NCBI GenBank assembly: GCA_013374835.1
Contig: CP055307.1
Coordinates: forward strand, 542,963 to 606,962
DNA length: 64,000 bases
Reading direction: 5' to 3'
DNA from: Candidatus Woesebacteria bacterium
GTDB taxonomy: Bacteria; Patescibacteriota; Microgenomatia; UBA8517
The notes under the pieces: model-generated
The model's input: the letters and a program-made list of their open reading frames with translations, nothing else
What the model was told of the DNA's origin: nothing
The model's database searches: none
Shown here: positions 1-64,000 of the stretch, in pieces
Position numbering within the stretch: the first letter of the stretch is position 1
Layout: each line of letters begins with the position of its first letter
Made by a program: the position numbers and the translations under genes

Positions 1-551
1 GAGGGGAGTGGATTATTTATGTAGATGCAGACGAGAGGGTAACAAAAGAGCTTAGAAGAGAAATACAAAATGTTATTCGGGGGAATACTGATTATAATTT
101 TTATGCTATTCCTCGTGAGAATATTATTTTTGGAAAAGTTTTTAAGCATGGTGGTTTTTGGCCCGATTATGTAAAGAGGCTATTTAGAAAAAAAAAGCTG
201 AAAAAATGGCAAGGTGAGCTTCATGAAGAGCCTCTGGTCGAGGGAGGCATGGGGTATTTAAAGTCGCCCCTTAGGCATCTAAAGCATGAATCATTAAGAG
301 AGATGGTTGAGAAGACTAATATGTGGAGCGAGATTGAGGCAGATTTAATGTATAAAGCCGGTCATCCCAAAATGAACATTATCCGTTTTATGAGTGCGAT
401 GATCCGTGAGTTTTGGCATAGAATGATCAGGGGTATGGCTTTTCTGGATGGGCCTGAGGGCATCATTATGGCAGTTTATCAAGTTTATAGTAGATTTATA
501 AGTTACGCAAAGCTTTGGGAAAGGCAGGAAAATGAAAGCTTGTATCGTTAA
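1..551 (+). CDS. Glycosyltransferase family 2, 5'-truncated at the window edge. Same subfamily as the CDS at 21005-21868.
   Basis: In-frame translation from nt 3 reads GEWIIYVDADERVTKELRREI...FGKVFKHGGFWPDYVKRL and continues into ORF 249..551. It contains the DxD-type VDADE motif. The tail resembles the 21005 protein (LDADERL...GGAYPDGVIRLVKRG). Stop TAA at 549-551. Confidence 0.7.
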   Translation, partial: GEWIIYVDADERVTKELRREIQNVIRGNTDYNFYAIPRENIIFGKVFKHGGFWPDYVKRLFRKKKLKKWQGELHEEPLVEGGMGYLKSPLRHLKHESLREMVEKTNMWSEIEADLMYKAGHPKMNIIRFMSAMIREFWHRMIRGMAFLDGPEGIIMAVYQVYSRFISYAKLWERQENESLYR

Positions 552-1563
552 CCCATATCTTGACAGCCTTGGAGGTGGAGAGCGTTATAGTATGAGTTTT
601 GCTCAAGTTTTATCTGAGATGGGGTTTAATGTAGATGTTCAATGGAATGATCAATCAATTCTTGAAAAATTGCGTAAAAGATTTGGTCTTAAACTTAAAA
701 ATATTAGAATAGTCCCTGATGTAAAGAGAGGGGACGGATATGATGTTTGTTTTTGGCTTTCGGACGGAAGTATCCCGCTTTTGAGATCAAGAAATAATAT
801 TATTCATTTTCAGTTTCCTTTTAAAGGGGTAGCGGGTGGTAGTTTAATTAATAAAATGAAGCTTTTTCGTATAAAACATGTTGTTTGCAACTCTTTTTTC
901 ACAAAAAGTTTTATTGATAGAGAGTTTAAAATAGAGAGTAAGGTTATTTATCCTCCTGTAGATACAGTATCTTTTAGACCGAGCAGAAAAAAGAAGGATG
1001 TTATTTTTTATGTCGGACGGTTCTCTCTTCTTACCCAAAATAAAGCTCAGGGCGAGCTTGTCGATGCGTTTATTAGATTTCATAAAAGATATGGGACATC
1101 TTTTAGGTTGGTTTTAGCAGGAGGAGTCGAGGTGGGTTCGAAAAAATTTTTGAGAGATTTGAAAAAAAAAGCAGATGGTTACCCAGTGACTTTTTTGGAG
1201 AGTCCGGATTTTTCCGAAATAGTTAATCTATATAAAGAATCTAAAATTTTTTGGTCTGCAAGCGGATATGGTGTCGATCCTGTTTCTGAACCAATGAGGG
1301 TTGAGCATTTTGGAATTACAACTGTTGAAGCAATGAGCTCGGGATCGGTACCTTTTTGTTTTGATGCTGGTGGAAATTCTGAAATTATCAAAGATGGAAA
1401 AACAGGATTTTTGTGGAAGAAAAAGAGCGAACTTATTGAAAAAACTATGATGATAATTACGGATAAGAAACTATATAATAGGGTTTCTAGGGCTGCCCAA
1501 AAGGAAAGTGAAAGATATAGCTATGAAGTCTTTAGTAAGAAAGTTGCCAAACTTTTGGTTTAA
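532..1563 (+). CDS. Glycosyltransferase family 4 (GT-B, retaining)
   Basis: C-terminal EX7E-type motif EHFGITTVEAMSSGSVPFCFDAGGNSEIIKDGKTGFL is typical of GT4. 343 aa. Confidence 0.8.
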   Translation: MKACIVNPYLDSLGGGERYSMSFAQVLSEMGFNVDVQWNDQSILEKLRKRFGLKLKNIRIVPDVKRGDGYDVCFWLSDGSIPLLRSRNNIIHFQFPFKGVAGGSLINKMKLFRIKHVVCNSFFTKSFIDREFKIESKVIYPPVDTVSFRPSRKKKDVIFYVGRFSLLTQNKAQGELVDAFIRFHKRYGTSFRLVLAGGVEVGSKKFLRDLKKKADGYPVTFLESPDFSEIVNLYKESKIFWSASGYGVDPVSEPMRVEHFGITTVEAMSSGSVPFCFDAGGNSEIIKDGKTGFLWKKKSELIEKTMMIITDKKLYNRVSRAAQKESERYSYEVFSKKVAKLLV

Positions 1564-3880
1564 GTATTGGCCTTTTTTGATAGCGCTGTTATTGCCGTTT
1601 ATTTTTTTTTGGAAATATTTTTTTCTTTCACTTTATCCTTTTCCCGGGGATTTTGTAACGGGGGTTTACTATCCATGGCTTGATTATAAATGGGGCTTTC
1701 CTGCGGGTGTTCCGGTCAAAAATCCGATTTTGGCAGACATTCCTTCGTATATTTATCCGATGCAGGTGCTTGCGGCAAATTTATTAAAAAAAGGCCAGCT
1801 TCCTTTGTGGAATCCGCATATACTAGGCGGCCTTCCTCTATTGGCAAATTTTCAATCGGCGGCTTTTTCTCCGACCTTATTTTTGTATTTTTTGTTTGAT
1901 GATATAAACGCTTGGAGCCTTCAGGTGTTTTTCCAGCATGTTTTGGTGATTGCCTTCACATATCTTTTTATCAGAGAGATAGGAATTTCAAAATTGGCAT
2001 CGGTTTTTGGATCGGTGTTTTTTGCTTTTTGTGGATACAGTTTGATTTGGTCACAATGGAACGGGCATACGCTTGCTGTTTCTTTTATTCCGCTTTTACT
2101 TTTTTTTGAATATAGATGGTTTAGGGGGGGTGGCGTAGCAAATTTGGGCGGCGGGGCTATTGCCTTTTTATTGCAGGTTGTTTCCGGGTATCCGCAATCT
2201 ATTTTATATACGGGGATTGTTAGTTTGGTGTTATGGATTTTTGTTAGTAAAGGGAGGTGCTTTTGGAAAAGGTCTTTCGCCTGGGGGGCTTTTATGCTTT
2301 TGGGGTTTGGCTTATCTGCATTCCAACTTTTACCTGGAATTGAACTTTTTTACCATTCCCAGTGGACTTATGAAACGCATCCTTTTGAATGGGCCTTTTT
2401 GCCTTGGTCAAAGATTATTACTTTTATTGCTCCGGATTATTTCGGCAATCATTCAACAGGAAATTATTGGGGACCACAAGACTATACTTCAAATACCGGC
2501 TATGTTGGAATAGTTGTATTTGTTTTAGCCACTTCTTCGTTTTTTAATAAGGCATTTTATAAGCAGAGGATGTATCTATTTTCATTTACAATTTTAGTTT
2601 TATCATTGGTGCTTTCTTTTGCGACGCCTTTATCGATTTTTTTATGGAAAAAGGGGGTGTTTGGGATGAGCGCTGCTTCGGCGCATCGGGCGCTTGTTGT
2701 TTCGAATTTTGGATTTTGTCTTTGTGCCTCATATGCAATTGATTATTATAGAAAAAATTTACATTATTTAAGCTGGGGGTTTGTATCTACTTTCGCGCTT
2801 TTGTTTGGATTTGTTTTGGGTAGTATTTATCTTTATTATCATTTTGACGATTTTCATTTTCGGATTGCTTTGAGAAACCTTGTTTTACCATTTTTTATTT
2901 ATTTTATTTTTTTTGTAGGATACAACTTGTTTAGGAGGCATAAAAGCGCTGTTTTGATTTTGATTTTCTTTTTAGGCGTATTTGAATTATTTAGATTCGG
3001 ATGGAAGTTTACTTCTTTTTCTAAAAGAGAGCTAATATATCCGGATACCCCTGTAATTACCTTTTTGAAAGAACAGGATAAACCATTTCGCATGCTCGCT
3101 GTTGACACGATGCCCGTTAATTTTCAGATGGCTTATGGTTTTGAGACGATCGGGGGCTATGAGACTATGAGACCGATGTTTATGTCAAAACTTATCGCCT
3201 TTATTAATTCCGAAAATCTTAAGGCAAGCCCTGCGAGTCGTTATGGGATTATTGATAATGAAACGTCGAGGATTTTAGATTTGGTTAATACAAAGTATTT
3301 TCTTGTATTGAAAGAAAATGGAGAAATTCCTGTCAAGTTTATGGGAAATCGATTTGAGAGTGTTTTTGAAGACAGATCAACCGCGATTTTGGAAAACAAA
3401 GACTCTCTTCCTCGGGCTTTTATGGTTTATGATTGGGAAGTAGTGGAAGATGGAAATGTTTTGACGGGTCTTTTACAGCAAGATTTCCGAGATAAGATTT
3501 ATCTTGATAAAAAAGTATATTTAAATTTGGCTAAATTTTCTACGAGGCAGAGTGTTTCCTATCTTTATTATGATTACCAAAGAAGTATTCTTGATGTAGA
3601 TACCGGCTCGGCGGGGATACTTTTTATATCAGATTCTTATTACCCGGGATGGAAGGCTTATGTTGACGGAGTTGAGACAGAGATAATAAGAGCTAATTAT
3701 GCTTTTCGTGCAATACCGATTGAACATGGAAGGCATACGGTAGAATTTGTATACAAACCGCAATCCTTTTTTTTGGGCGTATGGGTAAGTTTCTTGTCCG
3801 CCGGTTTAATTATTATTTCCCTTTTGACTTACAAGGCAATTGGAATGACAGATAAATTGAAGCTATACTTTAAGAAGTAG
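1508..3880 (+). CDS. YfhO-family polytopic membrane glycosyltransferase-like protein
   Basis: 790 aa with many TM helices. N-terminal loop LPLWNPHILGGLPLLAN and C-terminal beta-rich tail YYPGWKAYVDGVETEIIRANYAFRAIPIEHGRHTVEFVYKP followed by a final TM helix, as in the YfhO family. The start is uncertain: it overlaps the upstream gene by 56 nt, and an ATG at 1523 is an alternative. Confidence 0.6.
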   Translation: MKDIAMKSLVRKLPNFWFKYWPFLIALLLPFIFFWKYFFLSLYPFPGDFVTGVYYPWLDYKWGFPAGVPVKNPILADIPSYIYPMQVLAANLLKKGQLPLWNPHILGGLPLLANFQSAAFSPTLFLYFLFDDINAWSLQVFFQHVLVIAFTYLFIREIGISKLASVFGSVFFAFCGYSLIWSQWNGHTLAVSFIPLLLFFEYRWFRGGGVANLGGGAIAFLLQVVSGYPQSILYTGIVSLVLWIFVSKGRCFWKRSFAWGAFMLLGFGLSAFQLLPGIELFYHSQWTYETHPFEWAFLPWSKIITFIAPDYFGNHSTGNYWGPQDYTSNTGYVGIVVFVLATSSFFNKAFYKQRMYLFSFTILVLSLVLSFATPLSIFLWKKGVFGMSAASAHRALVVSNFGFCLCASYAIDYYRKNLHYLSWGFVSTFALLFGFVLGSIYLYYHFDDFHFRIALRNLVLPFFIYFIFFVGYNLFRRHKSAVLILIFFLGVFELFRFGWKFTSFSKRELIYPDTPVITFLKEQDKPFRMLAVDTMPVNFQMAYGFETIGGYETMRPMFMSKLIAFINSENLKASPASRYGIIDNETSRILDLVNTKYFLVLKENGEIPVKFMGNRFESVFEDRSTAILENKDSLPRAFMVYDWEVVEDGNVLTGLLQQDFRDKIYLDKKVYLNLAKFSTRQSVSYLYYDYQRSILDVDTGSAGILFISDSYYPGWKAYVDGVETEIIRANYAFRAIPIEHGRHTVEFVYKPQSFFLGVWVSFLSAGLIIISLLTYKAIGMTDKLKLYFKK

Positions 3881-5425
3881 ATGTTTGAAAAAAGAGATTT
3901 ATTAATACTAGGTTTTATTTTTTTGTTGGCATATATTTTGCGTGTTATTTTTTTACCATCTAATGCTTTGACATTCGGATATGACCAGGCGAGAGATGCT
4001 TTTGTTGTTCGAGAAATAATTTCGGGAGATTTTAAGATTTTGGGACCGCCTGCTTCAGCACCGGGGCTTTATCATGGGGTATTATATTATTACTATCTTG
4101 TATTTCCCTATTTACTGGGTGCAAATCCAGTTTACGCTGCTTATTGGAATAGTTTGTTTAACGCCTCGGTAGTTTTTTTGGTTTATATACTTACCTATTT
4201 ATTTGTTGGAAAAAAAGGTCCGTCTTTTCTGGCAGCCTTTTTGTTTGCCGTTTCGTTTGAAGCAACGCAATATGCAAATTGGCTTTCTAATCCGACTATT
4301 GGGGTTGTAAGCGTTCCTTTAATTTATTTAGGGCTTTGGATATGGATTAACGATTTCAAGCATAAAAAAGATAAAAGAACTTATTGGGGACCATTTTTAA
4401 CGGCAGTTGGTTTTGGTATATCAATACAAGCTGAAGTTTTTCTTTTATACCATGGGTTTGTTATTGTTTTTTGGCTTTTTGTATCAAGATCGAAAGTTTC
4501 ACTTCGCGAATTTTTATTGTTTTTAACGATTCTTTTTGTTGTTTTATCGACAATGATACTTTCAGAGTTTAAATTCGGATTTAGAGGTGTCATCGGTATT
4601 TTGAGTCTTTTTACGAATGGCGAGTCTTTAAAGTTTGCGAAGAGTTTTGGGGATATTTTGGTTCTTTATTTAAATCAGCTGGGGAGACTTTTTTCTTATT
4701 CAACATATCCCGGGAATGTTTGGTGGGGTGCGGGGTTTGTTTTTACACTTCTTTTATATAGTATTTGGACTTTAAATAAAAAACGCGTTGGATGGAAAGC
4801 TTTTTTGTCGAGTATTTTATTAAGCCATGCAAGTGTTGTTTCGGTTGGTGGACAGAGCACACCCTTTCTGCTTGTAGGTCTTGCTCCTTTTGTTTCTATA
4901 ATTGTTGCAATTTTTTTGTATAAATGGTGGACGGGAGGATATGAAAAAATTGCTTTTTTTGTTTTTTTGATTGTTGTTTTCGGGAATTTGTCTATGATTT
5001 TTCGGGAAAATAAAAAAGGGCAAACTGTTTTTGCGATCCAGCAAGACATGGTGCTTTCGAAGCAGATTCCTCTTATTGATTATACTTACAATGAAGCAAA
5101 TGGAGCTAGTTTTTCAATAAATACGTTGACTAGTCCTTTGTGGGTGAATACTGTGTGGTCTTACTTATATAATTTTTATGGTAAGCCCCGATACGGATAT
5201 CTGCCTTTTTGGCACGGGAGAGACCAGGTTGGAAGACTTGGCAATAATCTTGAAAAGACTTCTCAGGATGTTAATTTGTTTTATCTTATTTTGGAGCCAA
5301 TGGAGGGAATACCAAAAAGATTTTTAGATGAGACTGTGGCGGGTGAGGATGTTGTTTCAAGAATAATTGAAAGTAGGAATTTTGGTAGTATTGTGGTTCA
5401 GAAAAGAGAGGCTTTAAATGAATAG
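3881..5425 (+). CDS. Polytopic membrane protein, GT-C-like (PMT_2/ArnT-related) candidate
   Basis: 514 aa with at least 10 predicted TM helices. An N-terminal loop motif FGYDQARDAFVVREIISGDFKILGPP sits at the position of the DE-loop in the ArnT-like paralogs. Confidence 0.45.
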   Translation: MFEKRDLLILGFIFLLAYILRVIFLPSNALTFGYDQARDAFVVREIISGDFKILGPPASAPGLYHGVLYYYYLVFPYLLGANPVYAAYWNSLFNASVVFLVYILTYLFVGKKGPSFLAAFLFAVSFEATQYANWLSNPTIGVVSVPLIYLGLWIWINDFKHKKDKRTYWGPFLTAVGFGISIQAEVFLLYHGFVIVFWLFVSRSKVSLREFLLFLTILFVVLSTMILSEFKFGFRGVIGILSLFTNGESLKFAKSFGDILVLYLNQLGRLFSYSTYPGNVWWGAGFVFTLLLYSIWTLNKKRVGWKAFLSSILLSHASVVSVGGQSTPFLLVGLAPFVSIIVAIFLYKWWTGGYEKIAFFVFLIVVFGNLSMIFRENKKGQTVFAIQQDMVLSKQIPLIDYTYNEANGASFSINTLTSPLWVNTVWSYLYNFYGKPRYGYLPFWHGRDQVGRLGNNLEKTSQDVNLFYLILEPMEGIPKRFLDETVAGEDVVSRIIESRNFGSIVVQKREALNE

Positions 5426-6068
5426 TTCTATAAAATCCGCAGCAAATCTCCATGAGAAGGTGCCACCCGATTGGTATTATAGGTCTATTAAAAGAAATTT
5501 GTTGCAAAGAATTTGGCACAAAAAAAGATTTAGTGTAGTATCTTCGCTTTCAGAAAAAAGTGACCGTGTCCTTGATATTGGCTGTGCTGACGGTGTTTTT
5601 ACTAATGAAATTGCAAAATCTACTCATGCTCAGGAGGTTGTCGGGATAGATGTGTTGAAAGATTCTATTAATTGGGCTCGTAGTAAATGGCGAGGAAAAA
5701 ATATGAAGTTTTTGGTTGGGAATGCGCATAAACTTAATTTTAGAGCTAATTATTTTGATGCGGTTTATGCGCTTGAAGTTATGGAGCATGTTAGCAATCC
5801 GTATAAAGTAATATCTGAGATTAAAAGGGTTTTGAAAAGGGGTGGGTGTGTAATAATTTTGGTTCCGACCGATAGTACGCTTTTTCGTATAGTATGGTTT
5901 TTTTTGACAAATTATTGGTGGGCTAGGATTTGGGATGGTTGTCATATTCAATCTTTTAGTAAAAAAAATAGATTATCGAAACACCTTAAGGATGCTGGAT
6001 TTGCGATAGAGATTGACAAGACTTTTTGGTTTGGGATGCTTAATGTGGTTAAAGCAAGAAAAAAATGA
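5418..6068 (+). CDS. Class I SAM-dependent methyltransferase
   Basis: Motif I VLDIGCADGVF, an acidic post-I residue (VGIDV), and ...YFDAVYALEVMEHVSNP...LKRGGCVII are typical of Methyltransf_11/25. Confidence 0.85.
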   Translation: MNSSIKSAANLHEKVPPDWYYRSIKRNLLQRIWHKKRFSVVSSLSEKSDRVLDIGCADGVFTNEIAKSTHAQEVVGIDVLKDSINWARSKWRGKNMKFLVGNAHKLNFRANYFDAVYALEVMEHVSNPYKVISEIKRVLKRGGCVIILVPTDSTLFRIVWFFLTNYWWARIWDGCHIQSFSKKNRLSKHLKDAGFAIEIDKTFWFGMLNVVKARKK

Positions 6069-6973
6069 AGATAAACGCTGTTTCTATTGTTATACCTAAT
6101 TGGAACGGAAGAAAGCTTCTGGAGAAGAATTTGCCCCAAGTTCTTGAGGCGAAAAAGTATTCTAAAAATATGATATCCGAGGTGATTGTGGTAGATGATG
6201 CATCGGAAGATGATTCTTTAGATTATTTGGAGAAATTAAAGGGCGAGATAAGGTTGATAAAACACAAAAAAAATCGAGGATTTTCATCAAGTGTCAATAT
6301 GGGCGTAAATCAGGCTCGTGGGGAATATGTTTGTCTTCTTAATACCGATGTGTCTCCAAGTGCAAACTTTTTGGAACACGCGGTAAGGCATTTTAAAAAA
6401 GAGAGCGTCTTTGCAGTTTCCTTGCATGAGAAAGGTTACGGTCCTGCGGCCGGGAGGTTTAAAGATGGGTTTGTTGTGTTCGATGGGCTCGAGGAAAAAA
6501 ACGATTCCTGCATTAGTTTCTGGGCCAATGGGGGAAGTGCGCTTTACTCGCGAAAAATTTGGCTAAAACTTAAGGGGATGGATGAGAAAGTTTTTAGTCC
6601 TTTTTATTGGGAAGATATTGATTTGTCTTACCGGGCGTGGAAGAGAGGATATATTATTTTATGGGAGCCAAGGGCACACGTTGTTCATGAACATGAATCC
6701 GTTATAAATGAAAAGCATTTCAACAAACGGTTTATGGATTTAATTAAGGAGAGAAACCAACTTCTTTTTGTTTGGAAAAATATTACTAGCGATAGTCTTT
6801 TTAATAAGCACAAAAAGAATTTAATAAAAAGAATTTTAAAGCATCCGGGGTATTTACGTGTTGTACACCTGGCTTTGAAAAAGAGGGATGTTTCTTTAAA
6901 ATCTCGAGAGACAGAGAAAAAGGAGAGCAAAATTTCCGACGAAGCGGTTTTTTCCAAGTTTGAAATAGAATAG
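6065..6973 (+). CDS. Glycosyltransferase family 2
   Basis: SIVIPNWNGRKLL, VVDDASEDDS and NTDVSP (DxD), plus the C-terminal EDIDLSYRAW. Confidence 0.85.
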   Translation: MKINAVSIVIPNWNGRKLLEKNLPQVLEAKKYSKNMISEVIVVDDASEDDSLDYLEKLKGEIRLIKHKKNRGFSSSVNMGVNQARGEYVCLLNTDVSPSANFLEHAVRHFKKESVFAVSLHEKGYGPAAGRFKDGFVVFDGLEEKNDSCISFWANGGSALYSRKIWLKLKGMDEKVFSPFYWEDIDLSYRAWKRGYIILWEPRAHVVHEHESVINEKHFNKRFMDLIKERNQLLFVWKNITSDSLFNKHKKNLIKRILKHPGYLRVVHLALKKRDVSLKSRETEKKESKISDEAVFSKFEIE

Positions 6974-6975
6974 AT

Positions 6976-7788
6976 ATGGATGTAAGTATAGTTATTGTTA
7001 ATTATAATACCGCTGATCTGGTTTCTAATTGTGTTGATTCAGTTTATAAAAGTAAGCCGAAGGCAAAGTTTGAGGTTATTATTATTGATAACGGATCAGA
7101 TGACGCCTTAAGTCTAAAAAAAATTAAGAAATCCCATCCGGGGGTTAAAATTTTGTTTAACAAGAAAAATGAGGGATATTCTAAAGCTAATAATCAAGGT
7201 ATAAAGATGGCTTTGGGGAAGTACGTATGGCTTTTAAACTCTGATACTGTTGTTAAGAAAAATGCTCTTGACGCGCTGTTTTCTGCAGCAAAGCAAAGGA
7301 TTAACGGAGGGGTTTTTGGATCAAAACTTTATAATGCGGATGGGAGTGTTCAGGAATCTTGCATGAGGTTTCCAACGCAGTGGCGAGCTTTCAAGCAATA
7401 TTTTTTGGGTGAAAAAGGCCTGTTGGACAAATACGCACCCAAGTGTAAAGATGTTTGTGAAGTTGAAGCTCTCGTTGGCGCCTCTTTTTTGATTACTGAA
7501 GATGCTTTGAAGGGGGTCGGATTTTTAGATGAGCGTTTTTTTATGTATTATGAAGATCTAGATTATTGCAGGAGGGTAAGGACAATGGGGCTTAAAGTAT
7601 ATTATGTGCCTCATTCAGAAGTTGTTCATTTTCATGGTAAAAGTGGCGAGAGACTCGTTAATCCCGAAAATCAGTGGAGAAGGCTTATTCCGTCTGCAAA
7701 AATTTATCATGGAAGAGCGGGGTTTTATTTATTTAATTTTATAATTTGGGCGGGACAAAAATGGCAAAGTTTCAAAAATTTGTTTTAA
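6976..7788 (+). CDS. Glycosyltransferase family 2
   Basis: VSIVIVNYNTADLV, IIIDNGSDD, LLNSDTVV and EDLDYCRRVRTMG. Confidence 0.85.
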   Translation: MDVSIVIVNYNTADLVSNCVDSVYKSKPKAKFEVIIIDNGSDDALSLKKIKKSHPGVKILFNKKNEGYSKANNQGIKMALGKYVWLLNSDTVVKKNALDALFSAAKQRINGGVFGSKLYNADGSVQESCMRFPTQWRAFKQYFLGEKGLLDKYAPKCKDVCEVEALVGASFLITEDALKGVGFLDERFFMYYEDLDYCRRVRTMGLKVYYVPHSEVVHFHGKSGERLVNPENQWRRLIPSAKIYHGRAGFYLFNFIIWAGQKWQSFKNLF

Positions 7789-9188
7789 TAAAGAATTTTT
7801 TTATAAAAAATTGGCGGGAAGTTTTGTTAACTGTTTTGATAATTTTTTTGGGCAATAGGCTTCGTGAGTTTTCATATGCAAGCGTTCCATTGCCAGGAGA
7901 AACGGCCGATGAGTACAGTTTTGCATGGCTTGGGATAAGCTTGATTAAAGATAGATACCCAATTGCTTGGTCCGGACTTTCTGCATACAAAAGCCACGAT
8001 TATCAAAGAATAAACGTAGATGGTATATATGACGAAAATAAAGATCCCAATAGAGAGCCTTTTTCTATCGATAAGCCGTGGTTTGATCATCCGCCACTTT
8101 TCGGATTGATGATTGGTGGTTATGGATACTTAAAAGGAGTAAGGGATTTTAAAGACGCTTCGGTAATAATTATTAGACGTCCGATGCTTAAGATTGCGCT
8201 TTTTAGTAGCATACTTTTATATGTTTTGGCAAGAAGGCTTTATGGAAAAACGATTGCTTTTTTTTCTTTGATTTTATATTCGGTTACACCGTCTTTGGTT
8301 ATTTCTTCCCGACTTGTTTTGGCTGAAAATGCGCTTGTGCCACTTTTTTTACTAACGGCTATTTTGTTTAATGAGTATGTAAGTAATGAGAAAAGAAAAT
8401 ATCTTTTTGTGGCATATGGGGTGTGCTTTATTTCAATGTGGGTCAAGCTATCTTCGATGGCATCGATTTTAGCACTGTTTCTACTTGGATTATGGCACTC
8501 TAAACAGAAATTTGTCCACCTAAAGATTGCTGGTTTAACCTTTTTGTTATTTTTTATTAGTTATGTTTTATATGGGGCTTTGTTCGGAATTGATACTTTT
8601 TTTGCGGTATTAAAGGCTAATTCTCAAAGAATTTTTGGCGCGGGTGCTGAAATATTTTATTCGGCCTTGATGCAGCACAAAATAACAAATCTGAGGTACT
8701 TAACGGATGGATGGATTATAGTTTTTTGGATATCCTTTTTTGTAACTTGTCTTGAGATAAAAAATGGGTTTAGTAACAGATTTATTCCTTTAATTTTTGT
8801 TGTTTCGTATCTCTTTGTTTTTTTAATTTTCGGCAGCGAGTCATATGGATGGTATCGGTATCCTTTTTATCCTTTTTTAATTATTATTTTCTCCTCTTAT
8901 GTGTACAAACTTTGGAAGCGGGCGGATATTATTTCTTTTAGTGCGGTTGCGCTTATTCCGTTTGGGACCGCTTTCCACCGCTTGGTTGGAATTGAAGGGT
9001 TTGAACAGTATGTTTTTTCTTTTAGGCTTAATGTTGTATTTTTAATTTTTTTGACTTGTCTTTATTTGCTCAAAAAAAATCTTTCTGTTATTCGTGCTTA
9101 TATGCTGGCTGTTATAATCTTTTTAGTATATATTTCGATTAAGCTTGTCTATTTTTATGATCTAGGTAATTGGTATTTTGTTACATGA
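7746..9188 (+). CDS. Polytopic membrane protein, GT-C-like candidate
   Basis: 480 aa, multi-TM. An N-terminal extracytoplasmic loop has PGETADEYSFAWLGISLIKDRYP (DE motif). The start is probably the ATG at 7761. Confidence 0.45.
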   Translation: MGGTKMAKFQKFVLIKNFFIKNWREVLLTVLIIFLGNRLREFSYASVPLPGETADEYSFAWLGISLIKDRYPIAWSGLSAYKSHDYQRINVDGIYDENKDPNREPFSIDKPWFDHPPLFGLMIGGYGYLKGVRDFKDASVIIIRRPMLKIALFSSILLYVLARRLYGKTIAFFSLILYSVTPSLVISSRLVLAENALVPLFLLTAILFNEYVSNEKRKYLFVAYGVCFISMWVKLSSMASILALFLLGLWHSKQKFVHLKIAGLTFLLFFISYVLYGALFGIDTFFAVLKANSQRIFGAGAEIFYSALMQHKITNLRYLTDGWIIVFWISFFVTCLEIKNGFSNRFIPLIFVVSYLFVFLIFGSESYGWYRYPFYPFLIIIFSSYVYKLWKRADIISFSAVALIPFGTAFHRLVGIEGFEQYVFSFRLNVVFLIFLTCLYLLKKNLSVIRAYMLAVIIFLVYISIKLVYFYDLGNWYFVT

Positions 9189-10855
9189 AAAAATATATTT
9201 TGTTTTTAATTGTAGTAATTGCTTTGTTCCTTAGGTTTTGGAGAATTGGAGAGGCTCCCATATCGCTTTTTGGAGACGAGCTTGATGTGGGTTATCAAGC
9301 TTACTCAATACTCAAAACAGGCAAGGATTATTATGGCAATTTTATGCCGCTTCATTTCCATTCTTTGGCCGAGTGGAGAACCCCTGTTTATCTTTATTCT
9401 GCTGTGCCGACTGTTGCTTTTTTTGGTATAAGTCCTTTGGGAGTAAGACTTCCTGCAGCTATTTTTGGTGTTTTAGGTGTGATTGCATTTTACTATTTAG
9501 TCTATGAAATTACAAAGGATAGAAAACATGCTATTGCAGCCTCTTTTTTAATGGCTATTTCTCCTTGGCAAATTCAATATAGCAGAGCCGGTTTTGAGGT
9601 AACTCAGATGCTCTTTTTTTTACTTCTTGCAGTTTACTTTTTTTTGAAATCTTTCAAAGTACACAAAAGTTTACCTATTTCGTCTTTGTTTTTTAGCTTA
9701 ATTCCATGGGTCTACAGTACAGGCAAATTTTTTGTTCCTTTGTTTGTTTTTTTTATCGTTTTAAACTGGTTTGATGATTTTAGGAAAATTAGAAGAAAAT
9801 ATATTTATTTTTCTTTATTAATTATTTTGTTTTTTGCGATTCCCATGATATTGATTTCTGGGGGCGCATCTCAGAGATTTTCTTATATTAGCGTTTTTAC
9901 AGATCCGACTCTCGAGAGCGAGATTGGATATGACAGATCTGTTGATGCGCGATCAGGTGTGCCGCCGTTTATTTCCCGAGTGTTTCACAATAAGGTGATT
10001 TTTTGGTCCGATATGATAATTAGAAATATTTTGACCTCTTTTTCAAGCGATTTTTTGTTTGTTAATGGGGATCCGAATCTCAGGCATTCGGTCGCGGGTG
10101 TTGGGCAGTTTTACAAAGTAGAATTTTTAAGCTTGCTTTTCGGAGCAATAGCCTTTTTTGGGAGTTATAAAAATATTAAAGCAAAGAGAATGCTTGTAAT
10201 TTGGATAGGATTGTCTGTTATTACCTCCTCACTAACAAGAGACGGAGGAAACCACGCAACGCGGCTTTTTTTGATGCTGCCTCCTTTTTTGATTCTTTCT
10301 TCCTGGGGGTTTTTAACATTATTATATAAAAATAGAATTTTTTATAAGTTTTTGTTTTTAACCCTTTTTGTATTGCTTTTGACCAATTTTATTAGCTACC
10401 AGCATAACTATTGGCTTCACTATATTTACGATTCTGAGCGTTGGTGGCATGCGGGTTTAGGTGAGGCAATAAAATCGCTTAAAGGTAATGAGGCAAAATA
10501 TGAGAAAATAATTATCACCACTTATGACGAGCCTCCTTGGGTCTTTTTTGCCGGATGGTATGAATACCCGCCCGAGAAGTGGCAGAGTAATTTTCCTATT
10601 GAAAATAAAACAGTTTTACCTGGGTTTGGTGAGGTTTCTTTTATTGACAAGTTTTACTTTGGGTCTCCGGTTGATTTAGGCTTTTACGAATGGCCTCAGA
10701 TAATTGACGATAAGACACTTTATCTTGCTTCTGCCAAGGAGGTTAAAATCAATCTGATTCAAGAGCCTCAAAGAATTCCACGGGGGCTACATTTTGTTGA
10801 CGTTATAACTTTTCCTTCAGGCGAGCCTGCTTATTATTTGTTTACTGGAGAATAA
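9170..10855 (+). CDS. ArnT/PMT_2-like GT-C glycosyltransferase, paralog 1 of 6
   Basis: GDELDVGYQAYSILKTGKDYYGNFMPLHFHS matches the DE-x3-Y-x3-S-x2-L-x-(S/T)G-(D/R) loop of ArnT, followed by SPLGVRLPAAIFGV. The C-terminal soluble domain ends FPSGEPAYYLF. The likely start is the ATG at 9185, giving an ATGA overlap with the upstream gene. Confidence 0.65.
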   Translation: MVFCYMKKYILFLIVVIALFLRFWRIGEAPISLFGDELDVGYQAYSILKTGKDYYGNFMPLHFHSLAEWRTPVYLYSAVPTVAFFGISPLGVRLPAAIFGVLGVIAFYYLVYEITKDRKHAIAASFLMAISPWQIQYSRAGFEVTQMLFFLLLAVYFFLKSFKVHKSLPISSLFFSLIPWVYSTGKFFVPLFVFFIVLNWFDDFRKIRRKYIYFSLLIILFFAIPMILISGGASQRFSYISVFTDPTLESEIGYDRSVDARSGVPPFISRVFHNKVIFWSDMIIRNILTSFSSDFLFVNGDPNLRHSVAGVGQFYKVEFLSLLFGAIAFFGSYKNIKAKRMLVIWIGLSVITSSLTRDGGNHATRLFLMLPPFLILSSWGFLTLLYKNRIFYKFLFLTLFVLLLTNFISYQHNYWLHYIYDSERWWHAGLGEAIKSLKGNEAKYEKIIITTYDEPPWVFFAGWYEYPPEKWQSNFPIENKTVLPGFGEVSFIDKFYFGSPVDLGFYEWPQIIDDKTLYLASAKEVKINLIQEPQRIPRGLHFVDVITFPSGEPAYYLFTGE

Positions 10856-10856
10856 G

Positions 10857-12164
10857 ATGAAGATAATTAAGAATAATTTATTACTTTTTTTAATTTTTTT
10901 TGCTTTTGTACTTCGATTGCTTGTTGTTTTTTGGGGTTATCATGGCGATTTAAATAACAATATTTCCTGGAGTGAGACTGCAATTAGCCACGGATTAAAT
11001 GGTTTCTATGAGATTGACAGTTGGGATTATTCGGCGCCTAATCAGCCGCCTCTTTATATATTACTTTTTGTTTTTCTAAGAAAAATTTGGGAAGCGGTGG
11101 GAGATATCTCAGGCTACTTAAATCATTCTATTGGTGTTTTTCCATCTGCTTTTGTATGGTTTTGGGAGAGGCGTGGGATGATTTTATTAGTTAAACTGCC
11201 ATCCATAATTTCGGATCTTGCAATAGGATATCTAATGTATCTATTTTTAAGAAATAGAAATAAAAAGTGGGCTATAATGTCAACGGGCTTATGGCTTTTT
11301 AACCCGATTGTATGGTATAACAGTGCGATTTGGGGGCAAACTGATGCGATTGTTAATTTGATCGGATTGGCTTCTTTAATTGCACTTTTAAACAAAAAAC
11401 TAGTCCTATCTAGCGCTTTAATTGCGCTTTCAATTTTGTTTAAAGGTTCTTTACTTGTGTTTATTCCGGTTTTTTTTCTAATTGCTTTGAGGCAAAGGCA
11501 AAAGGCAAAGAACTGGGTCATTTCTCTTTGTGCGGCTTTATTGGTGGTTTTTTTGACATCGATATGGTTTCATCCGGAATATGATTTTATTGTTTGGCTG
11601 GCGAATCTTTATAAAAACAGAATCTTACCCGGAGAGATAGGCTATCTGACTGCAAATGCTTTTAATTTTTGGTGGTTAGTCGATCACGGAAAGACCTATG
11701 ATTCTAAGGTTTTTTTTGGTTTGGCAGCGAGGGTGTGGGGTTATCTTATTTCGCTGGGGTTGATATTCGGTTTGCTACCGCGTCTTAAGAAAATTGACGA
11801 GGGGAGAGTCTTTTATATGCTAGCTTTAACCTCGTTTATAACATTTTTGTTTCTAACCAGGATGCACGAGCGGTATTTATACCCTTTTTTTTTGATGGCC
11901 AGCATGCTTTTAGCTTATAAAAGACGTGTCTTGCCTGTTTATTTAACACTTTCGATAACTCATTTATTTAATTTGTATCACTTATTTTGGGTGCCAAACT
12001 TGAAAATATGGGAGAACCTTTATTTAAATCCTGGCTTTATGATTTTTTTGTCGTTTCTTCAGATTGTGCTCTTTTTTTATCTATATGTTTTGTTTTTTCA
12101 GACAACGTTTGAAAAGACCTCGAACTTTCAGTCCAATGCTGCTAGTAAAAAAACCAAGCGATGA
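10857..12164 (+). CDS. Polytopic membrane protein, possible DUF2029/GT87-like GT-C
   Basis: 435 aa, multi-TM. The N-terminal region GYHGDLNNNISWSE...PNQPPLYILLF...VKLPSIISDLAIGYLMY is loosely GT87-like. It is inserted inside the paralog array. Confidence 0.35.
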   Translation: MKIIKNNLLLFLIFFAFVLRLLVVFWGYHGDLNNNISWSETAISHGLNGFYEIDSWDYSAPNQPPLYILLFVFLRKIWEAVGDISGYLNHSIGVFPSAFVWFWERRGMILLVKLPSIISDLAIGYLMYLFLRNRNKKWAIMSTGLWLFNPIVWYNSAIWGQTDAIVNLIGLASLIALLNKKLVLSSALIALSILFKGSLLVFIPVFFLIALRQRQKAKNWVISLCAALLVVFLTSIWFHPEYDFIVWLANLYKNRILPGEIGYLTANAFNFWWLVDHGKTYDSKVFFGLAARVWGYLISLGLIFGLLPRLKKIDEGRVFYMLALTSFITFLFLTRMHERYLYPFFLMASMLLAYKRRVLPVYLTLSITHLFNLYHLFWVPNLKIWENLYLNPGFMIFLSFLQIVLFFYLYVLFFQTTFEKTSNFQSNAASKKTKR

Positions 12165-12748
12165 AATTCTTACTCACGACAATTTTTTTATTTATTCTTA
12201 CTCCTGCATTTATTTTTACTGTTAATGGAAGAGTGTCAAAGCCTGACGGATTTATCAGTGTATCTGACAGGGAAGCTTTAGAGACTATAAATTACAAAAG
12301 AGGTGTTTTGATAGAATCGGGTATCCCTTTTGTCCGGTTGTTTGAAAATAAGCTTACGTATGGGTTAAGACAAATTTTTGTGAGGATGGGAAACAGTTTT
12401 GAGGCACATTATTTGTTTTTCGGAGGTTTGGGGTTTGTGGGTTTAATGCCACTTTTTTATTTGCCGTTAATGATCACCGGTTTATTAAAGAGCACTTTAA
12501 GATTTAAAAAGATATTTGTAGCGCTTTTTTTAGCTGTTTCTGTCCCTGTGGGAGTAGTTTCTCATGAATATAATGTTTTTGTGAGGCTACCTGTTGTAAT
12601 ACTTTATTGCTTTTTGGCTACGAAAGGGGTTTTTTATCTGTTTGATAAAAAAAGAAGGGTTTTTATTTTTTTAGTGTTTTTTGGATTTTACGAATTTTTA
12701 AAATTTGTTCATGATTACATCTATGTTTATCCAACGGTTATTCGTTAA
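12161..12748 (+). CDS. Hypothetical membrane protein
   Basis: 195 aa ORF translationally coupled to its neighbours, with an N-terminal TM and C-terminal TM helices. No recognisable motif. Confidence 0.4.
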   Translation: MKFLLTTIFLFILTPAFIFTVNGRVSKPDGFISVSDREALETINYKRGVLIESGIPFVRLFENKLTYGLRQIFVRMGNSFEAHYLFFGGLGFVGLMPLFYLPLMITGLLKSTLRFKKIFVALFLAVSVPVGVVSHEYNVFVRLPVVILYCFLATKGVFYLFDKKRRVFIFLVFFGFYEFLKFVHDYIYVYPTVIR

Positions 12749-14427
12749 TGCGTAATGTATTTTTGAAAAGAATATATAAAAGTGATTTTTTTGTAGTGAG
12801 CTTAGTGTTTTTCGGAGCCTTTTTGATGAGGGTGGTTTTAATCACAAAAGTACCCGTGAGCATGAATTGGGATGAGGCAAGCTTTGGATACAACGCTTAT
12901 TCGATACTAAAGACCGGACGTGATGAGTATGGAGAGCTTTTGCCGCTTCAGTTTCGTTCAGTAGGAGACTATAAGGCGCCCCTTTTTATTTATGCACTCG
13001 TTCCTTTTGTAAAAATTTTTGGTCTTAGTGTGTGGACTGTTCGCATTTTACCGAGCTTAACAGGATCGCTTTCGGTAGTTTGTTTTTATTTTTTGGTTAA
13101 AGCTCTTCTTGATAGGAAATCTGCGATTATAGCGTCTTTGTTTTTAACCATTAGCCCTTGGCATATTCAGTTTACCAGAGGGGGGGCTGATGTCGGCTTT
13201 GCTACTTTTTTTACGCTTTTGGGAATTGTTTCGTTTGTTTATGCTCAGAAAAATAAGTTTTTTTATTATTTATCTGTTGTTTCCTTTTCGCTTTCTGTTT
13301 ATTCCTATTTTGCAGAGCGGTTGTTTGTCCCTTTTATTTTTATATTTCTTTTGTTGGTTTATAGAGAAAATTTTTTTGGTCAAAGTAAACGAACAATTTT
13401 GAATCTTACTTTTACCACCTTGCTTTTTGCTTTACCGATATTTTTACCGCTTTTTTCGTCAGGGCATATAGAGAAGATTGAGAAAACTACAATTTTCGGA
13501 TACAGCCGCCCGGTTGAATATGAAAGAAGGATGAAGGCCTCGAGCGCTTCGGATTTTAGTTACAATTTATTTCATGGGTCGGTTATCGAAAACGGATTTG
13601 GGTTTTTGGACCGCTATTTAACGCATTTTTCACCTCGTTTTCTGTTTTTTTACGGTCCTTCGTATGACCCAAGGCAATTTATTTCTTATATGGGGATGCT
13701 TTATTTATCTGATGTATTTTTTATAATTATTGCTTTTATGTTTTTAAAAAAGATGCCTAAAACAAGCAGAATGATTGTTTTAGGCTGGATGGTGCTAGCT
13801 CCTATTCCTGCCGCTATTACGCGGGATACTGTACATGCAAGGCGGGCTTTTAATTTAGTTTATCCTTTGGTTTTTTTATCTTCGTTTGGGTTTATTGAAT
13901 TTTATCGGAGAATTTTAATAAATTTTGATAAGGTTTGGAGGGTTTTTTTGGGAAGCGTTTTTTGTATTTTGTTTTTGTACCTTTTTTTAGGCTATTTGTG
14001 GGGGTATTATCTTTTTTCTCCAAGGGTTAATTACAAAGGGCCTTCTGGATGGCAGTGGGGTTACAAAGAACTTGTTGAGACGATTAGTCCGATTGCTACT
14101 AATTACGAAAAAGTGGTTGTAGATACAACATATCAAGGGCCATATGTTTTTTTCTTGTTTTTTAACAAATACTCGCCTGAAAGATATCATCCTCAAGCGC
14201 GTTTAGTGCAGGAAAGCCGAGAATTTTTAGGTGAAGGTGCGGGATTTGATAATTACGAGTTCAGGCCAATTTATTGGCCTGAAGACAGGTATTTATCAAA
14301 TACAATTTTTGCCGGACCTCCTGAGAGAGTAAGAATAAAAGATATTGATCCAGCTGATGCGAGAATTTTAAGTACAATAAATTTCCCCAACGGGGAAATT
14401 GCGTGGCTTGTGGTTGAGGTATATTAA
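12748..14427 (+). CDS. ArnT/PMT_2-like GT-C glycosyltransferase, paralog 2 of 6
   Basis: NWDEASFGYNAYSILKTGRDEYGELLPLQFRSVGDYKAPLFIY...SVWTVRILPSLTG. The C-terminus ends FPNGEIAWLVVEVY. Confidence 0.65.
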   Translation: MRNVFLKRIYKSDFFVVSLVFFGAFLMRVVLITKVPVSMNWDEASFGYNAYSILKTGRDEYGELLPLQFRSVGDYKAPLFIYALVPFVKIFGLSVWTVRILPSLTGSLSVVCFYFLVKALLDRKSAIIASLFLTISPWHIQFTRGGADVGFATFFTLLGIVSFVYAQKNKFFYYLSVVSFSLSVYSYFAERLFVPFIFIFLLLVYRENFFGQSKRTILNLTFTTLLFALPIFLPLFSSGHIEKIEKTTIFGYSRPVEYERRMKASSASDFSYNLFHGSVIENGFGFLDRYLTHFSPRFLFFYGPSYDPRQFISYMGMLYLSDVFFIIIAFMFLKKMPKTSRMIVLGWMVLAPIPAAITRDTVHARRAFNLVYPLVFLSSFGFIEFYRRILINFDKVWRVFLGSVFCILFLYLFLGYLWGYYLFSPRVNYKGPSGWQWGYKELVETISPIATNYEKVVVDTTYQGPYVFFLFFNKYSPERYHPQARLVQESREFLGEGAGFDNYEFRPIYWPEDRYLSNTIFAGPPERVRIKDIDPADARILSTINFPNGEIAWLVVEVY

Positions 14428-14447
14428 ATTGATTATAATAGTAGAAA

Positions 14448-16079
14448 GTGAAAAGAAAAATTTATCTTTTTTTAATATTTTCGGTGGCCGCTATAATTCG
14501 TATTTTATGGTTAGATAAATATCCGTCAGGCTTTACTCCTGATGAGGCCTCTTTTGGGTATGATGCTTATTCGATTTTGAAAACAGGCGCAGATCAGTGG
14601 GGCAGAAGCTTTCCTTTGTCTTTTAAGTCTTTTGGTGATTATAAAATGCCTCTTTATGGTTATTTATCGGTTCCTTTTGTTTTTATTTTCGGATTGAGCG
14701 AGTTTTCTGTAAGGCTTCCAGCCGCATTATTAGGGACTTTGAGTGTATTTTTTACATACCTACTTGTAAAGGAGTGGAGAAAAAATGAGAAGGAAGCGTT
14801 AATTTCAAGCTTTTTTTTGGCCGTGTCGCCTTGGCATATTGCGCTTTCAAGGGGTGCCTTTGAGGCTAATCTTACGAGTTTTTTTATAACCAGCGGCATA
14901 TATTTTTTTTTGAAGGGGGGACGGCGTTTTGTTTTTTTGTCTTCTTTGATCTTGGGGCTAAACTTATTTAGCTATCATTCTGCTCGTTTTGTGACGCCTT
15001 TTTTGTTTTTAATGCTTTTGTTTAAATTAAGAAATAACAGGAAAGAAAGATTTGTTTTTGTTATGTCTTTTTTGTTTTTTGCTTTTTTGACAGTGTTAAG
15101 TTATTTGGGAGGGGCGGGTTCAAGGGTCGCGACAGCAGGTATATTTTCATCCTCTTCAAATATGAGCACTGAAAGGTTTGTCGCTTTAACGAGTGGAATG
15201 CCTGAGCCTGTTGCAAGATTTTTTAATAATAAATATATATATTTCGGAAAAGTTTTTGTGGATAACTATTTATCATATTATTCTACTGAATTTTTATTTT
15301 CGAAAGGGGCGGGTGAGTTTACATACGGGATGATGCCGGGGATTGGAGTTCTTTATTATTTGGATTTTATTTTCTTGTTTTTATTTATAGCTTACTTTTT
15401 TTCGCGGTTTGATTTTATGAGAGACGGTTGGTTTGCAGCTTGGCTTTTGATTTCGCCTATTCCTGCCGCTTTATCTATCGGTCCTGGGTATGCGGCAAAT
15501 CGAGCGGCGGTAGTCTTGCCGGCATTAGTGATTGCCAGTGGATTGGGTGCGTCTTACTTGTTAAATAAATTTTTGAAAATAAAAATTTTTCATCTATTAG
15601 CTTTTATAGCTTATTTGCTGTTTTTTATATTTTTTGTGGAGAAATATTTTGTTCAAATGCCGGTTTACGGATCTCGCCACATGATTTATGGTACCAAACA
15701 GGTTTTTGATTTTTTGAGCGAGCATGAAAGTTTTTATGAAAAGATAATAGTAAGTAAGAGCGTTTCCGAGCCGCATATATTTGCTGCATTTTATTTGAAG
15801 AAAGACCCTGTTGAATACCAGCGGCAGGCTCAAAAGTGGAGATTTGAGGAAGATGGGTTAAGGTGGGTTGACCAGCTTGATTCTTATTCTTTGGAGAAAT
15901 ATGTTTTTAAGAGTTTAGAAGAGGAAGATTTTTTATATGAAAACGCGCTGATTGTGGGTACGGGTGAAGAGATACCTGATAATGTTAATTTGCTGGAGAC
16001 GATTTTTTATCCAGACGGTAGGGTCGCCTATAAAATAGTTGATACGAGTGAAAAATTATTTGCTTATGGAAAGCATTGA
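14448..16079 (+). CDS. ArnT/PMT_2-like GT-C glycosyltransferase, paralog 3 of 6
   Basis: GTG start at 14448. TPDEASFGYDAYSILKTGADQWGRSFPLSFKSFGDYKMPLYGY...FSVRLPAALLG. The C-terminus ends YPDGRVAYKIV. Confidence 0.65.
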   Translation: MKRKIYLFLIFSVAAIIRILWLDKYPSGFTPDEASFGYDAYSILKTGADQWGRSFPLSFKSFGDYKMPLYGYLSVPFVFIFGLSEFSVRLPAALLGTLSVFFTYLLVKEWRKNEKEALISSFFLAVSPWHIALSRGAFEANLTSFFITSGIYFFLKGGRRFVFLSSLILGLNLFSYHSARFVTPFLFLMLLFKLRNNRKERFVFVMSFLFFAFLTVLSYLGGAGSRVATAGIFSSSSNMSTERFVALTSGMPEPVARFFNNKYIYFGKVFVDNYLSYYSTEFLFSKGAGEFTYGMMPGIGVLYYLDFIFLFLFIAYFFSRFDFMRDGWFAAWLLISPIPAALSIGPGYAANRAAVVLPALVIASGLGASYLLNKFLKIKIFHLLAFIAYLLFFIFFVEKYFVQMPVYGSRHMIYGTKQVFDFLSEHESFYEKIIVSKSVSEPHIFAAFYLKKDPVEYQRQAQKWRFEEDGLRWVDQLDSYSLEKYVFKSLEEEDFLYENALIVGTGEEIPDNVNLLETIFYPDGRVAYKIVDTSEKLFAYGKH

Positions 16080-17769
16080 GAAACTAAATAAATATGTATT
16101 GGCGATATTGCTTGTCTTTTCTTTTTTGGTCAGAATTTATGCAATAGATAAGGTGCCGCCGTCTTTAAATTGGGATGAGGTGAGTCATGGTTACAATGCT
16201 TACTCCATATTAAAAACAGGGCGCGATGAGTGGGGAGAGCATTTCCCTTTTTTATTTAGAGCTTATGGCGACTATAAGCTTCCGCTTTATATTTATTTGT
16301 CCGTGCCTTTTATATATATTTTTGGACTTAATCTTTTTTCTGTAAGGCTCTTGTCGGCGGTTTCAGGAGTAGGTACTGTCTATTTTACTTATTTGCTCAC
16401 CGCTAATCTTTTTGAAAAACAAGAAAGGACAAGGATCATTTCTTTTATTTCGGCGTTTTTGGTTGCTTTTAGTCCTTGGACGGTGTTTATATCAAGAGCC
16501 GCTTTTGAGGCAAATTTGGCCGTTTTTTTTATTACTGCCGGCGCTTATTTTTATTTAAATGGTCTTAAAAAGGAAAATATCCGGCATTTTGTTTTTGGCA
16601 TTGTTTTTTTAGGAGCTTCAGTTTGGGCCTATAATTCGGCACGAATTTTTGTTCCTTTCTGGATTTTTTTGATAAGTACACTATTTTTTTATCGAGTTAA
16701 AAGGTTGTTTGTTAGATTTGGGTTTAAGTTTTTGGCAAGCATTTTACTGGGCTTAGTTTTTTTTGCACCAATGATATATCAGATTTTTGTTTCTCACGGC
16801 CTTGACAGGTATGGATGGGTAGGAATTATTGACAGTGGCACAATTGGAAAAATAATCGAGTTTAGAAAAAGTTCTTCCTTGGGTACATTGTTAACAAGAT
16901 TGGTTTATAACAGACCTACTTATTTTATATACACATTTGGTATTAACTGGATAAGACATTTTGATCCGAGATTTTTATTTTTAAAAGGTGGGACTCATTA
17001 TCAGTTTAGCGTTCCCGGGCATGGAATTTTATATTCAGTTGACGCATTGTTTTTTGTTTTGGGGTATTATTTTTTGTTTAGACAAAGAAAAGAAAAAAGC
17101 CTTGCTTTTGGAGTTATTTTTACCTGGAGTCTTCTTTCTCCAATTGCTTCAAGTGCAACCAGAGAAGCGCCTCACGTTCTTCGCTTTGTTACCTATTTGC
17201 CTGTTCCCATGATGGTAATTTCTTTTGGATTTGTAAATTTTGTATCAAAGTTAAAGACGGATAATAAAGTATGGTTTGGTTTGTATTTTGGAATTATTGC
17301 ATTAAGCTTTTTGAATTATTGGATTAGTTACTCTGGTAATTATAGAAAAAACTATTCATGGGCATGGCAGTATGGGTATAAAAATGTGGTTTCTTATATA
17401 AAAGAGGTATATTCCGATTATGATAAAATTATTTTTACAAAAAAGTACGGAGAGCCTCATGAATTTATTCTTTTTTATTGGCCTTGGGATCCTGAAAGAT
17501 TTCAAAAGGATGAAAATCTAAATCGGTTTTATCAGACACATTGGTTTTGGGTGGATTCTTTTGACAAATTTTATTTTGTTAATGAGTGGGACATTGTTAA
17601 TAAATATAATGACAAGCTTTTTAAACTTGAAAGTGGTGATTTGGTTGATTGTAGGGGCATAAAATGTCTTTTGGTTACTGATAGTGCCAATGTTCCTAAA
17701 AATTGGGTAAGAGTAAAGGTCTTTTTTTATCCGAGCGGAGAGAGCGTTTTTGAAATATATGAAAATTAA
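16039..17769 (+). CDS. ArnT/PMT_2-like GT-C glycosyltransferase, paralog 4 of 6
   Basis: NWDEVSHGYNAYSILKTGRDEWGEHFPFLFRAYGDYKLPLYIY...FSVRLLSAVSG. The C-terminus ends YPSGESVFEIYEN. The ORF-track start at 16039 is a TTG; the ATG at 16066 (MESIEKL) is the more likely start. Confidence 0.65.
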   Translation: MIRVKNYLLMESIEKLNKYVLAILLVFSFLVRIYAIDKVPPSLNWDEVSHGYNAYSILKTGRDEWGEHFPFLFRAYGDYKLPLYIYLSVPFIYIFGLNLFSVRLLSAVSGVGTVYFTYLLTANLFEKQERTRIISFISAFLVAFSPWTVFISRAAFEANLAVFFITAGAYFYLNGLKKENIRHFVFGIVFLGASVWAYNSARIFVPFWIFLISTLFFYRVKRLFVRFGFKFLASILLGLVFFAPMIYQIFVSHGLDRYGWVGIIDSGTIGKIIEFRKSSSLGTLLTRLVYNRPTYFIYTFGINWIRHFDPRFLFLKGGTHYQFSVPGHGILYSVDALFFVLGYYFLFRQRKEKSLAFGVIFTWSLLSPIASSATREAPHVLRFVTYLPVPMMVISFGFVNFVSKLKTDNKVWFGLYFGIIALSFLNYWISYSGNYRKNYSWAWQYGYKNVVSYIKEVYSDYDKIIFTKKYGEPHEFILFYWPWDPERFQKDENLNRFYQTHWFWVDSFDKFYFVNEWDIVNKYNDKLFKLESGDLVDCRGIKCLLVTDSANVPKNWVRVKVFFYPSGESVFEIYEN

Positions 17770-19420
17770 ATTAACTAAAACATCTCTTTTTTTAGTTTTC
17801 TTGCTTATTTTTGGGGGGTTTTTAAGGATTTATAAAATCGGATCAAACCCTCCCCATCTAACTGCTGATGAAGCGTCTCTTGGATATAATGCTTTTTCGA
17901 TATTAAAAACAGGGCGTGATGAATATGGTGAAATATTGCCGATTATTTTTAAGTCATTTGGGGACTATAAGCCCGGTCTTTATGTTTATTTGACTATTCC
18001 TTTTGTATTTATTTTTGGTATGAACGAATTTTCGGTCAGGCTTCCATCGGCTTTAACGGGTGTGCTGTCAATATTTTTGGTCTATCTTATTTTGAAGGAG
18101 TTTTTCGGCAGAGACAGAAAGGCTTTGTTTGGTGCTTTTTTGCTTACGATTAATCCTTGGCTTATTAATTTTTCAAGAGCAGCATGGGAAGTAAATGTAG
18201 CTTTAGGTTTGACTTTAATTGCTATTTACTTTTTTTTATTATCTTTTAGAAAGAATAAGTATTTAGTTTTGTCTTCTTTGTTTTTTGCCTTTAGCCTTCT
18301 TTGTTATCAGGGAGCTAAGCTTTCAAGTGGCATTGTTGTTTTGATTTTAGCTTTAGTTTATAGGAGAGAGCTTTTAAAAATTGAAAGAAAATTTTTGGCG
18401 GCGAGTATTATCTTAGGTGTAATTGTTTCTTTGCCTATAATTATAAGTTTTTTTCAAGGTAAAACCGGAAGACTGACTGTTTTTAGTGTATTTTCTTATC
18501 CGCGGCCTGATGAGTACTTGAACGAATTTTTGAGTGAGAGCGGTGTTAAAAAAGGAAGCCTGCCTTATTATCTTTATTATTCGGAAGGATATAATTTTTT
18601 AAGAGGAGTAATGGGGCGGTACTTTAATCATTTTTCTGGCAGGTTTCTTTTTTTTGATGGGGATTGGCAAAACCTTAAGCATTCGACGCCAAACGCAGGA
18701 GTAATGCTTTTTTCAGACTTGATTCTTGTTTTGGTGGGAGTTTACTTTCTTTTTAGAGAAAAAATTACTAAACCTGTTTTTTTTATACTTTTTTGGCTTC
18801 TACTTTCTCCACTTCCTTCGGCTCTTTCGCGGGATCAGGTACATGCCGTAAGGGCATTGAATATGGCTGTTCCTTTGGTCTTCGTTGCCGGATTCGGGCT
18901 TGACTGGATTTTTGAAAAAAGCCGAATAATGTTTGTTTTAGTTTCTTTAAGTATAGTTTTGAGTTTGATTTATTACCTTGATTCTTTGTTTATCCATCAG
19001 CCTGTGCATCATGCTAAGTATTGGGAATACGGGTATAGGGAAATTGTAAAAGCGGTTACTCCGGTTATGAATGATTATGAAGATATTGTTGTTCAGCAGT
19101 CTTATTCACAGCCTTATATTTATTTTCTTTTTTATTGGGCGTCGGGCTTGAAAGAGGATTTTGATCCAAGAGATTATCAGGGATTAAACCGGTCTGTTGG
19201 AAGCAATTATTTGGATGTAGGGCTTGTTGAAAAGCTTGACAAAATTATTTTTAGAGGAATTGACTGGAGTATTGATCGCGGGAAGCGTGGTACGCTTTTT
19301 GTAGGGGATAGTGTAAGAATTCCGGTTTCCGATTCTTCTGATTTAGGTCAGTTTGATATAGTAGGGAAAATTATGTATCCGGATGGAGCGCTTGCTTTTC
19401 GAGTTGTTGAGGTGAAATGA
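17750..19420 (+). CDS. ArnT/PMT_2-like GT-C glycosyltransferase, paralog 5 of 6
   Basis: LTADEASLGYNAFSILKTGRDEYGEILPIIFKSFGDYKPGLYVY...FSVRLPSALTG. The C-terminus ends YPDGALAFRVVEVK. Confidence 0.65.
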   Translation: MKYMKIKLTKTSLFLVFLLIFGGFLRIYKIGSNPPHLTADEASLGYNAFSILKTGRDEYGEILPIIFKSFGDYKPGLYVYLTIPFVFIFGMNEFSVRLPSALTGVLSIFLVYLILKEFFGRDRKALFGAFLLTINPWLINFSRAAWEVNVALGLTLIAIYFFLLSFRKNKYLVLSSLFFAFSLLCYQGAKLSSGIVVLILALVYRRELLKIERKFLAASIILGVIVSLPIIISFFQGKTGRLTVFSVFSYPRPDEYLNEFLSESGVKKGSLPYYLYYSEGYNFLRGVMGRYFNHFSGRFLFFDGDWQNLKHSTPNAGVMLFSDLILVLVGVYFLFREKITKPVFFILFWLLLSPLPSALSRDQVHAVRALNMAVPLVFVAGFGLDWIFEKSRIMFVLVSLSIVLSLIYYLDSLFIHQPVHHAKYWEYGYREIVKAVTPVMNDYEDIVVQQSYSQPYIYFLFYWASGLKEDFDPRDYQGLNRSVGSNYLDVGLVEKLDKIIFRGIDWSIDRGKRGTLFVGDSVRIPVSDSSDLGQFDIVGKIMYPDGALAFRVVEVK

Positions 19421-21015
19421 AAAAGTACTATTTATTACTAATAATTTTATTTGGTTCTTTGCTCAGACTTTGGAGAATATGGGAGTTTCCCGCTTTAAAT
19501 GCGGATGAGGCCGCTTTGGGGTATAACGCTTATTCTATTTTGGAAACCGCAAGAGACGAGCATGGAAATATTCTGCCAATTCATTTTCAGTCGTTTAATG
19601 ATTTTAAGCCCGGACTTTATGTTTATTTGACGACCCCATTTGTTTATTTATTTGGACTAAATGTTTGGGTTGTTAGAATGCCCGGGGTTTTTGCTGGTAT
19701 TGTTTCGATATACCTTGTTTATAGGCTTATAAAAGATTTGTTTAAGGATGAAAGTTTTGCTTTAGCAGCTTCATTTTTGTTGGCTTTCTCACCTTGGCAT
19801 ATCCATTTTTCAAGGGGGGCGTGGGAAGCAAATGTGGCTACGCTACTAATCGTTTTTGGAGTTTTCAGTTTTTATAAGGCTGGACAAAGAAGAATATATT
19901 ATTATTTATCGATTTTTTCTTTTGTAATGTCTTTGTATGCTTATCATGCTGCAAGAATTATTTCGCCGCTTCTTTTTTTTGGGTTAACTTATTTTAATAG
20001 AAAACAGGTTAAAGAATCTTTCAAGCATTTTTTCGCTGCCGGGTTATTTGGATTTATTGTTTTTATTCCTCTTTTGGCATCTTTATTTTCAGGCGAGGCT
20101 TTAACCTCAAGGGCTTATGGCGTTGGTTTATTTTCGGATCCGGGGCCTTTTTCGCGAATAAACGAGCAGAGAGGAGAACACGGTAATTATACCGGAGTTG
20201 TTGCTAAAGCTTTTCATAATAAGCCGGTTAATTATGGCCTTGCCTTTATTTCAAACTGGCTTGAGCATTATTGGGGTGAATTTTTGTTTTTGTCTGGTGA
20301 CGAAATTCAGAGAAATCGTGTGCCGGAAACAGGTCAGCTATATATTTTTGAATCAGTTTTTATATTGGCTTCTTTTTATTTTATATTTAAGGAAAAGAAA
20401 TTTCGGTTTTTTGGATTTTTTATTTACTGGCTTTTAATCGCTCCTATTCCCGCTGCGCTTACTTTTCAGTCACCGCACGCGCTTCGTGCTTTGAATATGG
20501 TGATACCAATAACTCTTTTTTCATCATATGGCTTAGTTAGACTTTATAAAATGTTTTCAAAGTATAGGGTGGTTTTTGTAGCACTTTTTTTATGGGGTAT
20601 TTCGAGATATTTGATTATGTATTGGATGCATATGGCAAAGGAGTATCCATTTTCATCGCAATATGGTATGGCTGAACTTGTTACTTTTTTGGACAAAGAA
20701 GCAAAAGATGTTAAGAGAATAGTTATTACCGATCGCTATGATCAGCCTTATATTCTTTTTCTATTTTATTTGAAATACCCGCCCGATAAATTTCAGGAGG
20801 AGCATGAGCTTTCGAGACGGGATAAATACGGCTTTTCCACTGTTCGGTCATTTGACAAATATATATTTATGAATATCAATTATGATATTGTTCAGCCTGC
20901 TTATCCCGGATCGCTTATAATTGGTACAGATGGGGAGATTCCTGATCATGCGAATATTGTTAAGAAGATCTATTTTCCAAGTGGAGAAGTAGCTTTTGAG
21001 ATAGTTGCAAACTAA
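19417..21015 (+). CDS. ArnT/PMT_2-like GT-C glycosyltransferase, paralog 6 of 6
   Basis: NADEAALGYNAYSILETARDEHGNILPIHFQSFNDFKPGLYVY...VWVVRMPGVFAG. The C-terminus ends FPSGEVAFEIVAN. Confidence 0.65.
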   Translation: MKKYYLLLIILFGSLLRLWRIWEFPALNADEAALGYNAYSILETARDEHGNILPIHFQSFNDFKPGLYVYLTTPFVYLFGLNVWVVRMPGVFAGIVSIYLVYRLIKDLFKDESFALAASFLLAFSPWHIHFSRGAWEANVATLLIVFGVFSFYKAGQRRIYYYLSIFSFVMSLYAYHAARIISPLLFFGLTYFNRKQVKESFKHFFAAGLFGFIVFIPLLASLFSGEALTSRAYGVGLFSDPGPFSRINEQRGEHGNYTGVVAKAFHNKPVNYGLAFISNWLEHYWGEFLFLSGDEIQRNRVPETGQLYIFESVFILASFYFIFKEKKFRFFGFFIYWLLIAPIPAALTFQSPHALRALNMVIPITLFSSYGLVRLYKMFSKYRVVFVALFLWGISRYLIMYWMHMAKEYPFSSQYGMAELVTFLDKEAKDVKRIVITDRYDQPYILFLFYLKYPPDKFQEEHELSRRDKYGFSTVRSFDKYIFMNINYDIVQPAYPGSLIIGTDGEIPDHANIVKKIYFPSGEVAFEIVAN

Positions 21016-21868
21016 TATGTGCAATTTAAGTGTGGTTTATGTTACTAGGAATGAAGAGGAAAATATTGGCGATTCTTTAGCTTCTCTATATGATATTGCG
21101 GATGAGATTATTGTTTTTGATGAGAACAGTGCAGATCGAACGCGTGAGATTGCAAAGAAATATGGTGCAAAGGTTTACAAGGTTCCTCATGAAATAAATT
21201 TTCATAAAACGAAAAGAAAAGCACTTTCCAAAGCAACTTGCAAATGGATACTTCAGCTTGATGCGGATGAAAGATTAAGCAGCGAGCTTAGAAGTGAAAT
21301 TGTTGAGGTTATAAATTTAAGCGATGCGGATATCAGAAGACGCGTTTTTCCTGAAGATAGAAAGAAACTTTTTTTAAGACATCAAAAAATTCTCGGATAT
21401 CAAAAGTCAGATGGCAGAGAGATAGCTGCCTTTTTCATACCCAGAAGAAATTATTTTTTGGGTAAGCCGCTTCGTTTTGGCGGCGCTTATCCTGATGGAG
21501 TAATCAGACTTGTCAAAAGGGGAAAGGCTATATTTCCTGCAAAACATGTACACGAACAAATTGATATAGACGGAGGTGTTTCTTGGCTTTTTAACGATTT
21601 GGAGCACTTTGATTCGCCTTCTTTAAAAAGATACTTGATGCGTCTTAATAGATATACAGATTTACACGCCGTTTCGCTTAAGAAACGTAAAGCTCCGAGA
21701 AATTTTGTTTATTTGTTTTACTACTCCTTTCTAAAAGCCTTTCTTGTTTTTCTGTCGCTTTACATAAGGCATAAAGGGTTTAAGGATGGGATTAGAGGTT
21801 TTTTGTGGTCTTTCTTTAGCGCTTCGCATTATACAATTTCATATTTTAAATACTGGAATATGAATTAG
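21005..21868 (+). CDS. Glycosyltransferase family 2. Same subfamily as the truncated CDS at 1-551.
   Basis: LSVVYVTRNEEENIGDSL...IIVFDENSADRT...ILQLDADERL (DxD). The likely start is the ATG at 21017. Confidence 0.75.
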   Translation: MQTNMCNLSVVYVTRNEEENIGDSLASLYDIADEIIVFDENSADRTREIAKKYGAKVYKVPHEINFHKTKRKALSKATCKWILQLDADERLSSELRSEIVEVINLSDADIRRRVFPEDRKKLFLRHQKILGYQKSDGREIAAFFIPRRNYFLGKPLRFGGAYPDGVIRLVKRGKAIFPAKHVHEQIDIDGGVSWLFNDLEHFDSPSLKRYLMRLNRYTDLHAVSLKKRKAPRNFVYLFYYSFLKAFLVFLSLYIRHKGFKDGIRGFLWSFFSASHYTISYFKYWNMN

Positions 21869-21894
21869 ACTTCTTGCTAGAATTAATAATAGTT

Positions 21895-22644
21895 ATGAGA
21901 CTTAAGGGTAAGGTGTGTTTAATAACCGGTTCTTCGCGCGGTATAGGGAAAGCAACTGCTGTTAAGTTTGCTGTTAATGGAGCATCTGTTGTGGTTAATT
22001 ATCGAGTCAATGAAAACGAGGCTAATGAGGTTGTCTCAGAGATTAGAAAACTTGGGGTGCAGGCTATTGCAGTTAAAGCAGATGTTAGCGTGCCTTTTGA
22101 GGTTAAAAACATGTTTAAAATGGTTTTGGAGGAGTTTGGGAAAATAGACGTTTTGGTGAATAACGCGGGTGTTGACCGGCCAAAGCCTTTTTTGGATTTG
22201 ACTCTTTCTGATTGGGAAGAGACTTTCAGGGTTAATTTATACGGGGCGTTTTTATGTTCTCAAGAAGCTGCAAAAGTTATGCTTGAGATGGGGGGAGGGA
22301 AGATATTGAATACAGTTTCGGTGCGCGGTCTTTCATATTGCGGAAGGCGTGGAAATATTGTTTACTCCGCTTCTAAGGCGGCCATGTATAGTTTTACAAA
22401 GACGCTTGCTAAGGAACTTGCCCCGGTTATCCGTGTTAATGGCGTTTCCCCGGGACCTTCAAATACCGATATTAGCCGAGTTTGGGACAGTAAAACTCGT
22501 GAGACAGCGATTAATGACAGCTATTTAAAGAGATTGGTTGAACCGGATGATATTGCAAACGCTTTTGTTTTTCTTGCTTCGGATGAGTCCAATGCTATGA
22601 CTGGTGAGGTAATAATTGTTGATGGGGGGTATAATCTTTCGTAA
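21895..22644 (+). CDS. SDR-family oxidoreductase (FabG-like ketoreductase), possible sugar or acyl ketoreductase
   Basis: Rossmann motif GKVCLITGSSRGIGKA, NNAG, the YSASKAAM catalytic YxxxK, and the PG motif IRVNGVSPGP. An alternative upstream in-frame start lies at 21874. Confidence 0.8.
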   Translation: MRLKGKVCLITGSSRGIGKATAVKFAVNGASVVVNYRVNENEANEVVSEIRKLGVQAIAVKADVSVPFEVKNMFKMVLEEFGKIDVLVNNAGVDRPKPFLDLTLSDWEETFRVNLYGAFLCSQEAAKVMLEMGGGKILNTVSVRGLSYCGRRGNIVYSASKAAMYSFTKTLAKELAPVIRVNGVSPGPSNTDISRVWDSKTRETAINDSYLKRLVEPDDIANAFVFLASDESNAMTGEVIIVDGGYNLS

Positions 22645-23760
22645 ATGTTAAAGGTTGCAATTGATAACGGTGCTTTAGAGGAGGGGCATCGTGTTCGTGG
22701 AATCGGATTTTACAGTAGGAATTTGGTAGAAGGCTTGAGTTTGTTAAAGAGCCAGGTAAGGGTGGATGTTTTTTCATTTTTTTCAGAACCATCGCGTGTA
22801 AATCGGTATGATATTGCTCATTATCCTTATTATGATCTTTTTTTTAATACACTTTTGACTCCATTTAAGATACCAACTGTTGTGACGATTCATGATGTTA
22901 TCCCTTTGATTTACCCAAAGCAATATCCAAAAGGAATAAAAGGCAGCATTGCTTTTTACAAACAAAAGAAAGCTTTAAAAGCCGTTTCGGCGATTATTAC
23001 TGATACACAAACTTCAAAAAAGGATATCGTGAGATTTTTGGATGTTGAAGAGAAAAAAATAAATGTTATTTATCTTGCCGCGTCGAGAAGTTATAAAATT
23101 ATTAAGGATAGAAAAATTCTTGAATCAGTAATAAAAAAGTATGGATTACCCCAGAAGTTTATTCTTTATGTGGGAGATATAAATTACAATAAAAATTTGA
23201 TTAATTTGATCCGTGCTATACGGAAAGTTGGTTTAAAACTTGTTATTGTGGGAAAGAGCGCTTTGGATATTTCAGAAAACAATAATTTAAACGATATTCG
23301 CGGTCCACGAGATTATTTGCGGTATTATTTGGGAAAGGTTCATCCTGAAATCACCCATTTTAAAAAGTTGGCAAAGGAGTTTGAAAAGGCAGGAGTTTTA
23401 AGGCTTGGATTTATATCCAATGAAGATTTGGCGGCAATTTATAATTTGGCTACTTTTTATGTACAACCTTCTTATTATGAGGGTTTTGGTTTGCCTCCAC
23501 TTGAGGCCATGGCATCTGGATGCCCTGTGTTAATTAGTAAAACACAGGCTTTGGTTGAGGTGTGCGGGGATGCTTCTATTACTTTTGATCAGAAGCAGGG
23601 CTCACGTGACTTGGCCAATAAATTAAGCGAGATAGTAAAAGACAAAAAGCTTCAAAGAGAGCTTTCGGAAAGAGGTATTCGGCATGCTGCAAGATATTCA
23701 TGGGAAAAAGCAGCTCTTGAGACACTTGAAGTTTATAAAAAATTAGTAAAGCCAAAATGA
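22645..23760 (+). CDS. Glycosyltransferase family 4
   Basis: YYEGFGLPPLEAMASGCPVLISKTQALVEVCGDAS (EX7E region). 371 aa. Confidence 0.8.
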   Translation: MLKVAIDNGALEEGHRVRGIGFYSRNLVEGLSLLKSQVRVDVFSFFSEPSRVNRYDIAHYPYYDLFFNTLLTPFKIPTVVTIHDVIPLIYPKQYPKGIKGSIAFYKQKKALKAVSAIITDTQTSKKDIVRFLDVEEKKINVIYLAASRSYKIIKDRKILESVIKKYGLPQKFILYVGDINYNKNLINLIRAIRKVGLKLVIVGKSALDISENNNLNDIRGPRDYLRYYLGKVHPEITHFKKLAKEFEKAGVLRLGFISNEDLAAIYNLATFYVQPSYYEGFGLPPLEAMASGCPVLISKTQALVEVCGDASITFDQKQGSRDLANKLSEIVKDKKLQRELSERGIRHAARYSWEKAALETLEVYKKLVKPK

Positions 23761-24905
23761 ATAGAAATTATTCAGTTAAAATCGGTTTGGTTTATTTTTT
23801 GTGGCTTCTTTTTTTAATTGCAGGACTTTTTTTTGGCATTAATTTTATTAAGCTTGGGGAGAATTTTTTAGGTGGAGGGCTAAACAATTATCTTAAAAAT
23901 CCTTTTGTTTGGGCTTGGGCCAATTTCGACGGAGAGCATTATTTGGCTATTGCAAGAGAGGGGTATAGGCCATTGAGATATTTTTATTTTCCGGTTTATC
24001 CAAAAATTATCGGATTTTTGGCTTCTTTGACCGGGCAAAATGAACTAATGGCTTATTTGTTTTCCGGTTTATTTGTATCGAACGTTTTTTCGTTGTTGAG
24101 TATAATTTTTTTTTGGAAGCTTCTTAGAGTTGATTATAAGAAAAAGTTTTCTTTTGGCGTGCTTGTGATTTTTTTGTTTTTTCCCACATCGTTTTATCTA
24201 GTGAGTGTATATACTGAATCTCTCTTTTTGTTTTTTGTTTTGATTTGTTTTTATTTCGCCAGAAAGCGCAGGTGGTTTTGGGCATCTTTATTAGCGTCGT
24301 TTGCGGGAGCAACACGCTTGGTCGGATTTTCGCTTTTTTTTGCTTTGATGGTCGAATGGTGGTTAGTAGCCAAAAAGCAGGATAAAAAAGATTTTAAAGG
24401 TCTTTTATCTATTTTATTTTTAGCACCTTTGGGTTTGGTTTTTTATATGTATTATTTAGAAAAAAGTACCGGTGATTTTTTGATTTTTTTAAATACTGTT
24501 GAGATTTTTGGGGAGCAGAGATCGTCAAGTTTTGTTATTCTGCCTCAGGTTTTTTATAGATATCTATTTAAGATTATCCCGAATTTAACGCTTTATCCGC
24601 CTTATGTGTTTCGCGTATTTTTAGAGCTTTTTATTGGGCTTATTTTTTTAGGGCTTTTGATATATTCGTTTGTTAAATTAAGGCTAAGTTATAGTGTTTA
24701 TTTTTTGTTTACATATATTACCCCGACATTATCGGGAAGTTTTTCGTCTTTTCCAAGATATGTTTTAGTTATCTTCCCGGCGTTTATAACGCTTGGTGTG
24801 TTTTTTGAAAAGAGAACTTTTATTAAGAAATTATACTTATTTATATCGGCTTTTTTGCTTTTTTTTTCCAGCGCACTTTTTTTTAGTGGATATTTTGTAT
24901 CATGA
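23757..24905 (+). CDS. Polytopic membrane protein, PIG-V/GT-C-like mannosyltransferase candidate
   Basis: 382 aa, multi-TM. The N-terminal loop NFDGEHYLAIAREGYRP resembles the WD(A/S)EH(F/Y)L.IA..GY signature I recall for GPI mannosyltransferase-II (PIG-V) family proteins. Confidence 0.4.
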   Translation: MNRNYSVKIGLVYFLWLLFLIAGLFFGINFIKLGENFLGGGLNNYLKNPFVWAWANFDGEHYLAIAREGYRPLRYFYFPVYPKIIGFLASLTGQNELMAYLFSGLFVSNVFSLLSIIFFWKLLRVDYKKKFSFGVLVIFLFFPTSFYLVSVYTESLFLFFVLICFYFARKRRWFWASLLASFAGATRLVGFSLFFALMVEWWLVAKKQDKKDFKGLLSILFLAPLGLVFYMYYLEKSTGDFLIFLNTVEIFGEQRSSSFVILPQVFYRYLFKIIPNLTLYPPYVFRVFLELFIGLIFLGLLIYSFVKLRLSYSVYFLFTYITPTLSGSFSSFPRYVLVIFPAFITLGVFFEKRTFIKKLYLFISAFLLFFSSALFFSGYFVS

Positions 24906-26155
24906 TCGAGATGATTAAAACTCTAAGAAAAAATACTTTATTTTCCGGAGGTATAGTGATGGTTGTTGGGAGTATGAGTATAAATGCTATTAATTATTTA
25001 TATCATCTTGTTATGGGAAGAGCTTTGGGGCCAAGCTCGTATTCGGTATTAGCAAGCGTTTTCTCACTTTATTATATGATTGCGATAATTCCTCAGTCAG
25101 CAAGCGTATCTATAGTAAAATTTGTTTCTGAGACAAAGGATAAAAAAGATTTATCAATTTTGTACTCAAGTTTGTATAAATTTATCAATATATTGGCATT
25201 AGTTTTGGCTTTTTTTATAATATTTTTTTCTCCTTTGATTACAAAATTTCTTCATTTTGACAGTTTTTTATTGATTCCCCTTTTAGCTCCAATAACTTAT
25301 TTCAGCTTAGGCACCCTCCTTAATCAATCTGTAGTACAAGGGCTTCTTAGGTTTAAGGAAGTGGTTTCTATTAATTTGGTTGCTGCTTTGGGTAAGCTTT
25401 TTCTGGGGCTTTTGTTTGTAATTTTGGGTTTTTCTGCCGGTGGTGCTGTTTTGGGTTTAGCTATTGCTACGTTTATAACCTTTTTTTATTCAAGGCGCTT
25501 GATATCTGTACGGGTAAACGTTGTGTCAGAAAGGCAAATACTTTCTGATTTTTTTAAATTTTCTGTTCCAGCTCTTTTTCAAGCTTTATCTTTTACTTTT
25601 ATTTTTACTGCCGATCTTATCTTAGTTAAACATTTTTTCTCCGGCTATGATGCCGGTCTTTATGCAGCGCTTTCGACATTGGGTAAGATAATATTTTTTG
25701 CTTCAAGTCCGATTGCTATGGTTATGTTTCCTGCGGTTTCGGGTAGACGGGCAAGAGGAGAGAGTTATAGGAAAGTTTTTTATATAACTTTTTTTGCTAC
25801 TTTTTTAATTGCTGGAGGTATTGTGTCTTTTTATTATTTTTTTCCTGAGTTTGCAATCAGAGTTTTATATGGAAGCAGTTATCTAGCCGCATCTACTTAT
25901 CTTTTTTGGATGGGTGGATTTATCGCGATTTATACTTTAAACTATTTTTTGGTAAATTTTTTGCTTTCTGTGGGGAAGGTAAAAGTTGTAACAGTTCCTT
26001 TATTGTCAAGTGTTTTACAAATTATTGCAATTAGTTTGTGGCACGAGAGCCTTTTGGTGGTGATTCAGATATCTTTGGCTATTATGATTTTTATGATGAT
26101 TTTACTTGTATTATACTTAGCTAGTTATCAATTAAAAGTTTATGGGAAGAAATAG
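24902..26155 (+). CDS. Wzx-like oligosaccharide/lipid-linked sugar flippase (MOP superfamily), copy A
   Basis: 417 aa with about 12 TM helices. The N-terminal RALGPSSYSVLASVFSLYY pattern is typical of the polysaccharide biosynthesis (Wzx) family. It is a paralog of 55419-56672. Confidence 0.55.
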   Translation: MIEMIKTLRKNTLFSGGIVMVVGSMSINAINYLYHLVMGRALGPSSYSVLASVFSLYYMIAIIPQSASVSIVKFVSETKDKKDLSILYSSLYKFINILALVLAFFIIFFSPLITKFLHFDSFLLIPLLAPITYFSLGTLLNQSVVQGLLRFKEVVSINLVAALGKLFLGLLFVILGFSAGGAVLGLAIATFITFFYSRRLISVRVNVVSERQILSDFFKFSVPALFQALSFTFIFTADLILVKHFFSGYDAGLYAALSTLGKIIFFASSPIAMVMFPAVSGRRARGESYRKVFYITFFATFLIAGGIVSFYYFFPEFAIRVLYGSSYLAASTYLFWMGGFIAIYTLNYFLVNFLLSVGKVKVVTVPLLSSVLQIIAISLWHESLLVVIQISLAIMIFMMILLVLYLASYQLKVYGKK

Positions 26156-26894
26156 AAAATTGCTTTTATCGATAATTGTGCCTGCTTATAAGCAGGAAAA
26201 GACTATAAAAAAAGATCTTGAACGAATGATTTCGGTTTTTGAAGAGGGACTTGGCAAAACTATAGATTTTGAGGTAATAGTTGTGGTTGACGGGAAAGTA
26301 GATAAAACGGAGCAAGAAGCAAAAAAGGTAAAAGATGGCCGGATAAGAATAATTAGCTACGAGCAAAATCGGGGTAAAGGGTATGCTGTTCGAATGGGAA
26401 TGAAGTCTGCGCATGGGGAGCTTATTTCATTTCTTGATGCAGGGATGGATATAAGTCCCAAGAGCCTTTTGATGCTTATGGCGCATTTTACTTGGTATGA
26501 GGCAGATATAATAGTAGGGTCTAAGAGACATCCCGTTTCGCGCGTAAATTACCCATTTAAGAGGAAGCTATTAAGCTTGGGGTATCATTTACTGGTTAGA
26601 GTGTTTTTTGGACTTAATCTGTCGGATACACAAAGCGGCATTAAAATTTTTAGGCGTGAGGTTGTTGAAAAAATAATCGATAAGCTTTTGGTTAAGCGGT
26701 ATGCAATGGATATTGAGATGCTTGCTGTTGCCAGACGATTTGGGTTCAGAAGAATTTATGAAGCACCCATTGAAGTGACTTTTAATAAAAGTACTAGTGC
26801 AATAAATTGGCATACAATTTATAAGATGCTTTGGGATACTTTGGCTGTTTTTTATAGACTTAAAATTCTTAGGTATTATGATAAAGCCAGATAG
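26142..26894 (+). CDS. GT2, Dpm1/GtrB-like polyprenol-phosphate sugar synthase candidate
   Basis: LLSIIVPAYKQEKTI, VIVVVDGKVDKT, NRGKGYAVRMGMKSAHGELISFLDAGMD (DxD) and GSKRHP. It sits immediately after the flippase. Confidence 0.65.
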   Translation: MGRNRKLLLSIIVPAYKQEKTIKKDLERMISVFEEGLGKTIDFEVIVVVDGKVDKTEQEAKKVKDGRIRIISYEQNRGKGYAVRMGMKSAHGELISFLDAGMDISPKSLLMLMAHFTWYEADIIVGSKRHPVSRVNYPFKRKLLSLGYHLLVRVFFGLNLSDTQSGIKIFRREVVEKIIDKLLVKRYAMDIEMLAVARRFGFRRIYEAPIEVTFNKSTSAINWHTIYKMLWDTLAVFYRLKILRYYDKAR

Positions 26895-29298
26895 ATTCCC
26901 AATATTTGTCTTTCTTTTTGTTTTAGCCTCGTGGTCTTTAACTGTATTTTTTTGGTTTAACAATTTTGATTTGGCTTATATTCACGGTTATATAGGGATC
27001 GAGAATACTTTACACAACGTTAATTTAAAAAATCTCATTAGGGGGCACCAAATAATCAATTTTTTTGTTTATTTGATTTTCGGCCTTAGGCCATGGGGCT
27101 ATTATTTGGTTGCAAATATTTTGCATGCTTTGGTAGCTGTCTTTGGTTATTTGGTATTTAAAAATTTCTTTAAGGATAGGTTTTATAGTTTGCTTTTAGC
27201 CCTTTTGGTGTTTGTAAACTTTACTTATTCTAATGTACTTTTTGAAGGTACTTTTAATCAATATTATTCCTTTATCTTGCTTACTTTTTTGATTTCTGTT
27301 TATTTGTTACAAAAAAGAATATGTAGGTTCTTCGGTCTTCCAATTTTGATGATACTAGGCTTTTTGTTTAGAGAGACTTCTTATGTACTTTTCGGCTTAG
27401 TTTTTTTTTACGTAGCTATTTTTAGCAAAGACAAGGATAGCTTTTTGAAAGATATTAGATATTTGGCTCCTCTTTTTGTAGTTTTATCGATTTATACTTA
27501 TTTTCGCATTTTTCATCTGGGGGATCTTTTTTCCGATCTTACTGATGATGCAGTACAGGCAAGGATTTCCTTTATACAAAGTGGGAATTATAAAGACTAC
27601 TTTGTAACTTCTTTAAATAATTTTTCGAGGATGGTTGGTGAACAGACGCTTTCTTACCCCGTGCTTTATAAGATGCGCGATTTTTTAGTTTTATTTGCCT
27701 TAAAAGCAAAGATCTATCAACTTGCTTCTTTTAAATATTTTATTCCGCTTATTGGTTTTTTGATTTTTTTGATTTTTTTTGTAATTGTGGTCTTAGTTTT
27801 TATCGAGAGATTGAAGATTAAAAAAGATAAAAGAAGAATTGTTTATTTTGGTATTTTATGGTTTATTCTTTTGAACTTTTTTATGAGTTTGGTTTTGCCC
27901 TTTCCTGAATATGTATGGAACAGAAACCTCGATTTTATAAGAGTTCTGGCAAGATACAATTATTATCAGATTTTTGGATTAGTTCTTTTTGTGGGTGCTT
28001 TGTTTTATGAATGGAGGAATAAAAAATTTTTGAGAATAACTCTTTTGTTCTTGATTGCTGTTAATTTTTTGGCCATTCAGTATAATGCATATAAGATTTA
28101 TTTGATTAAACATAGGCCTGCGAGATATTTTTTCACTCAAGTTTTTGAAAAATATCCAGATTTCCCCAGAAAAACAGTAATTTACTATAATTTCTTTCAG
28201 GTTAATAACCTTCGTGACTGGATTTATGATTTATCTTATATTTTTAGAAAGATTAGATATCCGAATTCAGAGTTTTTATTTGAATCTTCGCTAGCTGAGG
28301 TGCAAAAGAAATATTTAAGTTCAGAATACGAACTATCTGGGATTTACGCTTTTGATTTAGATGAGAAAGGATATTTCGTTGATAAAACGGATATGGTCAG
28401 AAAATATTTTGTTGATTTGAAAGAAGTTGATCTAGGCGATCAACCAGAAATATCTTTAAGTTCTCACAATCTTTTTTCAAATGGTAGGTACATGCTTAGT
28501 TTCGAAGCCAGATTTTTGAAAAAGAAGAGCAATTTAGTCTGCAATGAAACACTTTCTAGATATTCTAATCAAAGAAGGAGATTTTTAGAGAAAGCCTCTT
28601 TAGAAGTGGGAAGTAAATACGGCGGAAATACGAATATATTCCCTTATGTGGGCAAGAGTAAGCTTATTGATAATGGCTATTATAAAGATAGTATGTGGCA
28701 GGCAGAACCTGGAAATAATCCCGATGAGCTTGTATTGGATTTGGGTGAGGAGCGGGTGATTAATGGTTTTTCTTGGATATCTAATGGTTTGAATGCCAAC
28801 CCGAACGTTTATGAAATAAAGGTTTCAATAGATGGCTCTAAATATAAAACTGTTTTTGAGAGCTATGAGACAAAAGAAGACTCGCGGATTGATTATTTTG
28901 AGCCAATTTACGCACGATATATAATGATGGATACTAAATCGACTTTGCTTGGCCAACCGGTCATTTTTTATGAGATAGAAGCTAATCAGTATTCTGAAGC
29001 TATCAGGGATAGGTATCAACGTTTCGATAAACTTTTGGAGGATGCCTTTTTAAAATCGTGTCCCTTGGACTTTAACTGGGGGAAAATAAGGATAACTACA
29101 AGTTCTGGTACGACAAAAGAGTTTCCGATCATGTTTGATAAAGACAGAGTTTGGAAAAAATATTCTTTTGAAATAGTAAATTATGAACCATTTATGGCAA
29201 CAAGAACTTTGCTTGAGGATAAATTAAGAACCTTAAGTGTGTTTTTGGTTAATGATGGTATGGATTATGAATTTAGAAATTTTAAGTTAGTTCCATGA
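26878..29298 (+). CDS. Membrane protein with an N-terminal polytopic domain and a C-terminal F5/8 type C (discoidin)-like carbohydrate-binding domain
   Basis: 806 aa, with about 420 aa of TM helices. The C-terminal VINGFSWISNGLNANPNVYEIKVSIDGSKYKTVFESYE...YFEPIYARYIMMD resembles discoidin/F5_F8_type_C. Confidence 0.45.
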   Translation: MIKPDRFPIFVFLFVLASWSLTVFFWFNNFDLAYIHGYIGIENTLHNVNLKNLIRGHQIINFFVYLIFGLRPWGYYLVANILHALVAVFGYLVFKNFFKDRFYSLLLALLVFVNFTYSNVLFEGTFNQYYSFILLTFLISVYLLQKRICRFFGLPILMILGFLFRETSYVLFGLVFFYVAIFSKDKDSFLKDIRYLAPLFVVLSIYTYFRIFHLGDLFSDLTDDAVQARISFIQSGNYKDYFVTSLNNFSRMVGEQTLSYPVLYKMRDFLVLFALKAKIYQLASFKYFIPLIGFLIFLIFFVIVVLVFIERLKIKKDKRRIVYFGILWFILLNFFMSLVLPFPEYVWNRNLDFIRVLARYNYYQIFGLVLFVGALFYEWRNKKFLRITLLFLIAVNFLAIQYNAYKIYLIKHRPARYFFTQVFEKYPDFPRKTVIYYNFFQVNNLRDWIYDLSYIFRKIRYPNSEFLFESSLAEVQKKYLSSEYELSGIYAFDLDEKGYFVDKTDMVRKYFVDLKEVDLGDQPEISLSSHNLFSNGRYMLSFEARFLKKKSNLVCNETLSRYSNQRRRFLEKASLEVGSKYGGNTNIFPYVGKSKLIDNGYYKDSMWQAEPGNNPDELVLDLGEERVINGFSWISNGLNANPNVYEIKVSIDGSKYKTVFESYETKEDSRIDYFEPIYARYIMMDTKSTLLGQPVIFYEIEANQYSEAIRDRYQRFDKLLEDAFLKSCPLDFNWGKIRITTSSGTTKEFPIMFDKDRVWKKYSFEIVNYEPFMATRTLLEDKLRTLSVFLVNDGMDYEFRNFKLVP

Positions 29299-30422
29299 GA
29301 ATTCTTGTTCTTTCTTGGCGAGATCTTAGACATCCTTCGGCCGGAGGTGCCGAATATGTAATGCATGAACATATGAAGGGGTGGGTGAAAGCCGGACACA
29401 GCGTTACGCATTTTTCCTCTTATTTAAAAGGAAAGCCTCGAGAGGAAGAAATTGATGGGGTAAGGATAGTTAGGCGTGGCTATCAATATATCGGGGTTCA
29501 GGCGGCTGCTTTTTTATATTATTTGAAAAATAGGAAAAGTTACGATTTTTTGGTAGATGAATTTCACGGAATACCGTTTTTCACTCCGCTTTTTAGCAGG
29601 AAACCAAAGATTGCGGTCATACATGAGACAGCGCGCAATGTGTGGTTTATGAACCCTCTGCCTTTTCCTATCAGCATTGTTGTTGGGATAATGGGATTTT
29701 TGCTTGAACCACTCTTTTTTTTGTTTTATAGGAATACCTCTTTTATGACTGTTTCTAATTCAACTAAAAGGAGTCTTTGCTTAATGGGTATCCCCGAAAA
29801 GAATATAACGATTATTTATAATGCTGTTGATGTGGATGTGTCAAAATATAAAAATTATTTGAAAGAATGTGAGTATACGATTAGTTATTTAGGTGCTTTA
29901 AGTAAAGATAAAGGTGTTGAAGATGCTGTTAAGTGCTTTTTTTATCTTAAAAAGAAAGGGATAGAGAGTTTTTGGGTAATAGGTAAGGCTGTTACTAAAG
30001 AATATGAGCGTAAGCTGCGAGTTTTAGTTAAAAAATATGGTTTGGTCAAGAATGTTAAGTTTTGGGGTTATGTAGATGAAGATAAAAAATATGAACTGCT
30101 TAGGCGTTGCCATATATTAATCAACCCATCTATGCGTGAGGGCTGGGGTCTTGTAAATGTTGAGGCCAATATAATGGGTACTCCAGTTGTGGCTTATAAA
30201 TCTCCGGGTCTTATTGATTCTATTACAGTAGACTCGGGAGTTTTGGTTGATGAAAATACACCTAGTGCTTTGGCACAAGCTGTTTTTGAATTGCTTCGGG
30301 ATAGGGATAGATACGAGAGGCTTTGCCGTGGTGCAAAAGAATGGAGCAAAAAGTTTAATTGGGAAGAGAGCAGGAGTCAAAGTCTTAGACTTATTGAAAA
30401 CATCTATGAAAAAGAGCAGTAA
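29295..30422 (+). CDS. Glycosyltransferase family 4
   Basis: REGWGLVNVEANIMGTPVVAYKSPGLIDSI. 375 aa. Confidence 0.8.
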   Translation: MRILVLSWRDLRHPSAGGAEYVMHEHMKGWVKAGHSVTHFSSYLKGKPREEEIDGVRIVRRGYQYIGVQAAAFLYYLKNRKSYDFLVDEFHGIPFFTPLFSRKPKIAVIHETARNVWFMNPLPFPISIVVGIMGFLLEPLFFLFYRNTSFMTVSNSTKRSLCLMGIPEKNITIIYNAVDVDVSKYKNYLKECEYTISYLGALSKDKGVEDAVKCFFYLKKKGIESFWVIGKAVTKEYERKLRVLVKKYGLVKNVKFWGYVDEDKKYELLRRCHILINPSMREGWGLVNVEANIMGTPVVAYKSPGLIDSITVDSGVLVDENTPSALAQAVFELLRDRDRYERLCRGAKEWSKKFNWEESRSQSLRLIENIYEKEQ

Positions 30423-31008
30423 TTTAAAAAAGCATACATCAAAAAATCCTTTGCAAAGATTTTTAATTGACAGATTTCAAGATTCTGTAGCCGCTGAGGT
30501 CAAAAAATTAAAGCCGGAAAGTCTTTTATCGGTTGGTTGTGGAGAGGGATTTGATTTAAAGCATGTTATAAGTTTTTTTAAACCAAGAAGGGTAGTGGGA
30601 GTTGATTTTGACAATGGCGCTTTAAAATATGCAAGAATGCAGTTGCCAGGTGTGAATTTTAAAAAAGCAAATGCAACAAGATTACCTTTCAAGGATAAAG
30701 AGTTTGATTTAGTTTTGGCTCTTGAGGTAATAGAGCATATTAAAGAATTTGAAAAGGTTTTGGATGAGATTAAGAGAGTTGCCAAGAAATTCGCTTTAAT
30801 AACAGTTCCATGGGAGCCGTGCTTCAGCTTTATTGGGCTCCTGAGGGGGAAGTATATTAAAAGACTGGGTAGGCATCCTGAACATGTTAATGCTTGGAGT
30901 AAAAAAGCCTTTTTACAAGTACTTAAGGAGCGAAATTGGGAAATTAAGAAGCATAAAATTATTTTCCCTTGGCAGATGGCTCTAGTTTATAAACAGGATG
31001 AGAAATAG
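30406..31008 (+). CDS. Class I SAM-dependent methyltransferase
   Basis: LLSVGCGEGFDL (motif I), VGVDFD, FDLVLALEVIEHIKEF. The start is placed at the ATG at 30406, giving a 17-nt overlap with the upstream GT4. The ORF-track start at 30247 is implausible. Confidence 0.75.
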   Translation: MKKSSNLKKHTSKNPLQRFLIDRFQDSVAAEVKKLKPESLLSVGCGEGFDLKHVISFFKPRRVVGVDFDNGALKYARMQLPGVNFKKANATRLPFKDKEFDLVLALEVIEHIKEFEKVLDEIKRVAKKFALITVPWEPCFSFIGLLRGKYIKRLGRHPEHVNAWSKKAFLQVLKERNWEIKKHKIIFPWQMALVYKQDEK

Positions 31009-32704
31009 GATTGTTTATTGGATTTTTCCTCTTTTGTTTTTGATTATCAGCTTGTTTACGCTTTCGGATTATGGCCTTAATTGGGATAGTGCAAAGCATT
31101 TTAGAAAAGGGCAGGCATATCTTCACTATATTTTAACTGGGGAAGATACCTACGAAAGCTTACCTGATTATCCAAGTTTAAATCCCGAAACGGGTCCAGG
31201 TCCACAAGACTGGGAGCCCTATGAAGTTGGGCAAGGAAGGATATATGAGGAAGCAGTTTGGGAGGGATGGCCGGGAAGAAAAAGAAGTTTTTATCAGGCG
31301 GATGGTGCTGGCTATATAAACATGATTGAAGGCGGACTTGATGGATATAGCCACCCTGCAGGAAATGATTTGTTTGCCGCTATTACTAATTATATGTTTT
31401 TTCAAAAGTTTCATATTTTGGGGGATTATGAAGCCCATAATTTGTTTATAGTTTTAATTAGTTTTGTATCGGTATTAGCAGTTTCATATTTTGCTTATCG
31501 TGAGTTTGGGAAAATAGCCTCGCTTTTGACTGGGTTTTTTTATGCCTTTTACCCTCTTTTTTTCGCTGAAGCACATTTTAATATTAAAGATCCAGTAATA
31601 ACTTCATATATATCTTTAACTATAATTACATTTTATTATGCCATTAAAAATATGAGCTACAAACTAGTTTTTTTGGCATCAGTATTTGCCGGTTTAGGAC
31701 TGTCAACAAAACTAAATATAGTTTTTGTGCCAGTTATAATTTTGCCTTGGCTCCTACTTTATTTAATTAAAACACGCCGTAAATTAAGAAATAACATAAA
31801 ATTTTACTTAAGTTTTATTTTTATTCCAATTATATCCTTTGCTGTATTTGTATTAACATGGCCTTATCTATGGCATAGTATTTTAGTGGGTACTGTGGAG
31901 ATGATGCTTTATTATATTGAGGTTGGATCCGGGAGAAATCTGGAAGTTTATAGAGACTTTATTTTTGGAGGAATAAATTTTTACCCTCTTTATTATATAT
32001 TTGTAACGACCCCATTAGGTATGCTTTTGTTGTTTTGGTTGGGTTTTTTAATTTCTGTTTACAGACTTTTGAAAAGAAAAGGGGAGATTTATTTATTGAT
32101 CTTAATTTGGTTTTTATTTCCTATTGTTCGTGTTAGTATTGGCGCAGCAACTATATACGGTGGTGTAAGACAAATTATGGAATTTTTGCCGGCAATGGCT
32201 TTGTCTTCAGCATTAGGCGGACAATTTATTTTTAACAAGATTAAATCTAAATGCGTTGCTGTGTTTATATTGACGGTAGTAGCGCTGTCAATGGCTTGGG
32301 AAATGGTTAGTATTCATCCAAACCAAAATGTCTACTTTAACCAGCTGGTAGGAGGACTTAAGGGCGCTGTTAATAAAAATATACCATATTGGGGCAACTC
32401 TTTTGGTAATGCTTATTTACAAGGCATTTTGTGGCTTAATAAGAATGCAGAGCCTAATTCAAAGGTTTCCAATATATTGTTTTTGAGTAAAGAACTTCCG
32501 TTTCAGAATCTTAGATCAGATTTGAGTCTTAGTAATTCATATTTTAGTAGTGATCAGAAACTTGGTGAATATATTATAGAGCTTTGGGGGTATGAGGTAG
32601 GGCAAGATAATGAAAGTTATCAGTATGTAGTAAATAATATAGATTCAGTTTATGAGATTAACGTTCAAGGAGCACCTATACTAAAAATTTGGAGAAATAT
32701 TTAG
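30998..32704 (+). CDS. ArnT/GT39-like GT-C polytopic membrane glycosyltransferase candidate
   Basis: 568 aa, multi-TM. An N-terminal loop (NWDSAKHFRKGQAYL) and FYAFYPLFFAEAHFNIKDP resemble the PMT_2 family. Confidence 0.45.
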   Translation: MRNRIVYWIFPLLFLIISLFTLSDYGLNWDSAKHFRKGQAYLHYILTGEDTYESLPDYPSLNPETGPGPQDWEPYEVGQGRIYEEAVWEGWPGRKRSFYQADGAGYINMIEGGLDGYSHPAGNDLFAAITNYMFFQKFHILGDYEAHNLFIVLISFVSVLAVSYFAYREFGKIASLLTGFFYAFYPLFFAEAHFNIKDPVITSYISLTIITFYYAIKNMSYKLVFLASVFAGLGLSTKLNIVFVPVIILPWLLLYLIKTRRKLRNNIKFYLSFIFIPIISFAVFVLTWPYLWHSILVGTVEMMLYYIEVGSGRNLEVYRDFIFGGINFYPLYYIFVTTPLGMLLLFWLGFLISVYRLLKRKGEIYLLILIWFLFPIVRVSIGAATIYGGVRQIMEFLPAMALSSALGGQFIFNKIKSKCVAVFILTVVALSMAWEMVSIHPNQNVYFNQLVGGLKGAVNKNIPYWGNSFGNAYLQGILWLNKNAEPNSKVSNILFLSKELPFQNLRSDLSLSNSYFSSDQKLGEYIIELWGYEVGQDNESYQYVVNNIDSVYEINVQGAPILKIWRNI

Positions 32705-32705
32705 A

Positions 32706-33644
32706 TTAGTTGATCTCCGCTTCTACAAATTTTTGAGTGTCAACTTTAGATTTTGAAAAGATAATAAGCTCTGATACAAGACCTGTTGAAATTAGTTGTA
32801 CCCCGATAATCATAAGAAGCATCCCCAGATATAACAGTGGGTGTCTATTCTGGATCGTACCTGTTGTGAATCTCAGATAGCTTATGTATAAGCCTATTAT
32901 AAATCCGCTTGAAAATGAAATTGCCCCTAAGCTTCCGAAGAAATGACCGGGACGTGCGTTGTATGCGGTTAAAAATAACACTGTGACCAAATCCAAACCT
33001 CCCTTGATAAACCTGCTCCAGCCATATTTTGATTTACCATATTTTCGAGGGCGATGATTAACTGGAATTTCAGCAATTTTATAGTTTTGTTTGGCCACAA
33101 AAATAGGGATAAAGCGATAAAGCTCTCCATAGAGGTTTAACGATTTAGCTACTGATGTTTTGTAGGCTTTGAATCCGCAATTCATATCGTGGATTTTTAC
33201 GCCAGTTAGGATTCTTGTCATAAAGTTTATGATACGCGAAGGTAAGACTTTGGTAGCGGGATCACGGCGTTTTTGCTTCCAGCCGGAAACTAGATCATAC
33301 CCTTCTTCTAGTTTTTGCAAAAAGCGCCCAATTTCCTTGGGGTTATCTTGTAAATCTGCGTCCATGGTAATAATAATCTCACCTCTAGCTTTTTCAAATC
33401 CAACCGAAAGGGCAACCGATTTGCCAAAATTGCCCCGTAGCTTAATTCCTTGCACTGCTTTATCTTTGCCCGCGATATCAGAGATTATTTCAAAAGTTTT
33501 GTCGTTAGAACCATCGTCTATTAAAATTATTTCATAAGATTTGTTAATCTTTTTGAGTTCGTTCACTAGCTCAGTATATAATTTGACGATAGATTTCTCC
33601 TCATCTTTGGCAGGGATGATGACGCTTATTTCCGGATTTTTCAT
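32706..33644 (-). CDS. GtrB/ArnC/Dpm1-like polyprenol-phosphate glycosyltransferase (GT2 with C-terminal TM anchor)
   Basis: ISVIIPAKDEEKSI, ILIDDGSNDKT, NFGKSVALSVGFEKARGEIIITMDADLQDNPKEI, YDLVSGWKQKRRD and two C-terminal TM helices form the classic GtrB architecture. Confidence 0.8.
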   Translation of the reverse strand: MKNPEISVIIPAKDEEKSIVKLYTELVNELKKINKSYEIILIDDGSNDKTFEIISDIAGKDKAVQGIKLRGNFGKSVALSVGFEKARGEIIITMDADLQDNPKEIGRFLQKLEEGYDLVSGWKQKRRDPATKVLPSRIINFMTRILTGVKIHDMNCGFKAYKTSVAKSLNLYGELYRFIPIFVAKQNYKIAEIPVNHRPRKYGKSKYGWSRFIKGGLDLVTVLFLTAYNARPGHFFGSLGAISFSSGFIIGLYISYLRFTTGTIQNRHPLLYLGMLLMIIGVQLISTGLVSELIIFSKSKVDTQKFVEAEIN

Positions 33645-33665
33645 GAGTCTATTATACTAGAAATA
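33645..33665. promoter_or_regulatory. Divergent 21-nt junction carrying TATTATACTAG (TATAAT on the minus strand, TATACT on the plus strand). Putative bidirectional promoter core.
   Basis: This is the only sequence between the divergent start codons at 33644 (minus) and 33666 (plus). The same 11-mer recurs at the other tight divergent junction, 52303-52313. Confidence 0.3.
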
Positions 33666-34490
33666 ATGATTAGTTTTATTATAACTACAAAAAACAACGA
33701 AAAAACACTTGAGCGGCTTTTGCAAAGTATTAAAAAGCAAACTTATAAAGATTGGGAGATAATAGTTGTTGACAACAATTCTACCGATAAGACAAAAGAA
33801 ATTGCTAAAAAATTCACTGAAAAAGTTTTTAATAAGGGACCTGAGCGCTCGATGCAGCGTAACTTTGGTGTTCAAAAAGCAAGAGGTAAATATGTTGTAA
33901 TTTTGGATTCAGATATGTATTTAGGGATAAATGTCGCAAAAGATTGTCTTAAAACGATAAATAATTCAGAATATAAAGCATTAGTAATACCTGAAAAAAC
34001 GGTGGGGAATAACTGGTTGGCAAGGGTTCGCAGGTTTGAACGGGAAATGTATGAGGGTGATCTTAAAATAGAAGTTGCTCGTTTTTTTAAACGCGAAGTT
34101 TTTTTGGAATTTGGAGGTTATGATATAAATCTTACTGGACCTGAAGATTACGATTTGCATTATCGTATAAGTAAAAAATATCCGATTGGTAGAGCAAATG
34201 AATATTTATATCACGACGAGTCGGATTTTACGCTTATAAAGCTTTTGCAAAAAAAATTCTACTATGCTAAAGCTGGCGCTAGATATGCCAATAAGCATCC
34301 TGAATTGGTCAAAATTCAGGGAAATTTACTTTTTAGAAAGGCTTATTTTAAGAATTGGAAAAAATTTGTACGTTTTCCATTTTTGGGGATTAGTTTTATT
34401 TTTGTGCGTATACTTGAAACTATTATTGCAACGGCTGGGTTTATATCTGCTGTTGGTATCGGCGGGTTTATAAAAACTATTTTACGATGA
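33666..34490 (+). CDS. Glycosyltransferase family 2
   Basis: ISFIITTKNNEKTLERLLQSIKKQTYKDWEIIVVDNNSTDKT and ILDSDMY (DxD). Confidence 0.8.
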   Translation: MISFIITTKNNEKTLERLLQSIKKQTYKDWEIIVVDNNSTDKTKEIAKKFTEKVFNKGPERSMQRNFGVQKARGKYVVILDSDMYLGINVAKDCLKTINNSEYKALVIPEKTVGNNWLARVRRFEREMYEGDLKIEVARFFKREVFLEFGGYDINLTGPEDYDLHYRISKKYPIGRANEYLYHDESDFTLIKLLQKKFYYAKAGARYANKHPELVKIQGNLLFRKAYFKNWKKFVRFPFLGISFIFVRILETIIATAGFISAVGIGGFIKTILR

Positions 34491-35611
34491 TACTTATAAC
34501 CACTCACGCAGTATTTGATGAAAAAGGTGTTCACCGACATGGAACAGGGACGGAGCTTGGTAATTATTTTAAAAACAAGAATAAAAACTATATTTTTATA
34601 AGACACGCATTATATGGTGAAGCAAAAAGCCAAGTAGATAATTTCCATAAAGACAAAACTACAATTAAAAGACTAGGTTTTTCTGGCATGGTATTGCCAT
34701 TTAGACTTATCCAAGACCAAATTATAAATTTATTTTTTATACTAAAATATCGAAAAAAATTAGATCTATACATTGGAATTGATCCGTTAAATGCATTTAC
34801 TGGCATTATAGCTAAAAGATTAAAAATAATAGATAAGGTTATTTTTTATACAGCGGATTATGCTCATCGGCGTTTTGCTAACAAATTGGTTAATAATCTA
34901 TATCATATCCTTGATGGTTTTGTAGCAAGAAATGCAGACCAAGTGTGGAATGTGTCATCACGTATTGTAAACGAGCGAATAAAACAAGGATTAAATCCAA
35001 GTAAAATATATCTTGTTCCAAATACTCCGGAATTTAGTAAAACCAAGAGGTTGTCGCTTACAAAAATTAATAAACACGACTTGGTAATTGTAAGTAATAT
35101 TACTAACGCTATAAATTATATGCTTCTTATCAAATCTGTTAAAAAACTAAAAGAGAAATACAGCGATATTCGTTTAATTGTTATCGGGAGCGGCAATTAT
35201 CAAAAATTCTTAGAAAAAGAAGTGGCGAGACTTAAGCTAAAAAAGACCGTAATTTTTAAAGGAAGTAAATCTCATGAAGAAGTATTGGATATACTTTCAA
35301 GATCTGCTGTGGGTGTGGCAATTTATACTTTAAATAATCCGTGGACAGAATTTGGTGATTCTTTAAAAGTTAGGGAATATTTGGCCTGTGGGTTGCCTGT
35401 AATTATGAATAATGTAGCTGCTACTGCAGATGATGTTAAAAGGTATAAGGCTGGGATAATTTTGGATGAAAATGCAAAGGGTTTTGAAAAGGCTGTAGAA
35501 GAGATCTTTAATTCTGCCCAAAAATATAATTTTTATCGCAAAAATGCTATAAAGTTAGCGCGCAGGTTTGACTTTACAAAAATAGTTAATCAAGCTTTGG
35601 CAAATATTTAA
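34487..35611 (+). CDS. GT-B fold glycosyltransferase (GT4-like)
   Basis: 374 aa. The C-terminal VREYLACGLPVIMNNVAATADDV occupies the EX7E-like region. Confidence 0.6.
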   Translation: MILITTHAVFDEKGVHRHGTGTELGNYFKNKNKNYIFIRHALYGEAKSQVDNFHKDKTTIKRLGFSGMVLPFRLIQDQIINLFFILKYRKKLDLYIGIDPLNAFTGIIAKRLKIIDKVIFYTADYAHRRFANKLVNNLYHILDGFVARNADQVWNVSSRIVNERIKQGLNPSKIYLVPNTPEFSKTKRLSLTKINKHDLVIVSNITNAINYMLLIKSVKKLKEKYSDIRLIVIGSGNYQKFLEKEVARLKLKKTVIFKGSKSHEEVLDILSRSAVGVAIYTLNNPWTEFGDSLKVREYLACGLPVIMNNVAATADDVKRYKAGIILDENAKGFEKAVEEIFNSAQKYNFYRKNAIKLARRFDFTKIVNQALANI

Positions 35612-35613
35612 CA

Positions 35614-36636
35614 ATGAAAAATAAACCGTTGGTGTCTATATTAATAGTAAATTGGAACGGCAAAAAACATTTAAAAGAAGTATTGAGTTCTATTAAAAAA
35701 AATACATATAGAAATTATGAAGTTATAATTGTTGATCAAGGCTCAGACGACGGTAGTGTTTCCTATATAAAAAAGGGGCACCCTTATGTGAAGCTTGTTG
35801 AGACAAAAGAAAATCTTGGATTTGCCGGGGGAAATAACGTGGGTGTGAAATATGCGAGGGGTAAATACATTCTTTTTCTGAATAATGATACAAAGCTTGA
35901 GCCGGACCTTCTTACTTATTTAGTTCGTGCTATAGCAGAGAAGGGAGTTGGGGTTGTTCAACCCAAGATACTTTTTTATGATGGCGCTGAAATCCAAAGT
36001 ACGGGTTCTTTTTTGACAAAAAGCGGATTTTTGTTTCACCGCGGTTATGGTGCGCCGAGGGACTCGTATAACGAACCCGATTATATATTTTCAGCCAACG
36101 GATCTTCGATGCTTGTTAGGAGGGCTTTGATAGAAAGAATAGGCCTTTTTGATGAGGATTTTTTTGCGTATTTTGAGGAAAGTGATTTTTGCTGGAGGGC
36201 GTGGAATGCGGGATATAAGGTAAAGTATGAGCCGCGAGCGGTGGTATATCATAAAGGCGGGCAGACCTCAAAAGCTTTGGCAAATGATTTTGTACAGTTT
36301 CACTCCTTTAAGAATAGGATTTGTTCTATATTAAAGAATTCGCAAGGAATGGAAATTTTTTATATGACGTTTTTAAACATATTTTTTAGCGAGATCGCCT
36401 TTTTGGCGTTTTTGCTAACGGGCAAGCTTAGAAATTCTTTGGCGGTTCAGAGAGCTGTTTTATGGAATGCTTTTAATTTAGATAATACCTTAAAAAAGAG
36501 GGGTTTGGTAAATATCAAAAAGTCTGCCAGCTGGAAAAAATTTATGCGCGAGAATATATATGATAATCCGCCATTGATCTATTATTACTATTTGTTTAGT
36601 GATCTAAGAAATTATGAGAAGGCAAAAAATAGTTGA
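35614..36636 (+). CDS. Glycosyltransferase family 2
   Basis: VSILIVNWNGKKHL, VIIVDQGSDDGS, NLGFAGGNNVG, LNNDTKL and EESDFCWRAW. Confidence 0.85.
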   Translation: MKNKPLVSILIVNWNGKKHLKEVLSSIKKNTYRNYEVIIVDQGSDDGSVSYIKKGHPYVKLVETKENLGFAGGNNVGVKYARGKYILFLNNDTKLEPDLLTYLVRAIAEKGVGVVQPKILFYDGAEIQSTGSFLTKSGFLFHRGYGAPRDSYNEPDYIFSANGSSMLVRRALIERIGLFDEDFFAYFEESDFCWRAWNAGYKVKYEPRAVVYHKGGQTSKALANDFVQFHSFKNRICSILKNSQGMEIFYMTFLNIFFSEIAFLAFLLTGKLRNSLAVQRAVLWNAFNLDNTLKKRGLVNIKKSASWKKFMRENIYDNPPLIYYYYLFSDLRNYEKAKNS

Positions 36637-39600
36637 AATTTTTTATCTTTTTTTGATAAGTTTGACTCCACTTCTTTGGTTGAGGGGAAGAGAGGTTATT
36701 ATCGGACACGATAGCGGATTTTTTTTAGATCCCGTTGAGAGGTTGAGAACTTTATACTATGCATGGAATCCAATTGATGAATTTGGTAATAACTATAGTC
36801 TTTATAGCGGTTTTCTGATAACGCTTTTTCCCCATGCCTTTTTTGGATATTTGACCGGGTCGCTCGCATGGGCTCAGAGGCTAGCGTTTATTTTTTGGTT
36901 TTTTGTAATGGGTATTTCGATGTATGTTTTTGCCTCTTATATTTTGCCCCAAAAGCGGAATTGGCCTTTTAGGCTAATTGCCTCTACTATGTATGTTTAT
37001 AATTTTTATATACTTCAAGCCTGGTTCATTGCCGAGCGGGCTAAGTTTTCTCTTTATGCGGCTCTGCCTCTGGTTTTATTTTTTCTTTTTAAAACAATAC
37101 GCGGCGAGTATAAGATACTAAAGGGCGCTTTCTTATGTTCGTTAACACTTTTTTTTCTAAACGGCGGCGGTGTACTGCCGAACTATGGTTTTTTGGTTTT
37201 ATCAATTGTTGTTTTTGCCGCATTTTTTGCTGTTGCCGCAGCTAATAAAAGAGATTTGATCCAAATTTTTAGGATTGTTAAGACTTATGCTCTTTTTTTT
37301 CTAGGATTTGTTTTTGTAAATTTTTATTGGATATACCCCGTATTTAGAAGATATCTTTTTTCTTTTGGAAACGAGGTCGCCGCGCGTGGAGGAATAGGAA
37401 GCCAGATAGATTGGATAATTGAGATTAGCAAAAATACCAGCTATCTTAATTTGCTTAGATTTCAAGGTATTCCTGATTGGTATGATAATCCAGCCCATCC
37501 TTTTTCGAACTGGTATTTAAATAATCCAATCGCGGTTTTTTTGAGTTTAATTCCCCCGTTGTCTGTTCTATGGATCATTTCTAAGAGGATATTTTCAAGG
37601 ATTAAATCTAAAAGGAATCGAAAAATTATTTATTTTGCTTCAATCCTTATGATTGTTAGTATGGTTTTTACAGCAGGAGCACAGCCTCCTTTTGGAGGGA
37701 TATATCTTTTTTTGATAAAGCATTTACCGGGTTTTGTAATGTTTCGGAACCCTTTTTATAAATTTGGCGGAGCTTTTTGGTTTTCTTATATTTTAATTTT
37801 TTCGTATTTTATCAGTTATTTATTGAGTAAGAAAATATTTTTGAAAGTAAGAAGCTATATATCTTTTGTAATAATTGCTCTAATTCTGCTTTACCATTAT
37901 CCCTACTTTTTTTCCGATATTTTTAGGTTTGACAAAAAATTTACTACACGAGTTGAGATCCCTGCTTATGTTTATAAGATGAATGATTATGTTAGAGCTA
38001 ATATGGATGCTGAAGAAAGGACGCTTCTTGTTCCCGAGGTTGATCCAGATAGCGGCATAGATGCTTATAGCTGGGGTTTTTATAGCTTTGATTATTTGCC
38101 CAAAAGCGTTTTTGCCAGATCTGTTGTTGGTGGAAGATCAACAGAGTCACGTAATTTATATAAAGCAATTGCTGAGCTAAGACCTGAACTGGTCGAAAAA
38201 TATGTGGAAATATATGGAATAGATAAGATTCTTTGGCGTGGTGATGTGATTTATCCTACGAGTGGGCTTACAAGCTCTGATTTTGTTGATCAAAAAGAGA
38301 TGATTTCTTCGCTTTATACCCTTGAGGCTCAATATGGAGAATGGATGCTTTTTGATACAGATGACAAAGAAGATAAAATATATTTATCAAATAAATTGAT
38401 TTCTTCGAACGCAGACCTTTCTTTTGTTGTAGAAAATTATCCTTTTTCAAAGAATATGTCCCTTCTTGGAATTTCTGATTATGATCCTCGCTACAGTTCA
38501 TTAATTCTTCGTCCTCAGTGTGTGGCTTGTAATTTTGATTTTGGATTTAGGATAAATCCGCAAGTATTTATACCAGAAATAAAGTACGATACAAAAAGCC
38601 TTTTTTACCCACTTTTTAGATGGACTGAGAAAAGGTGCGTGGAGAAAGCATCTAGTTTTTCGTCGAAGATTGATGCGCTTCTTGTTAATATGTCCAAAAG
38701 AGTTAATGAGATTAAGCGTGACGGGGAAAGTCCGAGAGCTTCTAAGGATTATGTGTCTGATCTCGAAAATATAAAAGTATATTTTAATAGTCTCGATGAA
38801 AAGGATAAACTTTTTTATGCTTCTCGGATAATTTCTTTTCTTGATTATCATCTCTTATATCTTCGTGAGGCAGGGCAAGAGCCTTCATTAGCTCCTGCCA
38901 TTGAAAATGAACTTGAATATTTCAAAGAATTTAGCTGGAGCAGTGATAGCCCCAGTAAGATCAAGATGGCTTTTGAAAATCCTAGAAATGAAATATATGA
39001 GGTTGCCAATAGTTCCGGTCTAAATATGTTTATTGACGGAGAAGAAGTCGCTAAAAAAAGTATTAATATCAAAGCAGGCCTTAGGAAAATATTAATTGAA
39101 AGAGAAATTGGAGAAAATATGGCTGGTCAGCAAGAAGCCTCTGGTCATTCTGCTGTTGTATATGAAAGGCAAATTGAGAATTTAATTCCAAAAGGTTCCT
39201 ATCTTGTTAGTTTTGAATATAAGATAGATTCAGATGCTTTGGTACTTTTTAGAATAGATGATTATATAAAAAATGCCGAATTTATACTTTTTGCTGACGG
39301 GCGTTGGCACAAGTTTTCTCATCTTTTTTCTGTTGAAAAAGAGAAAGCTAATTTTAAAATATATTCAAAAGGCATTAAACCTGAGTTTGATTTCGAGGTT
39401 AGAAACTATTTTATTGGTGAATTTAATGTCCCAAATATTTATTTTTACAAAGATATTGGAAGTTTTATAAATAATCAAAAAGTTTCTTATAAAAGAATTT
39501 CCCCCATTGAATATAGGATTAGTTTGGAGGGTAACCCGCCTTATTTTTTGGTTTTAGACGAGGGATATGAACCTTTTTGGGAATTGCTGGGAGCGCCGGG

Positions 39601-39781
39601 TGCAAGACATGTCAAAGTAAACGGATATACGAATGGTTGGTTGATTACTGACAAACCGACTGGGGATTTAACTATTTATTATAATCAGCAAAGAAATTTC
39701 AGAATTGGTCTTTTGATATCAGCGATAGGCATTTTTTCGATAATTTTATTTTTGGCAGCAAACCATTATGTTTCTAGATAA
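36614..39781 (+). CDS. Large polytopic membrane protein with a YfhO-like C-terminal domain (GT-C-like candidate)
   Basis: 1055 aa: about 430 aa of TM helices, then a large soluble region and a C-terminal anchor. The tail reads KVNGYTNGWLITDKPTGDLTIYYNQQ followed by a final TM, as in YfhO-like tails. Confidence 0.45.
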   Translation: MRRQKIVEIFYLFLISLTPLLWLRGREVIIGHDSGFFLDPVERLRTLYYAWNPIDEFGNNYSLYSGFLITLFPHAFFGYLTGSLAWAQRLAFIFWFFVMGISMYVFASYILPQKRNWPFRLIASTMYVYNFYILQAWFIAERAKFSLYAALPLVLFFLFKTIRGEYKILKGAFLCSLTLFFLNGGGVLPNYGFLVLSIVVFAAFFAVAAANKRDLIQIFRIVKTYALFFLGFVFVNFYWIYPVFRRYLFSFGNEVAARGGIGSQIDWIIEISKNTSYLNLLRFQGIPDWYDNPAHPFSNWYLNNPIAVFLSLIPPLSVLWIISKRIFSRIKSKRNRKIIYFASILMIVSMVFTAGAQPPFGGIYLFLIKHLPGFVMFRNPFYKFGGAFWFSYILIFSYFISYLLSKKIFLKVRSYISFVIIALILLYHYPYFFSDIFRFDKKFTTRVEIPAYVYKMNDYVRANMDAEERTLLVPEVDPDSGIDAYSWGFYSFDYLPKSVFARSVVGGRSTESRNLYKAIAELRPELVEKYVEIYGIDKILWRGDVIYPTSGLTSSDFVDQKEMISSLYTLEAQYGEWMLFDTDDKEDKIYLSNKLISSNADLSFVVENYPFSKNMSLLGISDYDPRYSSLILRPQCVACNFDFGFRINPQVFIPEIKYDTKSLFYPLFRWTEKRCVEKASSFSSKIDALLVNMSKRVNEIKRDGESPRASKDYVSDLENIKVYFNSLDEKDKLFYASRIISFLDYHLLYLREAGQEPSLAPAIENELEYFKEFSWSSDSPSKIKMAFENPRNEIYEVANSSGLNMFIDGEEVAKKSINIKAGLRKILIEREIGENMAGQQEASGHSAVVYERQIENLIPKGSYLVSFEYKIDSDALVLFRIDDYIKNAEFILFADGRWHKFSHLFSVEKEKANFKIYSKGIKPEFDFEVRNYFIGEFNVPNIYFYKDIGSFINNQKVSYKRISPIEYRISLEGNPPYFLVLDEGYEPFWELLGAPGARHVKVNGYTNGWLITDKPTGDLTIYYNQQRNFRIGLLISAIGIFSIILFLAANHYVSR

Positions 39782-40441
39782 TGTAGGAAGGTTTTTGGCA
39801 TATCGGTGGGGGATAAAAAGATAGTTGCTTAAATTTATCCTATCGCCATAAATTTTGATATTTCTGAACCCGCTTTCTTTTAGTTGTTCCTTAATGTTGT
39901 TTGGTGTGTAGTAGCGTATATGACCCACATTAAATTCTTTTGACGGGAGTTTGGTTGAGTACTCAATAAACGGATTTTTTCCAAATAGCAGCAATATTCT
40001 TCTGCCAAGTGACGCTAAGTTTGGTGTGGTGAGTAAGAGTTTGCCGTCTTTTTTAAGGACCTTGTGGATTTTAAGTAGAAATCGATCTGTATCAAAAATG
40101 TGTTCTATTATATCACCTGCAATTACTACATTAAAATAATTATTGTATTTTGGAGGGAGACTTTCTATATCTGAGAGCTTGCAGGGCAGTCCTTTTTTTT
40201 TGCATTCTTTGATTGCTTTTTTGCTAATATCGATACCAAGAACTTGTCCGAATTTTGTATATTTTTTGATCAGTTCACCATCGTTACAACCTATGTCTAG
40301 TATTTTTATTCTTTTATCCTTTTTATTGTATCTTTTTAGTTCTTCTAAAAAAAAGTTGATTTTTTCCTGATAATAGCCCCTTTTGGACGATTGCATTAGC
40401 AGTTTTTGATTATAGAAGTTATGTATTTTTGATTTTTTCAT
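39746..40441 (-). CDS. Class I SAM-dependent methyltransferase
   Basis: ILDIGCNDGEL (motif I), LGIDIS, FNVVIAGDIIEHI, VLKKDGKLLLTTPN. It overlaps the 36614 gene convergently by 36 nt. Confidence 0.85.
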   Translation of the reverse strand: MKKSKIHNFYNQKLLMQSSKRGYYQEKINFFLEELKRYNKKDKRIKILDIGCNDGELIKKYTKFGQVLGIDISKKAIKECKKKGLPCKLSDIESLPPKYNNYFNVVIAGDIIEHIFDTDRFLLKIHKVLKKDGKLLLTTPNLASLGRRILLLFGKNPFIEYSTKLPSKEFNVGHIRYYTPNNIKEQLKESGFRNIKIYGDRINLSNYLFIPHRYAKNLPTLSRNIMVCCQK

Positions 40442-41364
40442 TAATTTTTGATACCTATTTTTTCTTTTATTATATACTCAGGCCGTTTTTTAACCTCTTC
40501 ATATATTCTTGCTAAATATTCGCCTATTATTCCTAATGTGATTAGCTGTACACCCCCAATAAGAAGTACTGTTGAGATGGTTGATGCCCATCCTATTATT
40601 CCGATTTGAAAGAATAATCTGAGGATAAAAATTATTAGGATAAATATGAATGCAAGAGCGGCAAAGATCATTCCCAGAAAGCTTGAGATTCTCAGTGGTA
40701 TATATGAAAAGGAAAGAAGCCCGTCAAACGCCAGATTAAAAAGTCTTCTCAGAGAAGCGGGTTTCCCCTTGTATCTTTTGTCTCTTTCATAGAGAAGTCC
40801 GGTTTGACGAAAGCCTGTCCATGCACGGAGACCGCTAAAATATTTATTCCTTTCGGGCATTTCTGTCAGAATATCTACAACCTTTCTGTTAAGAAGAGAG
40901 AATGTCCCTGAATCAAGGGGCATTTTGTAATATGAAATACTGTTTAGAAGAATATAATATACTTTAAAGAGAATCCTTCTAAAAATATCTTCCTTTCTTT
41001 TGGTTTTTATTCCGTAGACCACCTCGAACCCTTCCTGTGCTTTCTTGAACATTTTTAGTATTACTTCGGGTGGATCTTGAAGGTCGGCATCTAGGACTGT
41101 TACCCATTTCCCTTTTGAGTTAGCGAGCCCTGCGTGGATTGCTGCCATGTGGCCGAAATTTCTTGAAAAGGAGATTAGCTTTACTTTATTGTCATTTTTA
41201 TTAATTTTTTTGATTACAATTTCACTTTTATCTTCGCTTCCGTCGTTAATAAAAATCATTTCGTGGTAGGGTGATATTTTATTCAATACTTTTTTGAGTC
41301 TTTTGTAGAGAGGCATTAGATTTTCTTCTTCGTTGAAAAAGGGGATTACAGCAGATATTTCCAT
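40441..41364 (-). CDS. GtrB/ArnC/Dpm1-like polyprenol-phosphate glycosyltransferase (GT2 with C-terminal TM anchor)
   Basis: ISAVIPFFNEEENL, IFINDGSEDKS, NFGHMAAIHAGLANSKGKWVTVLDADLQDPPEVI, YGIKTKRKE and two C-terminal TM helices. Confidence 0.8.
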   Translation of the reverse strand: MEISAVIPFFNEEENLMPLYKRLKKVLNKISPYHEMIFINDGSEDKSEIVIKKINKNDNKVKLISFSRNFGHMAAIHAGLANSKGKWVTVLDADLQDPPEVILKMFKKAQEGFEVVYGIKTKRKEDIFRRILFKVYYILLNSISYYKMPLDSGTFSLLNRKVVDILTEMPERNKYFSGLRAWTGFRQTGLLYERDKRYKGKPASLRRLFNLAFDGLLSFSYIPLRISSFLGMIFAALAFIFILIIFILRLFFQIGIIGWASTISTVLLIGGVQLITLGIIGEYLARIYEEVKKRPEYIIKEKIGIKN

Positions 41365-41430
41365 CTTTTTTATAAGCTTAATAATACTTCTTTGTGGTGA
41401 ACAAAGTCAATTTGATGTATATTTTGATAT
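41365..41430. promoter_or_regulatory. Divergent intergenic region with a TAATAATACT box and an inverted repeat CTTTGT-N5-ACAAAG
   Basis: 66-nt AT-rich spacer between the GtrB-like gene (minus) and the Zn-ribbon methyltransferase (plus). Reading TTCTTTGTGGTGAACAAAGTCAA, the 6-bp arms CTTTGT/ACAAAG are visible, and a TATATGAAT -10-like element sits just before the ATG. Confidence 0.25.
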
Positions 41431-42369
41431 ATGAATGCACGTTTTAAAAGTATTTTGGCTTGTCCGAAATGCAGATCAAGTTTGAGCGAGAGGAGGGGAA
41501 AATTAGTTTGCGGCCGGGGACATAAATTTGAGATCGACGGGGAAGTTCCTGTTATGACAAAGCTTGATCCCTACTTGGAAAAAGAAGCGAAAGCTTGGGA
41601 GGATAGCTGGAAGCGTGGTGTGGGTAAAAGGGCTCTTGGTGCATATAAAAAAAATATGAAGGTTTTTGAGAGACTTGGCTATTGGGAAGAATCCGGTAGA
41701 GCTACCCGAATTATTAAGAGCAAAAAGAACTGGTATGTACTTGATTTAGGGTGTGGTAATGGACTTTCTACAGCGAATATTAAAGGGGGCGTAGTTGTCG
41801 GAATGGATTTATCCAAAAAGCAGATGGTCAGGGCATCAAAAAGATATAAAAATAATTTTTTTGTTGTGGGAGATGCGACTTGTTTGCCTTTTCGTAGCGG
41901 AATTTTTGATTTGGTTATAGCTATAAATTTGTTTCATCACCTTAGGGATAAGAAGGAAGTGGCGTTGCGGGAAGTTTATCGGGTTCTTAAAAAGGGAGGA
42001 GTGCTTTTGGCTGTTGACCCCAATCTTACAAATCCGATAGGTTTTACGGGCAGAGGGTTTTTTAAGCTTTTGGGACTTAAAAGGTTTTTTCCAACGTTTC
42101 CTCAGTTTGCGCTTGGAGATGATGAGAAGCAGTTTACAAAGGCTCAGTACTATGGGTTTTTTGAGAACTCTCCATTTAAAAAATTTAAAATAATTCCTCA
42201 CAGAATTGAGAGAATACTTTTTTTTGCTACGATTCTTCTTCCTCCTCTTTCAAAACTTCCCGGCTATGAAAGCTTTTTGGTTTTTGTAAGCCGCGCGGGG
42301 GAGCAGATAGTTAAGATTCCTCCTTTTGATTATCTGTGCTATTTTTGGAAAGTAGAGGCTGTCAAATGA
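41431..42369 (+). CDS. SAM-dependent methyltransferase with an N-terminal Trm112-like zinc-ribbon
   Basis: LACPKCRSSL...LVCGRGHKFEIDGEVPVM (Cys4 ribbon), then VLDLGCGNGL, VGMDLS, FDLVIAINLFHHL and VLKKGGVLLAVDPN. Confidence 0.85.
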   Translation: MNARFKSILACPKCRSSLSERRGKLVCGRGHKFEIDGEVPVMTKLDPYLEKEAKAWEDSWKRGVGKRALGAYKKNMKVFERLGYWEESGRATRIIKSKKNWYVLDLGCGNGLSTANIKGGVVVGMDLSKKQMVRASKRYKNNFFVVGDATCLPFRSGIFDLVIAINLFHHLRDKKEVALREVYRVLKKGGVLLAVDPNLTNPIGFTGRGFFKLLGLKRFFPTFPQFALGDDEKQFTKAQYYGFFENSPFKKFKIIPHRIERILFFATILLPPLSKLPGYESFLVFVSRAGEQIVKIPPFDYLCYFWKVEAVK

Positions 42370-43091
42370 AATATATTAGGCTTATTCTTATAAAACTTTT
42401 GACTTGGTTTTTTGAATTTGTTTACCCAATTGAGAATAAGAAAGTATTTTCAAAAAATATGAAAAGGGCTGTTAACTTGTATGCCGACGGAGGATTTGAC
42501 GGGCTTTTTGCCAAAATTAGGATGTGGGACGCACCTTATAAAGAGATTGAGAAAATGGTTCCTAAAAAAGGAATAGTTGTTGATTTAGGATCTGGAGACG
42601 GACTTCTTTCAAATTATCTTGCTATTGAGAGTACACAAAGAAAGGTTATAGGGTTTGAAAATAACAAAGAAAGAGTAAAAAGAGCTGAAAAAGGCCTTAA
42701 AAACACAATTTTTAAAGAGGCAGATATACTTAATGTGGATTTTCCTAAAGCTGAGTGCTTTCTTTTAATACATGTTTTTCACCATTTGTCAAAAAAGAGT
42801 GATCAGAAAAAGCTTCTTTTGAAAATTCGTAAAAGTATTAAAGGAAGCCTTATTGTTGCCGAAATTTCAGAGAAACCTTTTTTGAAGTTTATTTTCTCGG
42901 TATTTACAGATTTTTTAATTGTGCCCATTCTTTTTGGAGAAAAGCTTGTTGATACAAATGTCCATTACAGGAAAGATAAGGAGTGGAGAAAGCTTTTTAC
43001 CGAATGCGGCTTTGAGGTGAAAAGGGTTAGTTTTCCCCATAGGGGCATGCCTTTTAGTCATGTCCTATATGAATGCAGAAAGAGTAGTTAG
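42336..43091 (+). CDS. Class I SAM-dependent methyltransferase
   Basis: VVDLGSGDGLLS, IGFENNKERVKRAE, CFLLIHVFHHL. The likely start is the ATG at 42366, giving an ATGA overlap with the upstream gene. Confidence 0.75.
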   Translation: MLFLESRGCQMKYIRLILIKLLTWFFEFVYPIENKKVFSKNMKRAVNLYADGGFDGLFAKIRMWDAPYKEIEKMVPKKGIVVDLGSGDGLLSNYLAIESTQRKVIGFENNKERVKRAEKGLKNTIFKEADILNVDFPKAECFLLIHVFHHLSKKSDQKKLLLKIRKSIKGSLIVAEISEKPFLKFIFSVFTDFLIVPILFGEKLVDTNVHYRKDKEWRKLFTECGFEVKRVSFPHRGMPFSHVLYECRKSS

Positions 43092-43142
43092 TAAGTTTTT
43101 TAGTTATTATTTATTATATAAATATAATGTTTTAGGAATTTT

Positions 43143-44120
43143 ATGCGATCTTTTATCGAACTTAAGGTTAGTATTATTATCCCGCTTTATGTTATAGTTC
43201 CTAGGTTCTTTAGGGACTTGAAAAAGTTTAGAAAATTAAATTATTCAAATTATGAAATTTTGATTGTAACTGATAGGGAGGTTGATAATATTGACGAACC
43301 TAAAGTTCGCGTAATATATACGGGAAAGAAGAGAACGGGGCCGGCTGAGAAGAGAGATATTGCTATTTCTCAATCTAAAGGGGATATTTGTGCGTTTATA
43401 GATGATGATGCATACCCTCATCCTAATTGGCTAAAGAATGCAATGATTCATTTTAATCATCCTTTGATAGCGGCTGTTGGTGGACCGGGCGTGACCCCAA
43501 AGGAGGATAAATATTGGGAACAGCTTACAGGTTTTGTTTATGAATCTTATTTTACCGGAGGTAAAGCAAGGTATAGGTTTGTCAGAGAAAATATGCGATT
43601 TGTTGACGATTACCCTGCTTATAATCTTCTTGTAAGAAAGAAAGTGTTAGAGGATGTAGGAGGCTACGGATCGCATTATTACGGTGGTGAAGACACCTTT
43701 CTTTGCCTTAAGATTCACAAAAAGGGTGGAAAAATTTTATACGACCCTGATGTAGTCGTTTATCATCATCGGAGGGCATTATTTTTGCCATATCTTAAGC
43801 AAATTGCAAACATTGGAAGACACCGGGGATATTTTGCAAGAAAGTATCCTGAAACTTCAAGGCGGCTTTTTTATTTTCTACCAAGCTCCTTGGTTATATT
43901 TGGGCTGATTCTTATTTTAATGGGTCTGCTTTTTAATTTTTTATATATATATTTTTTTGTATTTTTGTTTATTTTTTCTTATTTGGTATCTATTTTTTCC
44001 GTAGTCAGAAAGGCAGGATTTTTGGATTCATTAATTGTCTCAATAGGGATTTTGGCTACCCATGTAGTTTACGGATCAAATTTTATTAAGGGTTTTTTGA
44101 CTAAAAATATAAAGCTATGA
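43143..44120 (+). CDS. Glycosyltransferase family 2 with C-terminal TM helices
   Basis: VSIIIPLY, ILIVTD, DICAFIDDDAYP (DxD), GGEDTFLCLKI. Confidence 0.7.
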   Translation: MRSFIELKVSIIIPLYVIVPRFFRDLKKFRKLNYSNYEILIVTDREVDNIDEPKVRVIYTGKKRTGPAEKRDIAISQSKGDICAFIDDDAYPHPNWLKNAMIHFNHPLIAAVGGPGVTPKEDKYWEQLTGFVYESYFTGGKARYRFVRENMRFVDDYPAYNLLVRKKVLEDVGGYGSHYYGGEDTFLCLKIHKKGGKILYDPDVVVYHHRRALFLPYLKQIANIGRHRGYFARKYPETSRRLFYFLPSSLVIFGLILILMGLLFNFLYIYFFVFLFIFSYLVSIFSVVRKAGFLDSLIVSIGILATHVVYGSNFIKGFLTKNIKL

Positions 44121-45676
44121 TTTACGAAGTTATTATTGCACTTATCATAGGAGTCTTATATTTTCCTCTGTTTGGCGCCTTTTTTGCACAGGACGAATTG
44201 TTTTTTTTTGGAATTGCAAATGAAGTCAAAGGCTTCGGGGTGTTTAGATATTTCGTACCTCATACAACTCACTATATTCCATTCACAGAGATTTTCTCTT
44301 TTCTTTTTTATAGACTTTTCGGTCTAGAGGCACGCTATTATTTCTTTTTGGCTATTTGTGGACATATTGTTTTAGCGTTGATTTTTTACCGTATTTTGAG
44401 GCTTCTTTCTATTTCAAAGAAAAACTCATTAATTACTTCGCTAATGTTCGGATTAAATTCTTCAATACATCAGGGTGTAACATGGCCACTGGTAAGCATT
44501 AATATTTTTGGTTCCAGCTTATTAGGTTTATTTTCTATCCTTTTTTTTATACGTGCAGTAAAAACAAAGAAAAATAGACTCTATCTTGTTTCTTCATCAA
44601 TTCTTTTTCTATCTCTTTTTTTTAAAGAGAGTGTAATTGGCATGTTTTTGTTTTTAATAGTTTTACTTTTTATTTTCGATAAAAGACGAAAGCCTATTTT
44701 ATTTTATTTGGTTAGTTTGTTCTTTTATATTTTATTTAGAATTTATCTTTTAATAAACTCAAAAGACGTTCCTCTTCCTATAGAGTCTCAATCTGTTTTT
44801 GAGATTTTATATAATTTTTTAACATTCCCTCCAAAAATATTTTTCCAAACAATAATACCCAATAATTTTATAAGTTATTTCCATCCTGAAGTTAGGAATT
44901 GGCAGTTTGATGCTTTGTTCATGGTAGCTTTTGTGGTTTTGATTTTTTATATTTATAAGTTGTATCGTTCTAACAAAAGGCTTGGTTACTTGAATTTAGT
45001 TTTAATTTTTTTGTTTTTTGGAATTGTAAATAGCCCCATATATGCGTTTTCTCCAGAGAGGGTGGGGTTGATTACATTTGTCGATTCGAGAAATTTATAT
45101 TTTCCCGCTTTTGGGTATTTATCATTTTTTATGCTTTTTGTGTCTTGCGTAGTTAAAAATAAAAAAACATTTATCTTTTTTATTATTTTATATTTCAGCC
45201 TACATATTTTATTTCTTGAAAAACAATTAATTGAACAATCCCACATAGGCAGCTTGAGAAAAAATATATTAGAAGAGATTCTTGCAATTTATCCTGATTT
45301 GCCTGAAAAGACGGTATTTCTAATGCTTTCTGATAAATCTCACTACGGTCTTCCTGACGAAATAAAAATTCCTCCTTTTCAATCTGGTTTTGGGCATACA
45401 CTTCTTGTTTTTTATGAACCTTATGAAAATTTTCCATCATCTTTTTTTGAACATGATTTCTTATGGCCAATTGATAGTCAAGGCTATAAAAAGGAAGGTG
45501 AGCGTGGGTTTGGTTATTTTAGGAATTATGGTGATATGCTAACTTTTATTAAAGATAGCAGTTTGGATGACGGAAACGTTATAGCTTTTGCTTATAAATC
45601 TGATGAGAAAAGGGTATATGATATAACAGAGAATATTAGGGAACGAATTAAAGCAGATATTGATAATATCGATTAA
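44117..45676 (+). CDS. Polytopic membrane protein, GT-C-like candidate
   Basis: 519 aa, multi-TM. N-terminal loop FAQDELFFFGIANEVKGFG (DE motif). Confidence 0.4.
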   Translation: MIYEVIIALIIGVLYFPLFGAFFAQDELFFFGIANEVKGFGVFRYFVPHTTHYIPFTEIFSFLFYRLFGLEARYYFFLAICGHIVLALIFYRILRLLSISKKNSLITSLMFGLNSSIHQGVTWPLVSINIFGSSLLGLFSILFFIRAVKTKKNRLYLVSSSILFLSLFFKESVIGMFLFLIVLLFIFDKRRKPILFYLVSLFFYILFRIYLLINSKDVPLPIESQSVFEILYNFLTFPPKIFFQTIIPNNFISYFHPEVRNWQFDALFMVAFVVLIFYIYKLYRSNKRLGYLNLVLIFLFFGIVNSPIYAFSPERVGLITFVDSRNLYFPAFGYLSFFMLFVSCVVKNKKTFIFFIILYFSLHILFLEKQLIEQSHIGSLRKNILEEILAIYPDLPEKTVFLMLSDKSHYGLPDEIKIPPFQSGFGHTLLVFYEPYENFPSSFFEHDFLWPIDSQGYKKEGERGFGYFRNYGDMLTFIKDSSLDDGNVIAFAYKSDEKRVYDITENIRERIKADIDNID

Positions 45677-45696
45677 AATATTAGAATTGAATTTGT

Positions 45697-45858
45697 ATGT
45701 TGGAAAAATTAAAGACTATTTCTGAATTATTTAATTTTTTTGCCCGTCAGAAGCGATGGTTTCTTATCCCAATGCTTTTAGTCTTTTTGCTTTTTGGATT
45801 TTTGCTGCTTTTTCTTGGATCTTCACCTCTTGCCCCAATAGTTTATCCCCTTTTCTGA
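45697..45858 (+). CDS. SxtK/DUF5989-like microprotein (53 aa). Absent from the ORF track because it is under 60 aa.
   Basis: ATG at 45697, TGA at 45856-45858. Translation: MLEKLKTISELFNFFARQKRWFLIPMLLVFLLFGFLLLFLGSSPLAPIVYPLF. It has a basic patch, a single TM helix and an ...APxxYxLF tail. As I recall, this is the pattern of the small SxtK-like proteins found next to carbamoyltransferases. Confidence 0.5.
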   Translation: MLEKLKTISELFNFFARQKRWFLIPMLLVFLLFGFLLLFLGSSPLAPIVYPLF

Positions 45859-45859
45859 C

Positions 45860-46072
45860 ATGACGGATATTTGGAATCGTTGGAAAAAATTGACTGAGAA
45901 AATTGGGAGAGTTCAGGCTGTAATTATTTTTTCAGCGCTTTATTTTATCTTGATTACGCCTGTCGGATTTTTAACAGCACGTGTGTTTGATTATTTAAAT
46001 TTGAGAAAGTTGCCAAGATGGGTTGATTTTGAGGGAAGAGAAGATAGTGTAACTGAGCTTAGAAAGCAGTAG
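45860..46072 (+). CDS. SxtJ-like small membrane protein candidate
   Basis: 70 aa, immediately upstream of the carbamoyltransferase and 1 nt after the previous microprotein. One TM helix (VQAVIIFSALYFILITPVGFL). Confidence 0.4.
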   Translation: MTDIWNRWKKLTEKIGRVQAVIIFSALYFILITPVGFLTARVFDYLNLRKLPRWVDFEGREDSVTELRKQ

Positions 46073-46076
46073 AAAG

Positions 46077-47780
46077 ATGAGAATACTTGGAATATCTTGT
46101 TTTTATCACGACTCGGCAGTTGCTTTGATAGAGGATGGAAAAATTATAGCAGCTGCCACCGAGGAGCGCTTTAGTAGGAAAAAACACGACAGCGGTTTTC
46201 CAAAAAATGCGATCCGGTTTTGTTTAGATGAGGGTGGAATAAGTTCTTCAGAACTTGATTGGGTGGTTTTTTATGAAAAGCCTTTTTTAAAGTTTGAGAG
46301 GATTACTTTGTCTTTTTTGCAAACTGCTCCTTTTGCAAGAGGTTCTTTTGTTAATGCTTATACAAGCTGGTTGAAAGACAAAATATGGATTAAGTCTATT
46401 ATCTCAAAAGAAGTGGATGTGCCAGCTGATAGGATTTTATTTACGAAGCACCACGTGTCGCATGCCGCAGCTACTTTTTTTACATCTCCTTTTGAGAGAA
46501 GCGCTATTTTGACGGTTGATGGAGTCGGAGAGTGGACTACAACAGCTTGGGGCATTGGTGAGGGAAGAAAGGTCAGATTGCTTAAAGAAATAAGATTTCC
46601 ACATTCATTAGGGCTTTTTTATAGTGCATTTACTCAGTTTTTGGGTTTTCGCATAAATGATGGTGAGTTTAAGGTAATGGGTCTTTCGCCCTACGGTGAA
46701 CCGAGATATAAAAAGGAAGTTGAAAAACTAATTTACCAATCGGCTGATGGCTCGTTTAGGCTTGATTTATCTTATTTTAATTATCATTTGTCCGATACCG
46801 TAAGCTATAGTAAAAAGTTTATTAAGCTTTTTGGAGAGCCTCAAAATCCTGCTAAAAGCGATAGAGTAATTAAAAGATATGCGGACATCGCCGCGTCTGC
46901 TCAAAAAGTGTTAGAAGAAAAGCTTCTTGTAATTGCCAAAAATGTCAAAGAAAAAACCGGCATGGACAGGCTTTGCTACGGTGGCGGTGTTGCCCTAAAC
47001 GGAGTAGCAAATTGGAGGATATTCAAAGAGATTGGTTTTAGGGATTTATTTATTCATCCTGAAGCTGGAGATGCTGGCGGAGCCTTGGGAGCGGCTTTAT
47101 ATGTGTATCACAGCGTTTTGGGCAAACCAAGAAGGAAGGGTTTTAAAACCGTATATTTAGGATACGAAAACAGCGAGGATGAAATTGCAAGCTTTATTCA
47201 GAAAAATGGGATAGATGCAAAGTATTATAGTGACAGTGAACTTGTGAAAAAAGTATCTAGTTTGCTTTTAAGGAAAAAAGTTGTTGGTGTTGTGCGGGGA
47301 AGGTTTGAGTGGGGTCCGAGAGCGTTGGGAAATAGAAGCATTTTAGCGGATCCAAGAGACAAAAAGATGAAGGATTTGGTTAATGCAAAGATTAAGTTTA
47401 GGGAAGCTTTTAGGCCATTTGCTCCGGTAACTACCTACGAAAAAGCAAGGCTTTACTTTGATGTAGGAAAGATTATCCCACAGCCGCTTTCGCACATGAT
47501 CGCTGTTGTACCTGTAAATGAAAAGTATAGATCGCGGCTTGGGGCTGTTACACATGTTGACGGCACCGCAAGGCCGCAGTTTGTTAAACGATCGGAGAAT
47601 CCTTTTTATTACGATTTAATCAATGCTTTTGGCAAGAAAACAGGCGTTTACGTTTTATTAAATACATCCTTTAATCTTAAGGGGGAACCGATTGTGACTA
47701 GCTGTGAAGATGCGTATAAAACTTTTATGAAAAGCGGGCTTGATGTACTTATCTTGGGGAATTATTTGGTAGTAAAATAA
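46077..47780 (+). CDS. NodU/CmcH-family carbamoyltransferase
   Basis: The N-terminus MRILGISCFYHDSAVALIEDGKIIAAATEERFSRKKHDSGFP is the canonical Carbam_trans_N signature. 567 aa, and the C-terminal region is consistent with Carbam_trans_C. Confidence 0.85.
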   Translation: MRILGISCFYHDSAVALIEDGKIIAAATEERFSRKKHDSGFPKNAIRFCLDEGGISSSELDWVVFYEKPFLKFERITLSFLQTAPFARGSFVNAYTSWLKDKIWIKSIISKEVDVPADRILFTKHHVSHAAATFFTSPFERSAILTVDGVGEWTTTAWGIGEGRKVRLLKEIRFPHSLGLFYSAFTQFLGFRINDGEFKVMGLSPYGEPRYKKEVEKLIYQSADGSFRLDLSYFNYHLSDTVSYSKKFIKLFGEPQNPAKSDRVIKRYADIAASAQKVLEEKLLVIAKNVKEKTGMDRLCYGGGVALNGVANWRIFKEIGFRDLFIHPEAGDAGGALGAALYVYHSVLGKPRRKGFKTVYLGYENSEDEIASFIQKNGIDAKYYSDSELVKKVSSLLLRKKVVGVVRGRFEWGPRALGNRSILADPRDKKMKDLVNAKIKFREAFRPFAPVTTYEKARLYFDVGKIIPQPLSHMIAVVPVNEKYRSRLGAVTHVDGTARPQFVKRSENPFYYDLINAFGKKTGVYVLLNTSFNLKGEPIVTSCEDAYKTFMKSGLDVLILGNYLVVK

Positions 47781-48967
47781 TTTTCAAGTAAATTATTGAA
47801 AAGAAATTTTGCCGCAAGGTCTGATCCCAATTGATTCCAGTGCCCTTCAAGACGATTGTGTGTTTTTGCGCTTTTGTTTTCTATTACATATTTTTTGAAT
47901 GTATCAAGCATTTGCCAGCAGGTAAGATTTTCTTTTTTGCAGAAAGTGTTTATCTCCTTGTCTGGTTTTTCTAGATCGAAATCTTTGTTTTTCATTTCGG
48001 GATATGTATTTTTAATCTCTTCCCAGATACTCTCGTGCACTTGTTCATTGTTTGAAAGCGTGACTAAAATGTAGTCGGCACCCATTTTTTTTGATTCATC
48101 GCGGGATGCGCGAATTAGGGTTTTTGTCAGCTCCCAAGCATTCCGATAATCTGGGCTCCAATCTTTTTCGTAAACATGGTATTCAAGCGGGAACCCATCG
48201 AATTTAGTATGTTTTTTATATTCAAAATATTTTTGTCTTGCTTGGAGTATTAGTTTTACAGTCCTTAATTTTTTGAGAGCTTCTTTAAACCTTGCTAATT
48301 TTCTTTGGCTATGCAGTTTATGCGGAATTAGTTTTAGCTCACCTTTATTGTCTAATTCGAAATAAGGCAGGTAGGAGTCTTCTTGGAGCTTTTGGGAGTT
48401 ATTTTTTATATCGTTGGCTGTTAAAAACATATGTAAAACCAGATCTGGTTTATATCTAGCAACTTCGTTTTTAAGAATGATATATTGCTGGGCTGTGCCT
48501 GTATTTCCGCGTCCGACGGCTATTATTTCTATGTTTTTATCCAGCTTTTCATTGAGCATTTTTTCAAGTTTTCTAAAAAATCTGTTTTCGAGAGATACTT
48601 GCATATTTTCAACAAACGAATCGCCAAGGATAATAATTCTGAATGTGTTTTCTTGTTTTTTAACGGTGTGCTCTATATCGGGCCATCCGTCGGAGTTGAC
48701 CTCTACCCAGGTGAAGTATTCTTTAGTTAGAGGAACAAACCATCCCTCTTGATTTGGAACAAGAGCGTTCCCAAATGTTTTGTTGTCATAAAAGCGTAGA
48801 GTGGTTCTTTGGGGAGTAATGCTTAATATTTGTCTATACCCCAACGCCTGATAGATGCGAAGGCCAATTTCTATTGATGTTAATGGTAATAAGAAGCCTA
48901 AAAATATGAGGATTAGTGGGCTTAATTTTGACAGTAGTTTTTTATATGTTTTTGAGAATAAATCCAT
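47762..48967 (-). CDS. SGNH/GDSL-like hydrolase or acyl-esterase candidate with an N-terminal TM anchor
   Basis: 401 aa. N-terminal TM, then block I IIILGDSFVENM, and a later GRGNTGT plus a C-terminal GHW. It is convergent with the carbamoyltransferase, overlapping it by 19 nt. Confidence 0.4.
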   Translation of the reverse strand: MDLFSKTYKKLLSKLSPLILIFLGFLLPLTSIEIGLRIYQALGYRQILSITPQRTTLRFYDNKTFGNALVPNQEGWFVPLTKEYFTWVEVNSDGWPDIEHTVKKQENTFRIIILGDSFVENMQVSLENRFFRKLEKMLNEKLDKNIEIIAVGRGNTGTAQQYIILKNEVARYKPDLVLHMFLTANDIKNNSQKLQEDSYLPYFELDNKGELKLIPHKLHSQRKLARFKEALKKLRTVKLILQARQKYFEYKKHTKFDGFPLEYHVYEKDWSPDYRNAWELTKTLIRASRDESKKMGADYILVTLSNNEQVHESIWEEIKNTYPEMKNKDFDLEKPDKEINTFCKKENLTCWQMLDTFKKYVIENKSAKTHNRLEGHWNQLGSDLAAKFLFNNLLENYFTTK

Positions 48968-51900
48968 GACAGGATAGCTCCATTTATATTTATAACATGA
49001 ACGAGTGGTTTTTCTTGTATTTTGTAAATGATTGGTTCATTTGGCAAAAGTGTCTTGAAGGAGTTTTCTAGGATTATTACTTCTTCCTTTTCCCAATCTG
49101 TAGTTATTTTTAAACTGCTATAGTAGGGCAGAACGGTTTTGCTACATCCGAGAAACGCTACAGATTTTACTTGAGGCATGCACTTTTTAACGTATTCAGC
49201 TGCTTCGCGGCCTCCGTAACAGAGGCCGATAAGATCGTAATTTTGTGCTTTTTTTGTCCCTCCTGTGAAAACATTATAGAAGGTAAAGTAGTTTGGGAAA
49301 AATTTAATAGCAATTGTTGCTTGATAGATAATTACAAAAATAATTAAAAGGCTTAATAGCTTTTTACTTATTTTTTGGTTTAGAAGGCTGTAGGATGCGG
49401 CCAGATAGATCCATGGCCAAAGAGGGAGTATATAGCGGGCGCCAAGTTTTTTGCCCATAAGGCTCATTGAGAAAAGATAAGCGAGGTTAAAGATGCTGAT
49501 AGCTAACGCTTTTTTGTTTACCAATACCTTATTTATATATTTGAAAGAAACTAGAAAGAGTACAATTATAGGAATGGGTACTCTTGCAGCTAGCTGGAAT
49601 AGGTAATATAGGGCGCTTGGGTTTTTGCTTATGTTCCCCCAAAAGTAGTTAGCAGTCCCTTTGCTTGCAATCGTGCCTTGATTGATTAGATATTCGACTA
49701 TAAATAGAGGGTTTGACCATAAAGCAGGCCACAAGACAAGTAGAGCAATATAAGCGACAGTAAAGGCAAAAAAAGCCTTTTTGGCATTAAAAAAGAAAAA
49801 AGGTATGGCAAGAATTATCGATTGAGGTTTGCTCATAAAAGCGATTGCTGTAAAGATCCCACTTGATATTATTGATTTATTTTTTTCCTCAATAAATAAA
49901 AAGGATATTAAAGCCAAAAATGAAAAAACTGTAAATAACGCATCGTGCTGAAGCATTCGCGAACTTTCTGTGAAAACTGGATCAAAAGAAAGAAGGAGTG
50001 TCGTTAATATTGCGGTCTTGGGTGAAATTTTTAATTTTATAAATAAAAAATAGGTTAAGAGAAAAAGGGATATTGTAAGAGAGTGGGCGATCCGTGAGGC
50101 CGTGAATTCCGGAAGTATGTTAATCGATAATGAGCTGTCGTTTTTTCCTAAAATAATTTGGCTAGGGGATATTAGTGTAATGAGGGGTAATCCTATTGTT
50201 TCTGTGTCTTCTTTTTCATACCACCAGGCATTTTTGAAATAATTAAAATTTTTTTTAAGGATTGCATAAAATACTTCTCTCGAGCGTGAAGCCCAGGTTA
50301 TTTCGTCCGGATTTATGGTTGTTTCTTTTAGATTATAGAGCCGTGGTAAAAAGACGCCTGTCAAAAGTGCGAGATACATTAAAGCTTTCGCATCCGGCAA
50401 ATGAAGCTTAATTTTTTGTTTTTTAAGCGTAATAACTGCAAATACGATTGATAGAGCCGAAATTATAAGACCGTTTATTAGGCCTTTGGGGATATAGGTG
50501 AGTTTCAGGAATCTGGATCCTTTGGGGATTTGAACCTCTCTTAGTGCTTCGGGAGTTTCCTGCACATCTATTTTTCTTCCGTCCAGATATGCGACCCATC
50601 CCGAAGAGTAAATCTCTGATAATATCAAGTTGCCCTCTTGATTCTTGTCGAATTCATATTTCAAAGAGTTTGGTTTTATTGTTATTTTTTTAGGGGGATC
50701 GCCGTTTTTGAAATACGCACGCGGCTTGACAATCGTGTTTTCATATATTTTAAAGCCTTCGATTTCTTCAATTAATTTTAATGAGCTGTCGGTTAGTTTA
50801 TGGGGAGAGACGATATATTTTACCGAGTATTCAGCTAAATAAATTGAATAAGGGTCGAGATTTTCTGAGTAAAGTATCCAAGATGGAGGTATCGAGAGGC
50901 TATATTTTTCGTGCCAAAAAGTATTCATTAAAACCGGCGCTCTTTTGAAGTAGTTTTTTTGTTGGAGAGTGCTGTAGCCCTCGATTGTTTCAAGACCGTA
51001 CTCGACTATCTTATTTTGTGACAAACATCGAGTTGTGCAAAAGACCCTTTCGTCTTTTATATTCTTTTGGAGAAAGATATAAACGGCCTCGGGAACTTTA
51101 TTTTGTGGTGTTTGAACTGGTCTTGTAATTCTTCCCCAAGAAAGGACTGCAAGTTCAACTATTGCGAGAACTGAGAGGGCTTTAACAGTTTTGCTTTTAT
51201 ATTTTTTAAGGGCAAAAGCAGCAAGAAAAATTGTTACTAAAATCGGGATAAAAAAGATTCTTGTTGGTACTCGAAGAAGGATGAAGTAATCAAGCCTAAT
51301 AAGAAACGAATATATTGGTGAAGCGTTTCCTGACGCAAAAAGTGTTATGAGAATCGCCAAGGCGAATATGGAAATTTTGAGATTTTTTTCGAGTTTTAAA
51401 AACCCTAGTAATGCTAGAATAAGCGAAGCTCCTCCGAGCGAGATATAAGCTTCGGTATCTAATTGGCTGATTGCGTTTCTGGAAACTAAAAGCGAATTTA
51501 TCGACGCTTTCATAAATTCAAATATAGAGTGCCAAGGAGGGTAGATTTCCGGATTGTTAAGTAAAAAGCTTCGTGTAGTTTGTGGTTGCCATGCTAGCTG
51601 TGGTAGCATGGCACAAGTAATAAGGCCAAACCCAATAAGATTGCCGCCTATGAAATTTAGCGTTTTTTTGGTTTTTTGTTTTTGATTGATTAACAAATAA
51701 ATGAATATTATTGCTGAAGATAGCAATGCTATTGCCCATGTTACGCTGTGATTGAAAAATATTGAGGCTATAAAAAAAGCGAAGAATATACGATCGTTAG
51801 GTTTTTTATTTTGTGATAATCTAATAACAAAATAAAAAAGCGGCGGGATAAGCCCCCATGAGTATATAAGACCTAAGTGTCCTGCTTCAATGTAAGATGC

Positions 51901-52296
51901 GAGTCTTGGTGTGAAAACATAGGTAATTGATGCAAAAAAAGATGCTGTTTTGGGAAATTTAAAAACTGAAGCGATTTTGTCTATAAAGATAACTCCTAGA
52001 AGAAGATGCAGATAGATTAAAATCAGTGTGCTTATTTTGATAGGTAAGAATAGATGCAGAATGTTTGGAGGGTAAAAAATGGGCGCCTGAGGATCCGGTG
52101 CGAGCGGTGTGCCGGAGAGTATGTGTTTGTTCCAAAGTGGTAGTTTTTTATTTATTAATATCTCCTTTTTGGTATAGGAAATAAGCGGTATAAAAAATTC
52201 TTCAAGGTCGTTTCCGCGAGAGAAAAGAAAATCGGGATGAATAATTACTGGAAGTAGAAAAAATAGTGTTATTACGGCAAGCCTTAGCTCTCTCAT
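48922..52296 (-). CDS. Fusion protein: YfhO-like membrane module + ArnT/PMT_2-like GT-C module
   Basis: 1124 aa. The N-terminal half has LPLWNKHILSGTPLAPDPQAPIFYPPN and a mid-protein GWVAYLDGRKIDVQETPEALREVQIPKGSRFLKLTYIPKG + TM, which corresponds to a YfhO tail. The C-terminal half is a second polytopic domain with LLLSFDPVFTESSRMLQHDALFTVFSFLA, which is PMT_2/ArnT-like. Confidence 0.5.
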   Translation of the reverse strand: MRELRLAVITLFFLLPVIIHPDFLFSRGNDLEEFFIPLISYTKKEILINKKLPLWNKHILSGTPLAPDPQAPIFYPPNILHLFLPIKISTLILIYLHLLLGVIFIDKIASVFKFPKTASFFASITYVFTPRLASYIEAGHLGLIYSWGLIPPLFYFVIRLSQNKKPNDRIFFAFFIASIFFNHSVTWAIALLSSAIIFIYLLINQKQKTKKTLNFIGGNLIGFGLITCAMLPQLAWQPQTTRSFLLNNPEIYPPWHSIFEFMKASINSLLVSRNAISQLDTEAYISLGGASLILALLGFLKLEKNLKISIFALAILITLFASGNASPIYSFLIRLDYFILLRVPTRIFFIPILVTIFLAAFALKKYKSKTVKALSVLAIVELAVLSWGRITRPVQTPQNKVPEAVYIFLQKNIKDERVFCTTRCLSQNKIVEYGLETIEGYSTLQQKNYFKRAPVLMNTFWHEKYSLSIPPSWILYSENLDPYSIYLAEYSVKYIVSPHKLTDSSLKLIEEIEGFKIYENTIVKPRAYFKNGDPPKKITIKPNSLKYEFDKNQEGNLILSEIYSSGWVAYLDGRKIDVQETPEALREVQIPKGSRFLKLTYIPKGLINGLIISALSIVFAVITLKKQKIKLHLPDAKALMYLALLTGVFLPRLYNLKETTINPDEITWASRSREVFYAILKKNFNYFKNAWWYEKEDTETIGLPLITLISPSQIILGKNDSSLSINILPEFTASRIAHSLTISLFLLTYFLFIKLKISPKTAILTTLLLSFDPVFTESSRMLQHDALFTVFSFLALISFLFIEEKNKSIISSGIFTAIAFMSKPQSIILAIPFFFFNAKKAFFAFTVAYIALLVLWPALWSNPLFIVEYLINQGTIASKGTANYFWGNISKNPSALYYLFQLAARVPIPIIVLFLVSFKYINKVLVNKKALAISIFNLAYLFSMSLMGKKLGARYILPLWPWIYLAASYSLLNQKISKKLLSLLIIFVIIYQATIAIKFFPNYFTFYNVFTGGTKKAQNYDLIGLCYGGREAAEYVKKCMPQVKSVAFLGCSKTVLPYYSSLKITTDWEKEEVIILENSFKTLLPNEPIIYKIQEKPLVHVININGAILSWIYSQKHIKNYCQN

Positions 52297-52315
52297 TTAT
52301 GTTATTATACTAGTT
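52297..52315. promoter_or_regulatory. Divergent 19-nt junction carrying the same TATTATACTAG box
   Basis: TATTATACTAG at 52303-52313 lies between the divergent starts at 52296 (minus) and 52316 (plus). The minus strand reads TATAAT. Confidence 0.3.
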
Positions 52316-52810
52316 ATGAAGGTGGCGATAGCTGGTTTGGCGTTTTTTTTAGTATTTTTGGGAGGAGGAGAAGCTCATATTTTTGCGCAAGAGAATCAAA
52401 AAAACGCTATTGAATTTGAAGAGGTAAATCCATCTGATCGAGGGGAGTATTTTATAAAAAGATTTAAGGAGAAACTAACGCTTACTCTCTTAAGTTTTCT
52501 ACCTGAGAAAAAGGCTAATTATTTCCATAAGCTTATTAAAGTAAGATTTTCCGAGCTTGTTAATGTCGCCGAGAACAAGGATTTATATAATTTTGAAAAA
52601 TCTTCGCAGAGATACTATACCACTGTAGGTCAGACGGTAACATATGTGAAAGACAAAAATTTTGGCGTGAAGCAGGACATTTTGGAAACCTTAAATCAAC
52701 ACGAAAAAATAATCGAGTCGCTTTTATCCGAATTTACAAGGGATTCTGCACCGTGGCTTTTTTTAAAGCATGATTATGATTATATTAAGACCTATAAAAC
52801 AATGCTTTAG
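52316..52810 (+). CDS. Secreted hypothetical protein
   Basis: 164 aa. Signal-peptide-like N-terminus MKVAIAGLAFFLVFLGGGEAHIFAQEN, with no Cys for a lipobox. The rest is hydrophilic. Confidence 0.4.
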   Translation: MKVAIAGLAFFLVFLGGGEAHIFAQENQKNAIEFEEVNPSDRGEYFIKRFKEKLTLTLLSFLPEKKANYFHKLIKVRFSELVNVAENKDLYNFEKSSQRYYTTVGQTVTYVKDKNFGVKQDILETLNQHEKIIESLLSEFTRDSAPWLFLKHDYDYIKTYKTML

Positions 52811-52956
52811 GCCTGCGTGCGCTTTGTACTTGTTTTGGACTTCTTTTTTTATTTTTTCGGCTTTTGGTTTTTTAATTGGCTATTACGGTTTTTTCGTTAG
52901 CTTTTTAAATAAGTTTTATTTTTTAATATTTATAGCAACATTATATTTGTTTTTAT

Positions 52957-55434
52957 ATGATAAGGAATAATTTTAAGCTTATTTTATTTATTCTTTTAAT
53001 CTTTGTTTTTTTTAGGCCTTTTTTTACATTTTCAGATCTTTCTTGGGGAGATGCTCCTTATTATTTTCACGGTGAGTTTGCCAATCTTTTAAACGGATTT
53101 TCCGTCTGGAGTAGTGAGGGAAATAATTTTGGTGGTATAAACGCTCTCTTATGGCTTTATCCTATTAATTTTTTGATAGGATTTTTGGGCAGTGTTTTAA
53201 GACTGGATCATCTAGTTATAGTTAGGATAGTTTTTTATTTTCCCAGTTTGATAATGGCCGTAACTACTTCTTATCTTTTGGCAAAAGAACTTGGATTAAA
53301 AAAAGGCGCGTGGGCGGCGGCTTTATTGTATGTTTTTAATTCCTATTACCTTCTTCTGGTTGATGGAGGACAGGTGGGGGTAGTTCTTTCTTACGGTTTT
53401 TTACCTTTAGTTGTACTTTCTTTGATTAAGTTAAAGTTTTCTTTGGCAAATTATGTTTTTTCTACATTGATACTTAATTTTGCAGTGCTTATTGACCCCA
53501 GAATTGCCTTTGTTGGTGTTTTGGGAACTTTTATATATAGAGTATTAGAGTTTGTACGGAATGGTGGCAGAGAAATTAGAGGATTTTTGGCCGCGCTTTT
53601 TTTGGTTTGTGCCAGCGTTTTATTAATGAATATGTTTTGGATTTATCCCCTTTTTGCTCTGGGCGGAATAGAAGTGGGATCTGAGGTTTCCCGTTTAAAT
53701 TTGTTTTCTTTAGTTAATGGATTTACGTTATTTCAACCACACTGGCCGGTTAATATATTCGGAGAGGTAAGGCCGCCACTTTTTTATTTTTTGGTTTTGC
53801 CTATTTTTATATGGTCTGGGTTATTGGTTGATAAAAGAGGAAAGTTGTATACATTTTTATTGTTAAATTTAATATTTATATTTATTTTAAAGGGTGAAAA
53901 TGCTCCCTTTGGACAATTATATAAGTTTATTCTTAGCCTTCCTTTTGGTTTTGTTTTTCGCGATTCGAGTAAGTTTTTTCCGGGTGTTATTTTGTTTTCC
54001 TCCTTGTCGCTTTCGTTTTCGGTTTCGAAGAGGAAGAACAATTTTTTTTCGATTGCAGTTTTTTTGGCGGTAATTGCACCGCTTTTGCCTGGGTTGACAA
54101 AATTTAATTTTGTGCTTTCCAGACGTGTTCATGATAAAGAATTTTACAGGATAGGCGAGTATTTATCAGATACCTCAGGCCGGGCATTGTGGATTCCCGA
54201 GAGATATCCTATCCATTTTAACAGCGATGAAAGCCATGCTCTGGATGGCAGACTTTTAACTGAATATCCTTTGTTTGCTATTAATAATGTTGGCTCTCAT
54301 GATAAGCTCAATTACTTACACAACAGCGATTCCATTTCTCTTCTCAAACGTTTGGGGGTGACTTATCTTGTTTTATCTCAAGATCATAGAAGCATAGCCG
54401 TGGGAGATGAGGAGATTTTAGAGAGGGAAATGCTTATTAAAAGTATTAAGGAAACAGATGGTATTACCAGAGTTGATGGCTTTGAAAGACTTTATCAAAT
54501 TTTAGGTGCGCGACCTTATATTTATACAACCGACTCTTTAGCTATCTATTCTGATTATCTTGAAGGGATATATGAAAATGAAAACAGCGCAATAGCCTTT
54601 TTATCCGATGGTACTTTTCGAATCGAACCCCTTTTCAAAGCTCCTTATGGAAGTATGCTTATTAATGCTTCCACTACTGATGTTGCAATGAATCTTCTTA
54701 TTGATGAGATTTACGAAATCCCTCAAAGTGAGTGGGCTAAATACGACTCCTCCCGTAGACTCGAATGGCAGTATCAGCTTTTGACTCGCGGACTTGCTTT
54801 AAAATCTTTGGATTATAAAAAAGGCGTAGCTTTTTCTGATAGAAGAGGAGAGCGTGTTGTTTTAAGAGAGGATGCTGGGCAAAATGTGTTTGCTCTTAGA
54901 GCTGCAGGTAGCAAGGAGGCTCGGCTAGTCATTAATACAGAAAGCGGCCAAGAATTTATTGAATTTGATGGGGAAGCCGGTTTTAGTTGGTATGTTTTTA
55001 CACTTGATAAGCCTTATGCAGAACTTGTTAATGATGCAGGGCTTGTTGTTTTGAACGTATATTCTTTTGTAGAAAAATCGCGGTTTGATGAAGCTCTTGA
55101 GAAAGCTTCCAGCATGATTTCTAATTATAAGTCTTTGGAAAAAGACGGTTGGTATAAGGTGGATTACAAAAGGGAAATCCCTACTTACTTTCGTGTTGGG
55201 AAAACAGCGGGAAACTATTTGATTGTAGCCGAAAACTACCACAAGGACTGGTTGATTAACGATTCGGTGCATTTCTCTGTTTATGGGGGATTTAACGGGT
55301 TTCTGCTAGAGCCTGAGACTGATGCTGATTTAGTTTTTCGCGGCCAAAGGCATTTGATTTACGGTACAGCTATGTCTTTTGCAGCATATTTAGTCTGTTT
55401 AGTTGCTATTATTAAATTATGCAAAAGAGGTTAA
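52957..55434 (+). CDS. Large polytopic membrane protein with a YfhO-like C-terminal beta domain (GT-C-like candidate)
   Basis: 825 aa. About 380 aa of TM helices, a soluble domain, and a C-terminal YHKDWLINDSVHFSVYGGFNGFLLEPETDADLVFRGQ followed by a final TM helix. Confidence 0.45.
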   Translation: MIRNNFKLILFILLIFVFFRPFFTFSDLSWGDAPYYFHGEFANLLNGFSVWSSEGNNFGGINALLWLYPINFLIGFLGSVLRLDHLVIVRIVFYFPSLIMAVTTSYLLAKELGLKKGAWAAALLYVFNSYYLLLVDGGQVGVVLSYGFLPLVVLSLIKLKFSLANYVFSTLILNFAVLIDPRIAFVGVLGTFIYRVLEFVRNGGREIRGFLAALFLVCASVLLMNMFWIYPLFALGGIEVGSEVSRLNLFSLVNGFTLFQPHWPVNIFGEVRPPLFYFLVLPIFIWSGLLVDKRGKLYTFLLLNLIFIFILKGENAPFGQLYKFILSLPFGFVFRDSSKFFPGVILFSSLSLSFSVSKRKNNFFSIAVFLAVIAPLLPGLTKFNFVLSRRVHDKEFYRIGEYLSDTSGRALWIPERYPIHFNSDESHALDGRLLTEYPLFAINNVGSHDKLNYLHNSDSISLLKRLGVTYLVLSQDHRSIAVGDEEILEREMLIKSIKETDGITRVDGFERLYQILGARPYIYTTDSLAIYSDYLEGIYENENSAIAFLSDGTFRIEPLFKAPYGSMLINASTTDVAMNLLIDEIYEIPQSEWAKYDSSRRLEWQYQLLTRGLALKSLDYKKGVAFSDRRGERVVLREDAGQNVFALRAAGSKEARLVINTESGQEFIEFDGEAGFSWYVFTLDKPYAELVNDAGLVVLNVYSFVEKSRFDEALEKASSMISNYKSLEKDGWYKVDYKREIPTYFRVGKTAGNYLIVAENYHKDWLINDSVHFSVYGGFNGFLLEPETDADLVFRGQRHLIYGTAMSFAAYLVCLVAIIKLCKRG

Positions 55435-56672
55435 GAAATCTTTTTTTAAGCAATACCTTTAAAGATACCGGTAAGATTTTTGCGGGAAACATTTTTTCTT
55501 CTTTTCTCGCGATTTGTTTCTTTGTTTTGGCCGCCAGGGTGCTTGGGCCTGGTAATTTTGGAATTTTTTCTTCTGTTATTTCTTTATCCTTGATTTTTAT
55601 AGCGATTGGAGATTTTGGTCTTGGATCGGCACTATTTAGATTTGTATCGGCAGAGTTGAAAGATACTAAGAAAGCATCAAAAATTCTCGAATTTTTATTC
55701 AACCTAAGGGTCGGCAGCGCAACTGCGTTTTTAATCATTCTTTTAGTTTTTTCTCCTTTGATATCCGTTATTACTTTTGGAGAGATAAATATGTTTTATG
55801 TTTTTATTTCGATTTTAAATGCTTTTTTCTTTTTAATAGTTGATTTTGAAATTCAGAAATACCAATCGAGGAAGCAATTCAAAACCGCTTCGATTTATAT
55901 TGTTTTGGTTAATTTTTTTAGAGTTTTAGGGTTGGTTTTTTTGGTATTAATAAATATAAAAGACTACAAATATTTTTTAGCGATTTATGCCTTATCAAGC
56001 GGCGTTACTTTTTGTTTTCTTTATTTTGTTGAGCCTATCCAATTAAAGCTGGGTGCTGACTGGAAGGTGAAATTTAGAGATGTCTTTCATTTTTCTGGAT
56101 GGATGGGTTTAAATAAATTGCTTTCTTCGATTGGCTCGAGGATTGATGTAATTTTGATCTATCGAATACTTACTCCTTATGAGACCGGGATATATTCGGC
56201 TTCCAAACAGCTTTCTTTTGGGGTACCACTTTTTGTAGGCAGTTTTGCAACTGTGATTGCTCCTAGATTTTCTAGCATTTCAGAAAAAGACCTGTATATG
56301 TATTTAAAAAAAACTATTGGTCTTTCTGTTTTAATATGCTTTGGTCTTATTTTTGGTATTATTGTTTCACCCTTTATTATCGGTTTGTTTGGTAGTGAAT
56401 ACGCGCATTCTTTGGCCGTTTTGAGGATCTTGCTTTTTTCGTATATTCCTTTTGTTTTATCAACACCGGCCGTGAATTATATTATTTATGCTCTAAAAAA
56501 GCCCAGGGTAATTTTTTATATCACTTTGTTTGATGTTTTTGTGGTTATTTTAGGAAATATGTTTTTTCTTCCGCGTTTTGGCGTGATAGGATCTTCTTAT
56601 CTGCAGGTTGTTGTAAATACGGTGCTGTTTTTTTTCGCTAATGTCTATCTTTTTAGTAAAATAAAAACATGA
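55419..56672 (+). CDS. Wzx-like flippase (MOP superfamily), copy B
   Basis: 417 aa, the same length as copy A at 24902-26155, with about 12 TM helices. ARVLGPGNFGIFSSVISLSLIF parallels RALGPSSYSVLASVFSLYY in copy A. Confidence 0.55.
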   Translation: MQKRLRNLFLSNTFKDTGKIFAGNIFSSFLAICFFVLAARVLGPGNFGIFSSVISLSLIFIAIGDFGLGSALFRFVSAELKDTKKASKILEFLFNLRVGSATAFLIILLVFSPLISVITFGEINMFYVFISILNAFFFLIVDFEIQKYQSRKQFKTASIYIVLVNFFRVLGLVFLVLINIKDYKYFLAIYALSSGVTFCFLYFVEPIQLKLGADWKVKFRDVFHFSGWMGLNKLLSSIGSRIDVILIYRILTPYETGIYSASKQLSFGVPLFVGSFATVIAPRFSSISEKDLYMYLKKTIGLSVLICFGLIFGIIVSPFIIGLFGSEYAHSLAVLRILLFSYIPFVLSTPAVNYIIYALKKPRVIFYITLFDVFVVILGNMFFLPRFGVIGSSYLQVVVNTVLFFFANVYLFSKIKT

Positions 56673-57406
56673 AGAAAAAAAAGGTAATAGTTGTCATGCC
56701 GGCCTATAATGCTGAAAAGACACTTAAAAAGACTTATAAAGATATTGATAAGAATCTTGTAAATGAAATAATTCTGGTTGATGATGGATCTAAAGATAAA
56801 ACTGTAGAAGTTGCTAAAAAGATGGGCATAACGACTTTTTCTCATTATAAAAATTTGGGATATGGAGGAAACCAGAAGACGTGTTATTGGGAGGCTTTGA
56901 AAAGAAAGCCTGATGTGGTTGTAATGATACACCCTGATTACCAGTATGACGCTACTTTGATAGAACAATTGATAAATCCTATACTTATGGGAAGATATGA
57001 TTATATGTTCGGATCGCGCATAAGGACTAGAAAAGAGGCTTTAGCTGGCGGGATGCCATATCATAAATATATTTTTAATAGATTTTATACAATAATTGCT
57101 AATTTGGTCATGGGAGTAAATTTTACAGAACATATGTCGGGTATGAGAGCTTATTCTGCAAAGACCCTGAGGAGAATACCGTTTCAAAGATTTTCGAATG
57201 ATTTTGTGTTTGATCAACAGTTTACTGTTTCGGCAGTTGCCAAAGGGCTTAGGGTAGGTGAAATAGCTATACCGGTACGTTATTATGAGGAAAGTTCCTC
57301 TATTAAGTTTTTCGCAGGTTTGAGATTTGGCCTTGGTTCTTTGTGGTGTTTAGCTTTGTTTATTTTTAATTCTTTGGGTATATATAAATCAAAAATATTT
57401 AAGTAA
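56669..57406 (+). CDS. GT2, Dpm1-like polyprenol-phosphate sugar synthase candidate
   Basis: VIVVMPAYNAEKTL, ILVDDGSKDKT, GYGGNQKT, and a C-terminal hydrophobic helix. It sits immediately after flippase copy B. Confidence 0.65.
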   Translation: MKKKKVIVVMPAYNAEKTLKKTYKDIDKNLVNEIILVDDGSKDKTVEVAKKMGITTFSHYKNLGYGGNQKTCYWEALKRKPDVVVMIHPDYQYDATLIEQLINPILMGRYDYMFGSRIRTRKEALAGGMPYHKYIFNRFYTIIANLVMGVNFTEHMSGMRAYSAKTLRRIPFQRFSNDFVFDQQFTVSAVAKGLRVGEIAIPVRYYEESSSIKFFAGLRFGLGSLWCLALFIFNSLGIYKSKIFK

Positions 57407-58242
57407 TGATTACTTCTCTTACTTTAGTAAAGAACGAAGAAAGGTTTGTTTGGTATTCTCTTTCTTCGGTTATTCCTTATGTTGATCGCGCGATTGTATG
57501 GGATAGCGGAAGTACAGATAACACCAGAAAGATTTTGTTTGAGGTAAAAAGGAAATATGGCAGGAAGGTTGATCTAGAGTTTTTGGACAACTTTAAAATT
57601 GAGGATTATTCTGCTGTATATCAAAAGATGCTTGAGAGGATTGGTACTAAGTGGTTTATGGTGCTTGACGGGGATGAAATTTGGTGGGATCAAACTATTT
57701 CCGATTTTTGTAGTTTTATTAAAAAAAGAGGGGATAATTTTGAATCTGTTGTCGTTCCTACGATAAATTTAGTGGGAGATATTTTTCATTTTCAGGAAGA
57801 AGCTGCTGGTAAGTACAATTTGGCGGGAAAAACAGGGCATTATAATTTGCGTGGGGTAAATAAGGAAATCCCGGGCCTTTATGCTGACAATCCCCATGGA
57901 TATTTTGGATGGAAGGACAAATCCGGGCGGCTGATTCAAGACAGAAATCCCAAAAGAATCAAGTATCTTAATTGTCCTTATCTTCACGCAACTTTTTTGA
58001 GGAGGTCTTCTAGTTTTGAAAAAGACAAGCTTGTATCTAAACGAAAAAAGAAAAGGAAATATGAGATTGGTTTGAGCCTTCCGCGGGATTATTATTATCC
58101 TGAAGTATTTTTTAGAGAAAAACCGAAAATCGTTGAATGCCCGTGGGAGAAGATGGATAGGGGATTTTATATTCGGGCTTTTTTTGAGACTCCTTTGCGG
58201 AAAATTAAGAGGCGTATTTTGCCTGATCGCGTAGGTTATTGA
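57406..58242 (+). CDS. Glycosyltransferase family 2
   Basis: LTLVKNEERFVWYSLSSV, IVWDSGSTDNT, FMVLDGDEIW (DxD). Confidence 0.65.
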   Translation: MITSLTLVKNEERFVWYSLSSVIPYVDRAIVWDSGSTDNTRKILFEVKRKYGRKVDLEFLDNFKIEDYSAVYQKMLERIGTKWFMVLDGDEIWWDQTISDFCSFIKKRGDNFESVVVPTINLVGDIFHFQEEAAGKYNLAGKTGHYNLRGVNKEIPGLYADNPHGYFGWKDKSGRLIQDRNPKRIKYLNCPYLHATFLRRSSSFEKDKLVSKRKKKRKYEIGLSLPRDYYYPEVFFREKPKIVECPWEKMDRGFYIRAFFETPLRKIKRRILPDRVGY

Positions 58243-58243
58243 T

Positions 58244-59050
58244 ATGGGAAAATGTATTCTTTGTGGCAGCAATAAATTTGAAGATTTATATGATAGCCTT
58301 GAGCGGTGTACGAATTGTTTTTTGGTGAGGACGAGAAAGAAAAATGAGGTTAACTATAAAGCTTATTACAGGGACTTTGTATATCGAGAGTATGAGAGTT
58401 ATTTCAAAAACATTTACATGAAGCGATTTAAGCTTATCTCGAGATATGTAAAAAGTCCTGGGCGAGTGCTTGAGATTGGGTCTTCTGTTGGAATCTTGCT
58501 TGGTATTTTTAAGGATAAAGGGTGGGAGGTTTGGGGAGTTGAGCCTTCGAAGAGCATAAAGTACTCAAAAAAAAATGCGCATAAGCTTTTAAAAAGTACG
58601 TTTGAGAAATGCCGACTGCCTGAGTCTTATTTTGATGTGGTTGTTCTTAACCATACTCTTGAGCATATGGAAAATCCGAGGGAGACTTTAAAAAAGGTAA
58701 ATATAATTTTAAAGAGGGGCGGAATTGTTTTTATTGATGTACCGAATTTTGGAAGTTTATCGTCTAGAATAAGCAGAGAATATTGGAAATATTTGCTAAC
58801 TAATGAACATACATATCATTTTACGAAAAGTACTCTTACAAAGATTTTAAGAAAGTGCAACTTTGAAATTGTATATTCAAGGAGCTGGTCTGGGATATTC
58901 GATTCGGATAACGTCTTAAAAAGATTTTGGTTTAATTTTAGTAATTTTAAGTTAAATTTTTTTGTCGATATCTTAGATGCTTTCGGAAATATTGTTTCAA
59001 CTATTTTAGATAGAGGAACAAACTTGGTAATAATCGGCAAGAAAAAATGA
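58244..59050 (+). CDS. SAM-dependent methyltransferase with an N-terminal Cys4 zinc-ribbon
   Basis: CILCGSNKF...CTNCFLV, then VLEIGSSVGILL, FDVVVLNHTLEHMENP and LKRGGIVFIDVPN. Confidence 0.85.
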   Translation: MGKCILCGSNKFEDLYDSLERCTNCFLVRTRKKNEVNYKAYYRDFVYREYESYFKNIYMKRFKLISRYVKSPGRVLEIGSSVGILLGIFKDKGWEVWGVEPSKSIKYSKKNAHKLLKSTFEKCRLPESYFDVVVLNHTLEHMENPRETLKKVNIILKRGGIVFIDVPNFGSLSSRISREYWKYLLTNEHTYHFTKSTLTKILRKCNFEIVYSRSWSGIFDSDNVLKRFWFNFSNFKLNFFVDILDAFGNIVSTILDRGTNLVIIGKKK

Positions 59051-60354
59051 AGATTTACCTCGGTTTTTTGATGTTTTTGCATATATTTATTCTCAGGCTT
59101 CTTTCTTTTACAGCTTGGCCTGAGATGTTTTCTTTTCCTTACTTAATTTCGCAAGGATATTCTTTATATAAAGATGTAGTTTATGTTTATACGCCCATCT
59201 TGCCGTATTTGCTTTTGGGTGTGTTTAGAATATTTGGTTATAAGATTTTGGTGCTTAAGGCGTTTACCTGGATTTTAATTCTTCTAAATGATTTTTTGAT
59301 TTATAAAATCACACACCGCCTTACGAAAAAAGAGTATTTGGGTTTTTTGGCTACCGGAATTTATGTTTTTTTGCAGCCTTTTTGGGAGGGAAACATGCTT
59401 TGGTTTGATTTGGCTTATGTAACGCCCGTTCTTTTATCTTTTTATTTTTTGATAAATAGAAAGTATTTTATAGCCGGTTTGGCTATTTCAATAGCTTTTC
59501 TTACAAAGCAGATTGCTGTGGTATTTGCGGCTTTGTTTTTGATGCAGATTTTTTTGAGCAGGAAACGTGTTGATGAATCGGTATATCGATACGCTGTTGG
59601 CGTTTTGTTTCCAGTTGGGATATTTGCTTTTTATCTTATTTTAAGCGGGGATTTGGAGTGGTTTTTTAACTGGACATTTTACTATCCAATGAAATATTGG
59701 AGTTTGTTCCCGGGGTATATTGACTTTAATTTATCTAAATTGGACTTTTTTGAGATTTTGTGCTTACTTTTGCCTTTTTTGGCTGGGCTATATAAGATTC
59801 GAGGAAAGCCTGTGGCAGGATTTTTGGCGGTGGCGCTTTTAATGTCCTTTTTGGCTTTTTATCCGCGTTTTTCATTTTTTCATCTTCAAATGTTTGTAGC
59901 ATTTTTTGCGATTTATTCAGCTTATATTGTTAAATATGTAGGCCGTAGATATGTTTTTTTGCTGTCAATTTTTTTAATATTTTCCGTTGTCGGGCAATTT
60001 AGAGGGGGTAAGGCTTCTTTCCGTGGGGATAGATTTTGGGAAAAGGAAACTCTTTTATTAGCCGAGAAGCTGCCTCAAAAGAGCCATCTATATTATTTGA
60101 ATTTGCCGTCGCATTATTATTTTTTGACAAAAAGTTTGCCCCCTAAACCTTGGGTTGATAATTTTGGTTGGTATTGGGAGGTGCCTGGTTTTCAACAAAA
60201 AACGCTTGAACGCTGGAGTGTTAATCCGCCGAAATATATTGTTTGGCAAAAAGGAGCCTATGAGCCAAAGGTTGTTACATCGTGGATTAAAGCAAACTAT
60301 AATGTTAATAAATTGGTGGAGAATATAATCATATGGCAGAAAAAAGAAAATTAA
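59047..60354 (+). CDS. Polytopic membrane protein, GT-C/DUF2029-like candidate
   Basis: 435 aa with about 11 TM helices and a soluble C-terminal tail. Confidence 0.35.
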   Translation: MKIYLGFLMFLHIFILRLLSFTAWPEMFSFPYLISQGYSLYKDVVYVYTPILPYLLLGVFRIFGYKILVLKAFTWILILLNDFLIYKITHRLTKKEYLGFLATGIYVFLQPFWEGNMLWFDLAYVTPVLLSFYFLINRKYFIAGLAISIAFLTKQIAVVFAALFLMQIFLSRKRVDESVYRYAVGVLFPVGIFAFYLILSGDLEWFFNWTFYYPMKYWSLFPGYIDFNLSKLDFFEILCLLLPFLAGLYKIRGKPVAGFLAVALLMSFLAFYPRFSFFHLQMFVAFFAIYSAYIVKYVGRRYVFLLSIFLIFSVVGQFRGGKASFRGDRFWEKETLLLAEKLPQKSHLYYLNLPSHYYFLTKSLPPKPWVDNFGWYWEVPGFQQKTLERWSVNPPKYIVWQKGAYEPKVVTSWIKANYNVNKLVENIIIWQKKEN

Positions 60355-61376
60355 AATTAGCTTTTTTAAGCTATTACAGCGGCTTGGTTAATAGGGGAGT
60401 AGAGACATTTGTGCATGAACTTGCTAATGCTTTAAATCGTTTGGGGCATGATGTGATTGTCTTCCAAGGCGGCGGTAAATTAAAAAGATGTAAATACAAA
60501 ACTAAAACAATAAAAATAAAAGGAGATCGGGGTTTGAAAAGCACTATTCGTCGATTTACTTTATATTCTCTTAAAGATATGGATCGGGATGTTGATATTA
60601 TTTATCCGACTAATGGGGGGTGGCAATCTGTTTTGTGTCGTCTTTGGACGTGGAAAAACGGCAAGAAACTGGTTATTTCGGGACAATCTGGTTTGGGGCG
60701 AGATGACAAGATTAACTTGCTTACTTTCCCTGATTGTTTTGTGGCGTTGACAAAAAATCAGAAAAAATGGGCTAAAAAGCAAAATAGGTTTGTCAGAATA
60801 AAAGTTATTCCAAACGGAGTTGACTTACGAAAATTTGATAAATCTATTAAACCTATTGATTTAAATTTGCCTAGGCCTGTTGTTTTAAATGTTTCTGCCT
60901 TTGTTGATTGGAAACGCCAAGAGCTTTTAGTCAGAGCTGTAGCTAAACTTGGAGTGGGATCTTTGCTTTTGGTTGGAAGCGGGCCGGAAAAGGAAAAGTT
61001 AAATATGCTTTGTGAGAAGTTAATGCCAAACAGGTATAAAATTACATCTTATCCATATCACAAAATGCCAGCTGTTTACCCCGCGGCAGACGTATTTAGC
61101 TTCCCAACTGTTTCTTGGGAATCTTTTGGGATTGTTATGCTCGAGGCTATGGCTTCCGGCCTTCCTATAGTTGCTACCAATGATCCGATTCGTGCCGAAA
61201 TTATAGGTAGGGCGGGGATTTTGGTTGACCCAACAAATACAGATGCTTATGTTCAAGCGTTGCGGACAGCGTTGGACAAAAACTGGGGTGATCTGCCCCG
61301 CAAGCAGGCAGAAAAATATAGCTGGGAAAAAATTGCCCTTAAATATGAGGATTTATTTTATTTGATTAAAAAATGA
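60333..61376 (+). CDS. Glycosyltransferase family 4
   Basis: WESFGIVMLEAMASGLPIVATNDPIRAEIIGRAGILVD. Confidence 0.8.
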   Translation: MAEKRKLKLAFLSYYSGLVNRGVETFVHELANALNRLGHDVIVFQGGGKLKRCKYKTKTIKIKGDRGLKSTIRRFTLYSLKDMDRDVDIIYPTNGGWQSVLCRLWTWKNGKKLVISGQSGLGRDDKINLLTFPDCFVALTKNQKKWAKKQNRFVRIKVIPNGVDLRKFDKSIKPIDLNLPRPVVLNVSAFVDWKRQELLVRAVAKLGVGSLLLVGSGPEKEKLNMLCEKLMPNRYKITSYPYHKMPAVYPAADVFSFPTVSWESFGIVMLEAMASGLPIVATNDPIRAEIIGRAGILVDPTNTDAYVQALRTALDKNWGDLPRKQAEKYSWEKIALKYEDLFYLIKK

Positions 61377-62209
61377 AAGTAAGTGTGGTGATAGCGGTTT
61401 ATAACGAAGAGGATAAAATTGATAGGTGCCTTAAGTCGTTAGCAAAACAAAGGTTTGATAATTTTGAGGTTATCGTTGTTGACGATGGATCTACTGATGA
61501 AACTTCACAAGTTTTGTCAAATTTTCAATCTTCAATTTTCAATTTACTAATATACAAGAAGAAACATCAGGGGCCGGGGGCAGCCAGGAATTTGGGAGCA
61601 AGCAGAGCTAGAGGAGAGGTTTTAGTCTTTGTCGATGCGGATATGACTTTTGATCCCCGGTTTATTAAAAATCTTACTCGCCCTATTTTTGAAAAACGGA
61701 CGGCTGGTACAAATACTTCGAGTGAGTTTGTTGGTAATTGGGATAACGTATGGGCAAGGTGCTGGAATTATAACGAGGGTATTTCTAGTAATGTCAGATA
61801 CAAAAAGAATGTAGCTAGCGAGCGGGTGTTTAGGGCTATAAGAAAGAAAGAATTTTTAAGCGTTGGGGGATTTGATCCCGGCGGATATACGGATGACTAT
61901 TCTTTGAGCCGAAAACTCGGTTTTTTACCTTTGGTAATCGATGATGCGATAATTTATCATCAGAATCCTGAGAAACTTACCGAAGTGTTTTTCCACGCAA
62001 AGTGGGTTTCAAAAAGAAGTTATAAGTATGGTGTTTTGGGTATTATTTATACGTTTTTGAAGCTAAATTTATTGATGAGTTTTGCTGTCGGTGCTTTTAA
62101 GGCTGTAAAATATAAAGAAGCACGGTTTTTGGTATTTAAGATTGTTTATGATTTCGGGGCGATTTTGGGCCTTGTCGAATATTTTATTTTTAAAAAAGGA
62201 TATAAATGA
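61373..62209 (+). CDS. Glycosyltransferase family 2
   Basis: VSVVIAVYNEEDKIDRCLKSL, VIVVDDGSTDET, VFVDADMTF. Confidence 0.85.
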   Translation: MKVSVVIAVYNEEDKIDRCLKSLAKQRFDNFEVIVVDDGSTDETSQVLSNFQSSIFNLLIYKKKHQGPGAARNLGASRARGEVLVFVDADMTFDPRFIKNLTRPIFEKRTAGTNTSSEFVGNWDNVWARCWNYNEGISSNVRYKKNVASERVFRAIRKKEFLSVGGFDPGGYTDDYSLSRKLGFLPLVIDDAIIYHQNPEKLTEVFFHAKWVSKRSYKYGVLGIIYTFLKLNLLMSFAVGAFKAVKYKEARFLVFKIVYDFGAILGLVEYFIFKKGYK

Positions 62210-63627
62210 AGAGGGTAAAACCGATTTCAATAATTTTAATTTTGGCGTGTTTAGTAAGACTGGTAGGTATTAACGAGTCTTTTTGGTTGGATGAGGCTAC
62301 TGTAGGCGTTCTGGTGAGAGAGATGAGTTTTTCGCAAATACTTGGTATTTTTGCTTTAGGCGATTTTCATCCACCGCTTTATTATTTGATAGTAAAAGTT
62401 TGGAGTAGTATATTGGGGAGCTCTGAGTTTTCTTTGAGGCTTGTTTCTCTGATTTTTGGTGTGGGGAGCGTTTATCTTGTTTATTTGATAGGTAAAACAG
62501 TAAAAAGTCGATCTTTTGGTAATTTGGCTGCTTTTATTTTTTCAATTAATCCGCTTCATGTTTATTATTCCCGTGAAGCGAGGATGTATGCGATGTCGAC
62601 ATTTTTTGTAACACTTTGTTTTTATAGTTTTATAAAATTACTTAGAAAAAACACCCCTTTTAAATATTGGTATATTTTTTCTTTTTCTTTGGCACTTTTA
62701 TTTTTGACTGATTATATAAATTTATTTGTATTACCGGTTTTTTGGATATTCGTCGCTTATAAAAAAAGAAATGAGCGCGAATTTGTTTTGAAATTTGTTT
62801 TTTCTCATACCGCTTTATTATTGGCGGGGTTTGCAATTTTTCCAATTTTTAAAGAGCAATTTGTATCAGGCTTGGCTGTAAAGGAGAAGTCTTTTGAGTG
62901 GTGGAGTGTACTTGGCACAGTTAATTTTAAAAATGTATTTCTTCTTCCGATAAAGATGGTTATTGGAAGGATTGGATTTGAAAACAGATATGTTTATGGG
63001 ACCATTTTGGCTTTGTTTTTCTCATTTTATGGTTTTTTGTTTTATGGGATTATCAAAAATTACAAAAAATATTTGATATTTTTTTTATGGCTTGTTATTC
63101 CTATTTTGCTGGGTATTTTAATCGGATATTTTATACCCATTTTTGTATACTTTCGTTTTGTCTATATTGTTCCTGCTTTTTGTTTGTTGTCTGCTTATGC
63201 AATTTTTGAATTTAATGAGAAGTATTTTTTACCATTGCTGGGTGGAATTTTACTGATAAGCCTTTTTTCGAATTTTTACTATGTTGATAATGATAGATTT
63301 CACCGTGAAGATTGGCGAAATTTGTCGCGTTTTTTGTCTGAGAAGAAAGATTCAGAAGATAAGGATATACAGCTTTTATTTCCTTCTAATTCACAAAGAG
63401 AAGGTCTTGTTTATTACAACGCGGTTTATAAAGATTTGGGACATGAAGATTTTGGCAGCTTGAAAGAAGGGGAGATTTATCTTGTACGCTATGTCTGGGA
63501 TGTGTTTGATCCGGCAGATCTTTTACGCAAAAAACTTGAGGAAGTAGGTTTTATAAAGGTTAATGAGCACAATTTTAACGGCGTTATTTTGTTTGAGTAT
63601 GAAAAGAGTAATGAGAGTTATAATTGA
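62206..63627 (+). CDS. ArnT/GT39 (PMT_2)-family GT-C glycosyltransferase
   Basis: ESFWLDEATVGVLVREMS...FHPPLYYLIVKVW...FSLRLVSLIFGVGSVYLVY...INPLHVYYSREARMYAM is a typical PMT_2 N-terminal signature. 473 aa. Confidence 0.6.
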   Translation: MKRVKPISIILILACLVRLVGINESFWLDEATVGVLVREMSFSQILGIFALGDFHPPLYYLIVKVWSSILGSSEFSLRLVSLIFGVGSVYLVYLIGKTVKSRSFGNLAAFIFSINPLHVYYSREARMYAMSTFFVTLCFYSFIKLLRKNTPFKYWYIFSFSLALLFLTDYINLFVLPVFWIFVAYKKRNEREFVLKFVFSHTALLLAGFAIFPIFKEQFVSGLAVKEKSFEWWSVLGTVNFKNVFLLPIKMVIGRIGFENRYVYGTILALFFSFYGFLFYGIIKNYKKYLIFFLWLVIPILLGILIGYFIPIFVYFRFVYIVPAFCLLSAYAIFEFNEKYFLPLLGGILLISLFSNFYYVDNDRFHREDWRNLSRFLSEKKDSEDKDIQLLFPSNSQREGLVYYNAVYKDLGHEDFGSLKEGEIYLVRYVWDVFDPADLLRKKLEEVGFIKVNEHNFNGVILFEYEKSNESYN

Positions 63628-64000
63628 TACTTCCCAAATTGTTTATGGTACAGGCGTTTCGGTTTATACTGAAAACCTAGTTCGTAATTTGCTGGTATTG
63701 GATAAAAAAAGCCGATATGTACTTTTTGGTGGTTCTTTGCGGCAAAAGGGGGAATTAACAGACATACTTTCTGAATTTTCACAAAAAAATGTAGATATTA
63801 AGATTTATCCTTTTGCCCCGAGTATGCTTGATTTGATGTGGAATAGACTTTCTGTTTTGCCTATAGAACTGTTTTGCGGTAAAGCAGATGTTTACCATTC
63901 ATCTGATTGGGTCCAAGCTCCTTTTGGAGGTTTTAAGGTAACAACTGTACATGATTTATCACCCTTTCTTTTTCCAGATGAAACCCCCAAAAAAATCGTT
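63611..64000 (+). CDS. Glycosyltransferase family 4, 3'-truncated at the window edge
   Basis: The ATG at 63611 overlaps the upstream stop. MRVIIDTSQIVYGTGVSVYTENLVRNL...DVYHSSDWVQAPFGGFKVTTVHDLSPFLFP is a GT4 N-terminal domain of the Glyco_trans_4-like type. Confidence 0.65.
   Translation, partial: MRVIIDTSQIVYGTGVSVYTENLVRNLLVLDKKSRYVLFGGSLRQKGELTDILSEFSQKNVDIKIYPFAPSMLDLMWNRLSVLPIELFCGKADVYHSSDWVQAPFGGFKVTTVHDLSPFLFPDETPKKIV

Follow-up and report, generated by a model that had tools for sequence, protein, structure and literature searches.

Within a 64,000-nucleotide stretch of DNA from a Microgenomates genome (hereafter the window), one long open reading frame was proposed in a preliminary description to join a YfhO-like and a PMT_2/ArnT-like module, raising the question of whether two GT-C glycosyltransferases are truly encoded in a single polypeptide and, if so, what such a polypeptide might accomplish. 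The Microgenomates (CPR/Patescibacteria) are tiny, uncultivated bacteria. The ORF list and its translation locate a 1124-codon frame on the minus strand at 48922–52296, with an ATG start and no internal stops, as had been reported earlier with the strand unstated; plus-strand reading of the same interval encounters stops throughout, which assigns the gene to the minus strand. Translation, Pfam matches and independent assemblies define the whole gene as a YfhO-type GT-C followed by a PMT_2/ArnT-type GT-C, and no NCBIfam model covers the fusion. All motifs quoted in the preliminary description are present in the translation: KLPLWNKHILSGTPL occupies aa 51–65 and corresponds to QLPLWNPHILGGLPL in the YfhO-like gene at 1508, consistent with the loop said to be common to both; GWVAYLDGRKIDV...LKLTYIPKG spans aa 566–605 and is followed by the helix LINGLIISALSIVFAVITL; and LLLSFDPVFTESSRMLQHDALFTV lies at aa 759–782, inside the Pfam PMT_2 match (aa 732–859).

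Searching the whole protein against Pfam recovered YfhO (PF09586) at aa 534–613, scoring 43.2 bits (E = 2.4e-11; cutoff 28.5), and the N-terminal half alone scored 50.3 bits, likewise above the gathering threshold of 28.5. This match is confined to the tail of the family (profile positions 755–835), and only four of 22 members of the N-module family reach the Pfam model at all. Profile–profile comparison of the N-module family with 18 Pfam-positive YfhO proteins nevertheless yielded an hhalign probability of 100% (E = 2.9e-68, 622 columns), with aa 2–638 aligned to positions 3–776, demonstrating full-length homology and supporting the proposal that the N-terminal half is a complete YfhO-family protein. 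A PDB sequence search with the N-module profile returned nothing meaningful, with no YfhO-family relative detectable among solved structures.

The N-module displays a GT-C fold with a C-terminal beta domain and a terminal transmembrane (TM) helix. Its membrane core (aa 1–391; 51124–52296, minus strand) contains about 11 TM helices and an outward loop 1 carrying the invariant N29–D30 and the LPLWN motif (aa 52–56). It is followed by a soluble, mostly beta domain (aa 392–603; 50488–51123, minus strand), which includes the Pfam tail match and is predicted to be extracytoplasmic from the distribution of Lys-rich loops. In the AF2 model, strands are found at residues 492–601 and a helix at 604–631; hydropathy (2.44) likewise marks aa 604–624 (50425–50487, minus strand) as the last TM helix of the module, predicted to run from outside to inside. 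D30 (codon 52207–52209, minus strand) is invariant in sets of 58 and 22 homologs and matches, in the alignment, the Asp that never varies among bona fide YfhO proteins (D77 of ORF 1508), making it, by conservation and position, the candidate catalytic Asp of module 1. Similarly, the invariant W55 and the at least 90% conserved N56 align with the invariant W101 and with N102 of the YfhO set. Module 1 (aa 1–625) as a whole is a compact YfhO-family GT-C glycosyltransferase with about 12 TM helices.

The C-module (aa 638–1124; 48925–50385, minus strand) begins with its own TM1 (aa 638–655) and ends in an alpha/beta domain (aa about 1000–1124; 48925–49299, minus strand). It matches Pfam PMT_2 (PF13231) at 41.5 bits (E = 2.1e-10; cutoff 26.1), covering profile positions 22–158 of 160, so that both models named in the preliminary description pass their gathering thresholds. 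The C-module has a GT-C fold, and searches of the PDB with its profile recovered Pmt1 (6p25_A, E = 2.2e-7), Pmt2 (1.2e-5), 9i5k (1.1e-4) and ArnT (5ezm, 4e-3), in agreement with the predicted PMT_2/ArnT-like character of the second half. Just past TM1, a 'DE' motif (D664–E665 within PDEITW; codons 50302–50307, minus strand) forms the candidate catalytic pair on grounds of conservation and position: across 13 homologs D664 never varies and the conservation of E665 is at least 90%, and PDEI(I/T)W is conserved in the split C genes described below. The sequence alignments to Pmt1 and ArnT stop short of this loop, and the proposed equivalence to the PMT DE motif is therefore positional.

Two narrower assignments of the C-module were rejected. 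It is not ArnT proper, given 15% identity in structural alignment and no arn genes among the annotated ORFs of the window, and it is not a recent duplicate of any of the ten other PMT_2 genes in the window, the best paralog (30998) being 22% identical (E = 8e-6). One database source labels a C-module homolog 'ArnT family', which is a family-level label only.

The two modules meet at the Lys-rich linker KKQKIKLHLPDAK (aa 625–637; 50386–50424, minus strand), whose 13 residues connect the final helix of module 1 with TM1 of module 2 and which, by comparison with split loci, marks the site of the ancestral N-gene stop. Every Lys-rich short loop, this linker included, falls on the predicted cytoplasmic side. 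A cytoplasmic linker between these two helices implies that the conserved acidic loops of both modules, bearing D30 and D664–E665, should lie outside the cell.

The preliminary description had suggested looking for the same fusion in relatives. The closest relatives are split-gene loci (L014, L034). In loci L004/L014 and L011/L034, the N gene adjoins the C gene in the same order as in the fusion, with overlaps of 32 nt and 29 nt, respectively. The N gene of these loci terminates in ...KKIKH* or ...KKTNI*, and the fusion reads on exactly there; the fused gene arose from neighboring, overlapping genes by read-through at the old stop codon. As these relatives overlap out of frame within an A-rich stretch, a homopolymer error could fake a fusion, and the preliminary description had itself raised a chimeric join or a missed stop; an undetected frameshift would have the same effect. 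That the long frame is such a sequencing or assembly artifact is extremely improbable in light of the independent evidence. The identical 1124-aa protein, with the identical in-frame junction, occurs on four contigs, including one from a Logan assembly and an NCBI 901-kb contig. The same in-frame fusion, in the same synteny, is kept in a cluster of 74%-identical orthologs comprising three variants, recovered from Logan, JGI and ENA, which derive from several samples and different assemblers. Moreover, the junction codons differ synonymously between orthologs with the frame retained, and the linker sequence LHLPDAK/LHPPDAK is not obtainable from the split sequence by a single-base error.

The fusion was also described as unusual, an impression borne out by a search of 1.84 billion representatives, in which the 160 strong hits included a single cluster (50% identity) whose members span both modules. 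A separate protein, P0103 (1141 aa), combines an N-module with 506 extra residues that show a sub-threshold PMT_2 match (E = 4e-5). This extra region gave an hhalign probability of 15% against the C-module family and had no relatives among the sequences compared; P0103 is a possible, rather than an established, second independent YfhO-like/GT-C fusion.

Both halves of the fusion are under purifying selection, with dN/dS values of 0.13 for the N-module and 0.26 for the C-module. All columns invariant across stand-alone homologs are retained in the fusion in both modules, and the junction is 91–95% identical between the fused orthologs. Within the C-module, comparison by blastn, 40-aa block identities and dS delineates a divergence island (aa about 695–935; 49492–50214, minus strand) that covers the PMT_2 core: it yields no nucleotide alignment to the orthologous locus and has a dS of about 2.0, against flanks that are 85–89% identical with a dS of about 0.4. 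Identity of this core between the two fused orthologs is 30–57%, which could reflect a changed or relaxed function. These patterns bear on the possibility that just one module is catalytic and the other acts as a scaffold or binds the acceptor, comparable to an obligate dimer partner or to PIG-U and GAB1, which are non-enzymatic GT-C-fold subunits. We regard this as quite improbable, since each module retains every invariant residue of its stand-alone family, including D30 and D664, dN/dS is far below 1 in both halves, and stand-alone homologs of each module exist in many genomes.

Gene neighborhood analysis places the fused gene in a glycan-related context, with at least 15 GT-C modules in the 64-kb window. 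Immediately downstream, and overlapping the end of the fusion by 46 nt, is a 401-aa gene (47762–48967, minus strand) whose product combines an N-terminal membrane anchor (TM at aa 18–36) with an SGNH/GDSL-like domain bearing a GDS motif and a C-terminal GHW; its Pfam Lipase_GDSL_2 match is weak (E = 4.8e-5, below cutoff). In other lineages, SGNH-like homologs of this protein are fused to the N-module (P0008 and P0140, whose C-terminal parts are 51% and 44% identical to it). Related combinations recur elsewhere: a C-module homolog is fused to GDSL in P0095, a GT2 is fused to the N-module in P0185, and at L012 a C-module homolog directly follows a YfhO-superfamily gene resembling the 825-aa gene described below. 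The GDSL domain of P0095 was rejected as an ortholog of the 401-aa protein, as blastp detected no similarity and the two share, by weak Pfam matches, a broad fold class only; likewise, no similarity to the 401-aa protein was seen for the 416/425-aa gene that follows the split C gene in L011/L034. On the far side of the 401-aa gene, a convergent NodU/CmcH-type carbamoyltransferase (46077–47780, plus strand; Carbam_trans_N E = 1e-83, Carbam_trans_C E = 2e-66) is syntenic in relatives.

Divergently transcribed from the fusion is a gene for an 825-aa polytopic protein (52957–55434, plus strand), which, in a tblastn survey of 32 genomes, neighbors the N-module gene in about 25. It has no Pfam match, and its family aligns with the N-module family at an hhalign probability of 98.1% (E = 8e-14, 466 columns), identifying it as a remote YfhO-superfamily paralog. 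Of the three stand-alone YfhO-like genes originally listed for the window, the assignment thus stands for this one as a remote homolog and for the gene at 1508 by its Pfam YfhO match (E = 4e-22); the gene at 36614 is tied to the group only through a blastp match to 52957 (24% identity, E = 1e-6). Between the divergent pair lies a 164-aa protein (52316–52810, plus strand) with an N-terminal hydrophobic segment and a DUF5667 match below cutoff (E = 3.8e-4), a position conserved in many relatives. Further along, at 55419–57406 (plus strand), genes for a Wzx-type flippase (Polysacc_synt) and for a GT2 of 245 aa with a single TM helix at its C-terminus retain their order in L001, L003 and L006 and are candidates for donor supply to the cassette. 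Flippase genes of the Polysacc_synt type occur in the window at 55419–56672 and 24902–26155, and of the 12 GT2 ORFs scanned, several carry one or two TM helices at the C-terminus (40441(-), 43143, 61373, 32706(-) and 56669); the GT2 assignment is at the family level, as the available models do not separate polyprenyl-P-sugar synthases from other GT2 enzymes.

A genuine fusion could still be functionally neutral, with translationally coupled neighbors having lost a stop codon in an A-rich overlap, and with two independent enzymes, acting on different acceptors or at different steps, gaining from their linkage only 1:1 co-expression. The split state is indeed the rule, and in about 29 of 32 surveyed genomes a C-module ortholog is absent within 8 kb of the N-module, so that the N-module evidently has no need for that partner. 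Indels arise easily in the A-rich overlap regions, which contain A7 runs, and because the two topologies are compatible without adaptation, fusion costs little. Yet the fusion persists across the protein divergence that separates it from the 74% cluster, its junction strongly conserved despite a C-module core that has been replaced or has strongly diverged. The same set of partners also shows recurrent alternative fusions, and the adjacent, overlapping genes of the split state already point to a common pathway. Given this evidence, we consider functional neutrality unlikely. The fusion is genuine and selectively maintained, having arisen in a Microgenomates lineage from two neighboring genes that once overlapped.

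We therefore favor, with a probability of roughly 0.65, a maintained YfhO-type plus PMT_2-type GT-C fusion that decorates one outer acceptor in two steps. In this scheme, both modules would draw their sugars from polyprenyl-phosphate-linked donors, which membrane-anchored GT2 enzymes encoded in the same 64-kb glycan island would make and the Wzx-type flippases of that island would flip. The sugars would go in two steps onto a common extracytoplasmic acceptor, a cell-surface glycopolymer or glycoprotein, so that the fusion, as we infer, couples two sequential sugar transfers on one surface acceptor. The product of these transfers is probably modified as well by the membrane-anchored SGNH-like protein, whose gene overlaps the end of the fusion. 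Functional linkage finds support in the recurrent alternative fusions and shared neighborhoods (P0008, P0140, P0095, P0185 and L012).

A more elaborate version, which strikes us as rather unlikely, holds that the fusion is a covalent two-station glycan assembly machine with a swappable second-station core. The YfhO-type and PMT_2-type sites would pack together and pass one acceptor from the first transfer to the second, the SGNH-like partner would dock as a third station, and aa about 695–935 would constitute a recombination-swapped cassette altering the sugar or linkage between strains. If true, it would provide strain-level variation of the surface glycan in episymbiotic CPR bacteria while the fused scaffold is kept.

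The Microgenomates cell surface is, to our knowledge, almost wholly uncharacterized, and the genomes of these bacteria devote remarkable space to GT-C enzymes. Read together with the alternative fusions (YfhO-like/SGNH-like, PMT_2/GDSL and GT2/YfhO-like), the fused gene acts as a 'Rosetta stone', and these fusions of the same partners argue for cooperation in Microgenomates between GT-Cs of the YfhO and PMT_2 types and an SGNH-like enzyme, all acting on one product. Both enzyme families are already well known, as is the way in which extracytoplasmic glycosylation is organized, so that the fusion opens no new category; a natural single-chain pair of different GT-Cs would, in addition, be an attractive structural target for studying enzyme cooperation.

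Multi-component transmembrane glycosylation systems consist of a GT-A synthase, a flippase and a GT-C (PMC8035078), with YfhO- or PMT_2-type GT-Cs acting as the outer enzyme (PMC8035078, PMC5836110). The CsbB/GtcA/YfhO system, a three-component system for GlcNAc glycosylation of teichoic acids in Bacillus subtilis, Staphylococcus aureus and Listeria monocytogenes (PMC5836110, PMC8035078), offers the closest parallel to module 1. The N-module resembles YfhO in its full-length homology, loop-1 Asp, PLWN motif, outward beta tail with final TM helix and GT-C fold, and the genomic context of the fusion, with GT2 enzymes and flippases, follows the same system logic. Unlike YfhO, the N-module is about 150 aa shorter (about 640 versus about 780–860 aa), has diverged so far that Pfam sees the tail alone, and is covalently joined to a second GT-C. 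The flippases recognized near the fusion are of the Wzx type (Polysacc_synt), the type covered by our scan, and the fusion comes from CPR bacteria, for which the presence of teichoic acids has yet to be established. YfhO-type enzymes may also target proteins, judging from streptococcal PgtC2 and PgfM1/PgfM2, YfhO-type GT-Cs for protein O-glycosylation (PMC12041528). As with PgfM1/PgfM2, which act in one extracytoplasmic pathway (PMC12041528), two GT-C enzymes derive from one locus; whereas PgfM1 and PgfM2 are both YfhO-type and separate polypeptides, the fusion unites a YfhO-type and a PMT_2-type enzyme in a single chain.

The C-module differs from ArnT (GT83) and from Pmt1/Pmt2/Pmt4 (GT39) in its low identity (11–15%), the lack of a MIR domain and a small alpha/beta C-terminal domain; as the gene also lies outside any lipid A pathway context, the label L-Ara4N transferase would be inappropriate. 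With respect to overall architecture, the uncharacterized metagenomic protein P0055, a 1468-aa tandem YfhO–YfhO, also carries two complete GT-C modules per chain, with the second module directly following the terminal TM helix of its predecessor, as in the fusion. P0055 is, however, a homotypic YfhO duplication without a PMT_2 module, from an unrelated organism with a high-GC-type amino-acid composition. Finally, like the Pmt1–Pmt2 heterodimer (6P25) and EmbA–EmbB (7BVF), the fusion comprises two physically associated GT-C modules in the membrane; those pairs are non-covalent associations of same-family paralogs, whereas the fusion links two different GT-C families within one peptide chain.

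The fused reading frame at 48922-52296 lies on the minus strand and comprises 1124 codons, beginning with ATG and running without an internal stop according to the ORF list and its translation, with many stops in the plus-strand reading of the same segment. The coordinates in the preliminary description were right, while the strand, which it left unstated, is minus. All the peptide motifs that it quoted were found in this minus-strand translation: KLPLWNKHILSG at aa 51-62, GWVAYLDGRKIDV...LKLTYIPKG at aa 566-605, with the hydrophobic helix LINGLIISALSIVFAVITL after it, and LLLSFDPVFTESSRMLQHDALFTV at aa 759-782. Domain-wise HMM searches placed both proposed families above their Pfam cutoffs, with YfhO (PF09586; E 2.4e-11; 43.2 bits against 28.5) matching only the tail of the first module (aa 534-613) and PMT_2 (PF13231; E 2.1e-10; 41.5 bits against 26.1) matching aa 732-859. 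Because the YfhO match was partial, we built two alignments, one of the N-half with its ~640-aa homologs (A3) and one of Pfam-positive YfhO proteins including ORF 1508 of the window (A5). Profile-profile comparison aligned them over the full length of both (probability 100%, E 2.9e-68, 622 columns); D30, invariant in the N-module, falls on an Asp that is likewise invariant among YfhO proteins, and LPLWN falls on PLWNP. The N-half is thus a YfhO-family protein that is complete, if compact and divergent, and the Pfam YfhO model is reached by just 4 of the 22 members of its subfamily.

The profile of the C-half (A2) matched the solved structures of Pmt1 (E 2e-7), Pmt2, and ArnT; no solved structure was found with the N-half profile. 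AlphaFold2 models built from the alignment of each half were confident (pLDDT 94.4 and pTM 0.93 for the N-half; pLDDT 91.4 and pTM 0.90 for the C-half), and the second half is predicted to adopt a GT-C fold, settling a doubt raised at the outset. On testable sequence and fold criteria, we assign the N-module to the YfhO family and the C-module to the PMT_2 family; the latter should not be named ArnT proper.

That the long ORF is an artefact, created by chimeric assembly or an overlooked stop codon, is highly improbable on several lines of evidence. Four contigs carry the identical protein, among them one from a Logan assembly of SRR6825875 and an NCBI contig 901,682 bp long. The same fusion, with neighboring genes unchanged, is present in a 74% identical orthologue of 1126 aa (P0002) and in two more variants (P0239 and P0240), recovered from Logan, JGI/IMG, and ENA (samples SRR35045364 and SRR35045360), which answers the earlier call to look for it in relatives. 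At the junction, the two fused orthologues differ at synonymous sites and at one residue (LHLPDAK versus LHPPDAK), both remaining in frame. In a codon comparison of the orthologues, dN/dS was 0.13 (N-module) and 0.26 (C-module), and all columns without variation in the stand-alone N-module and C-module families are conserved in the fusion.

Homologs of the fusion fall into two groups, namely ~640-aa proteins covering the N-half only (34-50% identity) and ~500-aa ArnT-like proteins covering the C-half only (33-46%). In the two closest relatives, the modules are adjacent genes in the same order as in the fusion: in GCA_964607795.1 (L004/L014), the two genes overlap by 32 nt (~5382-5413 of L014), and in Candidatus Microgenomatus sp. 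(L011/L034; DYGT01000002.1), the N gene at 7953-9890 overlaps the C gene at 9862-11379 by 29 nt (9862-9890). The N gene of these split loci ends in ...AIYKKIKH* or ...AIKIKKTNI*, and the C gene starts with MQ(Y/L)...N(S/T)I...(F/L)(M/L)PRLY(N/D)L.ATTIYPDEIIW; across the same junction, the fusion reads ...AVITLKKQKIKLH-LPDAKALMYLALLTGVFLPRLYNLKETTINPDEITW. These junction sequences show that the old stop was lost and that the frames became joined within the Lys-rich overlap. The split-locus overlaps are out of frame and contain A7 runs, the C frame of each locus being shifted by +1 from the N frame, and the fused genes carry A6CA6 where the split loci have the A7 runs (window 50386-50424). A slippage-prone sequence of this kind might occasionally yield fused or split products.

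The fused orthologous loci, represented by the window and L001, share 85-89% DNA identity over 16 kb with one exception. This is a sharply bounded stretch at 49492-50214 on the minus strand, corresponding to the PMT_2 core (aa ~695-935), in which no nucleotide alignment was obtained, protein identity falls to 30-57%, and synonymous divergence is ~2.0 versus ~0.4 in the flanks. It looks as though the PMT_2 catalytic core had been replaced between strains by a divergent allele or cassette, with the fused frame kept.

Hydropathy and the helices of the model give module 1 ~12 TM helices. Its short Lys-rich loops (aa 163-166, 203-212, 300-306, and 364-369) and the linker (625-637) all lie on one side, which the positive-inside rule marks as cytoplasmic. 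The beta domain (aa 392-603), the long loop 241-288, and the loop with D30 are accordingly predicted to be external; the chain would come back inside through the last helix of module 1 (604-624) and cross outward once more through TM1 of module 2 (638-655), which leads to the PDEITW loop (D664-E665). The fusion needed no extra helix in this topology, so both putative active sites would face outward. That one of the two modules is non-catalytic appears quite improbable.

When 1.84 billion representative proteins were scanned exhaustively with HMMER, 160 hits reached E <= 1e-30, of which the query's own cluster alone spans both halves, justifying the initial view of the fusion as unusual; a full-text literature search found no description of a YfhO-PMT_2 fusion. 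The scan, followed up with Pfam and blastp, also showed either module joined to other domains in other lineages. P0008 (L006 6001-9144) and P0140 combine the N-module with a homolog of the 401-aa gene downstream of the fusion (51% and 44% identity), the N-module follows a GT2 domain in P0185, and a C-module homolog carries a C-terminal GDSL domain in P0095 (L013 1042-3273). A 1468-aa protein (P0055) from a 92-kb contig of a JGI metagenome consists of two complete YfhO modules in tandem; its halves align full-length with ORF 1508 and with each other, and its composition points to an unrelated organism of high GC content. Rare as they are, polypeptides with two GT-C modules are therefore not confined to this lineage. 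In a further protein, of 1141 aa (P0103; L046 3788-7213), the N-module precedes 506 residues of polytopic sequence whose PMT_2 match is only sub-threshold and which show no detectable relation to the C-module of the window. Its gene is likewise paired divergently, here with a neighbor of 889 aa, and it may represent an independent second fusion with another GT-C-like domain.

The entire 64-kb window is a glycan-biosynthesis island. Eleven PMT_2-type modules are present (ORFs 7746, 9170, 12748, 14448, 16039, 17750, 19417, 30998, and 62206, the weak 26878, and the C-module), along with four of the YfhO superfamily (1508, 36614, 52957, and the N-module), at least 12 GT2, six or more GT4, two Wzx-type flippases, ~7 methyltransferases, a carbamoyltransferase, and an SDR. 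Among the three other genes previously described as YfhO-like, 1508 is YfhO, whereas 52957 and 36614 are large and only remotely YfhO-like. The density of GT-C genes is extreme; nearly all the genes listed here lie on the plus strand, and GC skew is uniformly positive. The 806-aa product of 26878-29298 (plus strand) combines an N-terminal sub-threshold PMT_2 match with an F5/8 type C (discoidin) domain (aa 592-688), which would make it a GT-C-like protein of the membrane equipped for sugar binding; an 828-aa protein in the P0008 locus resembles it. Five plus-strand polytopic ORFs (44117-45676, 3881-5425, 10857-12164, 59047-60354, and 23757-24905) encode proteins of 382-519 aa with 7-9 predicted TM helices and no Pfam match. 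Acidic motifs directly follow TM1 in some of them (AQDELFFFG in 44117, FGYDQARD in 3881, and GYHGDLNNN in 10857), and these proteins may be further unrecognized GT-C-like or Wzy-like proteins.

The most constant partner of the N-module is the 825-aa protein 52957, divergently adjacent in ~25 of 32 species-representative genomes, all Microgenomates (Daviesbacteria, Woesebacteria, Blackburnbacteria, and Microgenomatus); hhalign relates its family remotely to the N-module (probability 98.1%). Many MAG records with this Microgenomates-type cassette of genes (L014, L015, L017, L019, and others; binchicken co-assemblies) are titled 'uncultured Gammaproteobacteria bacterium', but since their gene content matches the Daviesbacteria, Woesebacteria, and Blackburnbacteria records, these titles look like placeholder mislabels. 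The start of the fusion (52296, minus) and that of the divergent 164-aa gene (52316, plus) are only 19 nt apart (52297-52315), a spacing shared by L001 and L003. Two promoters would barely fit into this gap, so one of the two annotated starts, or the transcription units, may differ from the annotation. The 401-aa gene overlaps the 3' end of the fusion by 46 nt, and its product, with an N-terminal anchor, a GDS block, and a C-terminal GHW motif, resembles an SGNH-type esterase or acyltransferase facing outward, although its Pfam match is below threshold.

Multi-component transmembrane glycosylation is an established scheme in which a polyprenyl-phosphate sugar, once made by a GT-A enzyme, is carried over the membrane by a flippase, and its sugar is then transferred on the outer side by a GT-C enzyme of YfhO or PMT_2 type (PMC8035078, PMC5836110); teichoic acids or Ser/Thr-rich proteins can be targets of YfhO-type enzymes (PMC12041528). 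The best-supported interpretation is that the fusion works within this scheme, its outer YfhO- and PMT_2-type enzymes being covalently joined; the two modules would place two sugars on a single surface acceptor, and the resulting product would be modified by the SGNH-like protein. A neutral fusion, in which the two enzymes act independently, is unlikely. The fusion itself is confirmed, and its interpretation as two joined GT-C modules is supported, with functional coupling between them as a proposal. This rare heterotypic GT-C/GT-C fusion serves mainly as evidence for functional linkage in CPR surface-glycan synthesis. In the PgfM1/PgfM2 system, two YfhO-type enzymes serve one pathway (PMC12041528), whereas here two outer enzymes are found in one chain.
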